Shown here one piece after another: positions 1 through 64,000 of a DNA stretch of 64,000 nt; position 1 is the stretch's first letter, and each line of letters opens with the position of its first letter. Below the pieces are notes generated by a model that worked only from the letters and a program-made list of their open reading frames with translations, made no database searches and was not told the origin of the DNA. The DNA comes from an uncultured delta proteobacterium (GTDB taxonomy: Bacteria; Desulfobacterota; Binatia; UBA9968): the NCBI GenBank assembly GCA_963727625.1, contig CAVSHR010000011.1, positions 256,001 to 320,000 of the forward strand, written 5' to 3'. The position numbers and the translations under genes were made by a program.

Positions 1-4
1 CATC

Positions 5-961
5 GTGCCGGTTTACAACGATGCAGCCGGCTTGTTTGAGTGCTTGAACTCTCTTAAAGCTCAAGCCCATACGGAAACCGAAATCGTCGTGGTCAACGAC
101 GCGTCAACCGATGAATCGGCCGCCGTCGCCGATTCGGCGGGGGTCAAACTCTTCAGCCTGTTGAAGAACTCCGGACCGGCTGCGGCGCGCAACTACGGGG
201 CCGCGCGGGCCTGCGGCGACATCCTTTTTTTCGTCGACGCCGATGTGGTGCTGGCGCCGGGCGGCATCGAGCGAGTGAGGCGGACATTTGACGAACGGCG
301 CGATCTGGCGGCGCTCTTCGGTTCATACGATGCTTCTCCCCGAGCGTCCGGTGTGATCTCGCAGTATCGGAATCTGCTGCACCATTTCGTGCACCAGAAT
401 GGGCAATCGGAGGCGTCGACGTTCTGGGCCGGTTGCGGGGCAATCCGACGAGAGGTATTTGCAGAGATCGGCGGCTTCGATGAAGCGCGTTATCGCCGTC
501 CGTCGATTGAGGATATCGAGCTGGGCTACCGTTTGCGCCGCAGAGGGTACCGAATATTTCTCGATAAATCCCTTCAGGGAAAACATTTGAAGCATTGGAC
601 ATTGTTTTCGTTCATTCACACCGATATTTTCGGCCGGGCGATTCCATGGTCGCGTCTCATTCTCGAGACTAAAATGCTGCCCAACGATTTGAATCTGAAA
701 TGGGATCAGCGGGCCAGTTTTGTATTGGTGTGCCTCGCCTGTCTCTCGCTGGTGCTGGGTTTTTTTTGGTTTCAAAGCTTCGCCCTTGCCGTGGTCGCGA
801 TTCTAGTCCTGATCGGGCTCAATCGGCGCATTTATCTATTTTTCGCCCGGCAGCGGGGTTGGGCTTTCGCCCTCGCCTGTGTCCCGCTCCATTTTGCCTA
901 TTATTTGTATAGCGGTTTCAGTTACATTTACGTGCGCGCGTTAAACCTTTTGGGTCTCTGA
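5..961 (+). CDS. Glycosyltransferase family 2 with C-terminal membrane segments (5' end probably truncated by the window edge)
   Basis: VPVYN...VVNDASTD N-terminus, FFVDADV DxD motif, GGFDE...IEDIELGYRL, hydrophobic C-terminus. Frame is open to the window edge. Confidence 0.9.
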   Translation: MPVYNDAAGLFECLNSLKAQAHTETEIVVVNDASTDESAAVADSAGVKLFSLLKNSGPAAARNYGAARACGDILFFVDADVVLAPGGIERVRRTFDERRDLAALFGSYDASPRASGVISQYRNLLHHFVHQNGQSEASTFWAGCGAIRREVFAEIGGFDEARYRRPSIEDIELGYRLRRRGYRIFLDKSLQGKHLKHWTLFSFIHTDIFGRAIPWSRLILETKMLPNDLNLKWDQRASFVLVCLACLSLVLGFFWFQSFALAVVAILVLIGLNRRIYLFFARQRGWAFALACVPLHFAYYLYSGFSYIYVRALNLLGL

Positions 962-1034
962 GGTGAGATCCGCAACAGGTTGTCAAAGCGACCCATGCGG
1001 CCGATGATGGCGTGCGTCGCGGAGAACATCAACA

Positions 1035-2840
1035 GTGAGCGAAAATAGCCTCAAGGAGATTAACGATATTATCGTTATCGGCGCTGGTCCGGCAGGGCTG
1101 ACAGCCGCCTACGAGCTGGTGAAACATCATCAGCGACCGGTTGTCGTCGAAAAAAACTGCCGGGTCGGCGGTCTGGCCCGGACGGAAAGCTACAACGGCT
1201 ATCACTTCGATATGGGGGGGCACCGATTTTTCACCAAAGCGCCGGCGGTCACCAAGATGTGGCGCGAGGTGCTGGGAAAAGATTTTATTCGGCGCCCGCG
1301 GCTTTCGAGAATTTACTACAAAAACAAATTTTTCTCTTATCCGCTCGAGCCGTTTAACGCGCTCGCCGGGCTGGGCGTTATCGAAAGTCTCTTGATCGGC
1401 TTGAGCTATCTTCGCTGGCAGATCTTTCCCTATCGTCAGGAGGAAACTTTTGAGCAATGGGTCACGAATCGTTTCGGGAAAAGGCTCTTTTTGACGTTTT
1501 TTAAAGCCTACACGGAGAAGGTTTGGGGAATTTCCTGCTCCGAGCTGAAAGCGGAGTGGGCGGCGCAACGCATCAAGGACCTCTCGCTGAAAACGGCTCT
1601 GCTGGCGATGTTTTTTAAGCCGAGAAAGACCATCAAGACATTGATCGAGGAATTTGAATACCCTCGCTTGGGTCCCGGCATGATGTGGAACGCGGTTAAG
1701 CAACAGATCGAAGAACGCGGCGCGGCCGTGCATATGGAGATGGACGTGACATCCATCGCGCGCAACGGGGCTTCGATCAAAAGTGTCACGATGTCCCAAA
1801 ACGGCCGCAGCGCGACCCTCGAGGGGAGCCATTTTATTTCGAGTATGCCGCTCAGTGAATTTATCAAGAAACTCGAACCTCCCCCGCCGGAGGCGGTGCT
1901 GCAAGCCGCCGATAAGATTCACTATCGCGATTTCTTGACGGTTTGTCTGATCGTGAACAAAGGCGAATTGTTCCCCGACAATTGGATCTACGTTCATGAT
2001 CCCGGCGTTAAGGTTGGGCGCATCCAGAATTTCAAGAACTGGAGCGCTGACATGGTGCCCGACGCCGCCACGACCAGCCTCGGTCTGGAATATTTTTGCA
2101 CGGAAGGAGACAGATTGTGGAACATGGCCGACGCCGATCTGATCGAGCTCGGCAAAAGAGAAGTGGAAAGCATTGGTCTCGCTTGCTACGGGGATATTGG
2201 CGATGGCTGCGTGCGCCGGGTGCCGAAGGCCTATCCGATCTACGATTCCGATTACGCTGCCTATCTAGCGACCGTGCGGAAGTTCGTTGACGGATTTGTC
2301 AACTTCCAAACGATCGGCCGCAACGGTTTGCACCGGTATAACAATCAGGATCATTCGATGCTGACCGGAATGTTGGCTGTGCGCAATATCGTGTTCGATG
2401 AAAAGCACGACTTATGGAGTGTGAACACAGACCGGGAATATCATGAAGAGGTTGCCGAGGAGACCGGGCTGGAAGGTCTCGATGTGACCGAGGTGCTTCG
2501 GGACGCGGTCGCGCGAGCGTTCCCGCGATTGGATCGAACCGCTTTCGGAGTAGCGCTGGGCACCCTGTCCGGGGCGATCATTTTTCTCGCCACGCTGATG
2601 CTGGTCGTTAAAGGCGGCGATGTGGTCGGCCCCAACCTCGCGCTGCTGAACCAGTTTTTCCCGGGGTACAGGGTGAGTCTTTCGGGCAGCATCTTGGGGC
2701 TGGTCTACGGATTTGCGTCCGGTTTCGGGGCTGGTTGGGGATTTGCTTTTCTCCGAAACGTTACCATGTTTGCCTATATGGCGTTCCAGCGCCGCAGCGC
2801 AGAACGCCAATTGATGCGTAATCTTCTCGAATACTTTTGA
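1035..2840 (+). CDS. NAD(P)/FAD-dependent oxidoreductase (HemY/UDP-galactopyranose-mutase-like) with fused C-terminal membrane domain
   Basis: IIVIGAGPAGLTAA Rossmann motif, VGGLART, FDMGGHRFF, GRNGLHRYNNQDHSM. The C-terminal ~100 aa hydrophobic domain resembles 4505..4864. Confidence 0.85.
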   Translation: MSENSLKEINDIIVIGAGPAGLTAAYELVKHHQRPVVVEKNCRVGGLARTESYNGYHFDMGGHRFFTKAPAVTKMWREVLGKDFIRRPRLSRIYYKNKFFSYPLEPFNALAGLGVIESLLIGLSYLRWQIFPYRQEETFEQWVTNRFGKRLFLTFFKAYTEKVWGISCSELKAEWAAQRIKDLSLKTALLAMFFKPRKTIKTLIEEFEYPRLGPGMMWNAVKQQIEERGAAVHMEMDVTSIARNGASIKSVTMSQNGRSATLEGSHFISSMPLSEFIKKLEPPPPEAVLQAADKIHYRDFLTVCLIVNKGELFPDNWIYVHDPGVKVGRIQNFKNWSADMVPDAATTSLGLEYFCTEGDRLWNMADADLIELGKREVESIGLACYGDIGDGCVRRVPKAYPIYDSDYAAYLATVRKFVDGFVNFQTIGRNGLHRYNNQDHSMLTGMLAVRNIVFDEKHDLWSVNTDREYHEEVAEETGLEGLDVTEVLRDAVARAFPRLDRTAFGVALGTLSGAIIFLATLMLVVKGGDVVGPNLALLNQFFPGYRVSLSGSILGLVYGFASGFGAGWGFAFLRNVTMFAYMAFQRRSAERQLMRNLLEYF

Positions 2841-2859
2841 TTGGTGAGAAGCGGGCGAG

Positions 2860-3558
2860 ATGTACTGGCGGCGCAGACTTCAGCGGCATCTGTGGTTAGC
2901 ATTTTTAAGCATTGGACTTTCCGTGATCGTTTACTCGCTCCAGCGGTCCGATGACAACCTATTCAAGTTGAGCATGGCCTCGGCCTATTCCAGTCTCATT
3001 TTACTCTGTGGCACGCTGGTGCTCGGACCCTGGACCCTGCTCAAAAACCGACCGTATCCGGTCAGTACTGATTTACGCCGCGACATCGGGATCTGGGCCG
3101 GGATGCTCGGTTTGTTTCATACCGCTGTCGGACTGCAAGTGCACATGAAAGGAAATTTTTGGCTCTATTTTGTTTTCCCGGCAAATCAAGGGCGGGCAAT
3201 GCCGATCCGTTATGATCTTTTCGGTTTGACCAACTACGCCGGTCTGGCGGCGACGATATTGCTGTTGACGCTCCTGGCGCTGTCCAACGATTTTTCACTT
3301 CGCCAGCTCGGCGCTCGCCGCTGGAAGGGGATCCAGCGCTGGAATTACCTGCTGTTTTTCCTGGTTGCGGCTCACGGCGCCGCTTACCAGTTGATCGAGA
3401 AACGGAAGCCATTCTTCGTGGTTATCTTTATTTTTCTTCTGTTCGCGGCCGCGGCGTTTCAGTTCTCCGGCTATCGAAAAAAGAAAACCGTGGAATTCGC
3501 CAAGTTGAAGTCACAGGGCGAAGTTCCATTGGATCCGACGGGCAAACGAGCTACGTAA
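2860..3558 (+). CDS. Ferric-reductase-like (MsrQ/YedZ-type) transmembrane heme protein
   Basis: About 6 TM helices; RRDIGIWA...H, LALSND...LGARRWKGIQRWNY...H motifs typical of MsrQ. Confidence 0.8.
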   Translation: MYWRRRLQRHLWLAFLSIGLSVIVYSLQRSDDNLFKLSMASAYSSLILLCGTLVLGPWTLLKNRPYPVSTDLRRDIGIWAGMLGLFHTAVGLQVHMKGNFWLYFVFPANQGRAMPIRYDLFGLTNYAGLAATILLLTLLALSNDFSLRQLGARRWKGIQRWNYLLFFLVAAHGAAYQLIEKRKPFFVVIFIFLLFAAAAFQFSGYRKKKTVEFAKLKSQGEVPLDPTGKRAT

Positions 3559-3563
3559 AAATC

Positions 3564-4505
3564 GTGGCGGAAAACTTCAAGAATGCCGACGCGTCCAGTT
3601 ACGACGCAGTCGCGGCGGAATTTGACCGTTTCAGCGAAATAGTTTCCACGGAATTCGCCGAAAAATTGCTGGAGCTTGCCGATCTGGGAAGTGCGGATCG
3701 GGTGCTGGACATCGGAACCGGCAGCGGCGTGGTCGCGCTGAAGGCGGCGGGGAAAGTCGGTTCGAAAGGAAAAGTGGTCGGCATCGATTTGTCTGAGGCG
3801 ATGCTGCAAACCGCCCGGGCAAAGGCCTTGAAGTGTAAACTCGATGCAACCCTGGAGTTTTGCAAAATGGATGCCGAGGTCTTGGAGTTTGCCGACGGTT
3901 CATTCGATGCCGCGGTGTCGCTTTTTGCGCTGTTGCACTTTCCGGATCCGGCCAGGGCTCTCGCTGAGGTATTCCGCGTGCTTCGACCGGGCGGCAAATT
4001 CGTCGTCGGCGTCGGCAGCGGTCCCCGATGGCTCACACCTCAGGGATTAGCTCATGGGGCAAAGCGCGTGTCCGATCTCGTGCTCGCGTACCGGGGAAAA
4101 AGGCTGGTCGCACCGGGTTTTCTCAACAAGTTGGTTATGAAATACCTGCCGGCGGATGGTGCCGCCGAACAGACGGCCCTGGCCACAGATCGCCATAAAC
4201 CCCGCAGTATTGCTTTGCTGGCGCGTCAGGCGGGCTTTATCGAGATCGGTTCGAATTGGCGAAGCCATGAAGCGATGGTTGCAACGGCTGAGGACTTCTG
4301 GGATCTGCAGCGGACGTTTTCCAGTCTGGCCCGCAAGCGGCTGTCTAAGGCGGAACCCGAGAAGCTCGATCGGTTAAAAAAAGAGTTTTTCACAACCTGT
4401 GATTTGGTACAATCATGCGGTGGCAAGCTGGTTTATCCTTCGGCGGTGTTTTACCTCCAGGCGCGCCGGCCGTTGGATCGATCGATTGACCTAAAGGAGA
4501 GGTAA
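3564..4505 (+). CDS. Class I SAM-dependent methyltransferase (UbiE-like)
   Basis: VLDIGTGSG motif I, GIDLSEAML, DAEVLEFADGSFD, RVLRPGG. Confidence 0.9.
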   Translation: MAENFKNADASSYDAVAAEFDRFSEIVSTEFAEKLLELADLGSADRVLDIGTGSGVVALKAAGKVGSKGKVVGIDLSEAMLQTARAKALKCKLDATLEFCKMDAEVLEFADGSFDAAVSLFALLHFPDPARALAEVFRVLRPGGKFVVGVGSGPRWLTPQGLAHGAKRVSDLVLAYRGKRLVAPGFLNKLVMKYLPADGAAEQTALATDRHKPRSIALLARQAGFIEIGSNWRSHEAMVATAEDFWDLQRTFSSLARKRLSKAEPEKLDRLKKEFFTTCDLVQSCGGKLVYPSAVFYLQARRPLDRSIDLKER

Positions 4506-4864
4506 TGATGGCTGCCAATACCGACCTTTCGGCGGAAAAAAAGCCGGCTGTTGAAGACTTGGTTCTCACCCGGGTTCTGTACTTGAACGCAGTGATCCAC
4601 GGTCTGGTTGTCGGTCTCTTATTGGGAATGGGGATCTTTGTCGCGACAAACTGGCTGATCTTGAAGGGCGGCGAGGATGTCGGACCGCACCTTTCATTAT
4701 TGGGTCAGTTTTTTATCGGATACGAGGTCACCTTTGTCGGGAGTTTGATTGGGTTTGCTTACGGAGCGGTGGTCGGGTTTTGCGGCGGCTATCTGATCGC
4801 AAGAATTTATAATTGGGTTGCGAGCCGCAGGGACAAGCCTCGCCTGCGGGGTTTACTTTCTTGA
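4505..4864 (+). CDS. Small membrane protein, paralogue of the C-terminal domain of 1035..2840
   Basis: RBS AAGGAGAGG. KGGEDVGPHLSLLGQFFIGYEV aligns with KGGDVVGPNLALLNQFFPGYRV. Confidence 0.75.
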   Translation: MMAANTDLSAEKKPAVEDLVLTRVLYLNAVIHGLVVGLLLGMGIFVATNWLILKGGEDVGPHLSLLGQFFIGYEVTFVGSLIGFAYGAVVGFCGGYLIARIYNWVASRRDKPRLRGLLS

Positions 4865-5060
4865 TCTTTCTTTATTTTCCTGCGCAACGGATCCGACCCC
4901 AACGCGATGCGCCATGCGTTTCCGGGGTGCGGTGATATCGGCACCCTCCGCGCTGAGCCAATTTGCCGTTTGATCCGGTCCGGACTTGTGGCCGATGCCG
5001 AGGCGACCCTTAGGGCATCATGACTATGGTGCGGGGTCAATGGACGCCGCGGGTTAGGAT

Positions 5061-5984
5061 ATGGCGGAGCAAGCACAACAGTTATCCGTTGTCATAGCGG
5101 CGCACAACGGACGGGCGGAGGTGGAAAATTGCCTGGCAAGCTTACAGACGCAAGAGCTGCCTGCGAGTTCGCCCGTGGCGGTCGAGATCATCGTCGCGGG
5201 CAACTTTTGCAATGAAACAGCAGCGCAGCTCAAGCAATCCTATCCGGATGTTCGGTTGTTGCGAGCGGACCAAGCAGTTTCGGTGCCGGAGCTTAGATCG
5301 TGGGGAGCGAGAGAGGCCAAGGGTGATATTGTCGCGCTTTTGGAAGACCACTGTGCGCCGGCACCCGGCTGGTATCGCGCCATTCTTTCAGGCCATGCTC
5401 TGAACCGGCAAGTTGTCGGCGGAGCGATAGAAAACGCCAGCACCCGCCGTTTTGTGGATTGGGCAGTCTATCTGTTCGAATATAGCGCCTATATGAACCC
5501 CGTGCCGCGAGGCGCCGTGCAACAGCTTCCCGGCAACAACGTATGCTATAGTCGCAGCGCGCTGCAACTTTTAGAGAGCCTCTTGAAGCAGAACGTCTGG
5601 GAAACAATGTGGCACCGCCAACTCTCGACGTCAAAGATCGAATTGGTTTCAAGTCCGGACATGGTCGTGTTTCACCGCAAGTCTTTTTCGGTTAAACAAT
5701 TCTGGCATCTGGCTCGTCTGCAGGGCCACAATTACGCTGCCGCACGCACCTTCGAATCAGCCGGTGAGAAATGGTTGTGGACGATCGGAGTGGTCGGCTT
5801 GCCTGGGCTTATGCTTTTACGCATCGGCCGGCGCGTGTTTCACAAGGGTAGACACCTGAAAGAATACCTTTTGGTGATGCCCCTGCTATTTTGGTTCAGC
5901 CTGGCATGGGCTTTAGGGGAAATCACCGGCACGGTTACAAGGCGTCCGGTTGCCGAGAAGGGATGGGGGAACGGCCAGTTGTAA
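5061..5984 (+). CDS. Atypical GT2-like glycosyltransferase (paralogue 1, EDH motif)
   Basis: LSVVIAAHN, ALLEDHC, VGGAIEN, DWAVYLFEY, LPGNNVCY, C-terminal TM. Confidence 0.8.
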   Translation: MAEQAQQLSVVIAAHNGRAEVENCLASLQTQELPASSPVAVEIIVAGNFCNETAAQLKQSYPDVRLLRADQAVSVPELRSWGAREAKGDIVALLEDHCAPAPGWYRAILSGHALNRQVVGGAIENASTRRFVDWAVYLFEYSAYMNPVPRGAVQQLPGNNVCYSRSALQLLESLLKQNVWETMWHRQLSTSKIELVSSPDMVVFHRKSFSVKQFWHLARLQGHNYAAARTFESAGEKWLWTIGVVGLPGLMLLRIGRRVFHKGRHLKEYLLVMPLLFWFSLAWALGEITGTVTRRPVAEKGWGNGQL

Positions 5985-6055
5985 TGCCGGCTCCGTCCAT
6001 GATCGTGCGGCGCAAAAAGGCTGAATGGTTCGGCTATCCACAGGGCGCGAGTAAA

Positions 6056-6958
6056 ATGAACGCTGCGGCCCCTGCGCTCTCGGTGATCGTCGCCTCCCCT
6101 GGCCCGTTGCGCGATATCCCTGAAAGTGTCCATACCCTGCTGGAATCCCGCGGCTCCCGGGAGGTCGAGATCATTTTAGCCTATGCGGCGGACCGCGAGC
6201 TTCCCTTCGTAACGCCCGCGCTTGGCTCGGGCGTAAGCTTGATCCGCCTTCCCGAGGGAACCGCGCTGCCACAGCTGCTGGGCGCGGCAATCGCCCGCGC
6301 TCAGGGAGAAATTTTGGCCATCAGCGACGCCCACTGCGCCGTTGATCGAAATTGGATCTCCGCGACGCTCGCGGCTCACGCCGCGCCGCACCCGGTGATC
6401 GGTGGCGCAGTCGAACCGGATGGTCTTGGCACCCTGGTGGATTGGGCGGGCTACTTTTGCGATTATGGAGCATTCATGTCCCCTCTTGCTCCGGGAGTCG
6501 TTCGGCATGTTCCCGGCATTAACCTATCGATGAAACGATGGGCCCTGGGGATGGGGCGAGAATTCGTCGAGGGTGAGTTTTGGAAGGCCTTCTGGTGTCA
6601 GCAGCTAAAAACCAAAGGCTATGACCTCCATATCGAGCCCTCCATGTTGGTCTTCTACCGGCGCAGCTTTAGCTTCCGGCCTTTTCTGCGGTTGCGTTTT
6701 GATCATGGCCGTTGCTTTGCCGGGATGCGCGCGCGCCGGTTTAATCTGTGGCAGCGCCTCTTGTACCTGCTGGGCTCGCCATTGCTGCCCCTCGTTTTTG
6801 CCGTTAGGTTTTTTCAGGCGCTGGTTCCAAAGCGCCGTCACGTGCGCTATCTTATCGTCTCGTTTCCGATCGTTATGCTGGCCATGATCTCTTGGGGACT
6901 GGGCGAGTTCTGCGGTTATCTTTTAGGGGAGGGAACCAGTTGCAGTCGGGTTCGATGA
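6056..6958 (+). CDS. Atypical GT2-like glycosyltransferase (paralogue 2, DAH motif)
   Basis: LSVIVAS, AISDAHC, IGGAVEP, DWAGYFCDY, FWK. Start moved from ORF-track 5891 to in-frame ATG 6056 by alignment with the paralogues. Confidence 0.75.
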   Translation: MNAAAPALSVIVASPGPLRDIPESVHTLLESRGSREVEIILAYAADRELPFVTPALGSGVSLIRLPEGTALPQLLGAAIARAQGEILAISDAHCAVDRNWISATLAAHAAPHPVIGGAVEPDGLGTLVDWAGYFCDYGAFMSPLAPGVVRHVPGINLSMKRWALGMGREFVEGEFWKAFWCQQLKTKGYDLHIEPSMLVFYRRSFSFRPFLRLRFDHGRCFAGMRARRFNLWQRLLYLLGSPLLPLVFAVRFFQALVPKRRHVRYLIVSFPIVMLAMISWGLGEFCGYLLGEGTSCSRVR

Positions 6959-7015
6959 CACGCCGGCCTGGAGCGAGCATTTTATTGCAGCGTAACTCGA
7001 TTCGTAGATCATGAC

Positions 7016-8060
7016 GTGCTTCCCCATCTAGTTCTCATTACAGGGGGCGCCGGCTTTCTCGGCTCCCATCTGGTCGAGCAATTTTGCCGCCACGGTGCTC
7101 GCGTTCGTCTGTTCGATGTTGCCGCCCGCCCCGATTGGGCGCAGGGTCCGGCGATCGAATACCTGCGCGGTGATGTGCGGGATGAGAGGTTGACGCAGGA
7201 CGCCCTGGACGGAGTCGATACGGTCATTCACGCGGCTTTTGCGTCGCCGCGACAGAACCGCGAGCTCATCCGGAGCGTGAACAGGGAAGGAACCCGCATT
7301 CTATGCGGACAGGCCGCCGCCCGAAGGGTTGGAAGGTTCATCTTGATCTCGTCCACGATCGTTATGCGATCGCCCAAGGTCCATCCGTTCTTGCCGAATT
7401 CCCCGCTCACCCGGCTGGATGCCTATCGCTCAGCGCGCGCCGAAGCCGAGAAGATCGCATCGGACTGCGGCAGGAGCGCCATGCCGGTCGCGATTGTCCG
7501 GCCCAAGACATTTATCGGTCCCGGGTGCTTGAGCGCCTTTGCCATCCTTTTTGAATGGGTGCGGCTCGGCAAACCCGTGCCAATTTTAGGCGACGGTGAA
7601 ATCCGCTACCAGTTAGTCGACGTGAGGGACATGGCCGAAGGTATTCGTTTGCTTGGCTCCTGCGGCGCGGCGGGGATATTCTATTTCGGCGGGCGAAGAC
7701 TTCCGTTCCGTACGCCGGGATCTCCAGGCGCTCATCGATCATGCGCGGACAGGCTCTCGATTGTACACGGTGTCAAAAAAGCTCGCGCGGGCGGCGCTGC
7801 GCGGCATCGAGTTGGCAAACATGATTCCGTTGTCCGAATGGCACTACAGGAATGCGTACGGCGAGGATTCCGTCGTCGATATTTCCCGGGCCACGCAAGA
7901 ATTGGGCTGGCAGCCCAAGTTTAGCAACGCGGCATCGCTCTGTGAAGCGTATGATTGGTACGTCGGCAGCATGGGCGCGACCGGAACGGCACGGAGCCGA
8001 TTCCCGGTTCCGATAACCCACCAGGCGCTGAAATACTTGAGCCGGTTCCTGCCTCATTAG
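7016..8060 (+). CDS. NAD-dependent epimerase/dehydratase (extended SDR), split by a frameshift near 7690
   Basis: LITGGAGFLG, VIHAA. C-terminus (DISRATQELGWQP) continues in ORF 7653..8060. Confidence 0.8.
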
Positions 8061-8223
8061 GGCTGGCCAAATTGGGGTGGCCTCGTATGCAGATGGGAGG
8101 AGAGGCTTGCGCCGGGCATTTTCCTGGCGCAAGCTGGCCATGGGTTGACGCTCTAGCGGTGCGCCGCGCAGCCTCGGCCGCAGCGCCGCCGACGAACATA
8201 ACCGCGATCTAAGGACAAGCCGA

Positions 8224-9354
8224 ATGAAAACTTTGGACCGCATCGTGCGCCATCTGCGCATCACGTGGAAGAATTACCGAAATCTCCCGAGTCCGCCGTT
8301 CCTGATTTTATTCATCAACTCGATCTGCAACATGAAATGCGACCATTGCTTTTACTGGAGCAAATTAAACCGGCGCGACGATCTCACCAAGGACGAGATC
8401 GTCGGGCTGTCTCGTTCCCTCGGCCGCATTGAAAATCTGAACCTCTCCGGCGGGGAGCCCTTCTTGCGGAAGGACTTTGCCGAGATATGCCGCCAATTTA
8501 TCGAGCAAAACAAAGTGCGCCAAATCTACGTGCCCACGAACGGCTGGTACACGGAAAAGACCGTCGAGCAAATCAGTTCGATTCTCGACCGCGATGATCT
8601 GAACCTGTTCGTCGTCGAGTTGTCCTTGGACGGCATGCCAGAGTTCCACGACAAGTTCCGCGTCGCGCCCGGCTCTTTTCAGCGGAGCATGCAGACTTAT
8701 GACGCCCTCGCCAAGCTGCAGGAACGGGATCAGCGCTTGCGCATCCACAGCATTTCGACGGCCACCGAGCTTAACCTGGACGAAATCAAGCGACTGACCG
8801 GCTATCTCTACGAGCGCTGCCCCCGAATGGATCACCACAATCTGGCGATCATCCGCGGCGACCGTAAGAACCCGTCATTGCAAGGACCCAGCCTGCAACA
8901 ATACCAAGATTTGTATCAATACATTCGTCAACTCTGGTCACCGCGCGAAACGGGCCGCTACGGTTCCGTCGTTGAGCCCATGCTGCAATGGGCGAAACTG
9001 CGGACCCTGACCGAACAGACGCAAGTCATCCCGTGCCGTGCGGGCAGGCTGAGCGCGGTGGTTTATGCCAACGGCGATGTCAGCGTTTGCGAGGCGCACC
9101 GGCCGTTGGGGAATTTACGGCAGAACTCTTTTTGGCAGATTTGGAATTCACAGGACGCCTGCGCGTTGCGCGACTCTATTGCCAGAAAGGATTGCTACTG
9201 CACGACCGAGGTGTTTATGTGGCCGAGCATCGTCTATCAGCCGGCGCGACTACTGCAGGCGATGGTAAGCGCGAAGGCATGGCGGACCCCGAAGCCCTTG
9301 GGCGCAAATAGCACGGTCAAAACCCCGGAACTGAAGCAGGCCTCAAAGCAATAG
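8224..9354 (+). CDS. Radical SAM protein with SPASM/twitch domain
   Basis: CNMKCDHC CxxxCxxC motif, SGGEPFLR, C-terminal PCRAG...GDVSVCE...GNL...CYC. Confidence 0.9.
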
Positions 9355-9581
9355 GCAGGGAAAACCCTCGATCCGGTGGGCATTCCCGGGCCTTCAATCC
9401 CCTCGAGCCATGCCGCAGAGAAGCTTCGCTGACGAACCGGGGATGATTGACCCTAGATCCGACTATTTTCTAGTAGTTGCGTGGCGCGACTCACCGAAGC
9501 CGACGAACTTTCTTGCTCGACCGAAGTTTTTCGCTTTGCCACAGCGCGGCAGAGCGGCAAGCAAAGACGGAATAGAAATTT

Positions 9582-9799
9582 CACCACGAAGGACGCGAAG
9601 ATTTTTTAAAAGGGTGCGCGATGCGCACCAAGCAGTCAGTGGCCCGGATGCAGCGCAGCGAGATCGCGGGGTTCGGAGAATTTGCCCGGGCTGCCCAAAC
9701 TTTCAACGGTCGTGGTAAAGAACGGAGAGTCAAATTGGCAAAACCATTGAATTTTAGAATGATATTTTTTCCTTCTTGCTCTTCGTGTCCGTCGTGGCG
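9582..9799. repeat. Intergenic inverted-repeat element with nested REP-like palindromes
   Basis: CACCACGAAGGACGCGAAG (9582-9600) pairs with CTTCGTGTCCGTCGTGGCG (9781-9799), 3 mismatches. Inside are GGTGCGCGATGCGCACC (9613-9629) and GTGGCCCGGATGCAGCGCAGCG...CCCGGGCTGC (9639-9694). Confidence 0.6.
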
Positions 9800-9965
9800 G
9801 TCTATCCTGCTGGGGAAAGTTTCACTGACTTCGATCCTTCGCTTAGACACCGCAACCGGCGTTTTTAGGTTGATATGACTTTTTACCTCGGTGTCCCGGG
9901 TTAGATCCTTTCACGACATCTTACGGATGCCCAATCAGGATTGAAAATGAAGCAGGAGGCGGCCG

Positions 9966-11205
9966 GTGCGCGTCAAGCGCGCACACATGAAAAACATGTC
10001 CACTGACGGTTCTCGAAGGGAGCAAATCGGAGTCGGCGGTTGTCGCATTACACCGCGAGCTAAAGAACTGGTCATGGCGGTTCTGGATAGCAATCGATTG
10101 ACCGCAGGTCCCATGATGGCGAAGTTTGAAAACGAAATGGCGGCAATTCACGGATGTCGCTTCGCCTGATGTCCAACAGCGGGACGAGCGCATTGCAGAT
10201 CGCGTTGGCGGCATTGAAAGAGGTGTACTGCTGGCAAGACGGCGATGAAGTCATCGTTCCGGCGCTGACCTTTGTCGCGACCTCCAACGTGGTGATGTAC
10301 AACGGCCTCAAACCCGTGTTCGTCGATATCGAGCCGCAATATTACACTCTCGATCCGGCCAAGATCGAGGCGAGAATTACCGCTCGGACTCGCGCGATCA
10401 TACCGGTCCACATTGCCGGCCTACCCTGTGATATGGATCCGATCGGTGCGATCGCCCGCAAGCACGACCTCAAAATCATCGAGGATTCTTGTGAGACGAT
10501 GTTTGCCCGCTACAAAAAACGACCGGTTGGATCGTTCGGCGAGATCGGATGCTTCTCGACTTATGCCGCTCATGTGATCGCTACGGGCGTCGGCGGCGTC
10601 TGTACGACTAATGACGCCGAATTGATGGTCATCCTGAAGAGCTTGATGAATCACGGCAGGGACTCCATCTACATTCGAATGGATGACGACGCGGCGCGCA
10701 AGGCGATGATCTGTTTCAGATCGCCAACGCGCGCTTCTCGTTTACCCGGCTCGGCCACAGTTTCCGCTGCACCGAAATGGAGGCAGCGCTGGGAATCGCG
10801 CAACTCGAGGAACGCGAGGAACTGTGCCGCCGTCGGCAGGAAATTGCTGCGTGCTTCAACGACCGCCTGGCCGAGTTCGAGGACGAATTGCAATTGCCCA
10901 GGGCCCGTCCGGAATCGGAGCATGACTATATGTTCTACCCGCTGGTGTTGCGAAGTTCGCGGGTGCGAAGAAGGGACTTGATCCTTTACCTCGAAGAAAA
11001 CAGGATCGAAACTCGTTATCTACTTCCGCTGATCAACCAACCGATTTATCAAAAACTATTCGGCGTGCTGGATCAAAACTATCCCGTGGCGGCGCGACTC
11101 AATGAGAACGCATTCTATATCGGCTGCCATCCGGAGATGACGGACGATGACGTGGATTATGTTGTGGACCGGTTTGGCGAGTTTTTTAGAGGCGCGCGAT
11201 CGTGA
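9966..11205 (+). CDS. DegT/DnrJ/EryC1/StrS family PLP-dependent sugar aminotransferase, split by two frameshifts (~10165, ~10700)
   Basis: RBS AGGAGG. LTAGPMMAKFE / NSGTSALQIAL, DEVIVPALTFVAT, IIEDSCE, then EMEAALGIAQL...IGCHPEM across three ORF-track pieces. Confidence 0.85.
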
Positions 11206-11341
11206 ACCTTGGAAGCCGCGAGCCGAACGCGTTCGATGACCATCGGATGCCATTGATGCGGGTAAGGAAACAGTTAAAAAAATATCCGATCAAGAAGTTC
11301 ATTTGGGGATCGATGAACGCCCGGAAAGATGCGGGGTGGAA

Positions 11342-12502
11342 ATGAGGTTGGGAATCAACGGCTGGCGCATTCACGGCCAGCGAACCGGTGTGTTCCGTTA
11401 TCTTTTGAATGTAGTGAAGCATTGGACACCCGACATCACCGCGGGAAGTTTCGAAGATATCATCTTCTATGCTCCGGCGCCGATCGACAGAGATGAAATT
11501 GCCCTGCCGAAGAATATCAATGAACATGTTCTCCGCTCAGATTGGCCCATGCTCGTTTGGGAGAATCTTCGACTGGCCCCGGTGGCGAGTGACGATGTGT
11601 TGTTCTGCCCCTCTTATTCCCGCCCGCTGGCGACACGTGGAAAGACGGTCGTGACTACGCACGACGCGATTTCACAACTTTATCCTTGGCTTTTTCCCTT
11701 GTCCGTCCGGCTTTTTTATAACCAGCTCTATGGCTGGAGCGCTCGCCACGCGACCCTTGTCATTACCGACTCGGAAGCCGGGCGCCGGGATATTAACGGC
11801 TGTTGGGGAGTGCCCCTCGAGCGAATTCGTGTCGTCTATCTTGCGCCGGACGAGAGATTCAAGCCGCTGCTGGACGATCCACAGCGGAACCGGGTCCGGA
11901 GCCGGTATGTCGAGTCTGGCGCGCCGTTTTTTCTGTTCGTCGGAAAATTGTCCGGTCGCCGGAATATTCCGCTTCTTCTGGAGGCGTTCGGCGAATTTAA
12001 GCGCCGGACGTCGTTTCCGCATCAGTTGGTGATGATTGGCCTGAATATCCACGACATGAAGCTGGCGCCGTTGATCGAGCGACTGGGTCTCTCGAACGAT
12101 CTAAAGCATTGGCCCTATGTTTCTGATGACGACCTGAACTCGCTGTATAACGCTGCGGATATTTTTATCTCTCCGTCCGAGTACGAGACTGTTTCCTTGC
12201 CCGTTCTTGAAGCGCAAGCCACGGGGACGGCCGTGATCTGCATCGACACCGAGGGAATGCGGGAGATCACCGGTGCGGCGGCCCTGCTGATACCAAAGCT
12301 TAATGTCCGTGAGCTGGCCGAAGCGATGTCACGGCTGGCCGGGGACGCTGCTTTGCGCCGGCAATTGGCCGCGGACGGAATTATCAATGCTCGCCGGTTT
12401 TCCTGGCAGCGCTGTTCGGCTGAGACCCTGGCTGTGCTAAAAGAGGCCGCCACGCTCTCTTCTCCCCCTGCCCGGTCAACGGCTATAAAGGAACTACCAT
12501 GA
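11342..12502 (+). CDS. Glycosyltransferase family 4 (GT-B)
   Basis: MRLGING, VVTTHD, FLFVGK...RRN, ETVSLPVLEA. Confidence 0.9.
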   Translation: MRLGINGWRIHGQRTGVFRYLLNVVKHWTPDITAGSFEDIIFYAPAPIDRDEIALPKNINEHVLRSDWPMLVWENLRLAPVASDDVLFCPSYSRPLATRGKTVVTTHDAISQLYPWLFPLSVRLFYNQLYGWSARHATLVITDSEAGRRDINGCWGVPLERIRVVYLAPDERFKPLLDDPQRNRVRSRYVESGAPFFLFVGKLSGRRNIPLLLEAFGEFKRRTSFPHQLVMIGLNIHDMKLAPLIERLGLSNDLKHWPYVSDDDLNSLYNAADIFISPSEYETVSLPVLEAQATGTAVICIDTEGMREITGAAALLIPKLNVRELAEAMSRLAGDAALRRQLAADGIINARRFSWQRCSAETLAVLKEAATLSSPPARSTAIKELP

Positions 12503-13455
12503 CGCTTGCGGACAATCCCCAGCGGGTGCTCGTCACTGGGGGCGCGGGGTTTATTGGGTCGCACCTGGTCGAGGAATTCATTCGCCGGGGTGCTCAAGTC
12601 ACGGTCGTGGATAATCTCTCGGCCGGGCGACCGAGCAATCTCTGCGACGTTCAACATCGTATCGATTTGCGCCGTGCCGATATCGTGCGCGATGACCTCC
12701 GACCGCTACTTAAGGAGGGTGATTTTACCCTAATCTGTCACGCGGCTGCCAATGCCAGCGTGCCCGACTCGGTAGAAAAGCCGAGAAGGGATTTTGAGAA
12801 AAACGCGGTCGCGACCATAAACCTGCTCGAAGCCGCGCGAGAAACACTGCCTGACGCCAGGGTCATTCATACTTCGTCCGCATTGGTCTACGGCAATGCG
12901 CGCGCCATCGCCCTTAAGGAAGAAGATCCAACGGTTCCGTTATCGCCTTACGCCGTCAGCAAACTCGCTTCGGAGCACTACATGACCGTTTATGCGCGGT
13001 TGTACGGCCTCCGCACCGCAATACTGAGACTCTTTCCCGTGTACGGTCCGCGGCAGCGCAGACAGGTGGTCTATGATCTCATGTGCAAGCTCGCGCACAA
13101 CCCCGACGAGTTGCAGATCGAGGGCGATGGCACTCAGGAACGCGATTTCAATCATGTTGCAAACGTCGTCGATGCTTACATAACCGTCGCCAAGGGGGCC
13201 AAATTTGACGGCGAAGTTTACAACGTCGCAGCGGAAGAGACGATTACCATTGGCGCGCTTGCCCGGATGATCTGCCGGGAAATGGGTGTGACTCCGCGTT
13301 TTGAATTCGGCGAGGCTCGGGCCGGTGACACGGCGCGGCTGATCGCTGACACGAGCCGCTTGAAAAAACTTGGATTTGAATCCCGTTTAGGGTTTGCCGC
13401 AGGATTGACAGACACAGTCAACTGGTTTCGCCGGGAGATGACGGTTGCCAAGTAG
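12499..13455 (+). CDS. NAD-dependent nucleotide-sugar epimerase/dehydratase
   Basis: [19 protein letters not shown] (YxxxK), VYGPRQ, RDFNHV. Confidence 0.9.
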
Positions 13456-13568
13456 CAGCAATCAACGGCCTGCCGACCAACGCGACAGGGCATGGGGAGG
13501 TCATTCAATCGCTGTCCATGCTGCCATCACAACGCGACGCGTCGGCTGGGAAGGAAGGCGATAGGGAC

Positions 13569-14591
13569 ATGCCAAAGCGTGCGCTCATTACAGGGATCAC
13601 CGGGCAGGACGGCTCTTATTTGGCTGAATTGCTGCTCGGAAAAGGCTATGAAATTTATGGTTTGAGACGCCGGTCGAGTAGTTTCAATACCGAGAGGATC
13701 GACCATCTTATAATGGATTTCCGGCACGACCGCGATGCGCGCTTGTTCCTGGAGTATGCCGACCTGGCTGATTCTACGAGCCTGGTAAAGCTCCTTTATC
13801 GTTTGCAGCCCGACGAAATATACAATCTAGGCGCTCAGAGCCATGTCCATGTCAGCTTCGAAGTGCCTGAGTACACATGCGACATCACCGGACTAGGGGC
13901 GGTTCGGATCGCCGAAGCCGTGCGGGAAACGGGGATCAAAACGCGAGTCTATCAGGCTTCGAGCAGCGAAATGTTCGGCATTACCCCGTCTCCACAAAAT
14001 GAAAGCTCCCCCTTTCACCCGCGCAGTCCGTACGCCTGTGCCAAGGCTTTCGCACATCATATCATGGTGAACTATCGCGAGAGCTATGGAATGTTTGTTT
14101 GCAACGGCATTCTCTACAATCATGAATCTCCCCGGCGCGGAGAGAATTTTGTAACCCGTAAAATTACTCGAGCCGTCGCCAGGATCAAGCGGGGAATGCA
14201 AGAGAAGCTTTATTTGGGAAATTTGGAAGCTCGCCGGGATTGGGGCTATGCTCCCGAATATGTCGAAGCGATGTGGCGAATGCTCCAACAAGACGAACCG
14301 GGAGACTACGTGATCGCAACCGGCCAATCGCACAGCGTGCGGGAATTTGTCAGTACAGCCTTTGAATATGTCGGTCTCGACTGGAGAGAGCATGTTGAAA
14401 TTGATCCTTGTTATTACCGGCCGGCGGAGGTCGATAACTTGATGGGCGATTCCTCGAAGGCGAGTGTGATGCTGGGATGGAAGCCGGCTACGTCTTTCGA
14501 GGAATTAGTCCGTATCATGGTGGACGCCGACATGCGACTCCTCGCCGGTCAGCTGGCTCGTGGTGACTTGTACTCGAAGCCTGACAAATGA
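13569..14591 (+). CDS. gmd: GDP-mannose 4,6-dehydratase
   Basis: [56 protein letters not shown]. Confidence 0.97.
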
Positions 14592-14621
14592 GTTGCGGGG
14601 GAAGGGTCAGTGATTCGTTAA

Positions 14622-16100
14622 ATGGCCGCATCGGCAGGCGATCGAAACTCCCGCCATTTACGCGGTTTCGCGATGCTGGCAGGCGGGCAAGCCTTGGCAC
14701 GGGGCATGACTTTCCTCGGAGTGAGCTATCTGACGCGAGCTTTAGGCATCGAGATGTTCGGTGTGATCGGGCTCGCCACCGCGGTCGTGGCCTGTTTCTT
14801 GTTGGTGGTCGATGCCGGGTTGGACCTGATCGCCATGCGGGTCGTGTCCCGGCGAGAAGATTCGGTCGATAGCGTCGCCTCTCGCGTTATTCTATCGCGC
14901 TTAGGTCTCGCCGCAGTCGCCGCGGGGCTTCTCGGGCTCGCCGCACCGTGGATCGCTTCGTCATCGATCGGGCTGGCGGTTATGTTGGCCTACAGCCTGA
15001 CGTTCCTCTCTTTCGCGGCGAATTTGAAGTGGAGCTTCCAGGCACTCGAGCAAAATGGCTTGGTGGCGATCGCGCTGGTTCTCTCCCAAGCCGTCTACCT
15101 TTGCGGGATCTTAATCTCCGTTCACGGGCCCGACGACGTGATTAAGGTTCCCCTGGTCATTTTTGGCTCGGAGCTGACGGGCGCGGCGTTTATATTCGTC
15201 CAATTCCGCAGACAAGGCTTTCGGATCCGGCTGCCGCGCTCTTACCGCCTTTCTTGGGCTATGCTCAGAGATGCGTTTCCTCTGGCAGGGACGCTAGCGG
15301 TGAGGACGATTGGGATCAACTTCGATCTGCTCTTATTGGGTCTGGTCGATACCCCCTTGGCGGTGGGCCTCTACAGCGCGGTTTCCCGGATAATTTTTCT
15401 CATAAGAGAATTTGGCGCGCTCTACTATATACCCCTATTCCCTCAGCTTAGTTTGGCGGCGAAGGAAGCAACCGAGCGCTTTGTAACCTTGGGCCAGGCC
15501 GGAATTCGACATGCCGCCGTGATTATCTTTCCCGTTGTCATCGGGGTCTTCCTGACCGGAGCCGAACTGCTTGCCTTCGTGTTCAGCCCCGAGTATGCGT
15601 CGGCCGCGAATGTTTTATTTCTGCTCCTTGTTGCCGTAGCCTTCACCATGTTGACGGGGGTGTACCGGTATGGCCTGATTGCCTATAATCGGCAGACCAC
15701 CCTTTTCCAAATCATTACGGCCGGGGCGGCTTTTAACATCGCAATGAATCTTCTCTTGGTGCCTCGTTACTCGCTGATCGGCGCAGCCTGGAGTGCCGTG
15801 GCTTCCGAAGCCCTCATTTTTGTTCTCAGCTGGCTGGCCGTTACACGGTCAGTCCGACTATCCCCATGGCGACCGATTTGCCGGCCCGCGCTTGCAGCCG
15901 CCGGCATGGCCATCATTCTTTGGCTGATACCAACTTGGCCATTCCTGTTGAGGGTCGCCGTCGCGGTCGTAAGCTACAGCACGCTTGTCCTGTTTTCCGG
16001 CGCTGTACGTACGGGCGAACTCAGCGGATTGTGGCAGCGGGAGTCCCCTCTGGTCATTGACAACGCGGGTGATGTCAACTCAAAAGAAGGATTCCACTGA
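14622..16100 (+). CDS. wzx: Wzx-type polysaccharide flippase
   Basis: About 12-14 TM segments; YLTRALGIEMFG, VGLYSAVSR, NLLLVPRYSLIGAAW. Confidence 0.85.
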   Translation: MAASAGDRNSRHLRGFAMLAGGQALARGMTFLGVSYLTRALGIEMFGVIGLATAVVACFLLVVDAGLDLIAMRVVSRREDSVDSVASRVILSRLGLAAVAAGLLGLAAPWIASSSIGLAVMLAYSLTFLSFAANLKWSFQALEQNGLVAIALVLSQAVYLCGILISVHGPDDVIKVPLVIFGSELTGAAFIFVQFRRQGFRIRLPRSYRLSWAMLRDAFPLAGTLAVRTIGINFDLLLLGLVDTPLAVGLYSAVSRIIFLIREFGALYYIPLFPQLSLAAKEATERFVTLGQAGIRHAAVIIFPVVIGVFLTGAELLAFVFSPEYASAANVLFLLLVAVAFTMLTGVYRYGLIAYNRQTTLFQIITAGAAFNIAMNLLLVPRYSLIGAAWSAVASEALIFVLSWLAVTRSVRLSPWRPICRPALAAAGMAIILWLIPTWPFLLRVAVAVVSYSTLVLFSGAVRTGELSGLWQRESPLVIDNAGDVNSKEGFH

Positions 16101-16121
16101 GGCGGAGCAGCTCGGAATGCC

Positions 16122-17192
16122 ATGATTAGAGTCGCTCTATTAGGCTTAGGGGGAGTCGCCCAGCAAATTCATTTGCCGGCATGCGGTTTTTTGTCCGATG
16201 CCAGACTCGTAGCCGGCGCCGATCCTGACAGCGAAAAGCGAGCAAGGATTGGCCGGCGGTTTGGAATTCCCGCGCTTTACTCCGAGGCTGAAATCCTCCT
16301 TGAACGAGAGAAACCGGATGTTGTGATCGTCGCTACGCCTCCAGAGTCGCACCGCGACTTATGTTTGCTCGCGCTGCGGCATGGCGCGCACGTGTTCTGC
16401 GAGAAACCGTTCGTTGCCAGCGTCACCGAAGCGGACGAGGTCATCCAGGCCGCTGAATGCCGGCAGCGGTCGGTTGTCGTGAACAATCAGTACCGATTCA
16501 TGCCGATCTACCGCGTCACTCAGGAGCGACTCGCGAGCGGCGAGTTTGGCCGGCCCTTCCTCATCCAGTGCTGGCAGCAGATGTTTCATCGCCCGTCCAC
16601 CGAGCCGAATTGGCGGGCCGACCTGGCCCACTATACGCTATACGAATTCGGGACCCATCCACTCGATCTCATTTGCTTCTTTTTCGGGGCGCTTCCGCTC
16701 TCGATCGCCGCGCACACTCCCCGTGTCTGTGCAGATCGACAGACCGACCTCATCGTTCAAGCAACTCTGCGATTCCCGGGCGAGCGATTGGCAACCCTGC
16801 TGTTTAACCGAGTCAGCCATGCCCTTCAACGATACCTCGAGATGCGGGTGGATTGTGAGAAGGCTTCGCTTCGAGTTTCATTCGGCGGCGTAGCCCGTGC
16901 CACCGTAGAGTGGTCTGGTGTCCTCGGCCGTCCGATCACCCGGGTGAGTCTGGTAAGGGGAGGTGAAGCTCGAATCGAGGCCGCCGGGCGCTCGCGGACT
17001 ATCGCTAGAGAGCGACAAGAAGGCCGCGCCAGAGCGACAGCCATGAACCTTCAGGGGCTGGTCGATTCTATTAAAAATGGCAGCTTTTCGAACAGCCAAG
17101 CCCGCCACGCCCGTGAATTGATTCGGATTGTCTGTGCCGGATATCAGTCCGCCCAAAGCGGCCAAACGGTATGGTTTGAAGATCGTTTATGA
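16122..17192 (+). CDS. Gfo/Idh/MocA family oxidoreductase
   Basis: RVALLGLGG, VIVATPPESH, HVFCEKP, EFGTHPLD. Confidence 0.92.
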   Translation: MIRVALLGLGGVAQQIHLPACGFLSDARLVAGADPDSEKRARIGRRFGIPALYSEAEILLEREKPDVVIVATPPESHRDLCLLALRHGAHVFCEKPFVASVTEADEVIQAAECRQRSVVVNNQYRFMPIYRVTQERLASGEFGRPFLIQCWQQMFHRPSTEPNWRADLAHYTLYEFGTHPLDLICFFFGALPLSIAAHTPRVCADRQTDLIVQATLRFPGERLATLLFNRVSHALQRYLEMRVDCEKASLRVSFGGVARATVEWSGVLGRPITRVSLVRGGEARIEAAGRSRTIARERQEGRARATAMNLQGLVDSIKNGSFSNSQARHARELIRIVCAGYQSAQSGQTVWFEDRL

Positions 17193-18139
17193 ACGGAAAT
17201 CCGCAGATTTCCGTCGTCGTAGCGTCGCAGAATGCGCAGACCACCGTCGAACGATGTCTGGCTGCGCTGACAGCTCAGTCAGAAGGGGACAACGTGGAAA
17301 TCGTGGTTGTCGATAACTCGACCGACGGCACGACTGAAATTATTCGGACGCGATTCCCCCGCGTGAAACTTTTGCTCCAGCTGCCCGCCGCGCTCATTCC
17401 CGAACTCTGGGGAGTTGGCATTCGGCAAAGCGTTGGGGCAATCGTCGCGATCACGACGGCCCATTTCATTCCCGACAAAGATTGGCTCTCGCAGATTCGC
17501 AAAGCTCATGAAGCGCCGGTGCCCGCGATTGGTGGCGCCATTGAGAATGACAACCAAGCGGGGATCGTCGACTGGGCCGTCTATTTCTGTCGCTATGCTC
17601 CCTACATGCTGCCCTTCCCGCAAGGTTTTGCTTCGGAAATCGCCGGCGATAACGCTTCTTACAAGCGCGAATATCTTGATCGATGCCAGCCCGCGTGGCA
17701 GGACGGTTTTTGGGAGCCGACCGTACATGCGGAGCTCAAGAAGGCGGGGGGCCGGCTCCTTTTGGCGCCGTCCATCATCATACGCCACAAGCGATCTTTC
17801 GGTGTTTTGGCTTTCATAAAGCAGCGGTTCCAGCACGGTCTGAAATTTGGCGCGGATCGCGCCTCGCGGTTTTCACTACCGAAGAGGATCGTTTATCTGG
17901 CCCTTTCTCCCGCCATACCGCTGATTTATTTAGCTCGCATAAGCCGACAAGTCGTGCGCAAGCGGCGCCGCCTAGGCAAACTCTTGATCGCCTCCCCTTT
18001 AATGGTGTTGTTTCTTTTGTCCTGGAGCTTCGGCGAGCTGCTTGGTTATCTGCGCCCGCGTCGAGTGCGCCTGCGATCTTTGGGTACTCTGGAATCCGAA
18101 GAGCGCAGCCGTCATTTTTACAAGCCTCCCGGGAGCTGA
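17189..18139 (+). CDS. Atypical GT2-like glycosyltransferase (paralogue 3, TAH in place of DxD)
   Basis: ISVVVAS, VVVDNSTDG, AITTAHF, IGGAIEN, DWAVYFCRY, FWEPTVH. Confidence 0.8.
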   Translation: MNGNPQISVVVASQNAQTTVERCLAALTAQSEGDNVEIVVVDNSTDGTTEIIRTRFPRVKLLLQLPAALIPELWGVGIRQSVGAIVAITTAHFIPDKDWLSQIRKAHEAPVPAIGGAIENDNQAGIVDWAVYFCRYAPYMLPFPQGFASEIAGDNASYKREYLDRCQPAWQDGFWEPTVHAELKKAGGRLLLAPSIIIRHKRSFGVLAFIKQRFQHGLKFGADRASRFSLPKRIVYLALSPAIPLIYLARISRQVVRKRRRLGKLLIASPLMVLFLLSWSFGELLGYLRPRRVRLRSLGTLESEERSRHFYKPPGS

Positions 18140-18914
18140 TGCGCTCTTCGAGGGAGAGGAGACAGCGATCGGTACTCTGGCAATCCTGACCTACCATTCC
18201 TTGGACGACAGCGGTTCGGTTCTATCGACTCCACCGCGCGTTTTTGTCGAGCAAATGCGCATCTTGTCCGAGTCGCCTGTAAGAGTGATTCCGCTTCGCC
18301 AGGTCCCTGCGACTCTGCAGGGTGCAGGGACCGAGCAAGGGGTCGCGATTACCTTCGACGATGGTTTCCAGAATCTGTATCGAAACGCGCTTCCGGTCCT
18401 TGGCCGTTATAGTTTTCCGGCAACGGTTTTTTTAGTGAGCGATTTTTGTGGAAGAGATAGCGGTTGGCCCAGCCAACCGGCTGACATCGAGCGGCGCCCG
18501 CTGCTCCACTGGTCCGAAATCAAGGCGATGAGCGCCGCCGGAATCGCCTTCGGAAGCCACACGCGCACCCACGCCGACTTGACGACCGTTCCGGACGACG
18601 TTGCAGAGGAGGAGATAGCTACGTCAAAAAAAGCCATTGAGGACACGACCGGCCAGGCGGTGGACATGTTCGCGTACCCCTACGGGGCGTATAATGAAAA
18701 AGTTCGCCGGATGGCACAGAGGCATTTCGCCCTGGCATGCTCGACGAAACTCGGTTTCGCGGTGCCGGGAGACGATTGCTTCTCGCTTGAACGGATTGAA
18801 ATGTATTATCTCCGCCGCGTGAATCTATTCCGCCGGCTTTTCTCGCCGCAAACCAGAAGCTATATCGGTCTTCGCAGGGTAATCCGAGATTTCCGCAGTT
18901 GGATTTCCAGGTGA
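18042..18914 (+). CDS. Polysaccharide deacetylase (NodB domain); true start probably near 18168
   Basis: ILTYHS, ITFDDGF, ATVFL, FGSHTRTH, FAYPYG. Confidence 0.88.
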   Translation: MVICARVECACDLWVLWNPKSAAVIFTSLPGADALFEGEETAIGTLAILTYHSLDDSGSVLSTPPRVFVEQMRILSESPVRVIPLRQVPATLQGAGTEQGVAITFDDGFQNLYRNALPVLGRYSFPATVFLVSDFCGRDSGWPSQPADIERRPLLHWSEIKAMSAAGIAFGSHTRTHADLTTVPDDVAEEEIATSKKAIEDTTGQAVDMFAYPYGAYNEKVRRMAQRHFALACSTKLGFAVPGDDCFSLERIEMYYLRRVNLFRRLFSPQTRSYIGLRRVIRDFRSWISR

Positions 18915-19005
18915 CCGAACCGTCTTTGCGGTGCACCAGAACAAAAACGACTGCATTTGCGATTTTCGCCGCAGGGTCGGTGGGTGAAAGCTGTCGGATA
19001 TTGGC

Positions 19006-19935
19006 ATGGCCTTGAATGACGCGGTGCAGACCAAACCTGGGTTGCCGCGGCCGGATCTATCGGTCGTCATTCCCTCGGTGAACGGCTGGAGCGATCTTGA
19101 GGGATGCTTGCAGGCTTTGGCCTGCCAATCGGGAGCGATCGCCATCGAAGTGCTTGTGGCCGACCGGGTAGGGGAGTCGGTGCGTGGGCCTCTCCGCGAA
19201 AAGTATGCCGATGCGCGCATACTCGAGACCGTCCCGGAAATGAGCATCCCGGCGCTCCGAGCTCTGGCCTTCACCGAAGCGCGGGCGGAAATCGTCGGCG
19301 TCATTGAAGACCACGTTATCGTGGCGCCTGATTGGGCCGAGCGCATGCTTGCCGCGCATCGCGAAGGAGCTCAGGTGGTGGGAGGATCGGTTGACAATGC
19401 AGCGCGGGAGCGGCTCGTCGACTGGGCGGCATTTCTCTGCGAATACAGCCACTGCTTGGCGCCGCCGGTCGGTTCCGCGGAGTGGCTCACCGGCAATAAC
19501 GTAACCTACCGCCGGAGTTTACTTGAGCAGTTCAAAGACGTTGTTAGCCAGGAGCACTGGGAAGACCGGCTTCACGATGCCATTCGTCGCACGGGCGTTG
19601 TTCTCGAGAGCCGGCCCGACATACGGGTGGGGCACAAAAAGCACTACAAGGCTGGCGAATACCTGCACCAGCGTTATCTCTATGCTCGCTCGCACGCCGG
19701 AATGAAGGGCGCGCGCGCCGGTCAAATCCAAAGTTTGGCGTGCGGATTCGCCGCGTTGGCGCTGCCACCGCTTCTCTTATTTCGCACCGTGGCTCGGGTG
19801 TTGAGGGCCCGCCGTTACCGCACTGAGCTTATCAGAACCTTTCCGTTGTTGGCCCTGTTCGTGGTGTCGTGGGCCTTTGGTGAAGCGGTGGGATATTGGC
19901 GCGGGCCCGGCGACGCCTTGAGAAAGGTTCGTTAA
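19006..19935 (+). CDS. Atypical GT2-like glycosyltransferase (paralogue 4, EDH motif)
   Basis: LSVVIPS, GVIEDHV, VGGSVDN, DWAAFLCEY, LTGNNVTY, HWEDRLH. Confidence 0.8.
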   Translation: MALNDAVQTKPGLPRPDLSVVIPSVNGWSDLEGCLQALACQSGAIAIEVLVADRVGESVRGPLREKYADARILETVPEMSIPALRALAFTEARAEIVGVIEDHVIVAPDWAERMLAAHREGAQVVGGSVDNAARERLVDWAAFLCEYSHCLAPPVGSAEWLTGNNVTYRRSLLEQFKDVVSQEHWEDRLHDAIRRTGVVLESRPDIRVGHKKHYKAGEYLHQRYLYARSHAGMKGARAGQIQSLACGFAALALPPLLLFRTVARVLRARRYRTELIRTFPLLALFVVSWAFGEAVGYWRGPGDALRKVR

Positions 19936-20009
19936 GGCGGCGGAGCCTCCAACTCTTTTATTTTACGGCTTGTGGCGCCATACCTGCAGGTGACGGGTGG
20001 AAATTAAAT

Positions 20010-21182
20010 ATGCACATCGGCATTGATGCCACCTGTTGGAGCAACGGGCGCGGTTACGGCCGCCATGCCCGTGCGTTGCTGAGCTCGCTGGTCCACCTTG
20101 ACCGCTACAATCAATACACCCTCGTACTCGACTCGCAGGAGAAAGTCGAAGATCTTCCTCGCAATGCCGAGGTGCGTTTCGTGCCGGCTTCGGTGCCGAC
20201 GGTGCTGGCCGCCTCTGCCGAGGGACGCCGGTCGTTGGGCGACATGTGGGCAATGAGCCGGGCCTTGTCCGATCGCAAATTCGACGCGCTGTTGTTTCCC
20301 ACGGCCTACAGCTTTGTTCCCGTCCTCAGCCGGGCTAAGAAAATTGTCATGATCCATGATGTGATCGCCGAAAAGTTTCCCGCCCTCACGGTCCCGCGTG
20401 CGCGCGCGCGATTGTTTTGGAAAATCAAGATGGCGCTGGCCCGGTGGCAGGCTCACGCGATTGTCACCGTTTCGGATTATTCCCGCACGGCTATTTTACA
20501 ACATTTCGGTTTGGCGCCGGAGCGTGTTTTCATAGTCGGCGAGGCCAGTGATCCGGTGTTTCGTGTGAGCGACAAGCCGGAACCGACATCGCATCTCCAG
20601 TCCCTCGGCATTGCCAATTCCCGCCGCTCGATTGTATATGTCGGCGGTTTTAGCCCGCATAAGAATTTGCAGGCGTTGGTGAACGCATTCGCATCGCTGG
20701 CCGCTCTCAGCGAGTTTGCCGATGTTCGCCTGGTTTTGGTCGGGGAATATCGCAAGGAGGTGTTTCACAGCTACTTTGATTCGGTGCGAGAGCGAATCGA
20801 TCGACTGGGCATCGCCGATCGAGTCGTGCTTACAGGTTTTCTGGAGGATCCCGACCTGGTCGTTCTGCTAAACCTGGCAACCGTCCTGGTGCTGCCGTCA
20901 TTTATGGAGGGTTTCGGGCTGCCGGCGATCGAAGCGGCAGCGTGCGGCTGTCCGGTCATCGCGACCAGGGAAAGTCCGCTGCCCGAGCTGTTGGGCGATG
21001 GGGCCCTCTACGTTGATCCCGCCAATCCGGACGAATTACGCCTGGCTCTCGCACGCGTGCTGGAGTCGAGTGAATTGCGCGCGCGCATGCGTATCGCCGG
21101 GATCGCGGCGGCGCGGCGGCTTACCTGGGAAATGGCGGCAAACCAGATGATCGCGGTAATACGAACAGCGGCGGGGCAATGA
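20010..21182 (+). CDS. Glycosyltransferase family 4
   Basis: MHIGIDA, MIHD, YVGGFSPHKN, EGFGLPAIEAAACGCPV. Confidence 0.92.
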   Translation: MHIGIDATCWSNGRGYGRHARALLSSLVHLDRYNQYTLVLDSQEKVEDLPRNAEVRFVPASVPTVLAASAEGRRSLGDMWAMSRALSDRKFDALLFPTAYSFVPVLSRAKKIVMIHDVIAEKFPALTVPRARARLFWKIKMALARWQAHAIVTVSDYSRTAILQHFGLAPERVFIVGEASDPVFRVSDKPEPTSHLQSLGIANSRRSIVYVGGFSPHKNLQALVNAFASLAALSEFADVRLVLVGEYRKEVFHSYFDSVRERIDRLGIADRVVLTGFLEDPDLVVLLNLATVLVLPSFMEGFGLPAIEAAACGCPVIATRESPLPELLGDGALYVDPANPDELRLALARVLESSELRARMRIAGIAAARRLTWEMAANQMIAVIRTAAGQ

Positions 21183-22492
21183 GCCGTCCTCTAAAATTCC
21201 TGCATCTGACAACCTTCTACCCGCCTTACAGCTTCGGCGGTGATGGCATGTATATTTACCGCCTGGCCCATGCACTGGGCGATGATGGCCACGATGTCGA
21301 TGTCGTCCATTGTCGGGACGCGTATCATTTGTTGCATCCGCGAGAGCCGGAAATTGACTTCGCCGAGCATCCCAAGGTGACTGTTCATGGTCTGAGCAGC
21401 GGTTACAAACAGCTTTCGCCGTTGGTGACTCACCAAAGCGGGCGGCTGGGTCTCAAACGGCATCGGATCCGTGAAATCCTCAGCAGTAAAAATTACGACG
21501 TCATTCAATTCCACAATATTTCCCTGATTGGCCCGGAGGCTTTAACTCTCGCGTCCCGGCAAGAACAGGCCATTAGCTTGTACATGACTCACGAGCATTG
21601 GCTGATCTGTCCGACCCATGTCTTGTGGAAGTTTAATAATCGTCCGTGCGAAAGGCCGCAATGCTTTCGGTGTACTTTGTCTTATAAGAGGCCGCCGCAG
21701 CTCTGGCGCTACTCGGGTCTGCTCAAAAGAGCCAGCGCTCATGTCGACCAATTCATCGCTCCGAGCCGCTTTACTGCAAACATCCATGCGGAGCGGGGAT
21801 TTAACCGGCCGTTTACGCGACTGCCGCAGTTCGTCGAGCAGGCGGATCACGACTGGATGCACCCGGCTCCAGCTCCGCAACGCAGGCCGTATTTTCTATT
21901 CGTCGGACGTTTGGAAATCATCAAAGGGCTCCAAACGGTGATTAAACTATGGACCGAGGCGCCTACCCGCATGCCTGATGTTGATCTTTTGATTGCCGGT
22001 AACGGCAGTTACGAGGCCGAGTTGCGCGCGATGGCAGGAGCGAAAGCAAACATCAGATTTCTCGGCGCTCTGGCGCAGAAAGAGCTGGGAAATTTCTACC
22101 ACCATGCGTTGGCCTGTATCGTGCCGTCAATTACTTATGAAACGTTCGGGCTGGTCATCATCGAGGCGTTCGCGCGTAAAACCCCGGTCATCGTGCGCAA
22201 GCTAGGCGCGCTGCCGGAACTCGTGGAAGATAGCGGTGGGGGAATCGTTTACCGGAGCGAGGAAGAACTGATCTCGGCTTTGAACCGTATGGCTGCTTCA
22301 CCAGAACTCCGAGCCGATTTGGCTGAGAATGGCTATCGCGCCTTCGTGCAGAAATGGTCAAAATCCGCTCATCTGAAACGCTACTTTGGACTTTTACGAC
22401 AGGTCGCCGCTCGGAAGTTCGGATATGTTCCATGGGAAAACGAATCCCCTGATAGATCCCCGATTTCCAAAAATCCTTCGGCATGCCCATAG
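21179..22492 (+). CDS. Glycosyltransferase family 4 with Cys-cluster insertion
   Basis: TTFYPPYSFGG, HEHWLICP...C...C..C, FVGRLEIIKG, ETFGLVIIEA. Confidence 0.9.
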   Translation: MSRPLKFLHLTTFYPPYSFGGDGMYIYRLAHALGDDGHDVDVVHCRDAYHLLHPREPEIDFAEHPKVTVHGLSSGYKQLSPLVTHQSGRLGLKRHRIREILSSKNYDVIQFHNISLIGPEALTLASRQEQAISLYMTHEHWLICPTHVLWKFNNRPCERPQCFRCTLSYKRPPQLWRYSGLLKRASAHVDQFIAPSRFTANIHAERGFNRPFTRLPQFVEQADHDWMHPAPAPQRRPYFLFVGRLEIIKGLQTVIKLWTEAPTRMPDVDLLIAGNGSYEAELRAMAGAKANIRFLGALAQKELGNFYHHALACIVPSITYETFGLVIIEAFARKTPVIVRKLGALPELVEDSGGGIVYRSEEELISALNRMAASPELRADLAENGYRAFVQKWSKSAHLKRYFGLLRQVAARKFGYVPWENESPDRSPISKNPSACP

Positions 22493-22945
22493 ATTGACAG
22501 CGCGCTCGATTTCCACCGATCAATATAGTGTATCCCTCGCGAGCCTGGAGCGGGCCTTGCCAATGGAACGCCTCAACCCGTCGATAGACACACACCGTGG
22601 CGGTAAAAGAAAGTGCTCATGGTGGTGTTTCACGCGATTCTCCTCATCTGGATCTGGCGGCGGGTGATCGAGGTCGATTGCAACTTCTCGGTCTTGCGCG
22701 CTGGGGGCGGAGAGCTCTGGGTCTTCACAGTTATTTGAATGTCGATATCGAGCCGCTCGATGGCGTCAGTGGCACCACCATCGGAGCCTCAAGCAAGCCC
22801 GACGCGATTGAGCCGCGGAATGAATCAGTAAGAATATCAGCCTATTATAAATGTTCACCGGCAAGAACGGTGGGTCGAGCGGGCAATTTTGTGGGGCAGC
22901 CTGAACCAAAATTGTCGGGTTTTCGGTTCGCTTGAGAGCGTCCCG

Positions 22946-22961
22946 TGGCACAACGGTTGCG
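22946..22961 (+). promoter_or_regulatory. sigma54 (-24/-12) promoter upstream of exosortase
   Basis: TGGCACAACGGTTGCG matches TGGCAC-N5-TTGC. Confidence 0.7.
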
Positions 22962-23226
22962 TAAGACAGATGCCAGCGATTTAAAGCGCCGTAACCCTTG
23001 CCTTTTCGGTCACTCAAACAGGGAATTGTTGCGATGAGGCTTGACGCGGGAGATGGAGTGGCACCAAAGCCTGATTCCACGTATATCGTCCCGCGAACCC
23101 GAAATCGGCAGTTTGAAGAAAATATGAACGGCAACATGCGCATATTGGATCTGGCACGCTTTTTCGAACCTGGAAAAACTCCTCCGGTGTACCGCGGCAT
23201 TTGCTGGTAAACTCTTTCTCTCAACC

Positions 23227-24811
23227 ATGACTGTTAACGCGATCAATTCTCGCTGGATCGGTTGGCGATTTCGCCAGCTGTTTAATCTCCGAGCGGCCCA
23301 GTGGTTCGGGGTGGCGTTGCTGTTTGGGTTGTTTTACGGGCGCCTTGTTCCAGGGTTGGTCCTGGATTGGTACGAGCACGAGACTTTCTCGTACGGATTT
23401 CTGGTTCCGTTTATCGCCGGCTATTTGATCTGGCAGAGCCGGGATCGACTCAAATCAATTTCCGTGACCCCGTCTCTCTGGGCCGCTGTCCCTTTGCTGA
23501 TCGCAGTTGTTTGGGTCTTATCGGGCAGACCATCGGCGAGCTGTTTTCCATGCGCCTGTCAATGATTTTGGCGCTGGCGAGTACGGTCTATTTGCTGCTG
23601 GGTACAGAATATTTCAAAGTTCTCTGGTTCCCGCTTTTTTATTTGCTGTTGATGATCCCGGCTCCCTACACCGTCCTGATCAAGGACCTGACGGGCGGTC
23701 ATCTGCGCTATATGAATGATTCCAAGCATGCGGCAACTATTCTCCAGCTGCTCGGTGTCCCGGTATTAGTAGAGGCTTATTTCATTCACATTCCCAACAT
23801 GACCCTGGAGGTTGCCGACGTTTGCAGCGGCGTATCTTCGGTGTTCGCATTATTTGCGTTGGGCACGGTCAACGCCTATTTCCTGCCAACAAGGAATAGT
23901 ACTCAAGGTCTTGCTGGTGGCGTGCACTTTCCCTTTTGCCATGATCGCCAATTTGATTCGCATCGTCGTGATCGCGGTGCTGGCTTATAACCTTGGCGCG
24001 ATTGTTTTTCAGTCGACTTTCCACTGGCTCACCGGTACGACTATTTTTACGTTGGCATTGATCATGCTTATTTCATCCGGCGAGTTTCTTCGGCGAAATT
24101 TTCCTGTGACCTCTGCGCGGAGCTCAGGTTCAACGGAGAGCCCCGGGGATGTGGTCACCAATGAGGGTGAGAGTTCCCTAGCCATATGGATGTCTGGTTC
24201 TGTCTGTCTAATCATTTTTGCCGCCGGACTATTTTTCGCAGAATTCCATCGGCAATGTTCGACGGATAAATCTTGCCGGTCAACTGGGGGCGCTCGCGAA
24301 CCTCGGGGGCTACACGGTCAGTGAAACGCGCTCCCCGGACACTTATCGAGACCCGGCTGCCGATGCGAAACTATCGGTCGTTGTTACGGATCGCGATAAC
24401 AATACTTCGGAAGTGTTTGTCGGATATGCGCGGAGCAAACCGCCGCTGTGCGGTTACAATCGCCGCAACTTGTTTTTCCGGAAAATTGGAATTGAGTATG
24501 GTTCAAGCCCGCGGACATCGAGGTCACCGGTAACGGCGCAATCCGCGGCAACTGGAGTCTTGACTCGCAAGGGCGATTCCATGCGGCTGGTTTTATATTG
24601 GTATCAAATTAACAAGAGCGCCTTCGCAGGAGAGTTTGAATACCGACTACGCCAGTTGAAAAGAGCGCTGCTCGAGCGCCGCAGCGACGGCGCTGTTGTC
24701 CGGCTCGCGACACCGGTCAAGGCTGGAGAACCCATTGAGACTGCACAAGCACGTCTCCGCGCGCTCGGCGGCGCTTTGTATCCAAAGCTGGTGAAGGTGT
24801 TACCGAAATGA
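23227..24811 (+). CDS. Exosortase (EpsH) probably fused to an EpsI domain, broken by several small indels
   Basis: W...YGFLVPFIAGYLIW; catalytic Cys in EVADVCSG, Arg in IANLIRI, His in FHWLTG. EpsI-type VLYWYQ...RSDGAVVRLATP. Pieces 23227..23565, 23301..23990, 23812..24324, 24218..24811. Confidence 0.85.
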
Positions 24812-24821
24812 AGATAGAAGT

Positions 24822-24924
24822 GCGATCAGCGATCAGCCGTCAGCTTTCAGCCCCAATTGTTTTAAGGCTGACTGCTGACCGCTGAGCTGCTGACTGCGCT
24901 AAAAGATGCTGACCGCTGATGGCT
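24822..24924. repeat. Inverted heptamer arrays (GCNNTCA)x4 ... (TGANNGC)x6
   Basis: GCGATCA GCGATCA GCCGTCA GCTTTCA, then TGACTGC TGACCGC ... TGACCGC TGATGGC. The next gene's ATG lies in the last unit. Confidence 0.8.
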
Positions 24925-25866
24925 ACCCACTACCTCATTACCGGCGGAGCCGGCTTTATCGGTTCTCACATCGTCAGACGCTTGGTCGCCGATGGAGAGC
25001 AGGTCCGTGTGGTGGATAACCTCTCAACCGGCGACATCAAACGGCTGGACGGCGTGCTTTCGTCGATTGAATTCATCGACGGCGACTTGGCCGATGAGAC
25101 GATCGCTCGGCAGGCGGTGGACGGCGTCGATCATGTGCTTCATCAGGCGGCTATGCCGTCCGTGCAGCGCTCGGTGGTCGATCCGGTCGGGACAAATAGG
25201 GCCAATGTCACGGCAACCGTCAATCTTCTCGAAGCCTGCCGCAAGGCCCAAGTGCAAAGGTTCGTTTACGCCGCGTCCTCGTCTGCTTACGGCGATACCG
25301 AGGTTCTTCCCAAACACGAGGATATGGTGCCGAATCCACTCTCGCCCTACGCATTGCAAAAATTCGTCGGCGAGCGCTACTGCAAGCTCTACCACGACCT
25401 GTACGGCTTGGAGACCGTCAGCCTGCGCTATTTCAATGTCTTCGGCCCGGGCCAGGACCCTCATTCCGAGTATTCCGCGGTCATACCGAAATTCATTACC
25501 AAGTTGCTCGCAAACCAGCCGGTCACCATCCACGGTGACGGCGAGCAGTCGCGCGACTTCACGTTTATCGACAATGTCGTCGAGGCCAATCTGCTAGCCG
25601 TCAAGGCGCCCGGCGCGGCTGGCAAAACGTGCAATATCGGCTGCGGCGAGCGCATCACGCTCAATCGTTTAGTTGCGCTCCTGGAAAAACAACTCGGCGT
25701 CAAAGCGCAGGTGAGCCATGGGCCGCCCAAGGCCGGCGACGTGCGCCACTCCTTGGCCGATATCGGCCGGGCAAAAACGATCCTGCGCTACCAGCCCAAG
25801 ATCGGGGTTGAAGAAGGGCTGCGCAGAACGATCGAGGCGATGAAAAAGAATAGGACTGAGCGATGA
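24919..25866 (+). CDS. UDP-GlcNAc/UDP-glucose 4-epimerase-like SDR (WbpP/TviC type)
   Basis: [57 protein letters not shown]. Confidence 0.92.
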   Translation: MATHYLITGGAGFIGSHIVRRLVADGEQVRVVDNLSTGDIKRLDGVLSSIEFIDGDLADETIARQAVDGVDHVLHQAAMPSVQRSVVDPVGTNRANVTATVNLLEACRKAQVQRFVYAASSSAYGDTEVLPKHEDMVPNPLSPYALQKFVGERYCKLYHDLYGLETVSLRYFNVFGPGQDPHSEYSAVIPKFITKLLANQPVTIHGDGEQSRDFTFIDNVVEANLLAVKAPGAAGKTCNIGCGERITLNRLVALLEKQLGVKAQVSHGPPKAGDVRHSLADIGRAKTILRYQPKIGVEEGLRRTIEAMKKNRTER

Positions 25867-26417
25867 GTAAAATTGATCGATTTGGGGAGCTAATTGCGTG
25901 GCAAAAAGCGCGACATCTTGCAAAGGCGGTTTATACCAGTACACGCCGTGATGGGTTTAGTCGAGACTTGGGCCTATCAAACCAAATTCAACGCGCAGCC
26001 GTTTCCATCATGGCCAATATTGCGGAGGGATTTGAGCGGGGTAGGAGAGCAGAATTTCACCAGTTTCTTTCGACGGCGAAAGCTTCGTGCGCAGAAACAG
26101 GTTCTCATCTATATGTCGCCTTAGATATTGGCTATTTGAAACAGGAAGAGTTCGAACGGCTTTTGCGTCAGGCTGAAGAGGTCGGGAGGGTAGTCGGGGG
26201 ACTGCGTTCGGCCGTTCAAAAACAGAAGGACATCCAATTGAATAAATCGAAACGTCTAGGCGAGGTTAGCCTCGTGATTACCCAGTTCTCAGCGCCCATT
26301 CCTGATCACCGGTTTGGCTCAGCCCTCAGTACTCAGCTCTCAGCCCTCAGTCCTCAGTACGCAGCACGCAGTCCTCGGCACTCAGTCCTCAGTCCTTTGA
26401 AAGTGGAGGCTCAATGA
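25863..26417 (+). CDS. Four helix bundle protein (23S rRNA-IVP/Avd-like), C-terminal tail encoded by heptamer repeats
   Basis: [50 protein letters not shown]. Confidence 0.92.
   Translation: MSKIDRFGELIAWQKARHLAKAVYTSTRRDGFSRDLGLSNQIQRAAVSIMANIAEGFERGRRAEFHQFLSTAKASCAETGSHLYVALDIGYLKQEEFERLLRQAEEVGRVVGGLRSAVQKQKDIQLNKSKRLGEVSLVITQFSAPIPDHRFGSALSTQLSALSPQYAARSPRHSVLSPLKVEAQ
26318..26394 (+). repeat. Tandem heptamer array, 11 x (CTCAGYN)
   Basis: CTCAGCC CTCAGTA CTCAGCT CTCAGCC CTCAGTC CTCAGTA CGCAGCA CGCAGTC CTCGGCA CTCAGTC CTCAGTC. Confidence 0.9.
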
Positions 26418-28606
26418 AACGAATAGTTCTTAGCGTAGGTTTAATCGCCATCCTAGGCGGCGGTGGTTTATACGCCTACAGCAAACTTGGCGGCTCGCCA
26501 GAGGCCAAGCGCGATCGGGCGCTTAAGAAGGCTCAGGAGTACCTGGCGCAAGCCAAAGTCAACGAAGCGGTCATCGAATATAAGAACGCGTTGAGCGCCG
26601 ACCCGCGCTCGGCGGAAGCCCATTATGAATTCGGCATGGCATTGCTCAAGCAGGGCGATGGCCGGGCGGGCTATCGGGAATTGGTTCGAGCGACCGACCT
26701 GAAGCCCGACTTTATCAAGGCGCGCTACCAGGTGGCATTGATCCATGCGGTCAATAAGGACATAAAACGCGCCAACGAAGAGCTGGAAAAAATCCGTCAA
26801 CAAGACAAAGACGCCAAGGAGGCCCATTACCTGGCGGCGCAGATCGCCATGGCGGAAAAGCAGCCGGACAGCGCGTTGAAAGAGCTCGAAGCGGCGCTCA
26901 ACAAAGATCCGAATCAGGCGGCGATTTACCTCGATATCGGCCAGGTGCACGCGGCCAAAAAAGATTTCTCTGCCGCCGAAGCCGCGTTTCGCAAGGCGTT
27001 GGAGATCGACCCCAAGTTTTACCGCGCGCGAATAGCGCTCGCGCAACTTTACGCCGCCACCGGAAAGCAGGATCAAGCCGAGCAAGAATTATTGCTCGCG
27101 ACCAAGGCCGATCCGGAGAACGAAGCGCTGCTTCACGTTTTGGGCAGCTTTTACGCGCGCACACGGCGCTTCGATGAGGTCGAAAAACTCTACCAGAATT
27201 TGCTTAAGAAAAAGCCGGATTCTCTCATCGCCAAGAAGCGCCTGGTGGAGATTTATTTCGTCAAGAACGACCGCAAGCAGGCGCAACAACTTATCGACGA
27301 AATTCTCAAGGCAAAGCCCAATGACAACGATGGCCTGTTTTTTCGCGGCCGGCTCAGGTTAGCGGAGAACGATGCGAAGAAGGCTGCCGAAGATCTGTCC
27401 AAAGTTACCAGCAATGCGCCCAAGTTCGCGCCGGGTTTCTATTTTCTTGGTCAGGCGCAACTTCGGCAAAACGACGTCGTTAATGCAAAGAAGGCGATCG
27501 TCAAAGCCACCGAATTGGCGCCGAACTGGATCGAGCCCAAGGTCACCCTGGCGCAACTCCATCTGGCTTCGGGGGACAGTGATCTGGCCGCCGACGAGGT
27601 TGAAAAGGTCTTGAAGGCGCAGCCCAATAATGAAACTGCGCTGTTGATCAAGGGCGCGGTCGCCCTGAAGAAAAGAGAAAACGATCAGGCGTTAGCCGCC
27701 TTTCAGCAGGCGCAGAAAGTCAATCCAAAAAATCCCGCGGCGCATATCAATATAGCAGCGGTGTACGTCGTAAAGAAGAAATTGCCCGAGGCGCTAAAGG
27801 AATACGAGCAGGCGTTGGCGCTCAATCCCGACCGCGTCGACGCGCTCACTTCCATGGCTCAGGTTTATCTCCTGCAGGGCAATCCCAAGGGGGCCGTTCA
27901 ACGTATCGAACAGCAGCTCGGCAAGACTAAAAAACAACCGGAGGTATATCAGCTGCTTGGCCAGCTGAGCATCCGCACGAAGGAGTACGCCAAGGGCGTT
28001 GAGTATCTGGAGAAAGCGATCAACCTGAAGCCCGAGCTTACCTCGGCGTATTTCTTAATCGGCAACGCCTACGCCGCCCAGAAAAAATTCGACAGCGCCA
28101 TCGAGCAGTACGAAAAAGTCAGCAAGAAAAATCCCAAAGCGATCCAGCCGCTGATGATGGTCGGGATCCTCTACGACATGCAAAAGCAGCCGCAGAAAGC
28201 CAACGGCTATTATCAAAAAGTGCTGGATCTTAGGAGTAACTTCGCGCCCGCGGCCAACAACCTCGCCTATAATTACGCCCAGCACGGCGGTAACCTCGAC
28301 GTTGCTCTCGGGCTGGCGCAGAAAGCCCGCGAGGCAAATCCTAATGACGCCGGCATCGCCGACACTCTGGGTTGGATTCTTTATAAGAAGGGCACCTACG
28401 CGACCGCGGTTGCCTTGTTGAAAGAAAGCAACGAAAAATTCAAAGGCCAGAACCCGACGGTGCTCTATCACCTGGGCTTAGCCTACGACAAAAGTGGGGA
28501 AGAAAAACTCGCCAAAGAAGCGCTGCAAAAGGCTCTTGCTCTGGGCCGGGCCTTCACGGAAGCAGCCGAGGCGAAAAAGCTGCTCGAGGCGATGGGGGGA
28601 AAGTAG
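26414..28606 (+). CDS. prsT: PEP-CTERM system TPR protein (PrsT-like)
   Basis: N-terminal anchor, EAVIEYKNAL, many TPR units, AANNLAY...IADTLGWILY...YHLG C-terminus; lies next to exosortase and PEP-CTERM genes. Confidence 0.8.
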   Translation: MKRIVLSVGLIAILGGGGLYAYSKLGGSPEAKRDRALKKAQEYLAQAKVNEAVIEYKNALSADPRSAEAHYEFGMALLKQGDGRAGYRELVRATDLKPDFIKARYQVALIHAVNKDIKRANEELEKIRQQDKDAKEAHYLAAQIAMAEKQPDSALKELEAALNKDPNQAAIYLDIGQVHAAKKDFSAAEAAFRKALEIDPKFYRARIALAQLYAATGKQDQAEQELLLATKADPENEALLHVLGSFYARTRRFDEVEKLYQNLLKKKPDSLIAKKRLVEIYFVKNDRKQAQQLIDEILKAKPNDNDGLFFRGRLRLAENDAKKAAEDLSKVTSNAPKFAPGFYFLGQAQLRQNDVVNAKKAIVKATELAPNWIEPKVTLAQLHLASGDSDLAADEVEKVLKAQPNNETALLIKGAVALKKRENDQALAAFQQAQKVNPKNPAAHINIAAVYVVKKKLPEALKEYEQALALNPDRVDALTSMAQVYLLQGNPKGAVQRIEQQLGKTKKQPEVYQLLGQLSIRTKEYAKGVEYLEKAINLKPELTSAYFLIGNAYAAQKKFDSAIEQYEKVSKKNPKAIQPLMMVGILYDMQKQPQKANGYYQKVLDLRSNFAPAANNLAYNYAQHGGNLDVALGLAQKAREANPNDAGIADTLGWILYKKGTYATAVALLKESNEKFKGQNPTVLYHLGLAYDKSGEEKLAKEALQKALALGRAFTEAAEAKKLLEAMGGK

Positions 28607-28615
28607 GGGGATGCA

Positions 28616-28681
28616 GCGGTCAGCAGTCAGCGATCAGCGCCAAAATGCCCCAGGACTGAGTCATGAGGACTGAGGGATGAG
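28616..28681 (+). repeat. Heptamer arrays upstream of the second four helix bundle gene
   Basis: GCGGTCA GCAGTCA GCGATCA, then GACTGAG TCATGAG GACTGAG GGATGAG with the ATG inside the last unit. Confidence 0.75.
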
Positions 28682-29096
28682 CAAAATCGCTCGGTTTGAG
28701 GATTTGGTCGCTTGGCAGAAGGCGAGGAGTTTAACCGCCGCGGTTTATAGGGCCACACGAAAGGGTGCGTTCAAAGGAGATTTTGGATTAGCCAACCAGA
28801 TACAGCGCGCATCTGTCATGTCGAATATCGCCGAAGGATTTGAGCGAGGCAGGCGAGCAGAGTTTCATCAGTTTCTCTCGACTGCCAAAGCCTCGTGTGC
28901 GGAAACACGCTCTCATCTGTATGTTGCCTTGGACGTCGGTTACTTGGAACAAACAGAGTTCGACCGCTTATTGCAGCAAGCCGAAGAGGTGGGGAGGGTG
29001 GTTGGCGGCCTGCGCGCGGCAGTTCAACGGCAGAGATATAACGACAAACAGAAATCCTCAGCGAATGAACGAGAGCAAGTGAAGAAATCGGTTTGA
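28677..29096 (+). CDS. Four helix bundle protein, paralogue of 25863..26417
   Basis: [52 protein letters not shown]. Confidence 0.92.
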
Positions 29097-29395
29097 CGAA
29101 ATTCTTAATTCTAAGTGCCACAACTAAATCTGACAGTCATGATAAAGTCCTCGTGGTCCAAGAAGCAGCGCAGAGCTGAAGAAAGGAAGCGAGGCGAGAA
29201 GACAACGGCCCAATCTGCGGGGCTTTGAGCTCTGTCTGGCGCCGTTAAAGTCTTGGAATATACGTTCATAAGGACAGGGATCTACAATGAAAAATCAATC
29301 ACTGTCTCAGTGCTTTGTCCCAGCGAGCAGCCCAAGACTAATTGTATTTTGTCTACGCGGAACTGACATCTGCAAATATGTATTCTTCCCGCTGG

Positions 29396-29564
29396 TGTAA
29401 AATTTCATTACAATCGCAGCCGCAAATTATCTATTAATATTCAACTATATGAGTTGCCCTCAACGACGGGCGTGGAAGTTGTAAAGAGAATTAACGGAAT
29501 TCCTAATGGTCATTTTATAATTGCCTTAAAAATCGACTACTTAAATCCTGGCATCTTAATTGCT
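29396..29564 (+). promoter_or_regulatory. PEP-CTERM promoter: two enhancer boxes plus sigma54 promoter
   Basis: TGTAAAATTTCATTACA (29396-29412), TGTAAAGAGAATTAACG (29480-29496), TGGCATCTTAATTGCT (29549-29564). Confidence 0.75.
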
Positions 29565-29602
29565 CTCTCTTTGGGAGAAATATTAATAACCGGAGAGGAG
29601 AA

Positions 29603-30280
29603 ATGATGAAAAGTTTAACAAGAGGTTTGTTGGTTTTGGTAGCTGTTTTGGCTCTGAATGTCAGTCCGGCTTTGGCCGTCCTGCAGATCCAATTTTCGGG
29701 CATGGACTGGGCCTACGACGGCACCAATCTGTGTGATGCGACGACATGTACTGGTAGTAACGGAACCCGCGCAGAATCGGATCCGTTGCTTACCATGAGT
29801 TTTATCGTTGATGGCAATCCCGTCGGGACGCTAGTTTCGAACATTTGGTTTGACTCGTCTATAGTTGTGGGTGCGTTGCCCATTTCCGGATCGACCACCG
29901 GTTCGGGTGGATTTTTTGACATACTCACACAGAACGCAGATCCTGGCTGGGGGCTGGCGCTAGACATCGGAGATTGGGAAGTCGTGACAGCAGATAATGG
30001 CACAGTGACCATTAGCGTGAATGGTACTTTGAGTGATAATGGCATTTTTTCCCAGGATTTGCCCTTTGGGCTCGTCATCGGGGTGCCAGTGATCGTGTCG
30101 TTTTCCTCGAACACCCTGACTGGCATCACTTCGAGTGACGGCTTCCTGACAGGATTTGGTGCTTCGGGAACGGGTGAAATTACTGGTCAGAACGTTGTAC
30201 CCGAGCCGACTTCAATGCTCCTCCTCGGCATGGGTTTAATTGGACTAGGCGCTTGGGGAAGAAAGCGGATCAAGAAGTAA
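29603..30280 (+). CDS. PEP-CTERM sorting domain protein
   Basis: Signal peptide ending PALA; Gly/Ser/Thr/Asp-rich body; VPEPTSMLLLGMGLIGLGAWGRKRIKK. Confidence 0.95.
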   Translation: MMKSLTRGLLVLVAVLALNVSPALAVLQIQFSGMDWAYDGTNLCDATTCTGSNGTRAESDPLLTMSFIVDGNPVGTLVSNIWFDSSIVVGALPISGSTTGSGGFFDILTQNADPGWGLALDIGDWEVVTADNGTVTISVNGTLSDNGIFSQDLPFGLVIGVPVIVSFSSNTLTGITSSDGFLTGFGASGTGEITGQNVVPEPTSMLLLGMGLIGLGAWGRKRIKK

Positions 30281-30336
30281 CCTGAGTATCCATCCAACGG
30301 GAGGGGCGAAAGAGCCCTAATCCTATGAATCGCAAG

Positions 30337-30381
30337 AGCTCGAACGCCTATCTAGAACACTCTGGATGGGCGTTCGAGTTT
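30337..30381 (+). terminator. Stem-loop after PEP-CTERM gene 1
   Basis: CTCGAACGCCTATCTAGA acac TCTGGATGGGCGTTCGAG followed by TTT. Confidence 0.55.
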
Positions 30382-30457
30382 GAAGCGGGCTTGATGGTTG
30401 AACGGTTCCCGAGCAGTCTTGAACAAAACAGCGAGTTAAATTAGACTAGGACGCGTG

Positions 30458-30767
30458 ATGGATTTAAAAGAGCAAAAACCTGGACTTGGGAATCCGCAAG
30501 CTGACCCAGATGTCGAAGGCAAGCTGAGCGGCAACAATCAAGATGCTCGGTTGTCCCGTCGGCGGGCTCTGTTAACTGGCTTGGCAGCTAGCGCCGGCAG
30601 TGCTGACGCTAATCAGACGTCCTGTTTGGGCTTCGGACACCATCGCTTCCGCCGGAATTTGCGCTTCTCTGGCCGCGGCCAGCAGTCTCCATGCGGCAGA
30701 TCAGCAGTTGGCCACTGATTGTGAAAATTTGAATGCTGAATCGGTGGTCGACACAAATAACCCTTGA
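30458..30767 (+). CDS. Putative twin-arginine-leader precursor peptide of the HPr-rel-A module (one extra base at ~30590)
   Basis: Removing one base gives 102 aa: ...RLSRRRALLTGLAAAPAVLTLIRRPVWA-SDTIASAGICASLAAASSLHAADQQLATDCENLNAESVVDTNNP. Lies directly upstream of the PqqD gene. Confidence 0.65.
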
Positions 30768-30818
30768 GCATTTCGGAGTCGCCCAGGACGTAGCGGGAAA
30801 AGCCCACAAGGTTTAGTC

Positions 30819-31103
30819 ATGAAGGAAGCTGATGGGTTATTGTGGCAGTCCACAAAACTCATCTGGAAATCTTGGGGCGACGAAGTCTTGGTTTTCAACG
30901 TTGCCTCGGGAAATACCCATCTCTTAAGTCCGATGGCGGCCCAAGTCCTCAAATCCCTTGAAAAGCTGCCTCTTACGACCTCCCAAGTCGCACAAAAGTT
31001 AGCGCTTTCCGCGAACTTGAGTGTCGACGAAGAAATCTCTCAGCAAGTTGAAAATCTTATCTTAAACCTGGATGAATTGGGTCTCGTTGAATCCGCCGCT
31101 TAG
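30819..31103 (+). CDS. HPr-rel-A system PqqD family peptide chaperone (RRE)
   Basis: WKSWGDEVLVFNVASGNTHLLS...L.ELGLV pattern, 94 aa, translationally coupled to the kinase. Confidence 0.85.
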   Translation: MKEADGLLWQSTKLIWKSWGDEVLVFNVASGNTHLLSPMAAQVLKSLEKLPLTTSQVAQKLALSANLSVDEEISQQVENLILNLDELGLVESAA

Positions 31104-32047
31104 TGCAGGTTTTCCATCTATCGCCGGCTGATTTGTCAGCTCGACTCAGAGGCCAGGGCTTTTTCCTGCGCACCGGGCCGTTTGTCGTCCAGGTGCGCAC
31201 GGATGTGGGTCGAGTCGTGCAGGGGGTTCGAACGCTCTACGCCGATTTCCCTCTCGCCGAAAGCGCCGACTTTGCCGATTTTCATATGAGTTTTGTCGCG
31301 CCGCGCAGTTTGCGTTGCTGGTTTTACCCGCAGGTCTGTTTTCTCTTCGACGGCGAAAGCCCGTTTAAGCCTTTACCGTCGGATCAGGCGATGGCGATGT
31401 TCGAATGGTGTTTTAACTGGTGCATTTCCAGCTGCGGCAATCAATATTTGATATTTCATGCTGCGGCCGTTGAGCGCGGCGGATGCGCCGTGATCCTCCC
31501 CGGGCCGCCCGGTTCCGGGAAGAGCACGCTTTGCGCCGCCTTGGTAAATCGCGGCTGGCGGCTGTTGACCGACGAACTCACCTTGGTTTCACTTGAAACC
31601 AATTGCATCATCGCCTTGGCCAGACCCATCGGCTTGAAAAACGACTCTATAGAAGTGATTCGAAAGCTGGTCCCGGACGCGGTTTTTGGCCCGGAATGCC
31701 GGGACACGCTCAAGGGCAGGGTGGCGCACCTCCGTCCCCCGACTGAAAGTGTCTTACGCGTGGATCAACCGGCAAAACCCGCATGGGTGGTCTTTCCAAA
31801 ATATTCCGCCGATCAAGCAACCGTGGCGCGTCCGGTATCGAAAGCGCAGGCGCTTTTGCGCTGCGCGGCGAGCGCTTTCAATTACACGACACTTGGAGCA
31901 AAAGGGTTCGAAGTTCTGTCACCGATGATCGACGACGCGGACTGCTACGATTTCGAATATGGCGCGTTGGAGGAGGCGATCGATTGGTTTAACAGCCTCA
32001 AAGGATCGGCGTTTGCGACCGCCGGCAATGTTACCGATGTCTCATGA
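31103..32047 (+). CDS. HprK-related kinase A
   Basis: LRTGPF, PFKPLP...AMFEWCFNWCI, FHAAAVE, Walker A GPPGSGKST, GWRLLTDE, RPIGLKN, KGRVAH. Confidence 0.9.
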   Translation: MQVFHLSPADLSARLRGQGFFLRTGPFVVQVRTDVGRVVQGVRTLYADFPLAESADFADFHMSFVAPRSLRCWFYPQVCFLFDGESPFKPLPSDQAMAMFEWCFNWCISSCGNQYLIFHAAAVERGGCAVILPGPPGSGKSTLCAALVNRGWRLLTDELTLVSLETNCIIALARPIGLKNDSIEVIRKLVPDAVFGPECRDTLKGRVAHLRPPTESVLRVDQPAKPAWVVFPKYSADQATVARPVSKAQALLRCAASAFNYTTLGAKGFEVLSPMIDDADCYDFEYGALEEAIDWFNSLKGSAFATAGNVTDVS

Positions 32048-33135
32048 ATCATGACCTCTTAGCGCGGGCGCTAACCTCGCCCGATAGCCTGGGAATTCTG
32101 GCACTAGGAGAATGGGACAATCTGATTTCGCAGGCCCGGCGCGCGGGCTTATTGAGTCGGCTCGACGCGTTACTCGCTGAGCGTAAATGGCTCGATAATG
32201 TTCCACAACCGGCTCGTGCCCATCTCCAATCAGCGCGAGTCACCGCGGAGAACGAAGAGCGGGTGATGCTCTGGGAGGTCAACCGCCTACAGCGCGCTCT
32301 TAGTGAGATCGATTCCCCAATTATTTTACTCAAGGGGGCCGCCTACGCGCTAGCGGGTTTACCCGTCGCCCGGGGCAGGCTATCGACCGATGTGGATATT
32401 CTCGTTTCCAAGGAGCAACTCTCCCTGGTTGAGGAGAAATTGCTTGGGCACGGTTGGCAACACGCGAAGTTAGAGGAATACGACCAGTTTTTCTATCGCA
32501 CTTGGTCGCACGAGCTGCCGCCTTTAGTTCATAAACAACGTAAAACAGTCGTCGACGTGCATCATACCATCTTGCCACCGACGGGGCGTTTGCATCCCGA
32601 TCCGAAAAAACTCATTGCCGCATCGATACCGCTGGATGGGACGAGGTTTCGGGTGCTAGCGCCGGCGGACATGGTGCTCCATAGCGCCGCCCATGCGTTT
32701 CAGGACGGTGATCTGACGCGCGGGCTGCGCGATCTCGTCGATATCGACGGTCTCCTGCGCTACTTCAGTCAGAAAGAAAAGTTTTGGGACGAGCTCGCGG
32801 CGAGGGCCGAAGAGTTGGATCTCCGTCGGCCGCTATATTACGCCCTGAGATATTCTCATTTCTATCTTCAGACGCCGGTCTCGCAGAACATACTTGAACG
32901 ATCGAAAAGCTGGCGACCGGCTTGGCCGGCGACCGCGCTAATGGACATGATCGTCGACAACGTCATAACTGCTGGTCCTCGGCGCAAAGATTTCCGTCTC
33001 AAATTATCCCGCCAACTTCTTTACATCCGGTCCCACTGGCTGCGCATGCCGCCAGCGCTCCTGGCTAAACATCTTTTGCATCAGAGCTTTCGAAGGTGGT
33101 TCGCTCGACCGCACGACACGGCTGTGGCTCGCTAG
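32044..33135 (+). CDS. Nucleotidyltransferase family protein (NTP_transf_5-like)
   Basis: ILLKGAAY, R...DVDILV, WSHELPP, DVHH, LRDLVD, YIRSHWLRMP. Confidence 0.88.
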   Translation: MNHDLLARALTSPDSLGILALGEWDNLISQARRAGLLSRLDALLAERKWLDNVPQPARAHLQSARVTAENEERVMLWEVNRLQRALSEIDSPIILLKGAAYALAGLPVARGRLSTDVDILVSKEQLSLVEEKLLGHGWQHAKLEEYDQFFYRTWSHELPPLVHKQRKTVVDVHHTILPPTGRLHPDPKKLIAASIPLDGTRFRVLAPADMVLHSAAHAFQDGDLTRGLRDLVDIDGLLRYFSQKEKFWDELAARAEELDLRRPLYYALRYSHFYLQTPVSQNILERSKSWRPAWPATALMDMIVDNVITAGPRRKDFRLKLSRQLLYIRSHWLRMPPALLAKHLLHQSFRRWFARPHDTAVAR

Positions 33136-33285
33136 CAACAGCTGCAAACGCGGGACTCAGCTGGGCTCGCTCCAGTTTCATTCATTCCTTAACCTGCGCC
33201 CACTAGAGCCCGAAAATCGTCCTCTGACTACACCGAAAGTTGCGGTTCGGGCAAGAAATCCTCGCCAATCAACCTGGCAAAAGAC

Positions 33286-33506
33286 TGTAAAATTATTTAA
33301 CGCAAAATCCAAAAAGATAATCCTGTTCCGGGGGCCTGGTAACTATTCGGATCTTTAGACCCGGCATCGATACAATCTATTGTTCGGAAATGTGTAAATT
33401 GTCCTAACATAATCAATTGATTTCAACGATTGCCAACTATGGCCCTTCGATTGCGTTTACTTCCTGCGGATGCAAAATCGCGTGGTAATAAGGCACTGTT
33501 GCCGCG
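33286..33506 (+). promoter_or_regulatory. Enhancer boxes and weak sigma54-like site upstream of PEP-CTERM gene 2
   Basis: TGTAAAATTATTTAACG (33286-33302), TGTAAATTGTCCTAACA (33393-33409), AGGCACTGTTGCCGCG (33491-33506, GG-N10-GC with a non-consensus -12). Confidence 0.5.
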
Positions 33507-33625
33507 GTTTTCGCACGGGGATGTTGCGTTAGCAAGAAGCTATTTTAGCCGGCGGGCTCAAATCTTCCGCTCAAGGACACGCTGCTTAAAAACGGTGGAC
33601 AATTAACTGACGAGAAACGGAGTCG

Positions 33626-34342
33626 ATGATGCGAACTGGTAAAATTTACAATGGGATTGTTTTGGGGTTTATAACCGCACTCTTTTGGGTTGTAAATCCC
33701 AATGTAGCCCGGGCCACAATCATTCTTAACCAAACCTGGACGACTGATGTGCAGTGCGGCGGTGACGGTTGTTTTGGATCCACCTACCAACTCATTATCG
33801 ACGATGGAGGCACAGACGATAATAATTTTACGGCGAGGCTGATCGTCGATGCTTCGAACTATTCTCCCCCTGGGGGAAAGACCGGTTATGATTTTATCTC
33901 GGCGGTAGATTTCAAGGTGGCGAGCAGCGTGATCAGCGCGAGCTTAACGGCGGCCCCCGGAAACCTCTCCGACTGGCATGTGGCATTCAATGCTGGCCAG
34001 GTTTCCGGAGACTGCGGCGGCAGTGGAAACGGCTTTGTTTGCGGCAACGACATCGGCACAAACTCGGCAGCCCCGGTGCCAAACGCAACTCCGTACGAAT
34101 GGGATTTTTCGTTTTCATTGGCCGCCGGCAAGGATAACAGCGATATTAGCTTCAGTCATTTAGGGACGCGCTACTGCACCGCAGCAGATACTTGCACCGG
34201 CGTGATCGTTTCCATCGACCAACCTGGAAGTCCAGGCGAAAAAGTTCCAGAGCCGTCGACGATGCTGTTGTTGGGAGCTGGTCTTATCGGCCTGGCCACC
34301 TGGGGAAGAGGCCGCTTGGGCCAACGCGCGGAAACAATGTAA
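33626..34342 (+). CDS. PEP-CTERM sorting domain protein (Cys-rich)
   Basis: Signal peptide, six Cys in three close pairs, VPEPSTMLLLGAGLIGLATWGRGR. Confidence 0.93.
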   Translation: MMRTGKIYNGIVLGFITALFWVVNPNVARATIILNQTWTTDVQCGGDGCFGSTYQLIIDDGGTDDNNFTARLIVDASNYSPPGGKTGYDFISAVDFKVASSVISASLTAAPGNLSDWHVAFNAGQVSGDCGGSGNGFVCGNDIGTNSAAPVPNATPYEWDFSFSLAAGKDNSDISFSHLGTRYCTAADTCTGVIVSIDQPGSPGEKVPEPSTMLLLGAGLIGLATWGRGRLGQRAETM

Positions 34343-34504
34343 CTCAAGGTCAAAACTGTTTCCTTGGAAGATTGCAAAGCTGTGATTTACGGACCGTAGC
34401 AGCGCTTGCAACATCGACCGACGCGTCCGTTGAAGAATCATAGTGCTTTTCCGAGGGCGAGACTTCCATTTGTGCCAGGGTTGCGGCTGAAAATCGATTT
34501 CTCT

Positions 34505-35538
34505 CTAGTCGGAGGAACGCAATCCAAATTGTTGATTCTCGGGCCTCGCTTTTTGCGCAAGCTTAGCTTGCAGCTCTTCCCTCGCCATTCGAAGTTTTTG
34601 ATCAGAGTCTAGCCGTTCTCTAAGTCTTCTTTCTCTCACGGCTCACCGTGGCATAATCCAAGACCCCCTAACCGGAGCCCGATGTCGGTCTGGGTCAGTC
34701 CGCTGTATCGGTAAATCAATTCCATCGCCATCGCGCGTTCGTTGCGATATTGAGTGCGCTTCTTGGCGATTTGTTCCTCCTCCAATCCAAAGTAGGCGGC
34801 GACGCTTGTGACCACTCTCGCCGGCTCGACAGCTCGAAATTCCTTTAACGAAGGCTGCTCGCGCTTCGAGGCTTGGCTGTTTCCCTGGGCATTGTCTTGA
34901 AGGTTTTTCAGGAAGTTTTCCTTTCCCAAGATTACTTGGCTCTTGAGCTCGGCCCAGGGCGTTTTGTAGCCCAGCTTGAGGCCGTCCTCGACGAACTCTC
35001 GATAGCCTTTGCGCAAGCCGCCTATTTGGCTCAAAACTTCATCGTAGACAATCCAAGGGAGCCATTTCTCGATCTGCAAATAACCGCCCAGACTGCTCCA
35101 ACGGTAGCCCTCCAGCTCGCGGATTTGCTCCTCGAAGGTCGCGTCATGGCGTGAGCGGATTCGGACCGGGTTTAAGTGGACATAGCGGCTGAGTTCCAGA
35201 AGGTAGCTGTCCTTTTCAACCAAAAGGGCCTTGTATCGTCCTTGGAACAAGTGCCCCGCGCGGTTGTGGCGCCGATTGAATGCGCCGGTGTAGCTAATAA
35301 GAAAATGCCTCATGAATTCAGACAAGTTGGCCTTTGGAGTTTCGACAATAAAGTGGAAATGATTGCTCATCAAGACGAAGGCATGCAACCTGGCGCCGTA
35401 GATTTCTAAGGAGTTTTGCAGTTTATCGAGAAAAAAGCTTCGGTCGGAATCGTCGTTAAACGTATCTTTTCTTTCATTGCCCCGGCAGGTGACATGATAA
35501 TAGGCGCCCGGGTAGGCGATCCTCAGGGGGCGAGACAT
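34505..35538 (-). mobile_element. REP-associated-type Y1 (HUH) tyrosine transposase (RAYT-like) with C-terminal HTH; C-terminus frameshifted near 34660-34625
   Basis: MSRPLRIAYPGAYYHVTCRGN, LMSNHFH (HUH), GHLFQGRYKA, RYVHLNPVR, YRWSS. Corrected tail reads GGLDYATVSRERKRLRERLD to a stop at 34505. Confidence 0.88.
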
Positions 35539-35564
35539 GAGTGATCCGTATCACGAAATGAAAA

Positions 35565-35750
35565 TGAAAGTCAAAAGTAAAGATCTGACCATTAGTGAGT
35601 GCTTGAAAGTCAAAAGTAAAGATCTGACCATTAGTGAGTTATTAGTGAGTTAGTGAGTGCCAAGTTACTTCCCATTGTTCAGCTGCAAAGCAGCGTAATT
35701 TTGCTAATGGGTGACCCGATTATCATTTTTCTGACCCGATTATCATTTTT
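35565..35750. repeat. Direct-repeat cluster upstream of the transposase
   Basis: 36-bp TGAAAGTCAAAAGTAAAGATCTGACCATTAGTGAGT at 35565-35600 and 35604-35639; extra ATTAGTGAGT/TAGTGAGT copies to 35658; 19-bp TGACCCGATTATCATTTTT at 35712-35730 and 35732-35750. Confidence 0.9.
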
Positions 35751-35812
35751 TTCCATTAAAGATTCGCCGGTGGATTCGGAGTCCAAGGGAAGGTGTATTT
35801 TAACCAGAAATG

Positions 35813-35985
35813 TGTAACCTAAGCTCACACCTCCTATCAAGTAAAATTGTCAAATGAATCAATGGTTTACCTCAGGACCTTGAGTTGCGGTGATGATCTG
35901 TTAGCTCCCTTTACAGTTTTTCATTTAACCAAGCCGTCGAGTTACTTTCAATATTGGGTACTTAAGTAATGGCATGTGTGTTGCA
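35813..35985 (+). promoter_or_regulatory. PEP-CTERM promoter: two TGT-N11-ACA boxes, IHF site, sigma54 promoter
   Basis: TGTAACCTAAGCTCACA (35813-35829), AATCAATGGTTTA IHF consensus (35857-35869), TGTTAGCTCCCTTTACA (35899-35915), TGGCATGTGTGTTGCA (35970-35985). Confidence 0.78.
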
Positions 35986-36038
35986 ATACCCTCCCTCCAG
36001 AGGGTTTTCAATCAATTTTCAATCAAGGAGGAGTCTCC

Positions 36039-36635
36039 ATGATCAGTCTAAAGAAAATCGGTTTCTTAGCTGCACTGGTTTTTTGTGTATGCCTAACAGG
36101 GACGAGTGCATTCGCTGTGTTGACTATCAATGACCCGGGAGTCGTAGGGACTGTTGACCCCGGAACTCAATCTGCAGACCCGACTAACGAAACCGATTGG
36201 GCTAACTACCTGCTTGGTTTGAGTGCAAGTGTAACAATAACGGCTGATGGGAACACACCGCTGGATGGCGCGACTGAGAATTACCAGACTTCAAGCAATG
36301 ATTATAATGGTACCCTGAGCCTGGGCACACAGGGATCTGCGGGAGACACGGACGCTTCCGGCTATACATATGCGCTGGCTAAATATGATGGTCAGAATGC
36401 TGGGTATGTGCTGTTCTACATTCCCGACTTTGGAACTACTCTTCCCCAGTACAGCTACAGCATCTGGGGTTCTAGCGAGCAATACGCGCTCTCGCACTTT
36501 ATAGGTTTCGATGGCGGCACGGCAACCCCAAGCGGCACGCCAAGCGTTCCAGAACCTTCAACATTCCTGCTTCTAGGGGCTGGCCTAGTGGCACTAAGAA
36601 TGGTGTCCAACAGGTTTGGGATAAAAAACCTGTAA
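36039..36635 (+). CDS. PEP-CTERM sorting domain protein
   Basis: RBS AAGGAGGAG before ATG 36039; signal peptide ending SAFA; ALAKYDG...YALSHF; VPEPSTFLLLGAGLV. Confidence 0.93.
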   Translation: MISLKKIGFLAALVFCVCLTGTSAFAVLTINDPGVVGTVDPGTQSADPTNETDWANYLLGLSASVTITADGNTPLDGATENYQTSSNDYNGTLSLGTQGSAGDTDASGYTYALAKYDGQNAGYVLFYIPDFGTTLPQYSYSIWGSSEQYALSHFIGFDGGTATPSGTPSVPEPSTFLLLGAGLVALRMVSNRFGIKNL

Positions 36636-36664
36636 AAATCACGACTAGCTCTGCTCTCTTACCT

Positions 36665-36701
36665 AAAGGGCGCCAGTGCAGGAGCACTGGCGCCCTTTTT
36701 T
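36665..36701 (+). terminator. Rho-independent terminator
   Basis: AAAGGGCGCCAGTGC agga GCACTGGCGCCCTTTTTT. Confidence 0.9.
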
Positions 36702-36863
36702 ATTGCCGGTAAATTAATGTTTTCATCTCGGGTTGCAGGAATGTTTTCTTGATGAGATTCCTCGCATGCGCTATGACTAGAACGATTGCAACCCTATCAA
36801 GAAGTTTCAAATGACCGCGCATTAAGCTTACCGCCTGATCGCCAAAAAAGTTTGTGTCCAGCG

Positions 36864-38702
36864 ATGGTACGATTTATTCAAAGCGTGACTGAGCTCTTTG
36901 AAACGGATCTTCGTTCGCTTGCGGTCTTGCGACTCGGAATAGGCCTTTTGTTGCTGCACGATCTGGTCCAGCGGTCAGGGGATCTTGTGGCGCATTACAC
37001 CGATTTCGGAGTGCTCCCGCGCACGGCTATGATTCAAAATACGTATAGTCGGTGGGTTGTTTCGATACACTTGATGAGCGGCACGTGGGAGGTAGAGGCG
37101 ATCCTATTTATTCTGGCAGCAGTATTCGCGGTGCTATTGCTTATAGGTTATCGGACCCGCACCGCGACGATTATTAGCTGGTTCCTTTTCACTTCGTTGT
37201 GCGCCCGGAACACTGTCATCCTGGCTGGTGACGCTTTGCTCTCGTCGCTACTTTTTTGGGGAATTTTTCTTCCATGGGGCGCTCGCTTCTCCGTTGATAG
37301 GGTATTACACGCGGGATGGGATCGTCTTCCGGATCGGTATGTCTCTTGGGGGGTCGTTGTCTACACATTGCAGATTGTCTTCGTCTTTTGGTTTGGCGCG
37401 CTCATGAAAACAGGGACCGAGTGGCGCGTCGATGGCACTGCTATCTATTATGCTCTCAGCATAGACCAATTGGCGACGCCGATCGGGCATTTCTTGCTTC
37501 AACTTGGGTGGATTCTAAAACCGCTTACTTTTGCAGTGCTTGGGTTTGAATTTATCGGTCCCTTACTGCTCTTTTCTCCGATCTGGAAAGGCCCTGTACG
37601 AAGCGGAGCGGTATTTGCGCTTTTCTCCATGCTTGTAGGCTTCGGATTGTGCCTTGTCATCGGCATTTTTGTTTGGACTGCAGCGTTTGCCGTTCTCGGG
37701 TTATTCCCGCCGTGGTTTTGGGAAAACATACAAAGGCGGCGGTGGCGCAAAAGGGATAAACAGGCGGTCAGAATTTATTATGATCGAGACTGCGGTTTTT
37801 GTACGATTTCGACTCGAGTTGTAAAGGGGCTCTTACCCGATCCGCTTATCCTGCCGGCTCAAGAGAACCCGTCGATTGAGTCGGATATGCGGTTACATAA
37901 TTCCTGGGTTGTGTTGGATGAAGACGGTAATCGACACTACGGATTCCTAGCAGGAATGATAGTTGCTCAACACTCTTATTTCCTAAGCTGGTTTGTTCCT
38001 TTGTCCCAATTTTCTTGGGTCAAAAGGATTGGCGAAAAGATATACAGGATTATTGCAGAACACAAAAAAAACTCATGCTGGCTTGAACCCGCAGAATCCT
38101 CAATTCGAGTGCCGGCATTTAACCTGGGAAAGATTCAATGCGCATGCGTCGCGATTTTATTGCTTTATGTTTTCTTTTGGAACGTTGCGACTGTTCCAAA
38201 TTCTAGCATTAGAATATCTGAACGCTTTCGGTCGATCGGCGAAGCGTTAGGGTTGGCGCAAGCATGGACGATGTTCTCGCCTTACCCGCTCAAGGACGAT
38301 GGTTGGTACGTGATCCCTGGGAAGCTCAAAAACGGTAAACAAGTGGATCTTTTTCGTGACGGGAAAGAGATCACCTGGGCGAAGCCTGATGTGGTTTCAG
38401 CGACTTACAAGAATTTTCGCTGGCAAAAATACATGATGAATCTTTGGAGACAAAATTACCGACAATATCGTCCGTATTATGCCCAGTATCTGTGCCGCGA
38501 CTGGAATGCGCATCATTCGCCAGACATGCAATTGGTGGAATTGCAGATCTATTTCGAACTAGAGTTAACGCTACCCAACTACGAATATTCGACTCCCGAA
38601 AAGGTGTTGTTATTAGAACACCGGTGTGATGCTGACAGTACTCCATCGAGAGAATCAAACACTAATGCGATTGACGTTACGTTAAGTGATCGGTCCCGGT
38701 GA
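36864..38702 (+). CDS. HTTM-domain membrane protein with internal DCC1-like CxxC domain
   Basis: DLRSLAVLR, IGYRTR, FLPWGARFSVD, KTGTEW..DGTAIYYAL (HTTM); YYDRDCGFC (DCC); C-terminal QAWTMFSPYP...RWQKY...YLCRDWN. Confidence 0.82.
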   Translation: MVRFIQSVTELFETDLRSLAVLRLGIGLLLLHDLVQRSGDLVAHYTDFGVLPRTAMIQNTYSRWVVSIHLMSGTWEVEAILFILAAVFAVLLLIGYRTRTATIISWFLFTSLCARNTVILAGDALLSSLLFWGIFLPWGARFSVDRVLHAGWDRLPDRYVSWGVVVYTLQIVFVFWFGALMKTGTEWRVDGTAIYYALSIDQLATPIGHFLLQLGWILKPLTFAVLGFEFIGPLLLFSPIWKGPVRSGAVFALFSMLVGFGLCLVIGIFVWTAAFAVLGLFPPWFWENIQRRRWRKRDKQAVRIYYDRDCGFCTISTRVVKGLLPDPLILPAQENPSIESDMRLHNSWVVLDEDGNRHYGFLAGMIVAQHSYFLSWFVPLSQFSWVKRIGEKIYRIIAEHKKNSCWLEPAESSIRVPAFNLGKIQCACVAILLLYVFFWNVATVPNSSIRISERFRSIGEALGLAQAWTMFSPYPLKDDGWYVIPGKLKNGKQVDLFRDGKEITWAKPDVVSATYKNFRWQKYMMNLWRQNYRQYRPYYAQYLCRDWNAHHSPDMQLVELQIYFELELTLPNYEYSTPEKVLLLEHRCDADSTPSRESNTNAIDVTLSDRSR

Positions 38703-38743
38703 TTGCTTATTCGAATTCTCGAATTGTATATAGGATCGAAATA

Positions 38744-40514
38744 TTAGCGTCCGTGTTTTCCCTTTGAGGAACCGGCGCCGCCGGAAGAGGAAATGATTAC
38801 GGATTCCACAGATGACACTCCGAAATGGCCGGCAGCATCGTAAGCCTTTGCTTTTAGGGTATGGGTTCCGTTGCTTATTGATTTAGTAGCGTTAAGTTTG
38901 AAAGTCCAAGGAGATGAGTTGGCGGTCGAAGTTAAAATGTCATCAATATAAAGCTCCACTGCCGTGACACTGCCATCCGGGTCATTTGGATCGGTATTTA
39001 CCGTAAGGAATCGCCCGTCGTAAATTACTCCGGTTATTTGTACAGTAGGAGGGAGAGTGTCTTGCGATTGGACGCTGATGCTATCCTGTGTCGAAGTGGC
39101 TTGGCCGCCGGCGAGGTCGTAAGCTTTTGCCATCAGAGTGTGAGTTCCGGAGAGCCCGTTGGTATTCCATTGAAATGAGTAGGGAGAGGTTGATGTACTG
39201 CTTGCAAATTGTCCATCGACGTAGAGATCAACTTTAGCTACTCCAACTGATGAATTTGCAGCGACGTCAACATTGACCATTCCAGAGACCAAGGATCCAG
39301 TGGAAGGGGAAACAATTGCGACAGATAAAGAATTGCCCGTTGTTGCTTGTGCTGCTTGCAGCGCTCGATAGACATTGATACGTCCCCACCCATAGTACGG
39401 ATCGAAACCGGGCGACCCCAAATCGTCAGCATTGCTCTGTATTAGATCGACTACTTGGGCATTGCTGAGAGCTGGATTGAGAGAAAAGAGGAGTGCTGCC
39501 AAACCTGCAACCTGGGGAGTGGAAAAGGATGTCCCGTAAACGCTCCAATATCCCCCGCCGTTTTGCGTTGTATAGATCCAGTTCCCTGGTGCTGCGACGG
39601 AGATCCAGTTTCCGTAATTTGAGAAGCTTGCGAAAGCGTCTGATGAATCGTTTGTTGCAGATACCGCGAGGACGTTTGTGCACGCCGCGGGATAATAAGG
39701 CGAACTGGTCGAGTAGTTTCCCGCAGCCGCCGCGATGACCAGTCCCTTACTCCAGGCATAGTTCACTGCACTTTGAAGCGTCGAAGAAGGGCTGGAACCG
39801 CTCAAACTAATATTGATGACCTTTGCACCGTGGTCGGCCGCGTAGTTAATGGCCGCAGCAATGTTGGAGTACGTCCCCACATGTGAAGTGTCCCAGACGA
39901 CTATTGGTATAACGGGGTTTTGCCAAGCTACTCCCGCGATACCGATTCCCGAATTGCTCGAGGCTGCGAGAGTTCCGGCAACCGCAGTGCCATGACCATC
40001 TCCGTCTTGGGTATCGGTGTTGTTCGCCAGGAAATTATACCCCGCCATTAATTTCCCAGACAGATCGGGGTGATTTGGATCCACGCCGGAATCAATCACC
40101 GCAATCGGCACTGAAGCTGATCCGGTGGTAAGGTCCCAGTCCGGACGGAGCTGAAATTCGCGGAAGATGCCATTCACTCGAATACCCCGGATCATTAGGC
40201 ACTAGGTTGGCTTCAGCAATAAAGTTTTTCTCGACGAACTGAACGGCCGAATTTTTTGAAAGAGCCGCTTCGATTGCGTCTAATGCATTATCCGGAACTT
40301 TAATCTGATGAACTTTGATTTGTGAAAGTGTCTTGAGTTTTTGTCCGCCGTAAATTCTATACACATTTTCGAGTTGCGCATCCGAGACGCCTGCCTTTGG
40401 GGCGATCAATAGCTCACCCGGAACGTGTGGCGAGCTCTGCGTGCGAGCGAGAGGGGGAGAGACCAACATCCCTGCAGCAATCAACACTAGCGTACATAGA
40501 ATGGATTTAAACAC
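38744..40514 (-). CDS. Secreted S8 subtilase with propeptide and two Ig-like domains (1-nt frameshift at ~40140)
   Basis: Signal peptide and propeptide in 40092..40514 (PNDPGYSSEWHL); catalytic VIDSG, GHGT, GTSFS; two repeats of V.LY.D...HTL.AKAYD. Confidence 0.9.
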
Positions 40515-40607
40515 TGATTGTATCCCTTGCCTTTCTTGCTTACTTGTCTCGGCGAACGCAAGTCGGGATCTTAACGCTCCGTGAGGATTTCAGGGAGTTC
40601 AGATCCT

Positions 40608-40692
40608 TCCTTCGGCAGCCCAGCTATCAGGCATTCACCTGACCCGCGGCTTTGCGTCCCAGCCTCGCGGCTGGTTTGCCCTTGTCGAGAAG
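40608..40692 (-). ncRNA. c-di-GMP-I (GEMM) riboswitch
   Basis: Minus strand reads CGACAAGGGCAAACCAGCCGCGAGGCTGGGACGCAAAGCCGCGGGTCAGGTGAATGCCTGATAGCTGGGCTGCCGAA. It has GGCAAACC, a GNRA-capped P2, GGGACGCAAAGCC and GGGCTGCCGAA, and sits in the 5' UTR of the protease. Confidence 0.9.
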
Positions 40693-40723
40693 GCGGCTTG
40701 TTAATTCTTCTACGATGACTTAA

Positions 40724-40739
40724 CGCAAGCGGTGTACCA
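40724..40739 (-). promoter_or_regulatory. sigma54 promoter for the riboswitch/S8 protease transcript
   Basis: Minus strand TGGTACACCGCTTGCG, positioned to start transcription just before the riboswitch. Confidence 0.65.
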
Positions 40740-41032
40740 ATAGCAGCGGGAATCAATTATAAAGTCTTCAGTCAAATTAACGGTGTATTTGGTAGGTGAC
40801 TAGGAAATTTTCAAACTTTTGGGAGGGTAGGCAAAATCCGAACGAACCCACGCAGGAACCAGCAATGTACGAGCCTCGTCAGACAAACGTACAAATCTTG
40901 TATTTTCGCTAAACGAGCCAGTGACGCGATGGAGACTCTATTCTTGCAGGAATCAAAGGCGACGCTGGCTTAGACGAACATCTAGGGTGGCTAACAATTT
41001 TTAAAATATGGTTTTTCAGGCTTCCGTGTGAA

Positions 41033-41120
41033 TCACCGGGGAGGCGCGGAGGACGCGGAGTAAAGTGTGTTCGATTAGAAATTAGTCCGGACTCTGCGAA
41101 CTTCGCGCCTCTTGTGGTGA
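41033..41120. repeat. Intergenic imperfect inverted-repeat element
   Basis: TCACCGGGGAGGCGCGGAGGACGCGGAGT ... ACTCTGCGAACTTCGCGCCTCTTGTGGTGA. Confidence 0.6.
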
Positions 41121-41163
41121 ATACGCCTTCACAGGTAACCCAGAAGCGCCTAAAAATATAAAT

Positions 41164-41200
41164 AAAAAGGCCCTATCTCCTCGAAGGGATAGAACCTTTT
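41164..41200 (-). terminator. Probable terminator of 41243..41584
   Basis: AAAAAGGCCCTATCTCC tcga AGGGATAGAACCTTTT, an imperfect stem with A/T tails. Confidence 0.5.
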
Positions 41201-41242
41201 CGCTACGCTTGTTAGAAAAGTGAAACGCTTGTTAGACGAAGC

Positions 41243-41584
41243 TTAGCTTCCGTAGTCTTCCTTGACCTGCTTGGGAGTGATGATCCAATCCCCCGTACAG
41301 CTCAGACGGGCGGTTTCGCCGATGTCTTTCCCGTTGGTGCCGCCATCGTAGTGTCCTCGCACGCCGAAGGTGCCGGTATAGAATATCGCCGCGCTCGCCT
41401 GGGTTCCGGCGCAGGTCACGGCTTTATAAGGAACATGCAGGATCGACAAAATAACGCTCCCCAGTACGAAAATGCCATTGTCCTCTTGATCGCCGGACTG
41501 TTGCGCACGGCTTGAGGCCGGCGTCAATAAAATCACCAGAGCAAAGATGGCGACCGAGATTCCACAGATGACTCGATTCTTCAT
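41243..41584 (-). CDS. Small exported/membrane hypothetical protein
   Basis: RBS GGGAGGA, signal peptide ending SSRA, hydrophobic segment, two Cys in the mature part. Confidence 0.7.
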   Translation of the reverse strand: MKNRVICGISVAIFALVILLTPASSRAQQSGDQEDNGIFVLGSVILSILHVPYKAVTCAGTQASAAIFYTGTFGVRGHYDGGTNGKDIGETARLSCTGDWIITPKQVKEDYGS

Positions 41585-41697
41585 GCTATCCTCCCTTTCC
41601 TCGACGGCGCTTAAATTAACGCGCTTATTTTGCGTGGGATTGCGCGATAAGTCAAGCTAAACTTATTCCCTTCCATGCCGGCCGGCGCACGAGAATT

Positions 41698-43050
41698 TCA
41701 CCCCATTGGCTCAGGGATGAGATGGGCCATTGGGGAGTCTTGTGCCAGCACCTTAGTGCTCCGCTGTCGCTGGGTGACCGAGGGAGGCGGATCTAACAGG
41801 AATTTCGTCATCGCGTCAGCGGGAATCGGCCGGCAGAAATAATAGCCCTGGGCCTCATCGCACTGCAAGTTGGTAAGCAGCTTTTTCGCATCTAAGGTCT
41901 CGACGCCTTCGGCCACGATTTTGAGGCCGAGGTTATGACCCAAATCGACAATCGACTTGACGATGACCGAGCTGTCCCGGTCGCGTTCGATATTTAGGAC
42001 GAAGGATTTATCTATTTTAATGCAAGACACCGGCAGCTTGGTGAGATAGGCGAACGAGGAGTAACCCGTGCCAAAGTCATCGATCGTAAACCGCACGCCG
42101 AGTTGGCGGATTTGATTCAGTATGCGAATCACTCGTTGCGGATCGCTCATGATGCTGGTCTCGGTAATTTCTAGTTCCAGGTTGTTCGGCGGCACACCGG
42201 TGTCACTCAGCAATGCCTCGATTTGATCCGGCAGTTCTTGCGCTTCGAGGTTCCACATCGTTAGGTTCACCGCGACGCTTATGTCCAAGCCCATTTCTTT
42301 CCACTGGCGGCATTGAATAAGCGACTGCTGGAGGACCCATAAAGTCATTGGGATAATCAGCCCGGTGCGCTCGGCAACGGGAATAAATTGATCGGGAACG
42401 ATAATCCCATGCTCTGGATGCTGCCATCGCAGGAGCACTTCGACACCCGTGATGGGCCCAATGCTGAGATTCACCTTGGGTTGAAAGGTGAGAAATAGCT
42501 GATCGAGAACAATGGCTTGTCGAAGCTCGCTCATCCATTGCCGGGGTGTAAATAGACTGTGCGAACGCGCTGAATAGACCGTGCGCGGTTTTCTATTCGT
42601 CGCCGCGGCGGCGAGATCGACCTCGGCAAATTCGATCAAACTTTCCACACTATCGCCGTTTTCCGGAAACAAGGCGTTGCCGATCCGCGGCTCGAGTGCA
42701 AAGGGGACGTCGTCGATGCGCACCGGTTCGTCCAGTCGAGCCAGCAGCCGGTTGAGCACCAGATCGAGATCTTGCGGCCCCTGGACAGACTGGAGCAGCA
42801 CGGCGATATGTCCGTTACTCAGTACCGCCACTGCATCCGACTCACGCAAGCCGCTTTTTAGCCGCATCGTGACCGCATTGTTAAAGGCCATCAATCCCTT
42901 GTCGCCCGGACTCAACTCACCGGTCGAACTCTCGAAAGAAAAGACCAGCACCGCCACCTGCGGGAAGCTGTTTTTAGCCGAGCGAATCGCTTGGCGCACT
43001 CTTAATTCAAATTCGGAATTGTTTGTGGTCGAGACCGGGTTATTTTGCAT
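41698..43050 (-). CDS. Degenerate GGDEF plus EAL c-di-GMP phosphodiesterase
   Basis: EVLLRW, FIPVAERTG, LEITE, IDDFGTGYSS, IKIDKSF, AEGVET, QGYY. The GGDEF site reads SNGHI. Start set at ATG 43050 (RBS GGAGA, downstream of the sigma54 site). Confidence 0.9.
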   Translation of the reverse strand: MQNNPVSTTNNSEFELRVRQAIRSAKNSFPQVAVLVFSFESSTGELSPGDKGLMAFNNAVTMRLKSGLRESDAVAVLSNGHIAVLLQSVQGPQDLDLVLNRLLARLDEPVRIDDVPFALEPRIGNALFPENGDSVESLIEFAEVDLAAAATNRKPRTVYSARSHSLFTPRQWMSELRQAIVLDQLFLTFQPKVNLSIGPITGVEVLLRWQHPEHGIIVPDQFIPVAERTGLIIPMTLWVLQQSLIQCRQWKEMGLDISVAVNLTMWNLEAQELPDQIEALLSDTGVPPNNLELEITETSIMSDPQRVIRILNQIRQLGVRFTIDDFGTGYSSFAYLTKLPVSCIKIDKSFVLNIERDRDSSVIVKSIVDLGHNLGLKIVAEGVETLDAKKLLTNLQCDEAQGYYFCRPIPADAMTKFLLDPPPSVTQRQRSTKVLAQDSPMAHLIPEPMG

Positions 43051-43168
43051 CGGTCGAATCTCTCCGAAAGGGCGCGTGAAAAATTTGCCTTGGAGCTCCC
43101 ATGAGAATCGGACTATTTTCGGATTGATCGCTCCATAATTGCGATCCAGGTGTTTTAGCGTGTGAAAA

Positions 43169-43184
43169 AGCAACGGGTGTGCCA
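43169..43184 (-). promoter_or_regulatory. sigma54 promoter of the EAL gene
   Basis: Minus strand TGGCACACCCGTTGCT, consensus match. Confidence 0.75.
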
Positions 43185-43491
43185 GGCAATTGTTTTGAGT
43201 TCTTGGGTAAAGAAAGCATTGTGGATGAATCGTTTGCCATCAAAAAATGCGGGAGATGGCAAAACGGACAGTGACTCGACACAATTGGCAGACAGGGTCG
43301 TCGGTCGCTACCCCGCCAGTTTCATCCCGTCGGTTTGCCGCTACGAGATTCACCTTGGATTTCGGCAAAATTTCCTAAAATGCTTCCAAGGCCATCAAAG
43401 CGCCTTATTTGCAGGGCGCCGTGACTCAAATAGCGATTTTATGGACCAAGAGTGCAAGCGAGGTGAAAAAGTAATAACCGGTCGTCATAGG

Positions 43492-45081
43492 TCAAAGGCC
43501 GCTATCTGGTTGGTACAAGGTGACCGACGCGTACTTCGCGACCAGAGACGCGTGGGCTTGGGTCTTCTTGACGAATATCGTTGCTATGCGATCTGAGTAG
43601 ATCGGCTGCCAGTCTCGTTGATCTTGAAGTGCCGCGGTCAGCGGGGAATAGGTATCAAAAATTACCCATGTAATATCGTATTTCTCTAGCTCGGCTCTCC
43701 AGCCCCTCTGGGCATTGGCGATTGTGAAGTAGGAAGTTCCGTATTTGGCGCCATACATATCAGACCGGCCGTCCATAAAGACACGATAGGCGGGCCAAGC
43801 GGCAAAGATCAGGTAATCGCCGAATTCATCGTTGTTGAACATGTTGCCGGTGATCGGCTCTTTCTTTAAAAACTCGACGGCGGCCACTGGAAAGGTTTTG
43901 CTATCAAACTGAAATTTCACTGCTCCTCCCAGCGCCAGCGCGCAAACGAAAAATAAACTGAGGGCGGGCCATAAATATCCCTTCAGGTTGAGATCTATGG
44001 CCGTCAAATTCCGGTTCCGTTTTTGGTAGGATAGAAATATTTTGTCGGGCAGCCGCGTTACGACGTGCGCCGCGGAATTGACTAGAATGGGCGCTATGAT
44101 AATGGCGTAAAGGGATACATACCTAGCCGAATAGAGGGACATATACGATAACAGCAGGACGAGGGTAGTTTCTATGACGTTGAGCGCGGACGGGGACAAC
44201 GCCAAAGCGCCGATCATCGCTATAAGCATGTATTTGAAAGGCAAAACGTCATGAAAATTTGGCGACAGGAATTCTATGACCCGGTCCATGATGAATCGAT
44301 CAGAAGTGAGCCGAAATGGAAACCAAAGAATGTCGATTCCAGAAGGATTGACTAAGCACGCCCCTAGCAGTCCCAGAAATAAGACAAAGAGTTGTCTTGC
44401 CTTGTGGCGGTATTCCTGTCGCTCCGAGGGATTGGCGCTGATGCCGTACAAAACATTACCCGCAAAGTAAATGCCGATCAGGATCAGGGCTATAATAAAC
44501 CCGCCGTGAAGGTTGACCCATAACAACATCAACAGCGGCATATAATATATGAATCGAGAGTCGTTCCGATACTGAAAGCGATCGAGACAATGATACCAGG
44601 CAACGACAAATAGGAGCGAGAAAACATGCGGGCGAGCAAGCCAATGGGACGCAGAGGTGGCGGCTGCGAGCAAAGTTACGAGAACGCACAGCAAGATGGC
44701 GTCCGATCTGGCGCGCAGCGATTGATAGAGCAGCCAGTGGGTAAAGGCGAGCAAGCTGGCGAAAAACAGGACCACCCCGGTTAGACCGAAATTTTGAAAA
44801 ATTTTCGCCATGATCACTTCGGACAGCCATTCGTGTGCCGTCCACTTTAGCGCTGGCGCATGAAAGGAATAGGGATCTTGAGTCGGCACATGCCATGTTT
44901 GCAAAATTATTTCGCCGGTTCGAATGTGATAACCGGTATCGCCGTCCCCGAGCAGGCCCTGTCCCGAGTTGAAAACGAGGACAAACAGCAGCGCGACGAA
45001 AACCATGTTGCCGATCGTCGGCAGCATTAGGGTGGATAACCCCGCTCCCTTCAATGAGAGCGTTGGACGTTCATTAGCCAT
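43492..45081 (-). CDS. Multi-pass membrane protein, GT-C-like glycosyltransferase fold
   Basis: GDGDTGYHIRTGE...DPYSF...WTAHEWL first loop, ARPHVFS, LWVNLHGGF, FGDYLI...VFMDGRSDMYG; about 12 TM. Confidence 0.65.
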   Translation of the reverse strand: MANERPTLSLKGAGLSTLMLPTIGNMVFVALLFVLVFNSGQGLLGDGDTGYHIRTGEIILQTWHVPTQDPYSFHAPALKWTAHEWLSEVIMAKIFQNFGLTGVVLFFASLLAFTHWLLYQSLRARSDAILLCVLVTLLAAATSASHWLARPHVFSLLFVVAWYHCLDRFQYRNDSRFIYYMPLLMLLWVNLHGGFIIALILIGIYFAGNVLYGISANPSERQEYRHKARQLFVLFLGLLGACLVNPSGIDILWFPFRLTSDRFIMDRVIEFLSPNFHDVLPFKYMLIAMIGALALSPSALNVIETTLVLLLSYMSLYSARYVSLYAIIIAPILVNSAAHVVTRLPDKIFLSYQKRNRNLTAIDLNLKGYLWPALSLFFVCALALGGAVKFQFDSKTFPVAAVEFLKKEPITGNMFNNDEFGDYLIFAAWPAYRVFMDGRSDMYGAKYGTSYFTIANAQRGWRAELEKYDITWVIFDTYSPLTAALQDQRDWQPIYSDRIATIFVKKTQAHASLVAKYASVTLYQPDSGL

Positions 45082-45141
45082 GGCGAAATTCAGGCGATCT
45101 TTCGCGCCGGGTGTCGTGAATTTTTTCCGTGTGAAACTTGA

Positions 45142-46329
45142 CTAACCGACCGCGTGGGTGGTGTTGGTGACTTTTTGATTCCGGGCGGTTATTCCCGGCT
45201 GCTCGGCGGCGCCAGAGCGTGATTTGACCAATCCCAATAACCATCTTGAACGTGGTTTTGGCTTATTGAAATTTAACGGCAGAACAATACGAAAGGTCGA
45301 GCCCTTTCCCAGTTCGCTTTTGACGCTGATCGTTCCGTGTATCTGTTCTAGATGCTTCTTGACAATACTCAGGCCCAAGCCGATCCCGCCTCGGGAATTT
45401 TCTGTGGAAGTCTTGTGCACTTGCATAAACGGCTCAAAAATACCCGTCAGGTGAGCCTCTGAAATGCCCGTGCCGGTGTCTTGGACTTCTGCCACAACGG
45501 AATCGTTCTGAGGCAGCCTTGCCAACCGCAAGGTAATCGATCCATGATCGGTATATTTGACGGCATTTTGCAAGAGATTGCTGATGACTTCTTTCAGTCG
45601 TGTCGCGTCGCTGCGCATGGGAATGGATTCTTTAAATATTTCCCAATGGAGATCGAGCCCCTTTTGCTTGCAGAGAAATTCAAAGGTTTCCTTCAACTCT
45701 CTTAAGACCTTACCCAGATCAAGCTCTTCTATTCGGATTGGTTGTTTCCCGGCCTCCATTCGCGAATATATCAAGATCTGATCGATCATGTTTTTAAGAT
45801 GGGTGGATTGCTTGGCCACGACTTGAAGAATTTCGAGGTGCTTGGCCTCGAGGCCGCCATACAGCCCGTCGGTGATACATTCGATGTAGCCGATAATAAC
45901 CGCCAAAGGGGTGCGCAATTCATGCGAGACCTGATTTAAGAATTCGGCCTTGAGATTGGCTAGGTGCTCCGCCTTTTCTTTCTCCTGCCGGAGGAGCTCT
46001 ATCTGCGCTTGAATCTTGCTCCTTGAATTCGACGAAACGTTGCCGATCGCTAACCCCATCATCAACATACCGAAACCGGCGATCGCGCCATAGCCAAAGA
46101 GCTCTTTGTTGTCGCCAAGCAACTCCATCAGGTTGTCGAGACGGGGGTTGCGGGCTTCTTCGGCGGGTCGTTTTATCGCTGCTTGCCTGGGCGCGCCGAA
46201 CGGCTGCGTCGATTGAGCGGCTCGGACAGTCGTTCGCCAAAAGCTGTCCACGCCGTCGGTCCAAAATGGCGCGGTTCCTGTCAAGGCAACCGACAGGGTG
46301 GCCGCGATAAGAAATTTTTGTTTTGACAT
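45142..46329 (-). CDS. Sensor histidine kinase (HisKA + HATPase)
   Basis: FLNQVSHELRTPL H-box, NLLQNAVKYT, VQDTGTGI, FEPF, GIGLGLSIV. Confidence 0.93.
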   Translation of the reverse strand: MSKQKFLIAATLSVALTGTAPFWTDGVDSFWRTTVRAAQSTQPFGAPRQAAIKRPAEEARNPRLDNLMELLGDNKELFGYGAIAGFGMLMMGLAIGNVSSNSRSKIQAQIELLRQEKEKAEHLANLKAEFLNQVSHELRTPLAVIIGYIECITDGLYGGLEAKHLEILQVVAKQSTHLKNMIDQILIYSRMEAGKQPIRIEELDLGKVLRELKETFEFLCKQKGLDLHWEIFKESIPMRSDATRLKEVISNLLQNAVKYTDHGSITLRLARLPQNDSVVAEVQDTGTGISEAHLTGIFEPFMQVHKTSTENSRGGIGLGLSIVKKHLEQIHGTISVKSELGKGSTFRIVLPLNFNKPKPRSRWLLGLVKSRSGAAEQPGITARNQKVTNTTHAVG

Positions 46330-46335
46330 CTAATG

Positions 46336-47292
46336 TCAGGGATGTGCGGGAGATTGGCTGCTGCTCGTGGCGTTTTCAGGTTGCCAAATCTCAATTCTAT
46401 CTTTACCAGAATTCTTCGCCACATACAGCGCCTTGTCGGCATTTTCGAGCAGCTCTGGCCAGTCGGAATAGAACTTCGCAGAGGTGGAACTGACTCCGAT
46501 GCTGACGGTGAGCGCAAACGGCCGCGCCGTTGTGCCGAAAGAGCAGGTACGAATCGCCTCGTGAATCTTGCTTGCCACTTGCAGCGCGCTGTCCTGGTCG
46601 GTCTCGGGCAAAATCAATACGAATTCTTCGCCGCCGTACCTTGCCGGGAAGTCGCTTTGACGGGTTTTCTCGCGGAAGGTTTCGGCAATCTTGACCAATG
46701 CAGCGTCACCGCCGTGGTGGCCATAGGTATCATTGATTGTTTTGAAATTATCGATATCTAAAATCAGCAGGGATAGGGAATTATGGTAGCGTTTGGAACG
46801 CTCGAACTCTTCCTGAATCTTTTTTTCGAATGCGCGGCGGTTAAAAAGGCTGGTGAGAGAATCGACTTGAGTCTGATACTCGAGGTGTTGTTGGTATTGA
46901 ACGACCCGGGTACCAACACGGATCCGCGCTAAAAGTTCTGAAAACGAAAACGGTTTCGTGATGTAATCATCTGCACCTAAATCGAGTCCATGGACGCGGT
47001 CGCCTTCCTGAATTCTCGCGGTGATCAGAATTAAATAGATACTCTTCAAGGCAGGATTACTGCGGATCCGTTTGATCAGCTCGAATCCGTCCATCTTCGG
47101 CATCATAATGTCCGACAGCGCAATTTGGACATTTTCGGTCTCCAGCCTTTCGAGAGCCTCTAAACCATTTGCCGCCGTTACGACGCGGTATCCTTCGCGC
47201 TGAAGTACGATCGCCAACAGGTCTCTTTGGTCCGGATGATCTTCAATCACCAGGACGGTCAGTGGGGAGTTATCTTTTTGCACGTTGTTCAT
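46336..47292 (-). CDS. Response-regulator diguanylate cyclase (REC-GGDEF)
   Basis: IEDH, SDIMMPKMDG, DDYITKPF; DIDNFKTINDTYGHHGGD, RQSD I-site, RYGGEEF. Confidence 0.95.
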   Translation of the reverse strand: MNNVQKDNSPLTVLVIEDHPDQRDLLAIVLQREGYRVVTAANGLEALERLETENVQIALSDIMMPKMDGFELIKRIRSNPALKSIYLILITARIQEGDRVHGLDLGADDYITKPFSFSELLARIRVGTRVVQYQQHLEYQTQVDSLTSLFNRRAFEKKIQEEFERSKRYHNSLSLLILDIDNFKTINDTYGHHGGDAALVKIAETFREKTRQSDFPARYGGEEFVLILPETDQDSALQVASKIHEAIRTCSFGTTARPFALTVSIGVSSTSAKFYSDWPELLENADKALYVAKNSGKDRIEIWQPENATSSSQSPAHP

Positions 47293-47402
47293 TGTCTAGA
47301 TTTCCTTAAAGCTGCCTTTTCCGAATATCGCCGTGATTCGGCGGCTCTGTTGCGAGTTTCTCTAAAAACGAGCTTAATCTTCGGATCTTTGCGCTTTCTG
47401 TA

Positions 47403-47418
47403 AGCAATTTGCGTACCC
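47403..47418 (-). promoter_or_regulatory. sigma54-like promoter of the cyclase-kinase operon
   Basis: Minus strand GGGTACGCAAATTGCT (GG-N10-GC). Confidence 0.5.
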
Positions 47419-47696
47419 TACACGACGCGCATTGAAACGGCGGAGATAGGCGCAGTGCTTTGACTCACATATTTACCGTGACGCTTTGCCAAAACTCAGT
47501 AAGATCGATTGGTTTTGCGGCTATGGGCGCAAAATGGCTAAATCGGCTTGGCGCCGCCTTTCAATTAGCAACGAAATAGTTTGGCCTGGCGACTTTGTGA
47601 CACTAGATTCATGCGAGCTGTCAGATTTGTCAAGTTGGATTCCCATTGTTGTTCTCCATGAATTATAATTGTTTGAAATCTAACAAGTCTTTTTGT

Positions 47697-47712
47697 TGGC
47701 ACATAAACTGCA
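47697..47712 (+). promoter_or_regulatory. sigma54 promoter of flp pilin
   Basis: TGGCACATAAACTGCA, 80 bp before the ATG. Confidence 0.7.
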
Positions 47713-47792
47713 GCAATCGCGGGTAGTGCATTTGAGTCGGTTTAAGAGTCCATAAGCAGTTCAAATCAAATAGGAAAGGGGGTGAACAAATC

Positions 47793-47987
47793 ATGGAGCT
47801 TTTTAAGCGCTTGTTAGTAGAGGAGGATGGCCAAGGATTGGTCGAATACACCTTGATCGTCGTTCTAGTTGCCTTGGTTTTCTGGGTTGCCATCAAAGAG
47901 ACTGATATAGGTAGCCAATTGGCCAGCGGTTGGAGCAAGGTTGCGAGTTGCGTCGGCGATCCGTCGGCATGTACTTCGGCTTCGTAG
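47793..47987 (+). CDS. flp: Flp family type IVb pilin
   Basis: EEDGQGLVEYTLIVVLVALV Flp motif, 64 aa, C-terminal Cys pair. Confidence 0.95.
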   Translation: MELFKRLLVEEDGQGLVEYTLIVVLVALVFWVAIKETDIGSQLASGWSKVASCVGDPSACTSAS

Positions 47988-48016
47988 TCATGACGTGATT
48001 TTCACGATGCGGTAAC

Positions 48017-48055
48017 CGTGGCTCAGAAATGGAGTCTTTCCGTTTCTGAGCCACG
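48017..48055 (+). terminator. Strong stem-loop after flp (terminator or mRNA stabiliser)
   Basis: CGTGGCTCAGAAATGGA gtctt TCCGTTTCTGAGCCACG. Confidence 0.7.
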
Positions 48056-48123
48056 TTATTGCATGGAGCCGAATAATGCTAAATTTTATTGACAAGCTTT
48101 TTTATGAAGTGTAGGCTTCGTAG

Positions 48124-48690
48124 TTGATTAAAAATGTTGTTTTAAACAATTTGACACCTTCAGACGCGATTATATGCACGGTTAGTGGGCTCGCGGCGTT
48201 CTTCGATATGAGGTTAAGGAGAATTCCGAACTGGCTCATCGCGTCCGGTTTGCTCTGCGGGGTCGTCTTGAACTATTTCCAAGGAGACGGGCGTTGGCTC
48301 CAAAGCGTTTTTGGGTTTGCCGTCGGGGTCGCTGTGCTGGTCTTGCCATTTGCCTTTGGATGGATCGGGGCGGGCGACGTTAAGTTTTTTGGCGTCGTCG
48401 GTGCTCTTTTGGGGATATCTTGGCTGCCACGGGTGTTTTTCTATTCTGCTCTTGTTGCCGGAGTGATTGCGGTTGGCTATTTGGTTGTCGGTTTGTCGAA
48501 ATTTTCCCGCTTAAAATCCTATTGGTTGGACGTTAAAACCGCCGTTCTGAGTATGGGGAATGTGTTACCGGAAACCGCGTCTGTGCGTAATCATGACTCT
48601 GGTGCCTCAGTGCCGTGGGGTGTTGCCTTCGCGGCTGGAATGATTATCGCATACTATTTTGATCCGAGCGGTCGATGGTCCGGATTTTAA
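48124..48690 (+). CDS. cpaA: Prepilin peptidase (A24, CpaA/TadV)
   Basis: D...RRIPNWL, GAGDVK, VPWGVA. Confidence 0.92.
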   Translation: MIKNVVLNNLTPSDAIICTVSGLAAFFDMRLRRIPNWLIASGLLCGVVLNYFQGDGRWLQSVFGFAVGVAVLVLPFAFGWIGAGDVKFFGVVGALLGISWLPRVFFYSALVAGVIAVGYLVVGLSKFSRLKSYWLDVKTAVLSMGNVLPETASVRNHDSGASVPWGVAFAAGMIIAYYFDPSGRWSGF

Positions 48691-48773
48691 ATATGGACAA
48701 ATTCGAACAATGACGATTTCTAAGATTTTGCGGTAATTACTTGGCAAATCATTACGCTTAGTGAGGAGCTGAT

Positions 48774-49601
48774 ATGCAGAATAGACTAAAAATTGCGTTA
48801 GTCGTGGCGGTGTTTTTCGGTTTAATCGCCGCCTACGGGATATACAATTTTCTCAGCAGTCAACAAAAACAGGCGGATTCACTCCGAGCCGCAAACCAAG
48901 ATATCGTGGTTGCAGCGAAAGATATTCCGCCCGGGACGACCCTCAATGAGGAGGCGATAAAAAAGGGATTGATTAAGACCACGCCGTGGCCCAAAACATC
49001 GATCCCGGCAGGTGCGTTTTCTTCTCCTCAGCAGGTGATCGGCAAGGTGAATCGGGTAAAGATTCTAGCCAACGAGCCGCTTTTGGAGTCCCGTCTTGCC
49101 GGTGAGGGCGCGGGGCTTACGGTCCGGTTGGATCCGGGCAAGCGCGCGTTAGCTTTGTCGGTGAACGAGATCGTCGGGGTCAGTGGTTTTATCGTTCCCG
49201 ATGATCGGGTCGATGTTATTTTGACCACGAGCCCATTAGGAACGGGGCAGGATACAAAAATTTCAAAAATCATTATGCAAAATAAACGGGTTCTATCCGT
49301 TGCGCAGAGCACGGAGCAAAAGGATGGGAAACCCCAACTCGCGCGTTCGATCACGTTAGAAGTCACTCCTGAAGAAGCGCAAAAGCTGACTTTAGCAACG
49401 CAGGAAGGGCAGATTGTTCTCGCCTTGCGCGGTCTCGGCGATGATGCGCCGGTAGTCACCAAAGCCAGCAACAAGCGAGATATCTTGTCGCTCGCTTCGG
49501 TGTCCCCTAAGCCATCCTCCGCAGGTGCGGTTGCGCCGCCGCCGGAAAAATATCAGGTCGAGGTCATTATGGGTAGTAAGCGAAACGTGGTGGAATTCTA
49601 A
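48774..49601 (+). CDS. cpaB: Flp pilus assembly protein CpaB/RcpC
   Basis: VVAAKDIPPG SAF domain, GVSGFIVPDDRVDV, TLEVTPEEA, LALR. Confidence 0.95.
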   Translation: MQNRLKIALVVAVFFGLIAAYGIYNFLSSQQKQADSLRAANQDIVVAAKDIPPGTTLNEEAIKKGLIKTTPWPKTSIPAGAFSSPQQVIGKVNRVKILANEPLLESRLAGEGAGLTVRLDPGKRALALSVNEIVGVSGFIVPDDRVDVILTTSPLGTGQDTKISKIIMQNKRVLSVAQSTEQKDGKPQLARSITLEVTPEEAQKLTLATQEGQIVLALRGLGDDAPVVTKASNKRDILSLASVSPKPSSAGAVAPPPEKYQVEVIMGSKRNVVEF

Positions 49602-49619
49602 ATGGGAAGGGGAGAGTTC

Positions 49620-51125
49620 ATGAGTATTCGTTGTTTAGTCCGGGGGCGGCTAAATAGAATTGTCCTGGCGGCGACGATGGCGTTTGCGTTGACGGCGCAA
49701 ACGGCACTAGCGCAGCCGCAGATGGCGCCGACAATTACCGTAACGGTAAACAAATCGATGGTGTTTAGGCTCGCTGAGAAGGTTAAGACCGTACAGGTCT
49801 CGCAGCCGCAAGTGGCGGACGTGCGAGTGATTAGGCCGAATCAGCTTTTGATCAATGGCAAGGGTATCGGTACCACTTCGCTGATTCTTTTTGACGAAAA
49901 GGGCGAGGTTACCAATTTTGATTTGATCGTCACTCCGGATATCTCAGCCATGCGCGCGCAGCTACGCTCGATTTTTCCCGATGAAAAGATCGAAGTTTCG
50001 ACTTCGGGCCCTGCGATTGTTCTGAGAGGCGAGGTGTCAAACGAGACGGTCTATGACAGGGTGCTCGAGATCGCTACAACCTACCTCCCGCCCAAACCTC
50101 CCGCCGCGGTTGCGCCGTCGACCACTACGATTACTGTCAATCCAACTACCACGACCCCACAGTTTGGTTCCGGCTTCAAGGGTGGCGGTCAGGTGGCCTT
50201 TGAGGATGCGTCGGATATGACATCTGTAAACCGCTTCGGGAACAGAAAAACCGAAGGAATCGTGGATTTGCTGGTCATCAAGGAGATTCGCCAGATCGAG
50301 CTCGATGTTATCGTTGCGGAAGTGTCACTTAGCAAGGCGCGTGAGATCGGTTTTAATTTTCGCTACAGCGGACCAACCCAGGTCCAATCGGCAACATCTG
50401 CCCTCGGCTCGGTGTCCGACAGTGGCAGTAACCCAACGGTTTCATTGCCCGCATTCTTGGGCGCACCAACCGGCGCCTTCACTTATATTAATGGTGCTTA
50501 TTCGCTCGTATCGCTCTATCGATTATTGCAAAATAAGGATCTCTCTGAAATTCTCGCGCAGCCGCGCCTGGTGATCAAAAACGGCCGCGCCGGCGGGTTT
50601 TTATCCGGCGGCGAGATTCCCATACAGCAGGTTACGGCCAACAACTCAACCGTCGAGTTTAAAGAATTCGGCGTTCGGCTTAATTTTGTTCCGACGATCA
50701 CCTGGTCCAACCGGATTGATCTTAAGGTTCTCCCTGAGGTGAGCGAGCCCAGCTCAAGTCTAATTGTCAACGGCATTCCGGCGATTACCACGAAACGCAC
50801 GCTGAGCCAGGTGGAGATGAAAGAGGGGGAAAGCCTCATTATCGGCGGTTTGTTGGACCGGAGAATCGTAAAAAACCTTGCCAAGTTTCCTATCTTGGGC
50901 GACGTGCCGATTTTGGGAGCGCTGTTTAGAAGCACGCGGTTTAGCAACAAGGAGACGGAGCTGATTTTTGTAATTACTCCGCGCATTGTCCGTACGATGA
51001 AGCCGGGCGAAAAACCGAATCTTCCCGGAATAGAAAAATATGACGATCCGGATATGCGCCAGGTGCCCGTGCCCATGGGACCGCAAGCGAGAAAATCCGC
51101 GACTCCAGGAGCCTCGATTCCGTGA
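49620..51125 (+). CDS. cpaC: Tad secretin CpaC/RcpA
   Basis: N-terminal pilus-formation and BON-like region, FLSGGEIP, KEFGVRL, PILGDVPILGALFRS...ETELIFVITP. Confidence 0.93.
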   Translation: MSIRCLVRGRLNRIVLAATMAFALTAQTALAQPQMAPTITVTVNKSMVFRLAEKVKTVQVSQPQVADVRVIRPNQLLINGKGIGTTSLILFDEKGEVTNFDLIVTPDISAMRAQLRSIFPDEKIEVSTSGPAIVLRGEVSNETVYDRVLEIATTYLPPKPPAAVAPSTTTITVNPTTTTPQFGSGFKGGGQVAFEDASDMTSVNRFGNRKTEGIVDLLVIKEIRQIELDVIVAEVSLSKAREIGFNFRYSGPTQVQSATSALGSVSDSGSNPTVSLPAFLGAPTGAFTYINGAYSLVSLYRLLQNKDLSEILAQPRLVIKNGRAGGFLSGGEIPIQQVTANNSTVEFKEFGVRLNFVPTITWSNRIDLKVLPEVSEPSSSLIVNGIPAITTKRTLSQVEMKEGESLIIGGLLDRRIVKNLAKFPILGDVPILGALFRSTRFSNKETELIFVITPRIVRTMKPGEKPNLPGIEKYDDPDMRQVPVPMGPQARKSATPGASIP

Positions 51126-51191
51126 GTTGGAGTTCAACGTGGCATTTGGGTTTGATCAAGGCGAATCGTTGCAACGAGATAAAGCGAAATA

Positions 51192-52409
51192 ATGTCGTTA
51201 CCCATTTATTTAGTAGGCGAAGATAGCCTGGCCTTAGCCTCTTTAAAGCAGCAGCTCGAAAAAGAGGCTAAGGGATCGGTCGAGCCGAAGATATACGCCT
51301 ACGGGGAGGCTTTCGACGCGCTCAAGAATCATAGCGGTCCGGCCATCGCCATTGTCGATATTAACCTCGACCCGGAGCGGGCGTTTGGTGTAGCCGAACA
51401 GATCAAGCTCAGGCTGGTTAACGTTCGCTTGGTCATGACTGCGCCGACGGGTGCCCCCGACACGATCTTGCGTGCCATGCGGGCCGGCGCCGAAGAGTTT
51501 CTCTCTCAGCCGTTTAATTGGCCCGAGGTGCTAAAGTCGCTCGATTCGATCAGTAAAAAAGTTGACCTTCATGCGACGAAATCGGTCGAGCGCGGGCATA
51601 TTGTGGCGGTTTCATCCAACAAGGGAGGCGTCGGCTCCACCACCGCGGCGACCAATATTGCCGCATGTCTGGTGGCGCAGAAAAAGTCGGTTTGCTTGGT
51701 CGATCTGGTGCTGCAGTTCGGTTCGGTCACAAGTTTTCTTAATATCGATACCTCCTATACGATTCTTGATTTAGTCAAAAACTTGAAACGTATCGACCCG
51801 CTTTTTCTCGACGGCTCGTTGGTCAAGCATGCCTCCGGCATTCGAGTGCTTGCCGAACCTTTTTATGCCGAGGATGCCAGGCGAATTACCCCGGCTGATA
51901 TCGACGAGATCCTGGACGTTCTGGCCCAATCCTTCGATTATGTCGTCGTCGACACTTCGAAGGAGTTCGACGATATGCTGGCCTTGGTTCTTGATAAAGC
52001 GAACTTGATTTTGTTTATCACGGAAATGGATGTCCCTTCGCTCAAGAGCGCGCACCGCGCCCTGGAGTTGTTCGAGCGCATGGGGATTTATGAGAAGAAA
52101 ATCCGCCTGATTCTCAATCGCTACGTGAAGAGCAAATTGATGACTTTGGAGTCGGTCGAAAAAGCGCTTGGGGTGAAAGTGTTTTGGACCTTGCCGAACA
52201 ATTATCCGGTGGCGATTGCGGCGGTCAATCAAGGTCTGTCGATTCAAGAATGTGATCCGAAGTCCGACATCGCAAGAAGCTACGCGGGGTTGACCGACGA
52301 GGTTTTGAAAACGTTTATGTTCGCGAGTACCTCTCGAGTGGAGTCGGCGGATAAAAGGTCGGGGCTGCTCGGACGATTCCTGCCGCCGGTACGAGGACTA
52401 ATCAAGTAA
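51192..52409 (+). CDS. cpaE: Pilus assembly protein CpaE/TadZ (atypical REC + MinD-like ATPase)
   Basis: AMRAGAEEFL, SNKGGVGST, VDLVLQFG, FDYVVVD, LILNRY. Confidence 0.92.
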   Translation: MSLPIYLVGEDSLALASLKQQLEKEAKGSVEPKIYAYGEAFDALKNHSGPAIAIVDINLDPERAFGVAEQIKLRLVNVRLVMTAPTGAPDTILRAMRAGAEEFLSQPFNWPEVLKSLDSISKKVDLHATKSVERGHIVAVSSNKGGVGSTTAATNIAACLVAQKKSVCLVDLVLQFGSVTSFLNIDTSYTILDLVKNLKRIDPLFLDGSLVKHASGIRVLAEPFYAEDARRITPADIDEILDVLAQSFDYVVVDTSKEFDDMLALVLDKANLILFITEMDVPSLKSAHRALELFERMGIYEKKIRLILNRYVKSKLMTLESVEKALGVKVFWTLPNNYPVAIAAVNQGLSIQECDPKSDIARSYAGLTDEVLKTFMFASTSRVESADKRSGLLGRFLPPVRGLIK

Positions 52410-52418
52410 GGAACAATT

Positions 52419-53813
52419 GTGATGAAGAATCCAGCTTTTGAATCGGATAAGGAACGTTGGGACGCCGATAGGAATACCGGCGACGGCGCGCGCGGGCCGT
52501 TGCGGACGATGCAGGTAACCAACCCCGACGTGATCCTGCAGGATTTGCGGTTACGAATCCACCGCCGGCTGATCGATACTCTGGATCTGTCCAAGCTATC
52601 CAATTTGGAGATGGAGCGGGTTCGCGTCGAGATCCGTCGCATTCTCGAAGACTTGGTGATGGCGGAAGCGATTCCGCTGAGCCGCGCCGATCGCGATCGC
52701 CTGGTCATGGAAGTCCAGCACGAGGTATTCGGCTTGGGTCCGCTGGAAACCCTGATGAAGGACCCGGAAATTTCCGATATTTTGGTAAACTCCTCCAATC
52801 AAATCTACGTTGAACGTTACGGCAAGCTCGAAAAGACCGACGTTCGTTTCCGCGACGACGCGCATCTGATGCAGATTATCGAGCGCATCGTGACTCGGGT
52901 CGGCCGCAGAGTCGACGAAAGCTCGCCCATGGTCGACGCCCGGTTGGCCGATGGCTCGCGCGTCAACGCGATCATCCCGCCGTTGGCTTTGGATGGTCCG
53001 GTTCTTTCCATTCGGCGTTTCGGGGCCGAGCGGCTGACCATCAACGATTTGATTCAGTTCAACTCGCTGCCTCCGCAGATGGCGGAGGTCGCCTCGGCTT
53101 GCGTTAAGTCGCGTCTGAATATGATTGTCTCCGGCGGCACGGGCGCCGGCAAAACGACGCTGCTGAACTGTTTGTCGAATTATATTCCCGAGACCGAACG
53201 TATCGTGACCGTCGAAGATTCCGCCGAGTTGAAATTACAGCAGGAGCATGTGGTGCGGCTGGAAACCCGACCGCCGAACATCGAAGGCCAAGGCGCCGTG
53301 ACCGCTCGCGATTTGGTTCGAAACGCTTTGCGTATGCGGCCCGATCGGATCGTTATCGGCGAGGTCCGCGGCGGCGAAGCGCTCGACATGATGCAAGCGA
53401 TGAACACCGGTCACGACGGTTCGATCAGCACCGTCCACGCCAACAGCGCCCGCGATGCGCTTTCCCGTCTTGAGACGATGATGCTTATGGCCGGGATCAA
53501 TTTGCCGGAAAAAGCGTTGAGAGAGCAGATGGCTTCCGCCATCGACATTATCGTCCAGTTGACCCGCTTGAGCGACGGCAGCAGGAAGGTCGTGGAATTC
53601 TCCGAAGTCACGGGCATGGAAGGAAATACCATCACGACTCAAACCATCTTTAAGTTCGAGCAGCGAGGCGTTGAAAACGGCAAGATCCTCGGCGAGTTTG
53701 TCGCCACCGGCGTGATGCCGTCCTTTATGGAACGTCTGGAGCGTTACGGTTTCAAAATACCGAACACGCATTTTCTGCCGGTAGCCATCGGAGGGAAGAG
53801 AAAAGCGTTATGA
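52419..53813 (+). CDS. cpaF: Pilus assembly ATPase CpaF/TadA
   Basis: [50 protein letters not shown]. Confidence 0.97.
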
Positions 53814-54784
53814 GTTTACTCCTCATCAGTATATTTGCCTTCCTATCGGCGGTTTCGCTGGTGGTTATTCTGTTCATGCTGCCGATGGCGGTGCAGGATA
53901 CCGCCCAGGCTAGAATCAAGCGCCGGCTCACGGCCATCGGGAGGCTTGAGTACACTTCCAGGGCGGAAATGGCGAGTATTCTCAAGACCTCGATCTATAG
54001 CGAGTTGCCATGGCTGAATAACCTGTTGTCCCAATCTAAATTGATCCACAGAATCGATTTAATGCTCGAACGGGCGAATATCGACATGACGCCCGGGATG
54101 TTTATGCTTTGTTCGCTGGGCGCATCCGGGGTGACTTTTTTCCTGGCGTCAATCATCGGTCAGCCGACGATTATGTGTTTTGTCTTCGCGTTGGTTGCTC
54201 TGGTCTGTCCGTTTCTCTACGTCCAGTTTATTATCTGGAAGCGGTTGCGAAAGTTTCTCGAGCAAATGCCCGACGGTCTCGACATGATCAGCCAGAGCCT
54301 CCAGGCCGGTTTGGGTTTGACCCAGGCGATGGTTTTTGTCGCTAAGGAGATGCCGGACCCGCTCGGAACCGAGTTTTCGGTATTCATTGAGGAGGTCAAT
54401 CTCGGTCTGCCGTTGCCGGACGCCTTGAAGAAATTCGAAGAACGGATGAGCCTGCCGGAGGTTCGTTTATTCAATACCGCGCTCATGGTGCAACGGGAAG
54501 TCGGCGGCAGCCTGGCGGAGTTGTTGACTAAATTGGCGAATATTATCCGCGACCGGTTTCGAATCGAGCGCTTGATCAAGAGCTTGACCGCGCAAAATCG
54601 AATCAGCGCCTGGACGGTGTGCTCGGTGCCGCCGTTTCTGGCAGTGTTCATGTTTATGCGCGAACCGAAAATGATGAACGAGATGCTCCAACATCCGGTG
54701 GGCCGAGGGCTTCTTGCCGCGGCATTGGTTTTGGAGGTCGTCGGAATCCTGGTATTCCGCAAGGTTATTAAGATCCATATCTAG
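53810..54784 (+). CDS. tadB: Tad inner-membrane platform TadB
   Basis: QMPDGLD...[29 protein letters not shown]. Confidence 0.93.
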
Positions 54785-54793
54785 GAGATTTGA

Positions 54794-55723
54794 ATGGAAC
54801 TTTTAATTGCGGTTGGATTCTTCGGGGTGGTTTCGGCCATCATTTATTTTTTCGTTGCTTCCAAAGCCCCGGTTGCCGAGGACGCCATTCAGCAACGCTT
54901 GCAAAACATCGGCATTCAAACTGAGCCAAGAAGCCAGATTCTTCTCCACCAAGATGAAGAGACGACGTTTTGGGAGCGCGTCGCCAATTTCTTTTTCGGC
55001 GATCGTGAGTTGCCCGAACGCTTCAATATGATCAGCCGGCGGTTGCACCAAGCGGGTTATCGCGGCAACCGCGCCGTGCGCATCTTTTGGGGGCTGAGAA
55101 TCTTTCTTTGCCTCGCCTTCGCCTTTGCCGGACTATTCGTCTCGCTGACCTCGGGGGCGGCGATGAGCGATTTGTTGCTGCTCACGGTCGTCGGCGCGGC
55201 GGTCGGCTATATGCTGCCGTTTCTAACGGTCTTTCGTAAGTCCCGCGCGCGAGTGCTGGCCATGCGCGAGACCTTGCCTGACACGCTTGATCTGATCGTG
55301 GTCTGCGTCGAAGCGGGGATGGGCATCGACTCCGCTTTAAACCGCGTCGGTAAGGAACAAAACGAGCAGAAACTCGCGTTGGGCGAAGAATTGGTTTTAG
55401 CCTCGCAGGAGATGCAGGCGGGAGCGGCGCGCAAGGAAGCGTTGCTTCGGTTGGCGGATCGCGTCGGGATCGAGGAGTTTCAAGCGCTGGTGACGTTTTT
55501 GACGCAAACCGAAGAAATGGGCGGCAGCATCGCGCGTTCGCTGCGCGTCTATGCCGAGACCATGCGCGATAAGCGCAGCCAAGCCGCCGAAGAGGCGGCG
55601 CGCAAGACCGTCATCAAGCTGATCTTCCCGTTGGTGTTTTTTATTCTCCCGGCCATTTTTATAATTCTGCTCGGACCTCCGGGCTTGTCTATCATGAAGA
55701 TGCTTTCGGATCCGTTGCATTAG
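54794..55723 (+). CDS. tadC: Tad inner-membrane platform TadC
   Basis: LPDTLDLIVVCVEAG, GGSIARSLRVYA, AEEAA...KLIFPLVFFILP. Confidence 0.93.
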   Translation: MELLIAVGFFGVVSAIIYFFVASKAPVAEDAIQQRLQNIGIQTEPRSQILLHQDEETTFWERVANFFFGDRELPERFNMISRRLHQAGYRGNRAVRIFWGLRIFLCLAFAFAGLFVSLTSGAAMSDLLLLTVVGAAVGYMLPFLTVFRKSRARVLAMRETLPDTLDLIVVCVEAGMGIDSALNRVGKEQNEQKLALGEELVLASQEMQAGAARKEALLRLADRVGIEEFQALVTFLTQTEEMGGSIARSLRVYAETMRDKRSQAAEEAARKTVIKLIFPLVFFILPAIFIILLGPPGLSIMKMLSDPLH

Positions 55724-55735
55724 GGAGTCAATGCC

Positions 55736-56134
55736 GTGCCGGTCATAAATTTAACCAAACAGACTTGGCTCGCCACCAAGGTGCGCAAGGCGGATAACTT
55801 CATGACCCGGCTGGTCGGTTTGCTCAAAAGAACCACTCTCGGACCGGAAGAAGCCCTGTGGCTGTTGCCGAGCAAGGGGATTCATACGATCGGCATGAAG
55901 TTTCCCATCGACGTGGTGTTCCTAAACAAAAATTATCTGGTCATCGGATTGATCGCCGGCATGGCGCCGAATCGTCTGAGCTCCATTCACTTGCGCGGTT
56001 ATAGCGTGCTCGAGTTGCGCACCGGGACGCTCAAGAAATCGCGCACGGAGATAGGCGATCAATTAGAAATATCGTTAGCGGAAGTTTCGGAGATGGACGA
56101 CTTGAGGGACAACCGCTTGAGTCACATCGGTTAG
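55736..56134 (+). CDS. DUF192 family protein
   Basis: ADNFMTRLVGLL, IHTIGMKFPIDVVFL, VLEL. Confidence 0.88.
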   Translation: MPVINLTKQTWLATKVRKADNFMTRLVGLLKRTTLGPEEALWLLPSKGIHTIGMKFPIDVVFLNKNYLVIGLIAGMAPNRLSSIHLRGYSVLELRTGTLKKSRTEIGDQLEISLAEVSEMDDLRDNRLSHIG

Positions 56135-56185
56135 TTTGTTAGTTCGTTAAGGAGGACGGTTTCACTTCGTATTTGCTGTTTTGAG

Positions 56186-56710
56186 GTGAAGACCATGAAA
56201 AACAATTTCCTAAAATGCCTTGCTACTCGCAAATGCTCCCGTGTTTTGCAGTCTTTCCTGTCACGCTCCAAGAGTAATGGGCAGGCGCTCGTCGAATTTA
56301 CTCTCGTCTTCCTTCTGCTTCTGGTTATCATTTGGATCCCGGCTGATTTCGGACTGGCTTTTATGACGGGCCAACTCGCCTCGAACGCGGCCCGAGAGGG
56401 CGCTCGAATCGGTTCGGCTAGCCCAACTTTCACTGCGGCCACTATTGAAGCAGAGACTTGCAAGAGGCTGCCGTCTGCGTTGTTGAGCGATCCTGGGGCT
56501 TCGGGTGGACTTGTGTCTTGTTCTCCATATTCCAACGCCAGAGTTCTTGCTTCGTTGGTTGGCAGCGGGTGCAACCAGACGGTCCAGGTTACGGTGAAGG
56601 GAAGCTACAATTACTTTTTCTATCAGCTTTTGCGCTTCATGGGTATGTCCATTGGGAATAGTGAGACGATTACGCGACAGGCCGAGATGCGTTGGGAGCA
56701 TCAGTGCTAG
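56186..56710 (+). CDS. tadE: TadE-like pseudopilin
   Basis: GQALVEFTLV, NAAREGAR. Confidence 0.88.
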   Translation: MKTMKNNFLKCLATRKCSRVLQSFLSRSKSNGQALVEFTLVFLLLLVIIWIPADFGLAFMTGQLASNAAREGARIGSASPTFTAATIEAETCKRLPSALLSDPGASGGLVSCSPYSNARVLASLVGSGCNQTVQVTVKGSYNYFFYQLLRFMGMSIGNSETITRQAEMRWEHQC

Positions 56711-56734
56711 TTCGGGTTCCGTACCGAGGTTGAT

Positions 56735-57217
56735 ATGCGCTCGATACTAAATTGCAAAGGGCAGAGCATCGTCGAGATTACCCTCATCACGCCGCTACTT
56801 TTGGTCGCGTTGTATGTTCCGTTTGATTTCGGAATGACGATCTTTACCGGTCATATCACTCAAAGCGCGGTGCGTGACGGCGCGCGAATCGCTGCGAACA
56901 CTGATGAGATGGATGCTAGCAAGGCCGGTAACTTGGCAAGCCAGGTTTACAATAATTTGCCTCAACTGCTGGTAGACGGGTCTACGACAAAGCAAGTTAC
57001 GGTAAATTATTATGCGCCTGGGACCGCTGGTTGCGCGCAATATGTTGAAGTTAGGGCCCAGGGAACTTATAATTTTTTTCTCTATCGGCTGATCGCGTTG
57101 TTGGGTTTTTCAGCCCCGAGTGGAACTCCAATCACCCGGACAACACAAATGCGTTATGAATTCCAGCCCGATATTAATGGCGGGACCGGCGCTACAACGT
57201 CGTTTGTGGAACGTTAA
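56735..57217 (+). CDS. TadE/TadF-like pseudopilin
   Basis: GQSIVEITLI, SAVRDGAR. Confidence 0.88.
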   Translation: MRSILNCKGQSIVEITLITPLLLVALYVPFDFGMTIFTGHITQSAVRDGARIAANTDEMDASKAGNLASQVYNNLPQLLVDGSTTKQVTVNYYAPGTAGCAQYVEVRAQGTYNFFLYRLIALLGFSAPSGTPITRTTQMRYEFQPDINGGTGATTSFVER

Positions 57218-57267
57218 CCGCCAGCGGCACGTATCCATCGCCATAGCTCGGTAATTGCGGAGGCCTC

Positions 57268-58279
57268 ATGCATACTGCAAGAAACGAACGCGGGTCGGTC
57301 ATCGTATTTGTGACGTTAATGATCGTCGTTCTTTTGATCATGGTTGGTCTTGGCTTGGACACAGGTCAAATGACCTATGTCCGAAATCAGGGGCAGGCTG
57401 CGGTGGATGCTGCCGCGTTAACGGCAGTGTCGGCATTGCCATCTAGGGATGATCTCCAGGTTAAAAGTCGAGCCGCCGGATTCAATTCGACCAATAACTA
57501 CGTCGAGAGCCCTACGAACTCGATCGGAAGCAATCACGTCAGCTACGTCCAATACGATTTCACCACTGATACGATCACTAACTATGCTGCAACCGTCAAC
57601 AACGCGAACGGGGTGAGAGTTGCTTTGGAGGGTGCAAGATGCGATAACAACGCCGGTCTTTTTGACTCCGATGCTCAATTTACTCGGTATATCGACCGGC
57701 GCGACCCAGGAGGTCAACGTTAGCGCGGTTGCGACAATAACGGCAAAGCCGGCAATCCCGATCGCGTTGTGGTCAAACCAGTGCGATGGAAGCAATACCG
57801 TACCCGACGTTAAAATAAAGATGCAACACCCCAGTCAGAAGGATGATGACGGTGGCGAGAATTCCTGTTGGACGACATTTCTCGATTGTTCCTCGGGTGC
57901 ACCGGACATCAAGGCAGGGTTTCAGGTTGCCGGAAGCTGTACGGGTAGCAGGATAGACGGGGATCTCAACATTGGCACGCCCATTTGCCAAAATAGAGGC
58001 CAAGTGAACACCGTCATAGACACCGCCGAGAAGTTCTTTGATGCGAACCCTGGACAACCCTGTTGGATCATTCCGGTTATAGGGGGTGGAGGCAACTGTG
58101 ATCCGACTAACCCGACGAATATCGTGGACTTTGCTAAAATTTGCCCGACCTCGATTTATAAAAACGGGGCTCACAGCTACATCCAGGCCGATGTAACTTG
58201 CAACCAATCACTCGCGGACCTTGATAGTAGTTTGTGTTTTTCTCACAGGCTGGTGCGGGAGCCCACCAAGGGTTATTGA
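57268..58279 (+). CDS. tadG: TadG-like pilus protein (frameshift at ~57637)
   Basis: ERGSVIVFV, LDTG...QAAVDAAAL. Continues in 57620..58279 (V.VSAVA...PIAL, Cys-rich C-terminus). Confidence 0.8.
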
Positions 58280-58328
58280 CCGGCCGACCGCGCCTCAGTT
58301 TCTATCGATTTTCTGACCCAATAAACGG

Positions 58329-58379
58329 CGGCGGAGCGGCTGACAGCTTTTGGTGGCGGCCACTCCGCCGGTTTTTTTT
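58329..58379 (+). terminator. Rho-independent terminator of the tad operon
   Basis: CGGCGGAGCGGC...GCCACTCCGCCG followed by GTTTTTTTT. Confidence 0.75.
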
Positions 58380-58393
58380 GATAAAGTAGGTTC

Positions 58394-59413
58394 ATGCACA
58401 GGATTCCAATTGTTTTTCTGCTCGGCCTGTCAATTGGGCTGGGATGGAGTTGTCGCCCCCGGAATGATGCTTCGGAAAAGCTCGCTGAGGTTGACGGTAC
58501 GGTAATAACACAAGCGGAAATCGATAAGTCAGCCGGAAAACAACTTCAAGGCCTACGCCAGCAACTCTACCAGCTAGAACGGCAAAAGCTCGAAGAATAC
58601 ATCGGTGCAACGCTTCTCACGAAAGCAGCCAAGGAGCGCGGTGTCTCGGTGGCCACGGTTCTAGACCAGGAAGTTAACAAGAAAGTTTCGCCGGTTTCGG
58701 AAGACGAGATCAAAAGTTTTTACGAGAAGAACAAAGAGCGCATCCGGGTCGAGCTTGACAAAGTTCATGATCAAATTGCCGAATACCTGCGTCAACAGAG
58801 AATTGCCGAACGAAAGAGCGAATATTTTAAAACTCTTCGGGCCAAAGCGACAATCACGACGTATCTAAAGCCGCCGCCCATTCGACGAGTCGATGTGCTG
58901 ATCAAGGGCGCACCGTCGAAGGGCGACGTACGAGCGCCGGTCAAGATCGTCAAGTTCGAAGACTTCCAATGTCCGTTTTGCAAGGCGGTGCAGCCGACGC
59001 TCGCTGAATTAATGAAAAAATACGAAGGAAAAGTCCGGATTTTTCACAAGGACCTGCCGCTCAACGAGATACATCCGAAAGCGGAGCTGGCCGCGGAGGC
59101 GGCGCGCTGCGCGGGGGATCAGGGGAAGTACTGGCAGTATCATGACACTCTCTACACAAATGCGCCCAAGTTAAGCCCGGCGGATTTGAAGGCCTACGCC
59201 AAAGAAGCGGGTCTCGATACGCCGTCTTTCGATCAGTGTTTGGAAAGTGGAAAACATAAAGCCGGCGTGCAGCAAGACCTGAAGGAGGGCGCGAAGCTGG
59301 GCCTGACGGGCACACCGTCGTTCTTCATCAACGGCCGGGAGATTTCCGGGGCGCAGCCTTTGGAAAAGTTTTCTGCAATCGTCGACGACGAGCTGGCCAG
59401 GGCGGGGCAGTAA
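58394..59413 (+). CDS. DsbA-family thioredoxin lipoprotein with SurA-like N-terminal helical domain
   Basis: Possible lipobox GWSC, FEDFQCPFC, GLTGTPSFFINGR, GAQP. Confidence 0.88.
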   Translation: MHRIPIVFLLGLSIGLGWSCRPRNDASEKLAEVDGTVITQAEIDKSAGKQLQGLRQQLYQLERQKLEEYIGATLLTKAAKERGVSVATVLDQEVNKKVSPVSEDEIKSFYEKNKERIRVELDKVHDQIAEYLRQQRIAERKSEYFKTLRAKATITTYLKPPPIRRVDVLIKGAPSKGDVRAPVKIVKFEDFQCPFCKAVQPTLAELMKKYEGKVRIFHKDLPLNEIHPKAELAAEAARCAGDQGKYWQYHDTLYTNAPKLSPADLKAYAKEAGLDTPSFDQCLESGKHKAGVQQDLKEGAKLGLTGTPSFFINGREISGAQPLEKFSAIVDDELARAGQ

Positions 59414-59417
59414 AATG

Positions 59418-59768
59418 GGCAGGGGGACAGAGCGCATAGAGCAAAGGGCATAGGGCATAAAGAAGCGGGCAGCTAGCAGCCGGCAGCGGGTAGGGAGAGA
59501 GCGAGAGCATGGCGCGGTGCTCTTAAACCCCTGCGCTGTGCCCTCTGTCTTACGCGCTTTGCCATGATTGACCGGAGACCGGTGACGGATGACCGGTGAT
59601 ACGCTTTACGCCATACCTTCAGCGCACGGCCTGCTGCCTTCTGCGCTTTGCTCCATGCTCTTTGCTCTCTATCCTATGCCCTTAGCCCTTTGCTTGCTGC
59701 TCTAGCTGCCTTGCTGCCCACTGCCCTATGCGCCATGCCCTTCGCTCCCTGCGCCCTGGGCGCTTCGC
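59418..59768. repeat. Large degenerate inverted heptamer-repeat element
   Basis: Purine-rich units (AGAGCAA AGGGCAT AGGGCAT ... CTAGCAG CCGGCAG), a (GACCGGW)-like x4 block, then many pyrimidine-rich units (CTCCATG CTCTTTG ... ATGCGCC ATGCCCT). Confidence 0.75.
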
Positions 59769-61353
59769 TGTTTTGACCGCGGCCCTGGGCTTGCTGTTCG
59801 CCGTGGGTGCGTTCTTCGGGGCAAATAAGCAGATTCTCGGGTTGTTTCACGACGACGGCGTCTACACCGTCGTCGCCAAAGCCTTATACCAAGGCGAGGG
59901 CTATCGGATCATCAGCCTGCCGTCGTCGCCGCCCCAAACCAAGTATCCGTTTCTCTATTCCTATCTCCTCTCTTGGCTCTGGGCGCTCGATCCGGTCTTT
60001 CCGCGGAACATCGCCCTCCTGAAGGCATTGAACTGCGCCATCTTGGGGGCCATTTTCGTCTTGAGCGTGGGGTTTTACCGGCGCTATTTTTCCGCGGCGA
60101 AATTCGCCGCGCTGGTTTTCGCCGTGCTGGTTTGCGCCAATCCGATCGTTTTTACCTTTACCGATTACGTGGTGAGCGATCTGTTGTTCGTCCTGCTCGC
60201 GCTCGCTGCGCTCGCGTTGTATAGCGGCTCGGTGAGTTCGACCTCGCGTGCGAGATTATCGCTCACGGCGGCGCTTACCGGCCTCGCCTGCGTCACCCGG
60301 CTTGCCGCCGCGCCGCTGGCGCTGGCCGGCGCGACCGGCAGCTTCATCGAGCGCGGCTGGCGCGGCGCGCTCTATTTTTGCTGCGGCGTGGCGCTGTTCA
60401 TCGGGCCGTGGTTTTTGTGGGTATATTTCCATATCGATCATTTGACCAATCCGCTTTTTGACTATTACCGGGCCTATGACTTTTCCAGCGCGGCGAAAAG
60501 CCAGATCGGCGAGTGGTTTGCCGGCCACTGGTTGGTAGTGGCGGGGAATGCCCGCTATTTCTTCGACAGTTTCGATTTGCTCTATCTGCTGCCGCTGATG
60601 CCCTGGCTGGCGCCGTTGGTCGGCGCGCTGACTCTGGTCGGCGTGTTCGTTTCGATGCGCCGGGAAGAGCTTTTCCTCTGGAGTTTTTTTCTCGCGTCGT
60701 TGGCCCTGCTGCTCCTTTGGCCGTTTCATCCGGGCCGGTATGTGGCACCGCTGGTGCCGTTGTTGGGATTGTTTCTGTTTCGCGGCATCGACGCGCTGGA
60801 GCGCTGGATTCGGACCTGGGGTGGCGAAGGATCGATGGCCCAGGTGGCCGCCAAGCTCGCCTGGTGTCCGGTATTGCTGATTCTCGTCCTCGATGGCGTG
60901 TGGCTGTCGAGTTATTTCCTGCTTCGCGACGAGCAAACCAGCCGCGGACTGTACGGCAGACGGTTGCCCTACGGCTGGCGCGGCTTTGAGGAGAGTTTTG
61001 CCTGGCTTCGCGCAAATACGAAATCCGACGCGCTGCTGGCGACGGCGTACGATCCGATGTACTTCCTCTACACCGGCCGGCAGGCGATTCGCCCGGCGCT
61101 GCATCGCTCTGGAAGCTATTTTTATCCCTACGGCGAAGCGAGACCCGACGTCGGCTCGGCGGCGGAGATCAAAAGCGCTCTGGAAGCATTACGCGTGGAC
61201 TATCTCATCATCGATCCGCTGGACGGTTACGCGGAAGGGCAGGCGACATTAACCATGCTCGACGAATTGGTGGCATCCTACGGCGACAAGGTCAAGATCG
61301 TGTTTACCAGCAGCGACGGCAAACATCGGATCTACGCGTTGGCGCGGAAGTAA
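59728..61353 (+). CDS. GT-C-fold (PMT/ArnT-like) membrane glycosyltransferase
   Basis: GLFHDDGVY...AKAL acidic first loop, TKYPFLY, VSDLLF, GRYVAP, YLYTGR-like motif; about 11 TM. Confidence 0.72.
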   Translation: MRHALRSLRPGRFAVLTAALGLLFAVGAFFGANKQILGLFHDDGVYTVVAKALYQGEGYRIISLPSSPPQTKYPFLYSYLLSWLWALDPVFPRNIALLKALNCAILGAIFVLSVGFYRRYFSAAKFAALVFAVLVCANPIVFTFTDYVVSDLLFVLLALAALALYSGSVSSTSRARLSLTAALTGLACVTRLAAAPLALAGATGSFIERGWRGALYFCCGVALFIGPWFLWVYFHIDHLTNPLFDYYRAYDFSSAAKSQIGEWFAGHWLVVAGNARYFFDSFDLLYLLPLMPWLAPLVGALTLVGVFVSMRREELFLWSFFLASLALLLLWPFHPGRYVAPLVPLLGLFLFRGIDALERWIRTWGGEGSMAQVAAKLAWCPVLLILVLDGVWLSSYFLLRDEQTSRGLYGRRLPYGWRGFEESFAWLRANTKSDALLATAYDPMYFLYTGRQAIRPALHRSGSYFYPYGEARPDVGSAAEIKSALEALRVDYLIIDPLDGYAEGQATLTMLDELVASYGDKVKIVFTSSDGKHRIYALARK

Positions 61354-61359
61354 AATTGC

Positions 61360-61615
61360 TCGGAGCAGGGGGGCGAAGAGGGTAAAACCGAGAGCGGTGA
61401 GGCAATGCCAAGTCGATTTCGCCACAGGAGGCGGAGAGTACGCAGAGGTTTATTCTTTTTGCGGATTACTGCCAGCTGCTCTCGACGCTCGGCTCTTTGC
61501 GCCATGCCCTATGCTCTTTCCAGACTGCCAGCTGCCTGCCGCTCTGTGTTCTCAGCGCTCAGCATTCAGCTCTTAGCCATCAGCTCTCCGCGCCACGCCC
61601 CATGCCCGCTGCTGC
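61360..61615. repeat. Degenerate heptamer-repeat intergenic element between convergent genes
   Basis: CTCTTTG CGCCATG CCCTATG CTCTTTC; CTCAGCG CTCAGCA TTCAGCT CTTAGCC ATCAGCT; short purine-rich left arm. Confidence 0.7.
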
Positions 61616-63081
61616 TAGCTGGCTTTGTCGTCCGGCGGGATGATGAGCTTCATGCCGATAAAGATATAGTTAGGGTTTTTGACCTGTTCTTTATTGGCCT
61701 CGTAGATCTTTTCCCACTTGTACGGTGAGTCGTAAAACCGCTGGGCCAAGCGCGACAGGGTGTCGCCGGCCTTCACTGAGTATTGCTGCGGTGCGACCTT
61801 TTCGCTTTTCGCGCTAACCGCGGTCGCGGAAGTTTTGATCGGAGCGGGCGGCGGCTGTTTGGCCACCGGATGAATCTTTGCTTCGGCCAGCTCCGACTTG
61901 GCTTTCACTTCCCCTGCCGGGGCGCTGGCAATCTCGGCAGGCGCCGCCGCCGCGGGTTCCGCCTTCGGCGCTGGCTTGGCCACCGGCGCGGCCGCTAGCG
62001 ATCGCGCTTTTGGCGCGGTCTGGGCGAGCGCAGGGGTCTTGTAGAGCCGATCGATGAAGCCCGAGCTATCGAGCTCTTTGATGATGCTCATGTCGACAAA
62101 CTGTTCGGGCCGGGCCGAGCGAGCGGCGGCATCCTTCGCGCCCATTTCACGCAAGATAATTTGAATGCCCTTCTGCGTCGGGTAGGGCTTTTCGGGGACC
62201 AGCGTCACGATGATCGATTCGTAGGTGTCCTCAAGCATTTCTCTATCGTCGGTGCGCAGATATTTGGCGAGCACGTCGATGGTTTCCTTGCGATGGGTCT
62301 TGGCGTAGTGGATGCCTTCAACGTAGGCTTGCATGAATTCTCGCGCCAATTGCGGCTTCGATCTGAGCAAGGCTTTGGTGGTGGCGATGCTGGTGTGCTG
62401 ATATTCCAAGCCGAGCATTTGCAGATCGGCGAGCATGGGGAAGCCGAGTTTTTTCGCTCTGAGCGAGGTCGGCAACGAAAGCATCGCGCCTTGGATCTTG
62501 CCCGCCTCGAGCGCCGCGAGCAGCGCCGGCACATTGCCCAATTGGAGGATCGCCACCTCCTTGTTGGCGTCCAGTCCGTATTTATCGAGGGCGTAGCGCA
62601 TGGCGAAGTCGGTCGCCGAGCCGTAGCGCGTGACGCCCACGGTTTTTCCCTTGAACTGATCGGGCCGAGCGATGCTTTTGTCGGTGTAAAGCTGAAAAGT
62701 CAAAGTGTTCACCACACCGGCGATCATCACGGCGTCGGAGCCCCGCAGGCTGCTTTGGATCACCGCCGGGCCGGCCAATTGCGCGAAGGCGAGATCGCCG
62801 GCAACCAAGGATTGCGCGGTGGTCGTGCCCGACTCGATCAAGACCACTTGAACGTCCAGGCCATGTTTGCGAAACAAGCCTTTTTCCTGAGTCACCCACA
62901 GGGGTGCCATGTTGCCGGAGATCGAGCTGTAAGCGACGTTGATTTTTTGCAAAGGACGGTCGGCGCCAACCGCCGGCGACTGGGGGAGGATCGGGGCATA
63001 GAGCAGGGCGAGCAGGGCCAAGGCCCGTCCGAGCAGGTCAATGACCGGTCGCTTTAGCGCGGAAATTAGATTGGCTCTCAT
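61615..63081 (-). CDS. SsuA/THI5-like ABC substrate-binding protein fused through a Pro/Ala linker to LysM
   Basis: Signal peptide, APLWVTQEKGLFRKHGLDV, GKTVGVTRYGS; C-terminal YSVKAGDTLSRLAQRFY...WEKIYEAN...NPNYIFIGMKLIIP. Confidence 0.88.
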   Translation of the reverse strand: MRANLISALKRPVIDLLGRALALLALLYAPILPQSPAVGADRPLQKINVAYSSISGNMAPLWVTQEKGLFRKHGLDVQVVLIESGTTTAQSLVAGDLAFAQLAGPAVIQSSLRGSDAVMIAGVVNTLTFQLYTDKSIARPDQFKGKTVGVTRYGSATDFAMRYALDKYGLDANKEVAILQLGNVPALLAALEAGKIQGAMLSLPTSLRAKKLGFPMLADLQMLGLEYQHTSIATTKALLRSKPQLAREFMQAYVEGIHYAKTHRKETIDVLAKYLRTDDREMLEDTYESIIVTLVPEKPYPTQKGIQIILREMGAKDAAARSARPEQFVDMSIIKELDSSGFIDRLYKTPALAQTAPKARSLAAAPVAKPAPKAEPAAAAPAEIASAPAGEVKAKSELAEAKIHPVAKQPPPAPIKTSATAVSAKSEKVAPQQYSVKAGDTLSRLAQRFYDSPYKWEKIYEANKEQVKNPNYIFIGMKLIIPPDDKAS

Positions 63082-63109
63082 GGGATTCTCCTTGTGATCG
63101 TTACCTTGG

Positions 63110-63262
63110 CTCTCAGCCGTCAGGTATCAGCGTTCAATGTTTGTGTTTTGGACTACAGGACCACGGTTCTGCCAGCTGCCCTCTGCTCTTTGCCTTCCGC
63201 CGCCTGCCAGCTGCAACCTGCCTGTTGCCTGCTCTGCACCCTTAGCCCTACGCCCTTTGCAT
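63110..63262. repeat. Degenerate heptamer-repeat intergenic element
   Basis: CTCAGCC GTCAGGT ATCAGCG TTCA; CTGCCAG CTGCCCT CTGCTCT TTGCCTT ... TAGCCCT ACGCCCT TTGC. Confidence 0.7.
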
Positions 63263-63264
63263 TT

Positions 63265-64000
63265 TCATTCCCGGTTCAAGCGCGCCATCGCCGCCTTTAG
63301 GCTCGCCCGCATGCGCTCGAGGGAGCGGCCCAACTCGCCGATTTCGTCGTTGCTTTGAATCGGCACCGTGGCATCGAGACGGCCGCGGCTAATGTCGTCG
63401 GCGATCGCTTTTAAATCCAAAATCGGCCGGATGGTTTTGCTCGCCAGCACGATCGAAAGGATCACGCCAAGCACCAGACAGGCAACGATCAGGCCGATGA
63501 TCGGCACGAGCGTCCAGCGCACGTTATCCTGCACCGTTTGCGCCCAAAGCCCGACCCGCACGACACCGAGCTGGCCGTCGAGCAGGGGCGCGCGGGTTTC
63601 GTAGACGTTCTTGCCGCGCGCGCGGGTGACGCGCATCGACGCCGCGGTGCCGCCGGAGTCCTTCAACTCATCCGGAAAGGGGTTCATGCTGCTCGCCAGA
63701 ACTTCCCCCTTAGGGTCCTGGATAAAAGCGTAAGCGACGCCGTCCAGGCGCCCGTACTTGGCGACCAGCGCGTCGAGCTGGAGCACGCTCTTACGCGAAA
63801 CGAAGCCAGCCGCGGCGTCGGCGAGGTTGGTGGCAAGAGCGTTGGAGCGCAGGTCGACCTGTTTTTGCAACGCGGCGGTTGTGAAAAAATAAACAATGCC
63901 GATGACGAGCAGGCCCAGCACCAGGATCAGACCGCTGAAAGCGGTGATGATTTTCCAACGCAGGCCGCCGCGCTGCCAATGGATGCCCAGCGGTTTGGCG
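63265..64000 (-). CDS. Membrane protein TM-sensor-TM-HAMP with no C-terminal output domain (5' end outside the window)
   Basis: Frame open to the window edge (AKPLGIHWQRGGLRWKII...); IRPILDL..IADDISRG....SNDEIGELGRSLERMR, then stop. Confidence 0.85.
   Translation of the reverse strand, partial: AKPLGIHWQRGGLRWKIITAFSGLILVLGLLVIGIVYFFTTAALQKQVDLRSNALATNLADAAAGFVSRKSVLQLDALVAKYGRLDGVAYAFIQDPKGEVLASSMNPFPDELKDSGGTAASMRVTRARGKNVYETRAPLLDGQLGVVRVGLWAQTVQDNVRWTLVPIIGLIVACLVLGVILSIVLASKTIRPILDLKAIADDISRGRLDATVPIQSNDEIGELGRSLERMRASLKAAMARLNRE

Follow-up and report, generated by a model that had tools for sequence, protein, structure and literature searches.

The window, a contiguous stretch of 64,000 nt from the genome of an uncultured delta proteobacterium, harbors an island composed of three PEP-CTERM genes, PrsT, an exosortase/EpsI gene as well as many glycosyl and nucleotide-sugar genes. 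Between two of the PEP-CTERM genes, a short and broken open reading frame precedes genes encoding a PqqD-family RRE, an HprK-related kinase and a nucleotidyltransferase (NTase) (Table 1).

Table 1. Features of the cassette and of the island around it (positions in the window).
Feature	Position	Strand	Remarks
Exosortase/EpsI gene	23317..24811 (frame changes noted over 23128-24811)	+	Genome's only clear copy; at least three pieces, several frames
Flanking PEP-CTERM protein	29603..30280	+	Context
Putative precursor/substrate gene of the HPr-rel-A cassette	30458..30767	+	Interrupted by one additional base (30589-30591); repaired length 102 aa; one of the short family members
Conserved leader	30554..30632	+	Twin arginine, hydrophobic stretch, Pro -13, Thr -9, predicted A-x-A site (inferred); spans the break
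Predicted 44-aa mature part	30633..30764	+	Cys/Ser residues; loose match to family C...S-x-x-x-S...S-x-H; candidate phospho-acceptor
PqqD-family RRE	30819..31103	+	TIGR04353, 59.1 bits vs cut-off 35
HprK-related kinase A	31103..32047	+	TIGR04352, 375.3 bits vs cut-off 200; H119, Walker A K140, D157-E158
Nucleotidyltransferase	32044..33135	+	PF14907, E 4.8e-59; D116-x-D118 and D171
Flanking PEP-CTERM protein	33626..34342	+	Context

The cassette and its broken first gene

The open frame that begins at position 30458 runs through ...SRRRALLTGLAA and is then continued in another frame as ...APAVLTLIRRPVWA... up to the stop codon at 30767. Removal of one base joins both parts in translation to a 102-aa product, whose 44-aa tail contains six Ser, three Thr and two Cys residues. 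The original prediction of a one-base deletion near 30590 is thereby reproduced, and the base can be narrowed to three adjacent positions: removal of 30589 or 30590 affords ...LAAAP..., removal of 30591 ...LAATP..., and both types of sequence are found among homologues. The uncorrected 87-aa product, already suspected to be meaningless behind the break, was rejected as a real protein because the precursor family described below is matched by the shifted frame and not by its own 3' half, which matches nothing. With the family profile, this gene is the genome's sole clear match (3' half, E 8.9e-5), and the search found no second precursor copy there. The repaired reading is not a product of chance, since a genome of the same genus (G023) carries an intact open reading frame in the same register, with 13 residues from RRR to P, and since its leader, measured from RR up to A-x-A, has the 25 aa that are the mode of the family (42 of 60 leaders). 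A gap of 51 nt separates the gene from that of the PqqD protein. Upstream of the precursor and behind the PEP-CTERM gene lies a long hairpin (30336-30381; about -35 kcal/mol for 30336-30392) that is present in a single copy in the genome and is a candidate terminator or processing stem.

The three following genes had been described as translationally coupled, in agreement with overlaps of 1 nt between RRE and kinase (TAG/GTG) and of 4 nt between kinase and NTase (ATGA). The RRE family profile matches the lasso B1 structures TfuB1 (E 3e-4) and TbiB1. In the kinase, His119, Lys140 and Asp157 align to HprK and Glu158 replaces the second Asp, which thus results in a D-E pair instead of the D-D pair of lasso kinases (H-K-D-D in the accessible part of PMC9266682). 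The NTase residues D116, D118 and D171 are invariant in 41 of 41 homologues; its structure model (pLDDT 92.4) resembles nucleotidyltransferases in a generic and weak manner (best E 5e-3), and a search for a solved structure with sequence kinship to it found none. These alignments support the view that kinase and NTase keep their catalytic residues. In a quick tree, the kinase groups with those of three other short-precursor loci at an SH-aLRT of 83, from which no evolutionary order is claimed given the nature of the tree and this support value. As initially noted, the 38 window proteins scanned (15 at E<=0.1 and 23 at E<=1e-18, with the Tad region at 48-58 kb outside the scan) include no lasso cyclase; a B2 peptidase is likewise absent from them, and the genome's single match to PF13471 sits on another contig.

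The frameshift in the precursor gene may stem from an error of the assembly or from recent decay, with roughly equal probability, and this copy of the cassette may be non-functional. A real break in a decaying island would leave the cassette without a substrate in this organism, a reading that applies to this copy only and that we place slightly below an even chance. It is favored by the state of the exosortase gene, which changes frame at least twice, around 23515 and 23890, and probably at further places, by the position of the extra base outside any homopolymer, by the missing second precursor copy, and by orthologue tests elsewhere in the genome, of which only 2 of 147 revealed frameshifts (an internal stop occurred in 9 of the 147 best alignments). 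In addition, a secreted subtilase with Ig-like domains (38744-40589, minus strand) is frameshifted near 40100-40140. In contrast, no break affects the genes for RRE, kinase, NTase and PrsT or the three PEP-CTERM genes, the exosortase returns to its frame through its two main shifts, and the broken precursor keeps the family consensus on each side of the break. Clustered indels can also stem from poor local polishing. A codon model tracked several of the frame changes in the exosortase gene but did not locate that of the short precursor gene. Being broken in the assembly, the copy in the window is poorly suited for experiments. As leader peptidase, the subtilase at a distance of 5.6 kb was considered and rejected, as none is reported among the homologous flanking proteins scanned and the gene itself is frameshifted.

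Coupling of the precursor gene to the kinase

Relatives of the kinase were collected from genomes (11 loci), from 60 genomes of relatives, of which only G023 scored above the cut-off, and from metagenomes (best 80 of 561). A strong kinase open reading frame was present at 89 loci, 58 of them with at least 1300 nt of upstream sequence. At 54 of these 58 loci, an open reading frame with the leader lies just before the RRE gene, and the same applies to 34 of 38 once the 20 seed loci are removed. Among the four remaining loci, two (L076 and L082) carry divergent leaders, with which the count rises to 56 of 58. At the other two (L030 and L032), RRE and precursor are both missing upstream; here, kinase and NTase stand without adjacent partners on contigs that end at the NTase.

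A test independent of gene order employed 301 genomes from one proteobacterial order, with 21 precursor candidates scored per genome and a profile built from cassette-adjacent genes (one of 23 seed leaders, L105, was mis-cut). The kinase was found in 57 genomes and the precursor profile in 55, with 49 shared, i. e. the profile was matched in 49 of 57 kinase genomes vs 6 of 244 others. Of the eight kinase-only genomes, the seven that were retrieved each contain a divergent RR-leader open reading frame beside the cassette; the eighth is a contig-edge fragment. Including the divergent forms, kinase and leader gene occur together in 56 of the 57 kinase genomes of this sample. All of these counts, for loci and genomes alike, overstate independence because their members are related. 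The six precursor-only genomes comprise four weak matches within frames of 512-785 aa, a degraded cassette (G157) and a tandem pair (G317). The precursor was detected downstream of the kinase in five genomes, in three of which it was confirmed behind the NTase. The suggestion that the hidden frame is a gene of the cassette, to be judged by a conserved upstream frame in homologous loci, thus passed its test. Judged by these comparisons, the upstream gene is almost certainly the cognate partner of the cassette.

Several loci depart from the common arrangement. In G317 (L137 3901-5688), two strong precursor genes lie in tandem, and no kinase was found in the genome. One open frame of L134 (2557-4488) is matched by both the RRE and the kinase profile and is possibly an RRE-kinase fusion. 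No NTase follows the kinase in L008 (7046-8125) and L010 (7037-8116); its place is taken by a different gene together with an acyl-CoA-ligase-like gene, hinting at other tailoring chemistry at these loci with a C-terminal Ser motif.

At E<=0.001, the profile of the precursor family matches 2,779 clusters (50% identity). Scans of 47 long forms gave no NCBIfam model and one weak Pfam match. A literature search over main texts, largely outside subscription journals, found neither a description of the family nor an experiment on it, and no paper naming the TIGR04352/TIGR04353 families. At the level of sequence, a small gene of an unnamed family with an export-like leader accompanies the trio of RRE, kinase and NTase in slime-producing bacteria. 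Its product is most likely a protein phosphorylated by the trio. The best explanation of the locus is a four-gene module for leader-guided protein modification, of which published family models cover only two genes: kinase and PqqD protein score above the curated HPr-rel-A cut-offs, and the upstream partner has no model.

Leader and serine motif of the precursor proteins

The family consensus consists of the leader RRRxxxxGLxAxPVxxTLxSRPxxA followed by CxxxSxxxSxNxS. Among 60 leaders, the distance from RR to the predicted cut amounts to 24-25 aa in 56, and T/S occupies position -9 in 59. Motif counts in the larger library refer to the 144 of 150 matches that carry the leader motif. RR occurs in 143 of them (partly built into the profile), T/S at -9 in 143, and the Cys/Ser motif in 138, at a median mature length of about 155 aa. 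Proline is found at -13 in 104 matches and is replaced by G in 22 and A in 10. The leaders end in A/V-x-A/G behind a hydrophobic stretch, and neither a PEP-CTERM tail nor a C-terminal membrane helix was seen in any of the 150 proteins. Such a leader appears more fixed than export alone would need.

Two features assigned to the leader by the original prediction need correction. Of the RRE motif [Y/W]xxP, the common Pro at -13 is present, but the aromatic residue is missing and G or A stands for P in 32 of 144. The proposed twin-arginine signal is matched by the nearly universal RR, and the window copy fits a strict TATFIND-type pattern; this pattern is fitted by only 27 of 60 leaders and 83 of 144 library matches, so that about half misfit. 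The genome encodes two TatC genes.

Conceivably, the precursor is a kinase substrate whose RR leader merely serves as docking and cleavage tag, with the product remaining intracellular, anchored in the membrane or leaving by another route. The many leaders outside the strict Tat pattern and the unusually fixed leader length and T-L-x-S-R-P segment would fit such a tag, as would the LPP leaders treated below, which are cut by a signal-peptidase-like enzyme and yet are not export signals (accessible part of PMC13381572). The combination of RR, hydrophobic stretch and A/V-x-A/G ends, the paired Cys in the mature part, and a scan of 107 flanking proteins (E<=1e-45) that revealed neither an exporter nor a peptidase as conserved argue against it, and we regard this alternative as improbable in comparison with a leader that also directs export.

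Most family members are proteins of 140-215 aa, and the short forms, the window's among them, have mature parts of 19-81 aa. The proposed short RiPP-like peptide would describe the window copy and not the mostly folded majority. A model of a long form displays a compact domain behind a flexible leader (mean pLDDT 83.5, leader about 50). For this fold, Foldseek gave no match at E<=0.001, the best Z score was 3.5, and Atlas matches were confined to unnamed clusters; on the basis of the model, these searches show neither a new nor a known fold. Two Ser residues are invariant in 47 long forms, whose mature part also carries paired Cys. In a separate subfamily, the Ser motif (T-x-S-C-W-x-S and variants) is located at the C-terminus instead, which suggests that selection acts on the motif and not on the scaffold. 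The window's copy matches the motif loosely, and the family-conserved Ser is not assignable there.

Possible chemistry, related systems and context

Genetic coupling is the part established here, and all of the chemistry is what we infer. The RRE would dock to the leader at a segment that extends roughly from Pro-13 to Leu-8, and a Ser of the S-x-x-x-S motif would be phosphorylated by the HprK-type kinase; we consider these steps likely. By analogy to PsmN, the NTase might then cap the phosphoserine with a sugar or nucleotide, a tentative step with a little less than an even chance. The leader may double as twin-arginine signal, the modified product leaving via Tat and a housekeeping signal peptidase cutting at A-x-A, which seems reasonably probable and would account for the lack of a peptidase and an ABC exporter of its own. 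The product would act in the PEP-CTERM/exopolysaccharide matrix, where a covalent role as primer or anchor appears rather unlikely. Overall, the sequence from RRE-guided Ser phosphorylation and NTase capping to Tat export into the matrix is moderately favored. Against it speak the lack of Y/W at -16, the G/A substitutions for P and the share of leaders that miss the Tat pattern, along with the D-E pair of the kinase in place of the lasso D-D, the uncoupled loci L030, L032, G317, L008 and L010, the loose Ser motif of the window's copy and, for the NTase, the lppN deletion without effect described below.

A different role for the enzymes is suggested by the island, which is rich in nucleotide-sugar enzymes: kinase and NTase could produce a sugar phosphate and then an NDP-sugar for exopolysaccharide, with the precursor as exported matrix protein and PqqD as its private export chaperone. 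The kinase-NTase pairs of L030 and L032, which have no RRE or precursor next to them, a PF14907 gene reported in a phosphonate neighbourhood, and the generic, weak fold matches of the NTase would be in line with small-molecule chemistry. Against this reading speak the invariant Ser and a Ser motif that is retained at one end or the other although the proteins are unrelated in other respects, and homologous kinases act on peptide Ser; we deem it quite unlikely and retain the precursor as the favored kinase substrate.

The closest known system is that of the Bacillota LPPs, so that an analogue is already published. According to the accessible part of the report (PMC13381572, Nat Commun 2026), these linear polyphosphorylated peptides arise from capsule loci with an RRE, an HprK kinase and an NTP transferase. 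LppK phosphorylates Ser3 of the linear precursor, which becomes polyphosphorylated, and deletion of lppN had no effect. LppB needs Y/W at leader position -16, LppA has Pro at -13, and the clusters, reported as restricted to Bacillota, include an SpI peptidase and an MsbA-like exporter. As far as this part of the report allows comparison, both systems share a variable-length precursor with conserved leader, a discrete RRE, an HprK kinase, an NTP transferase, the lack of a cyclase, Pro at -13 and a place in polysaccharide loci. The LPP leader YxxPxVLxHQxIxFETxxS has only this Pro in common with the leader found here, which displays a twin arginine and a hydrophobic stretch and no Tyr. Also unlike the LPP clusters, no SpI-like peptidase or MsbA-like exporter is encoded among the flanking genes of the window and none recurs among the 107 homologous flanking proteins at the strict threshold, and the products are mostly folded proteins of 140-215 aa with a PEP-CTERM/exosortase link in Gram-negative phyla. 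Because the working is LPP-like and two features of LPP membership are absent, the locus is filed as a member of HPr-rel-A. The idea of an undescribed system would apply to the precursor family, for which neither model nor description was found, and not to the combination of linear precursor, RRE, HprK and NTase, published for Bacillota in 2026.

Phosphorylated lasso peptides likewise combine an HprK-type Ser kinase with an uncharacterised NTase (PadeK of paeninodin; PsmK/PsmN of pseudomycoidin). In the accessible part of PMC6993621, PsmN is needed for a +162 Da shift on phospho-pseudomycoidin and the DxD motif of the NTase for hexose addition. In contrast to these systems, the scanned window proteins contain no macrolactam cyclase or B2 peptidase, and the candidate acceptor is mostly not a C-terminal Ser. 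Term searches in the accessible parts of PMC7470986, PMC12710340, PMC13751637 and the epsSMASH preprint gave no mention of HPr-type kinases. A different RiPP-like cluster was noted in another genome of the genus (G019, L016 321-3390), comprising by inspection a lasso-B2-like gene and a 63-aa WxxPxL peptide, together with genes for a radical SAM protein, a PqqD protein and a kinase of HprK-like type.

With the PEP-CTERM/XrtA system, the cassette shares genomic context and co-occurrence, whereas its precursor is devoid of a PEP-CTERM tail. Of the 57 kinase genomes, 55 carry PrsK (TIGR02916) vs 41 of 244 others, which, together with the genes of the island, bears out the predicted PEP-CTERM/exopolysaccharide setting; since 41 of 96 PrsK genomes lack the cassette, it represents an optional add-on to PEP-CTERM/exosortase. 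The window's genome encodes a PrsK-like protein below the cut-off on the same contig. At a strict threshold, a gene with an XrtA/PEP-CTERM name above cut-off is among the nearest flanking genes in at least 11 of 35 loci, and no exporter or peptidase recurs. Sites resembling a sigma-54 consensus precede 14 of 54 precursors, compared with a single one for the reverse strand and an expectation of 0.3 from shuffles, several of the 14 being close kin. These PrsK, flank and sigma-54 counts are patterns and not p-values, because kin are not independent.

For a formerly orphan cassette, carried by 57 of the 301 genomes sampled from one proteobacterial order, the precursor provides a named and testable candidate substrate. 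If the proposal is true, the LPP chemistry of 2026 would extend to Gram-negative bacteria and folded proteins, and a leader common to RRE and Tat machinery would be at hand. Being near-exclusive to PEP-CTERM/exosortase genomes, the cassette offers a handle on the tie between matrix polysaccharide and protein in flocs and biofilms. RiPP logic transferred to a surface protein, with a single leader acting as RRE dock and Tat signal and a Ser-phosphate-sugar link, built by kinase and NTase on the exported protein, that primes or anchors the PEP-CTERM-associated exopolysaccharide in floc- and biofilm-formers, would be the most far-reaching version, which we regard as unlikely.

Directly before the window's precursor, neither a sigma-54 nor a sigma-70-like site was found. 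Across the window, 11 sigma-54-like matches compare with 5.3 expected, and sites with 0-1 mismatch occur at 22946, 29549, 33440 and 35970, before the exosortase and the three PEP-CTERM genes. Two similar four-helix-bundle genes (25863-26417 and 28677-29096) surround the PrsT TPR gene, the first of which matches TIGR02436. Further downstream, a Tad/Flp pilus cluster is apparent from inspection of the open reading frames at 48124-58279.
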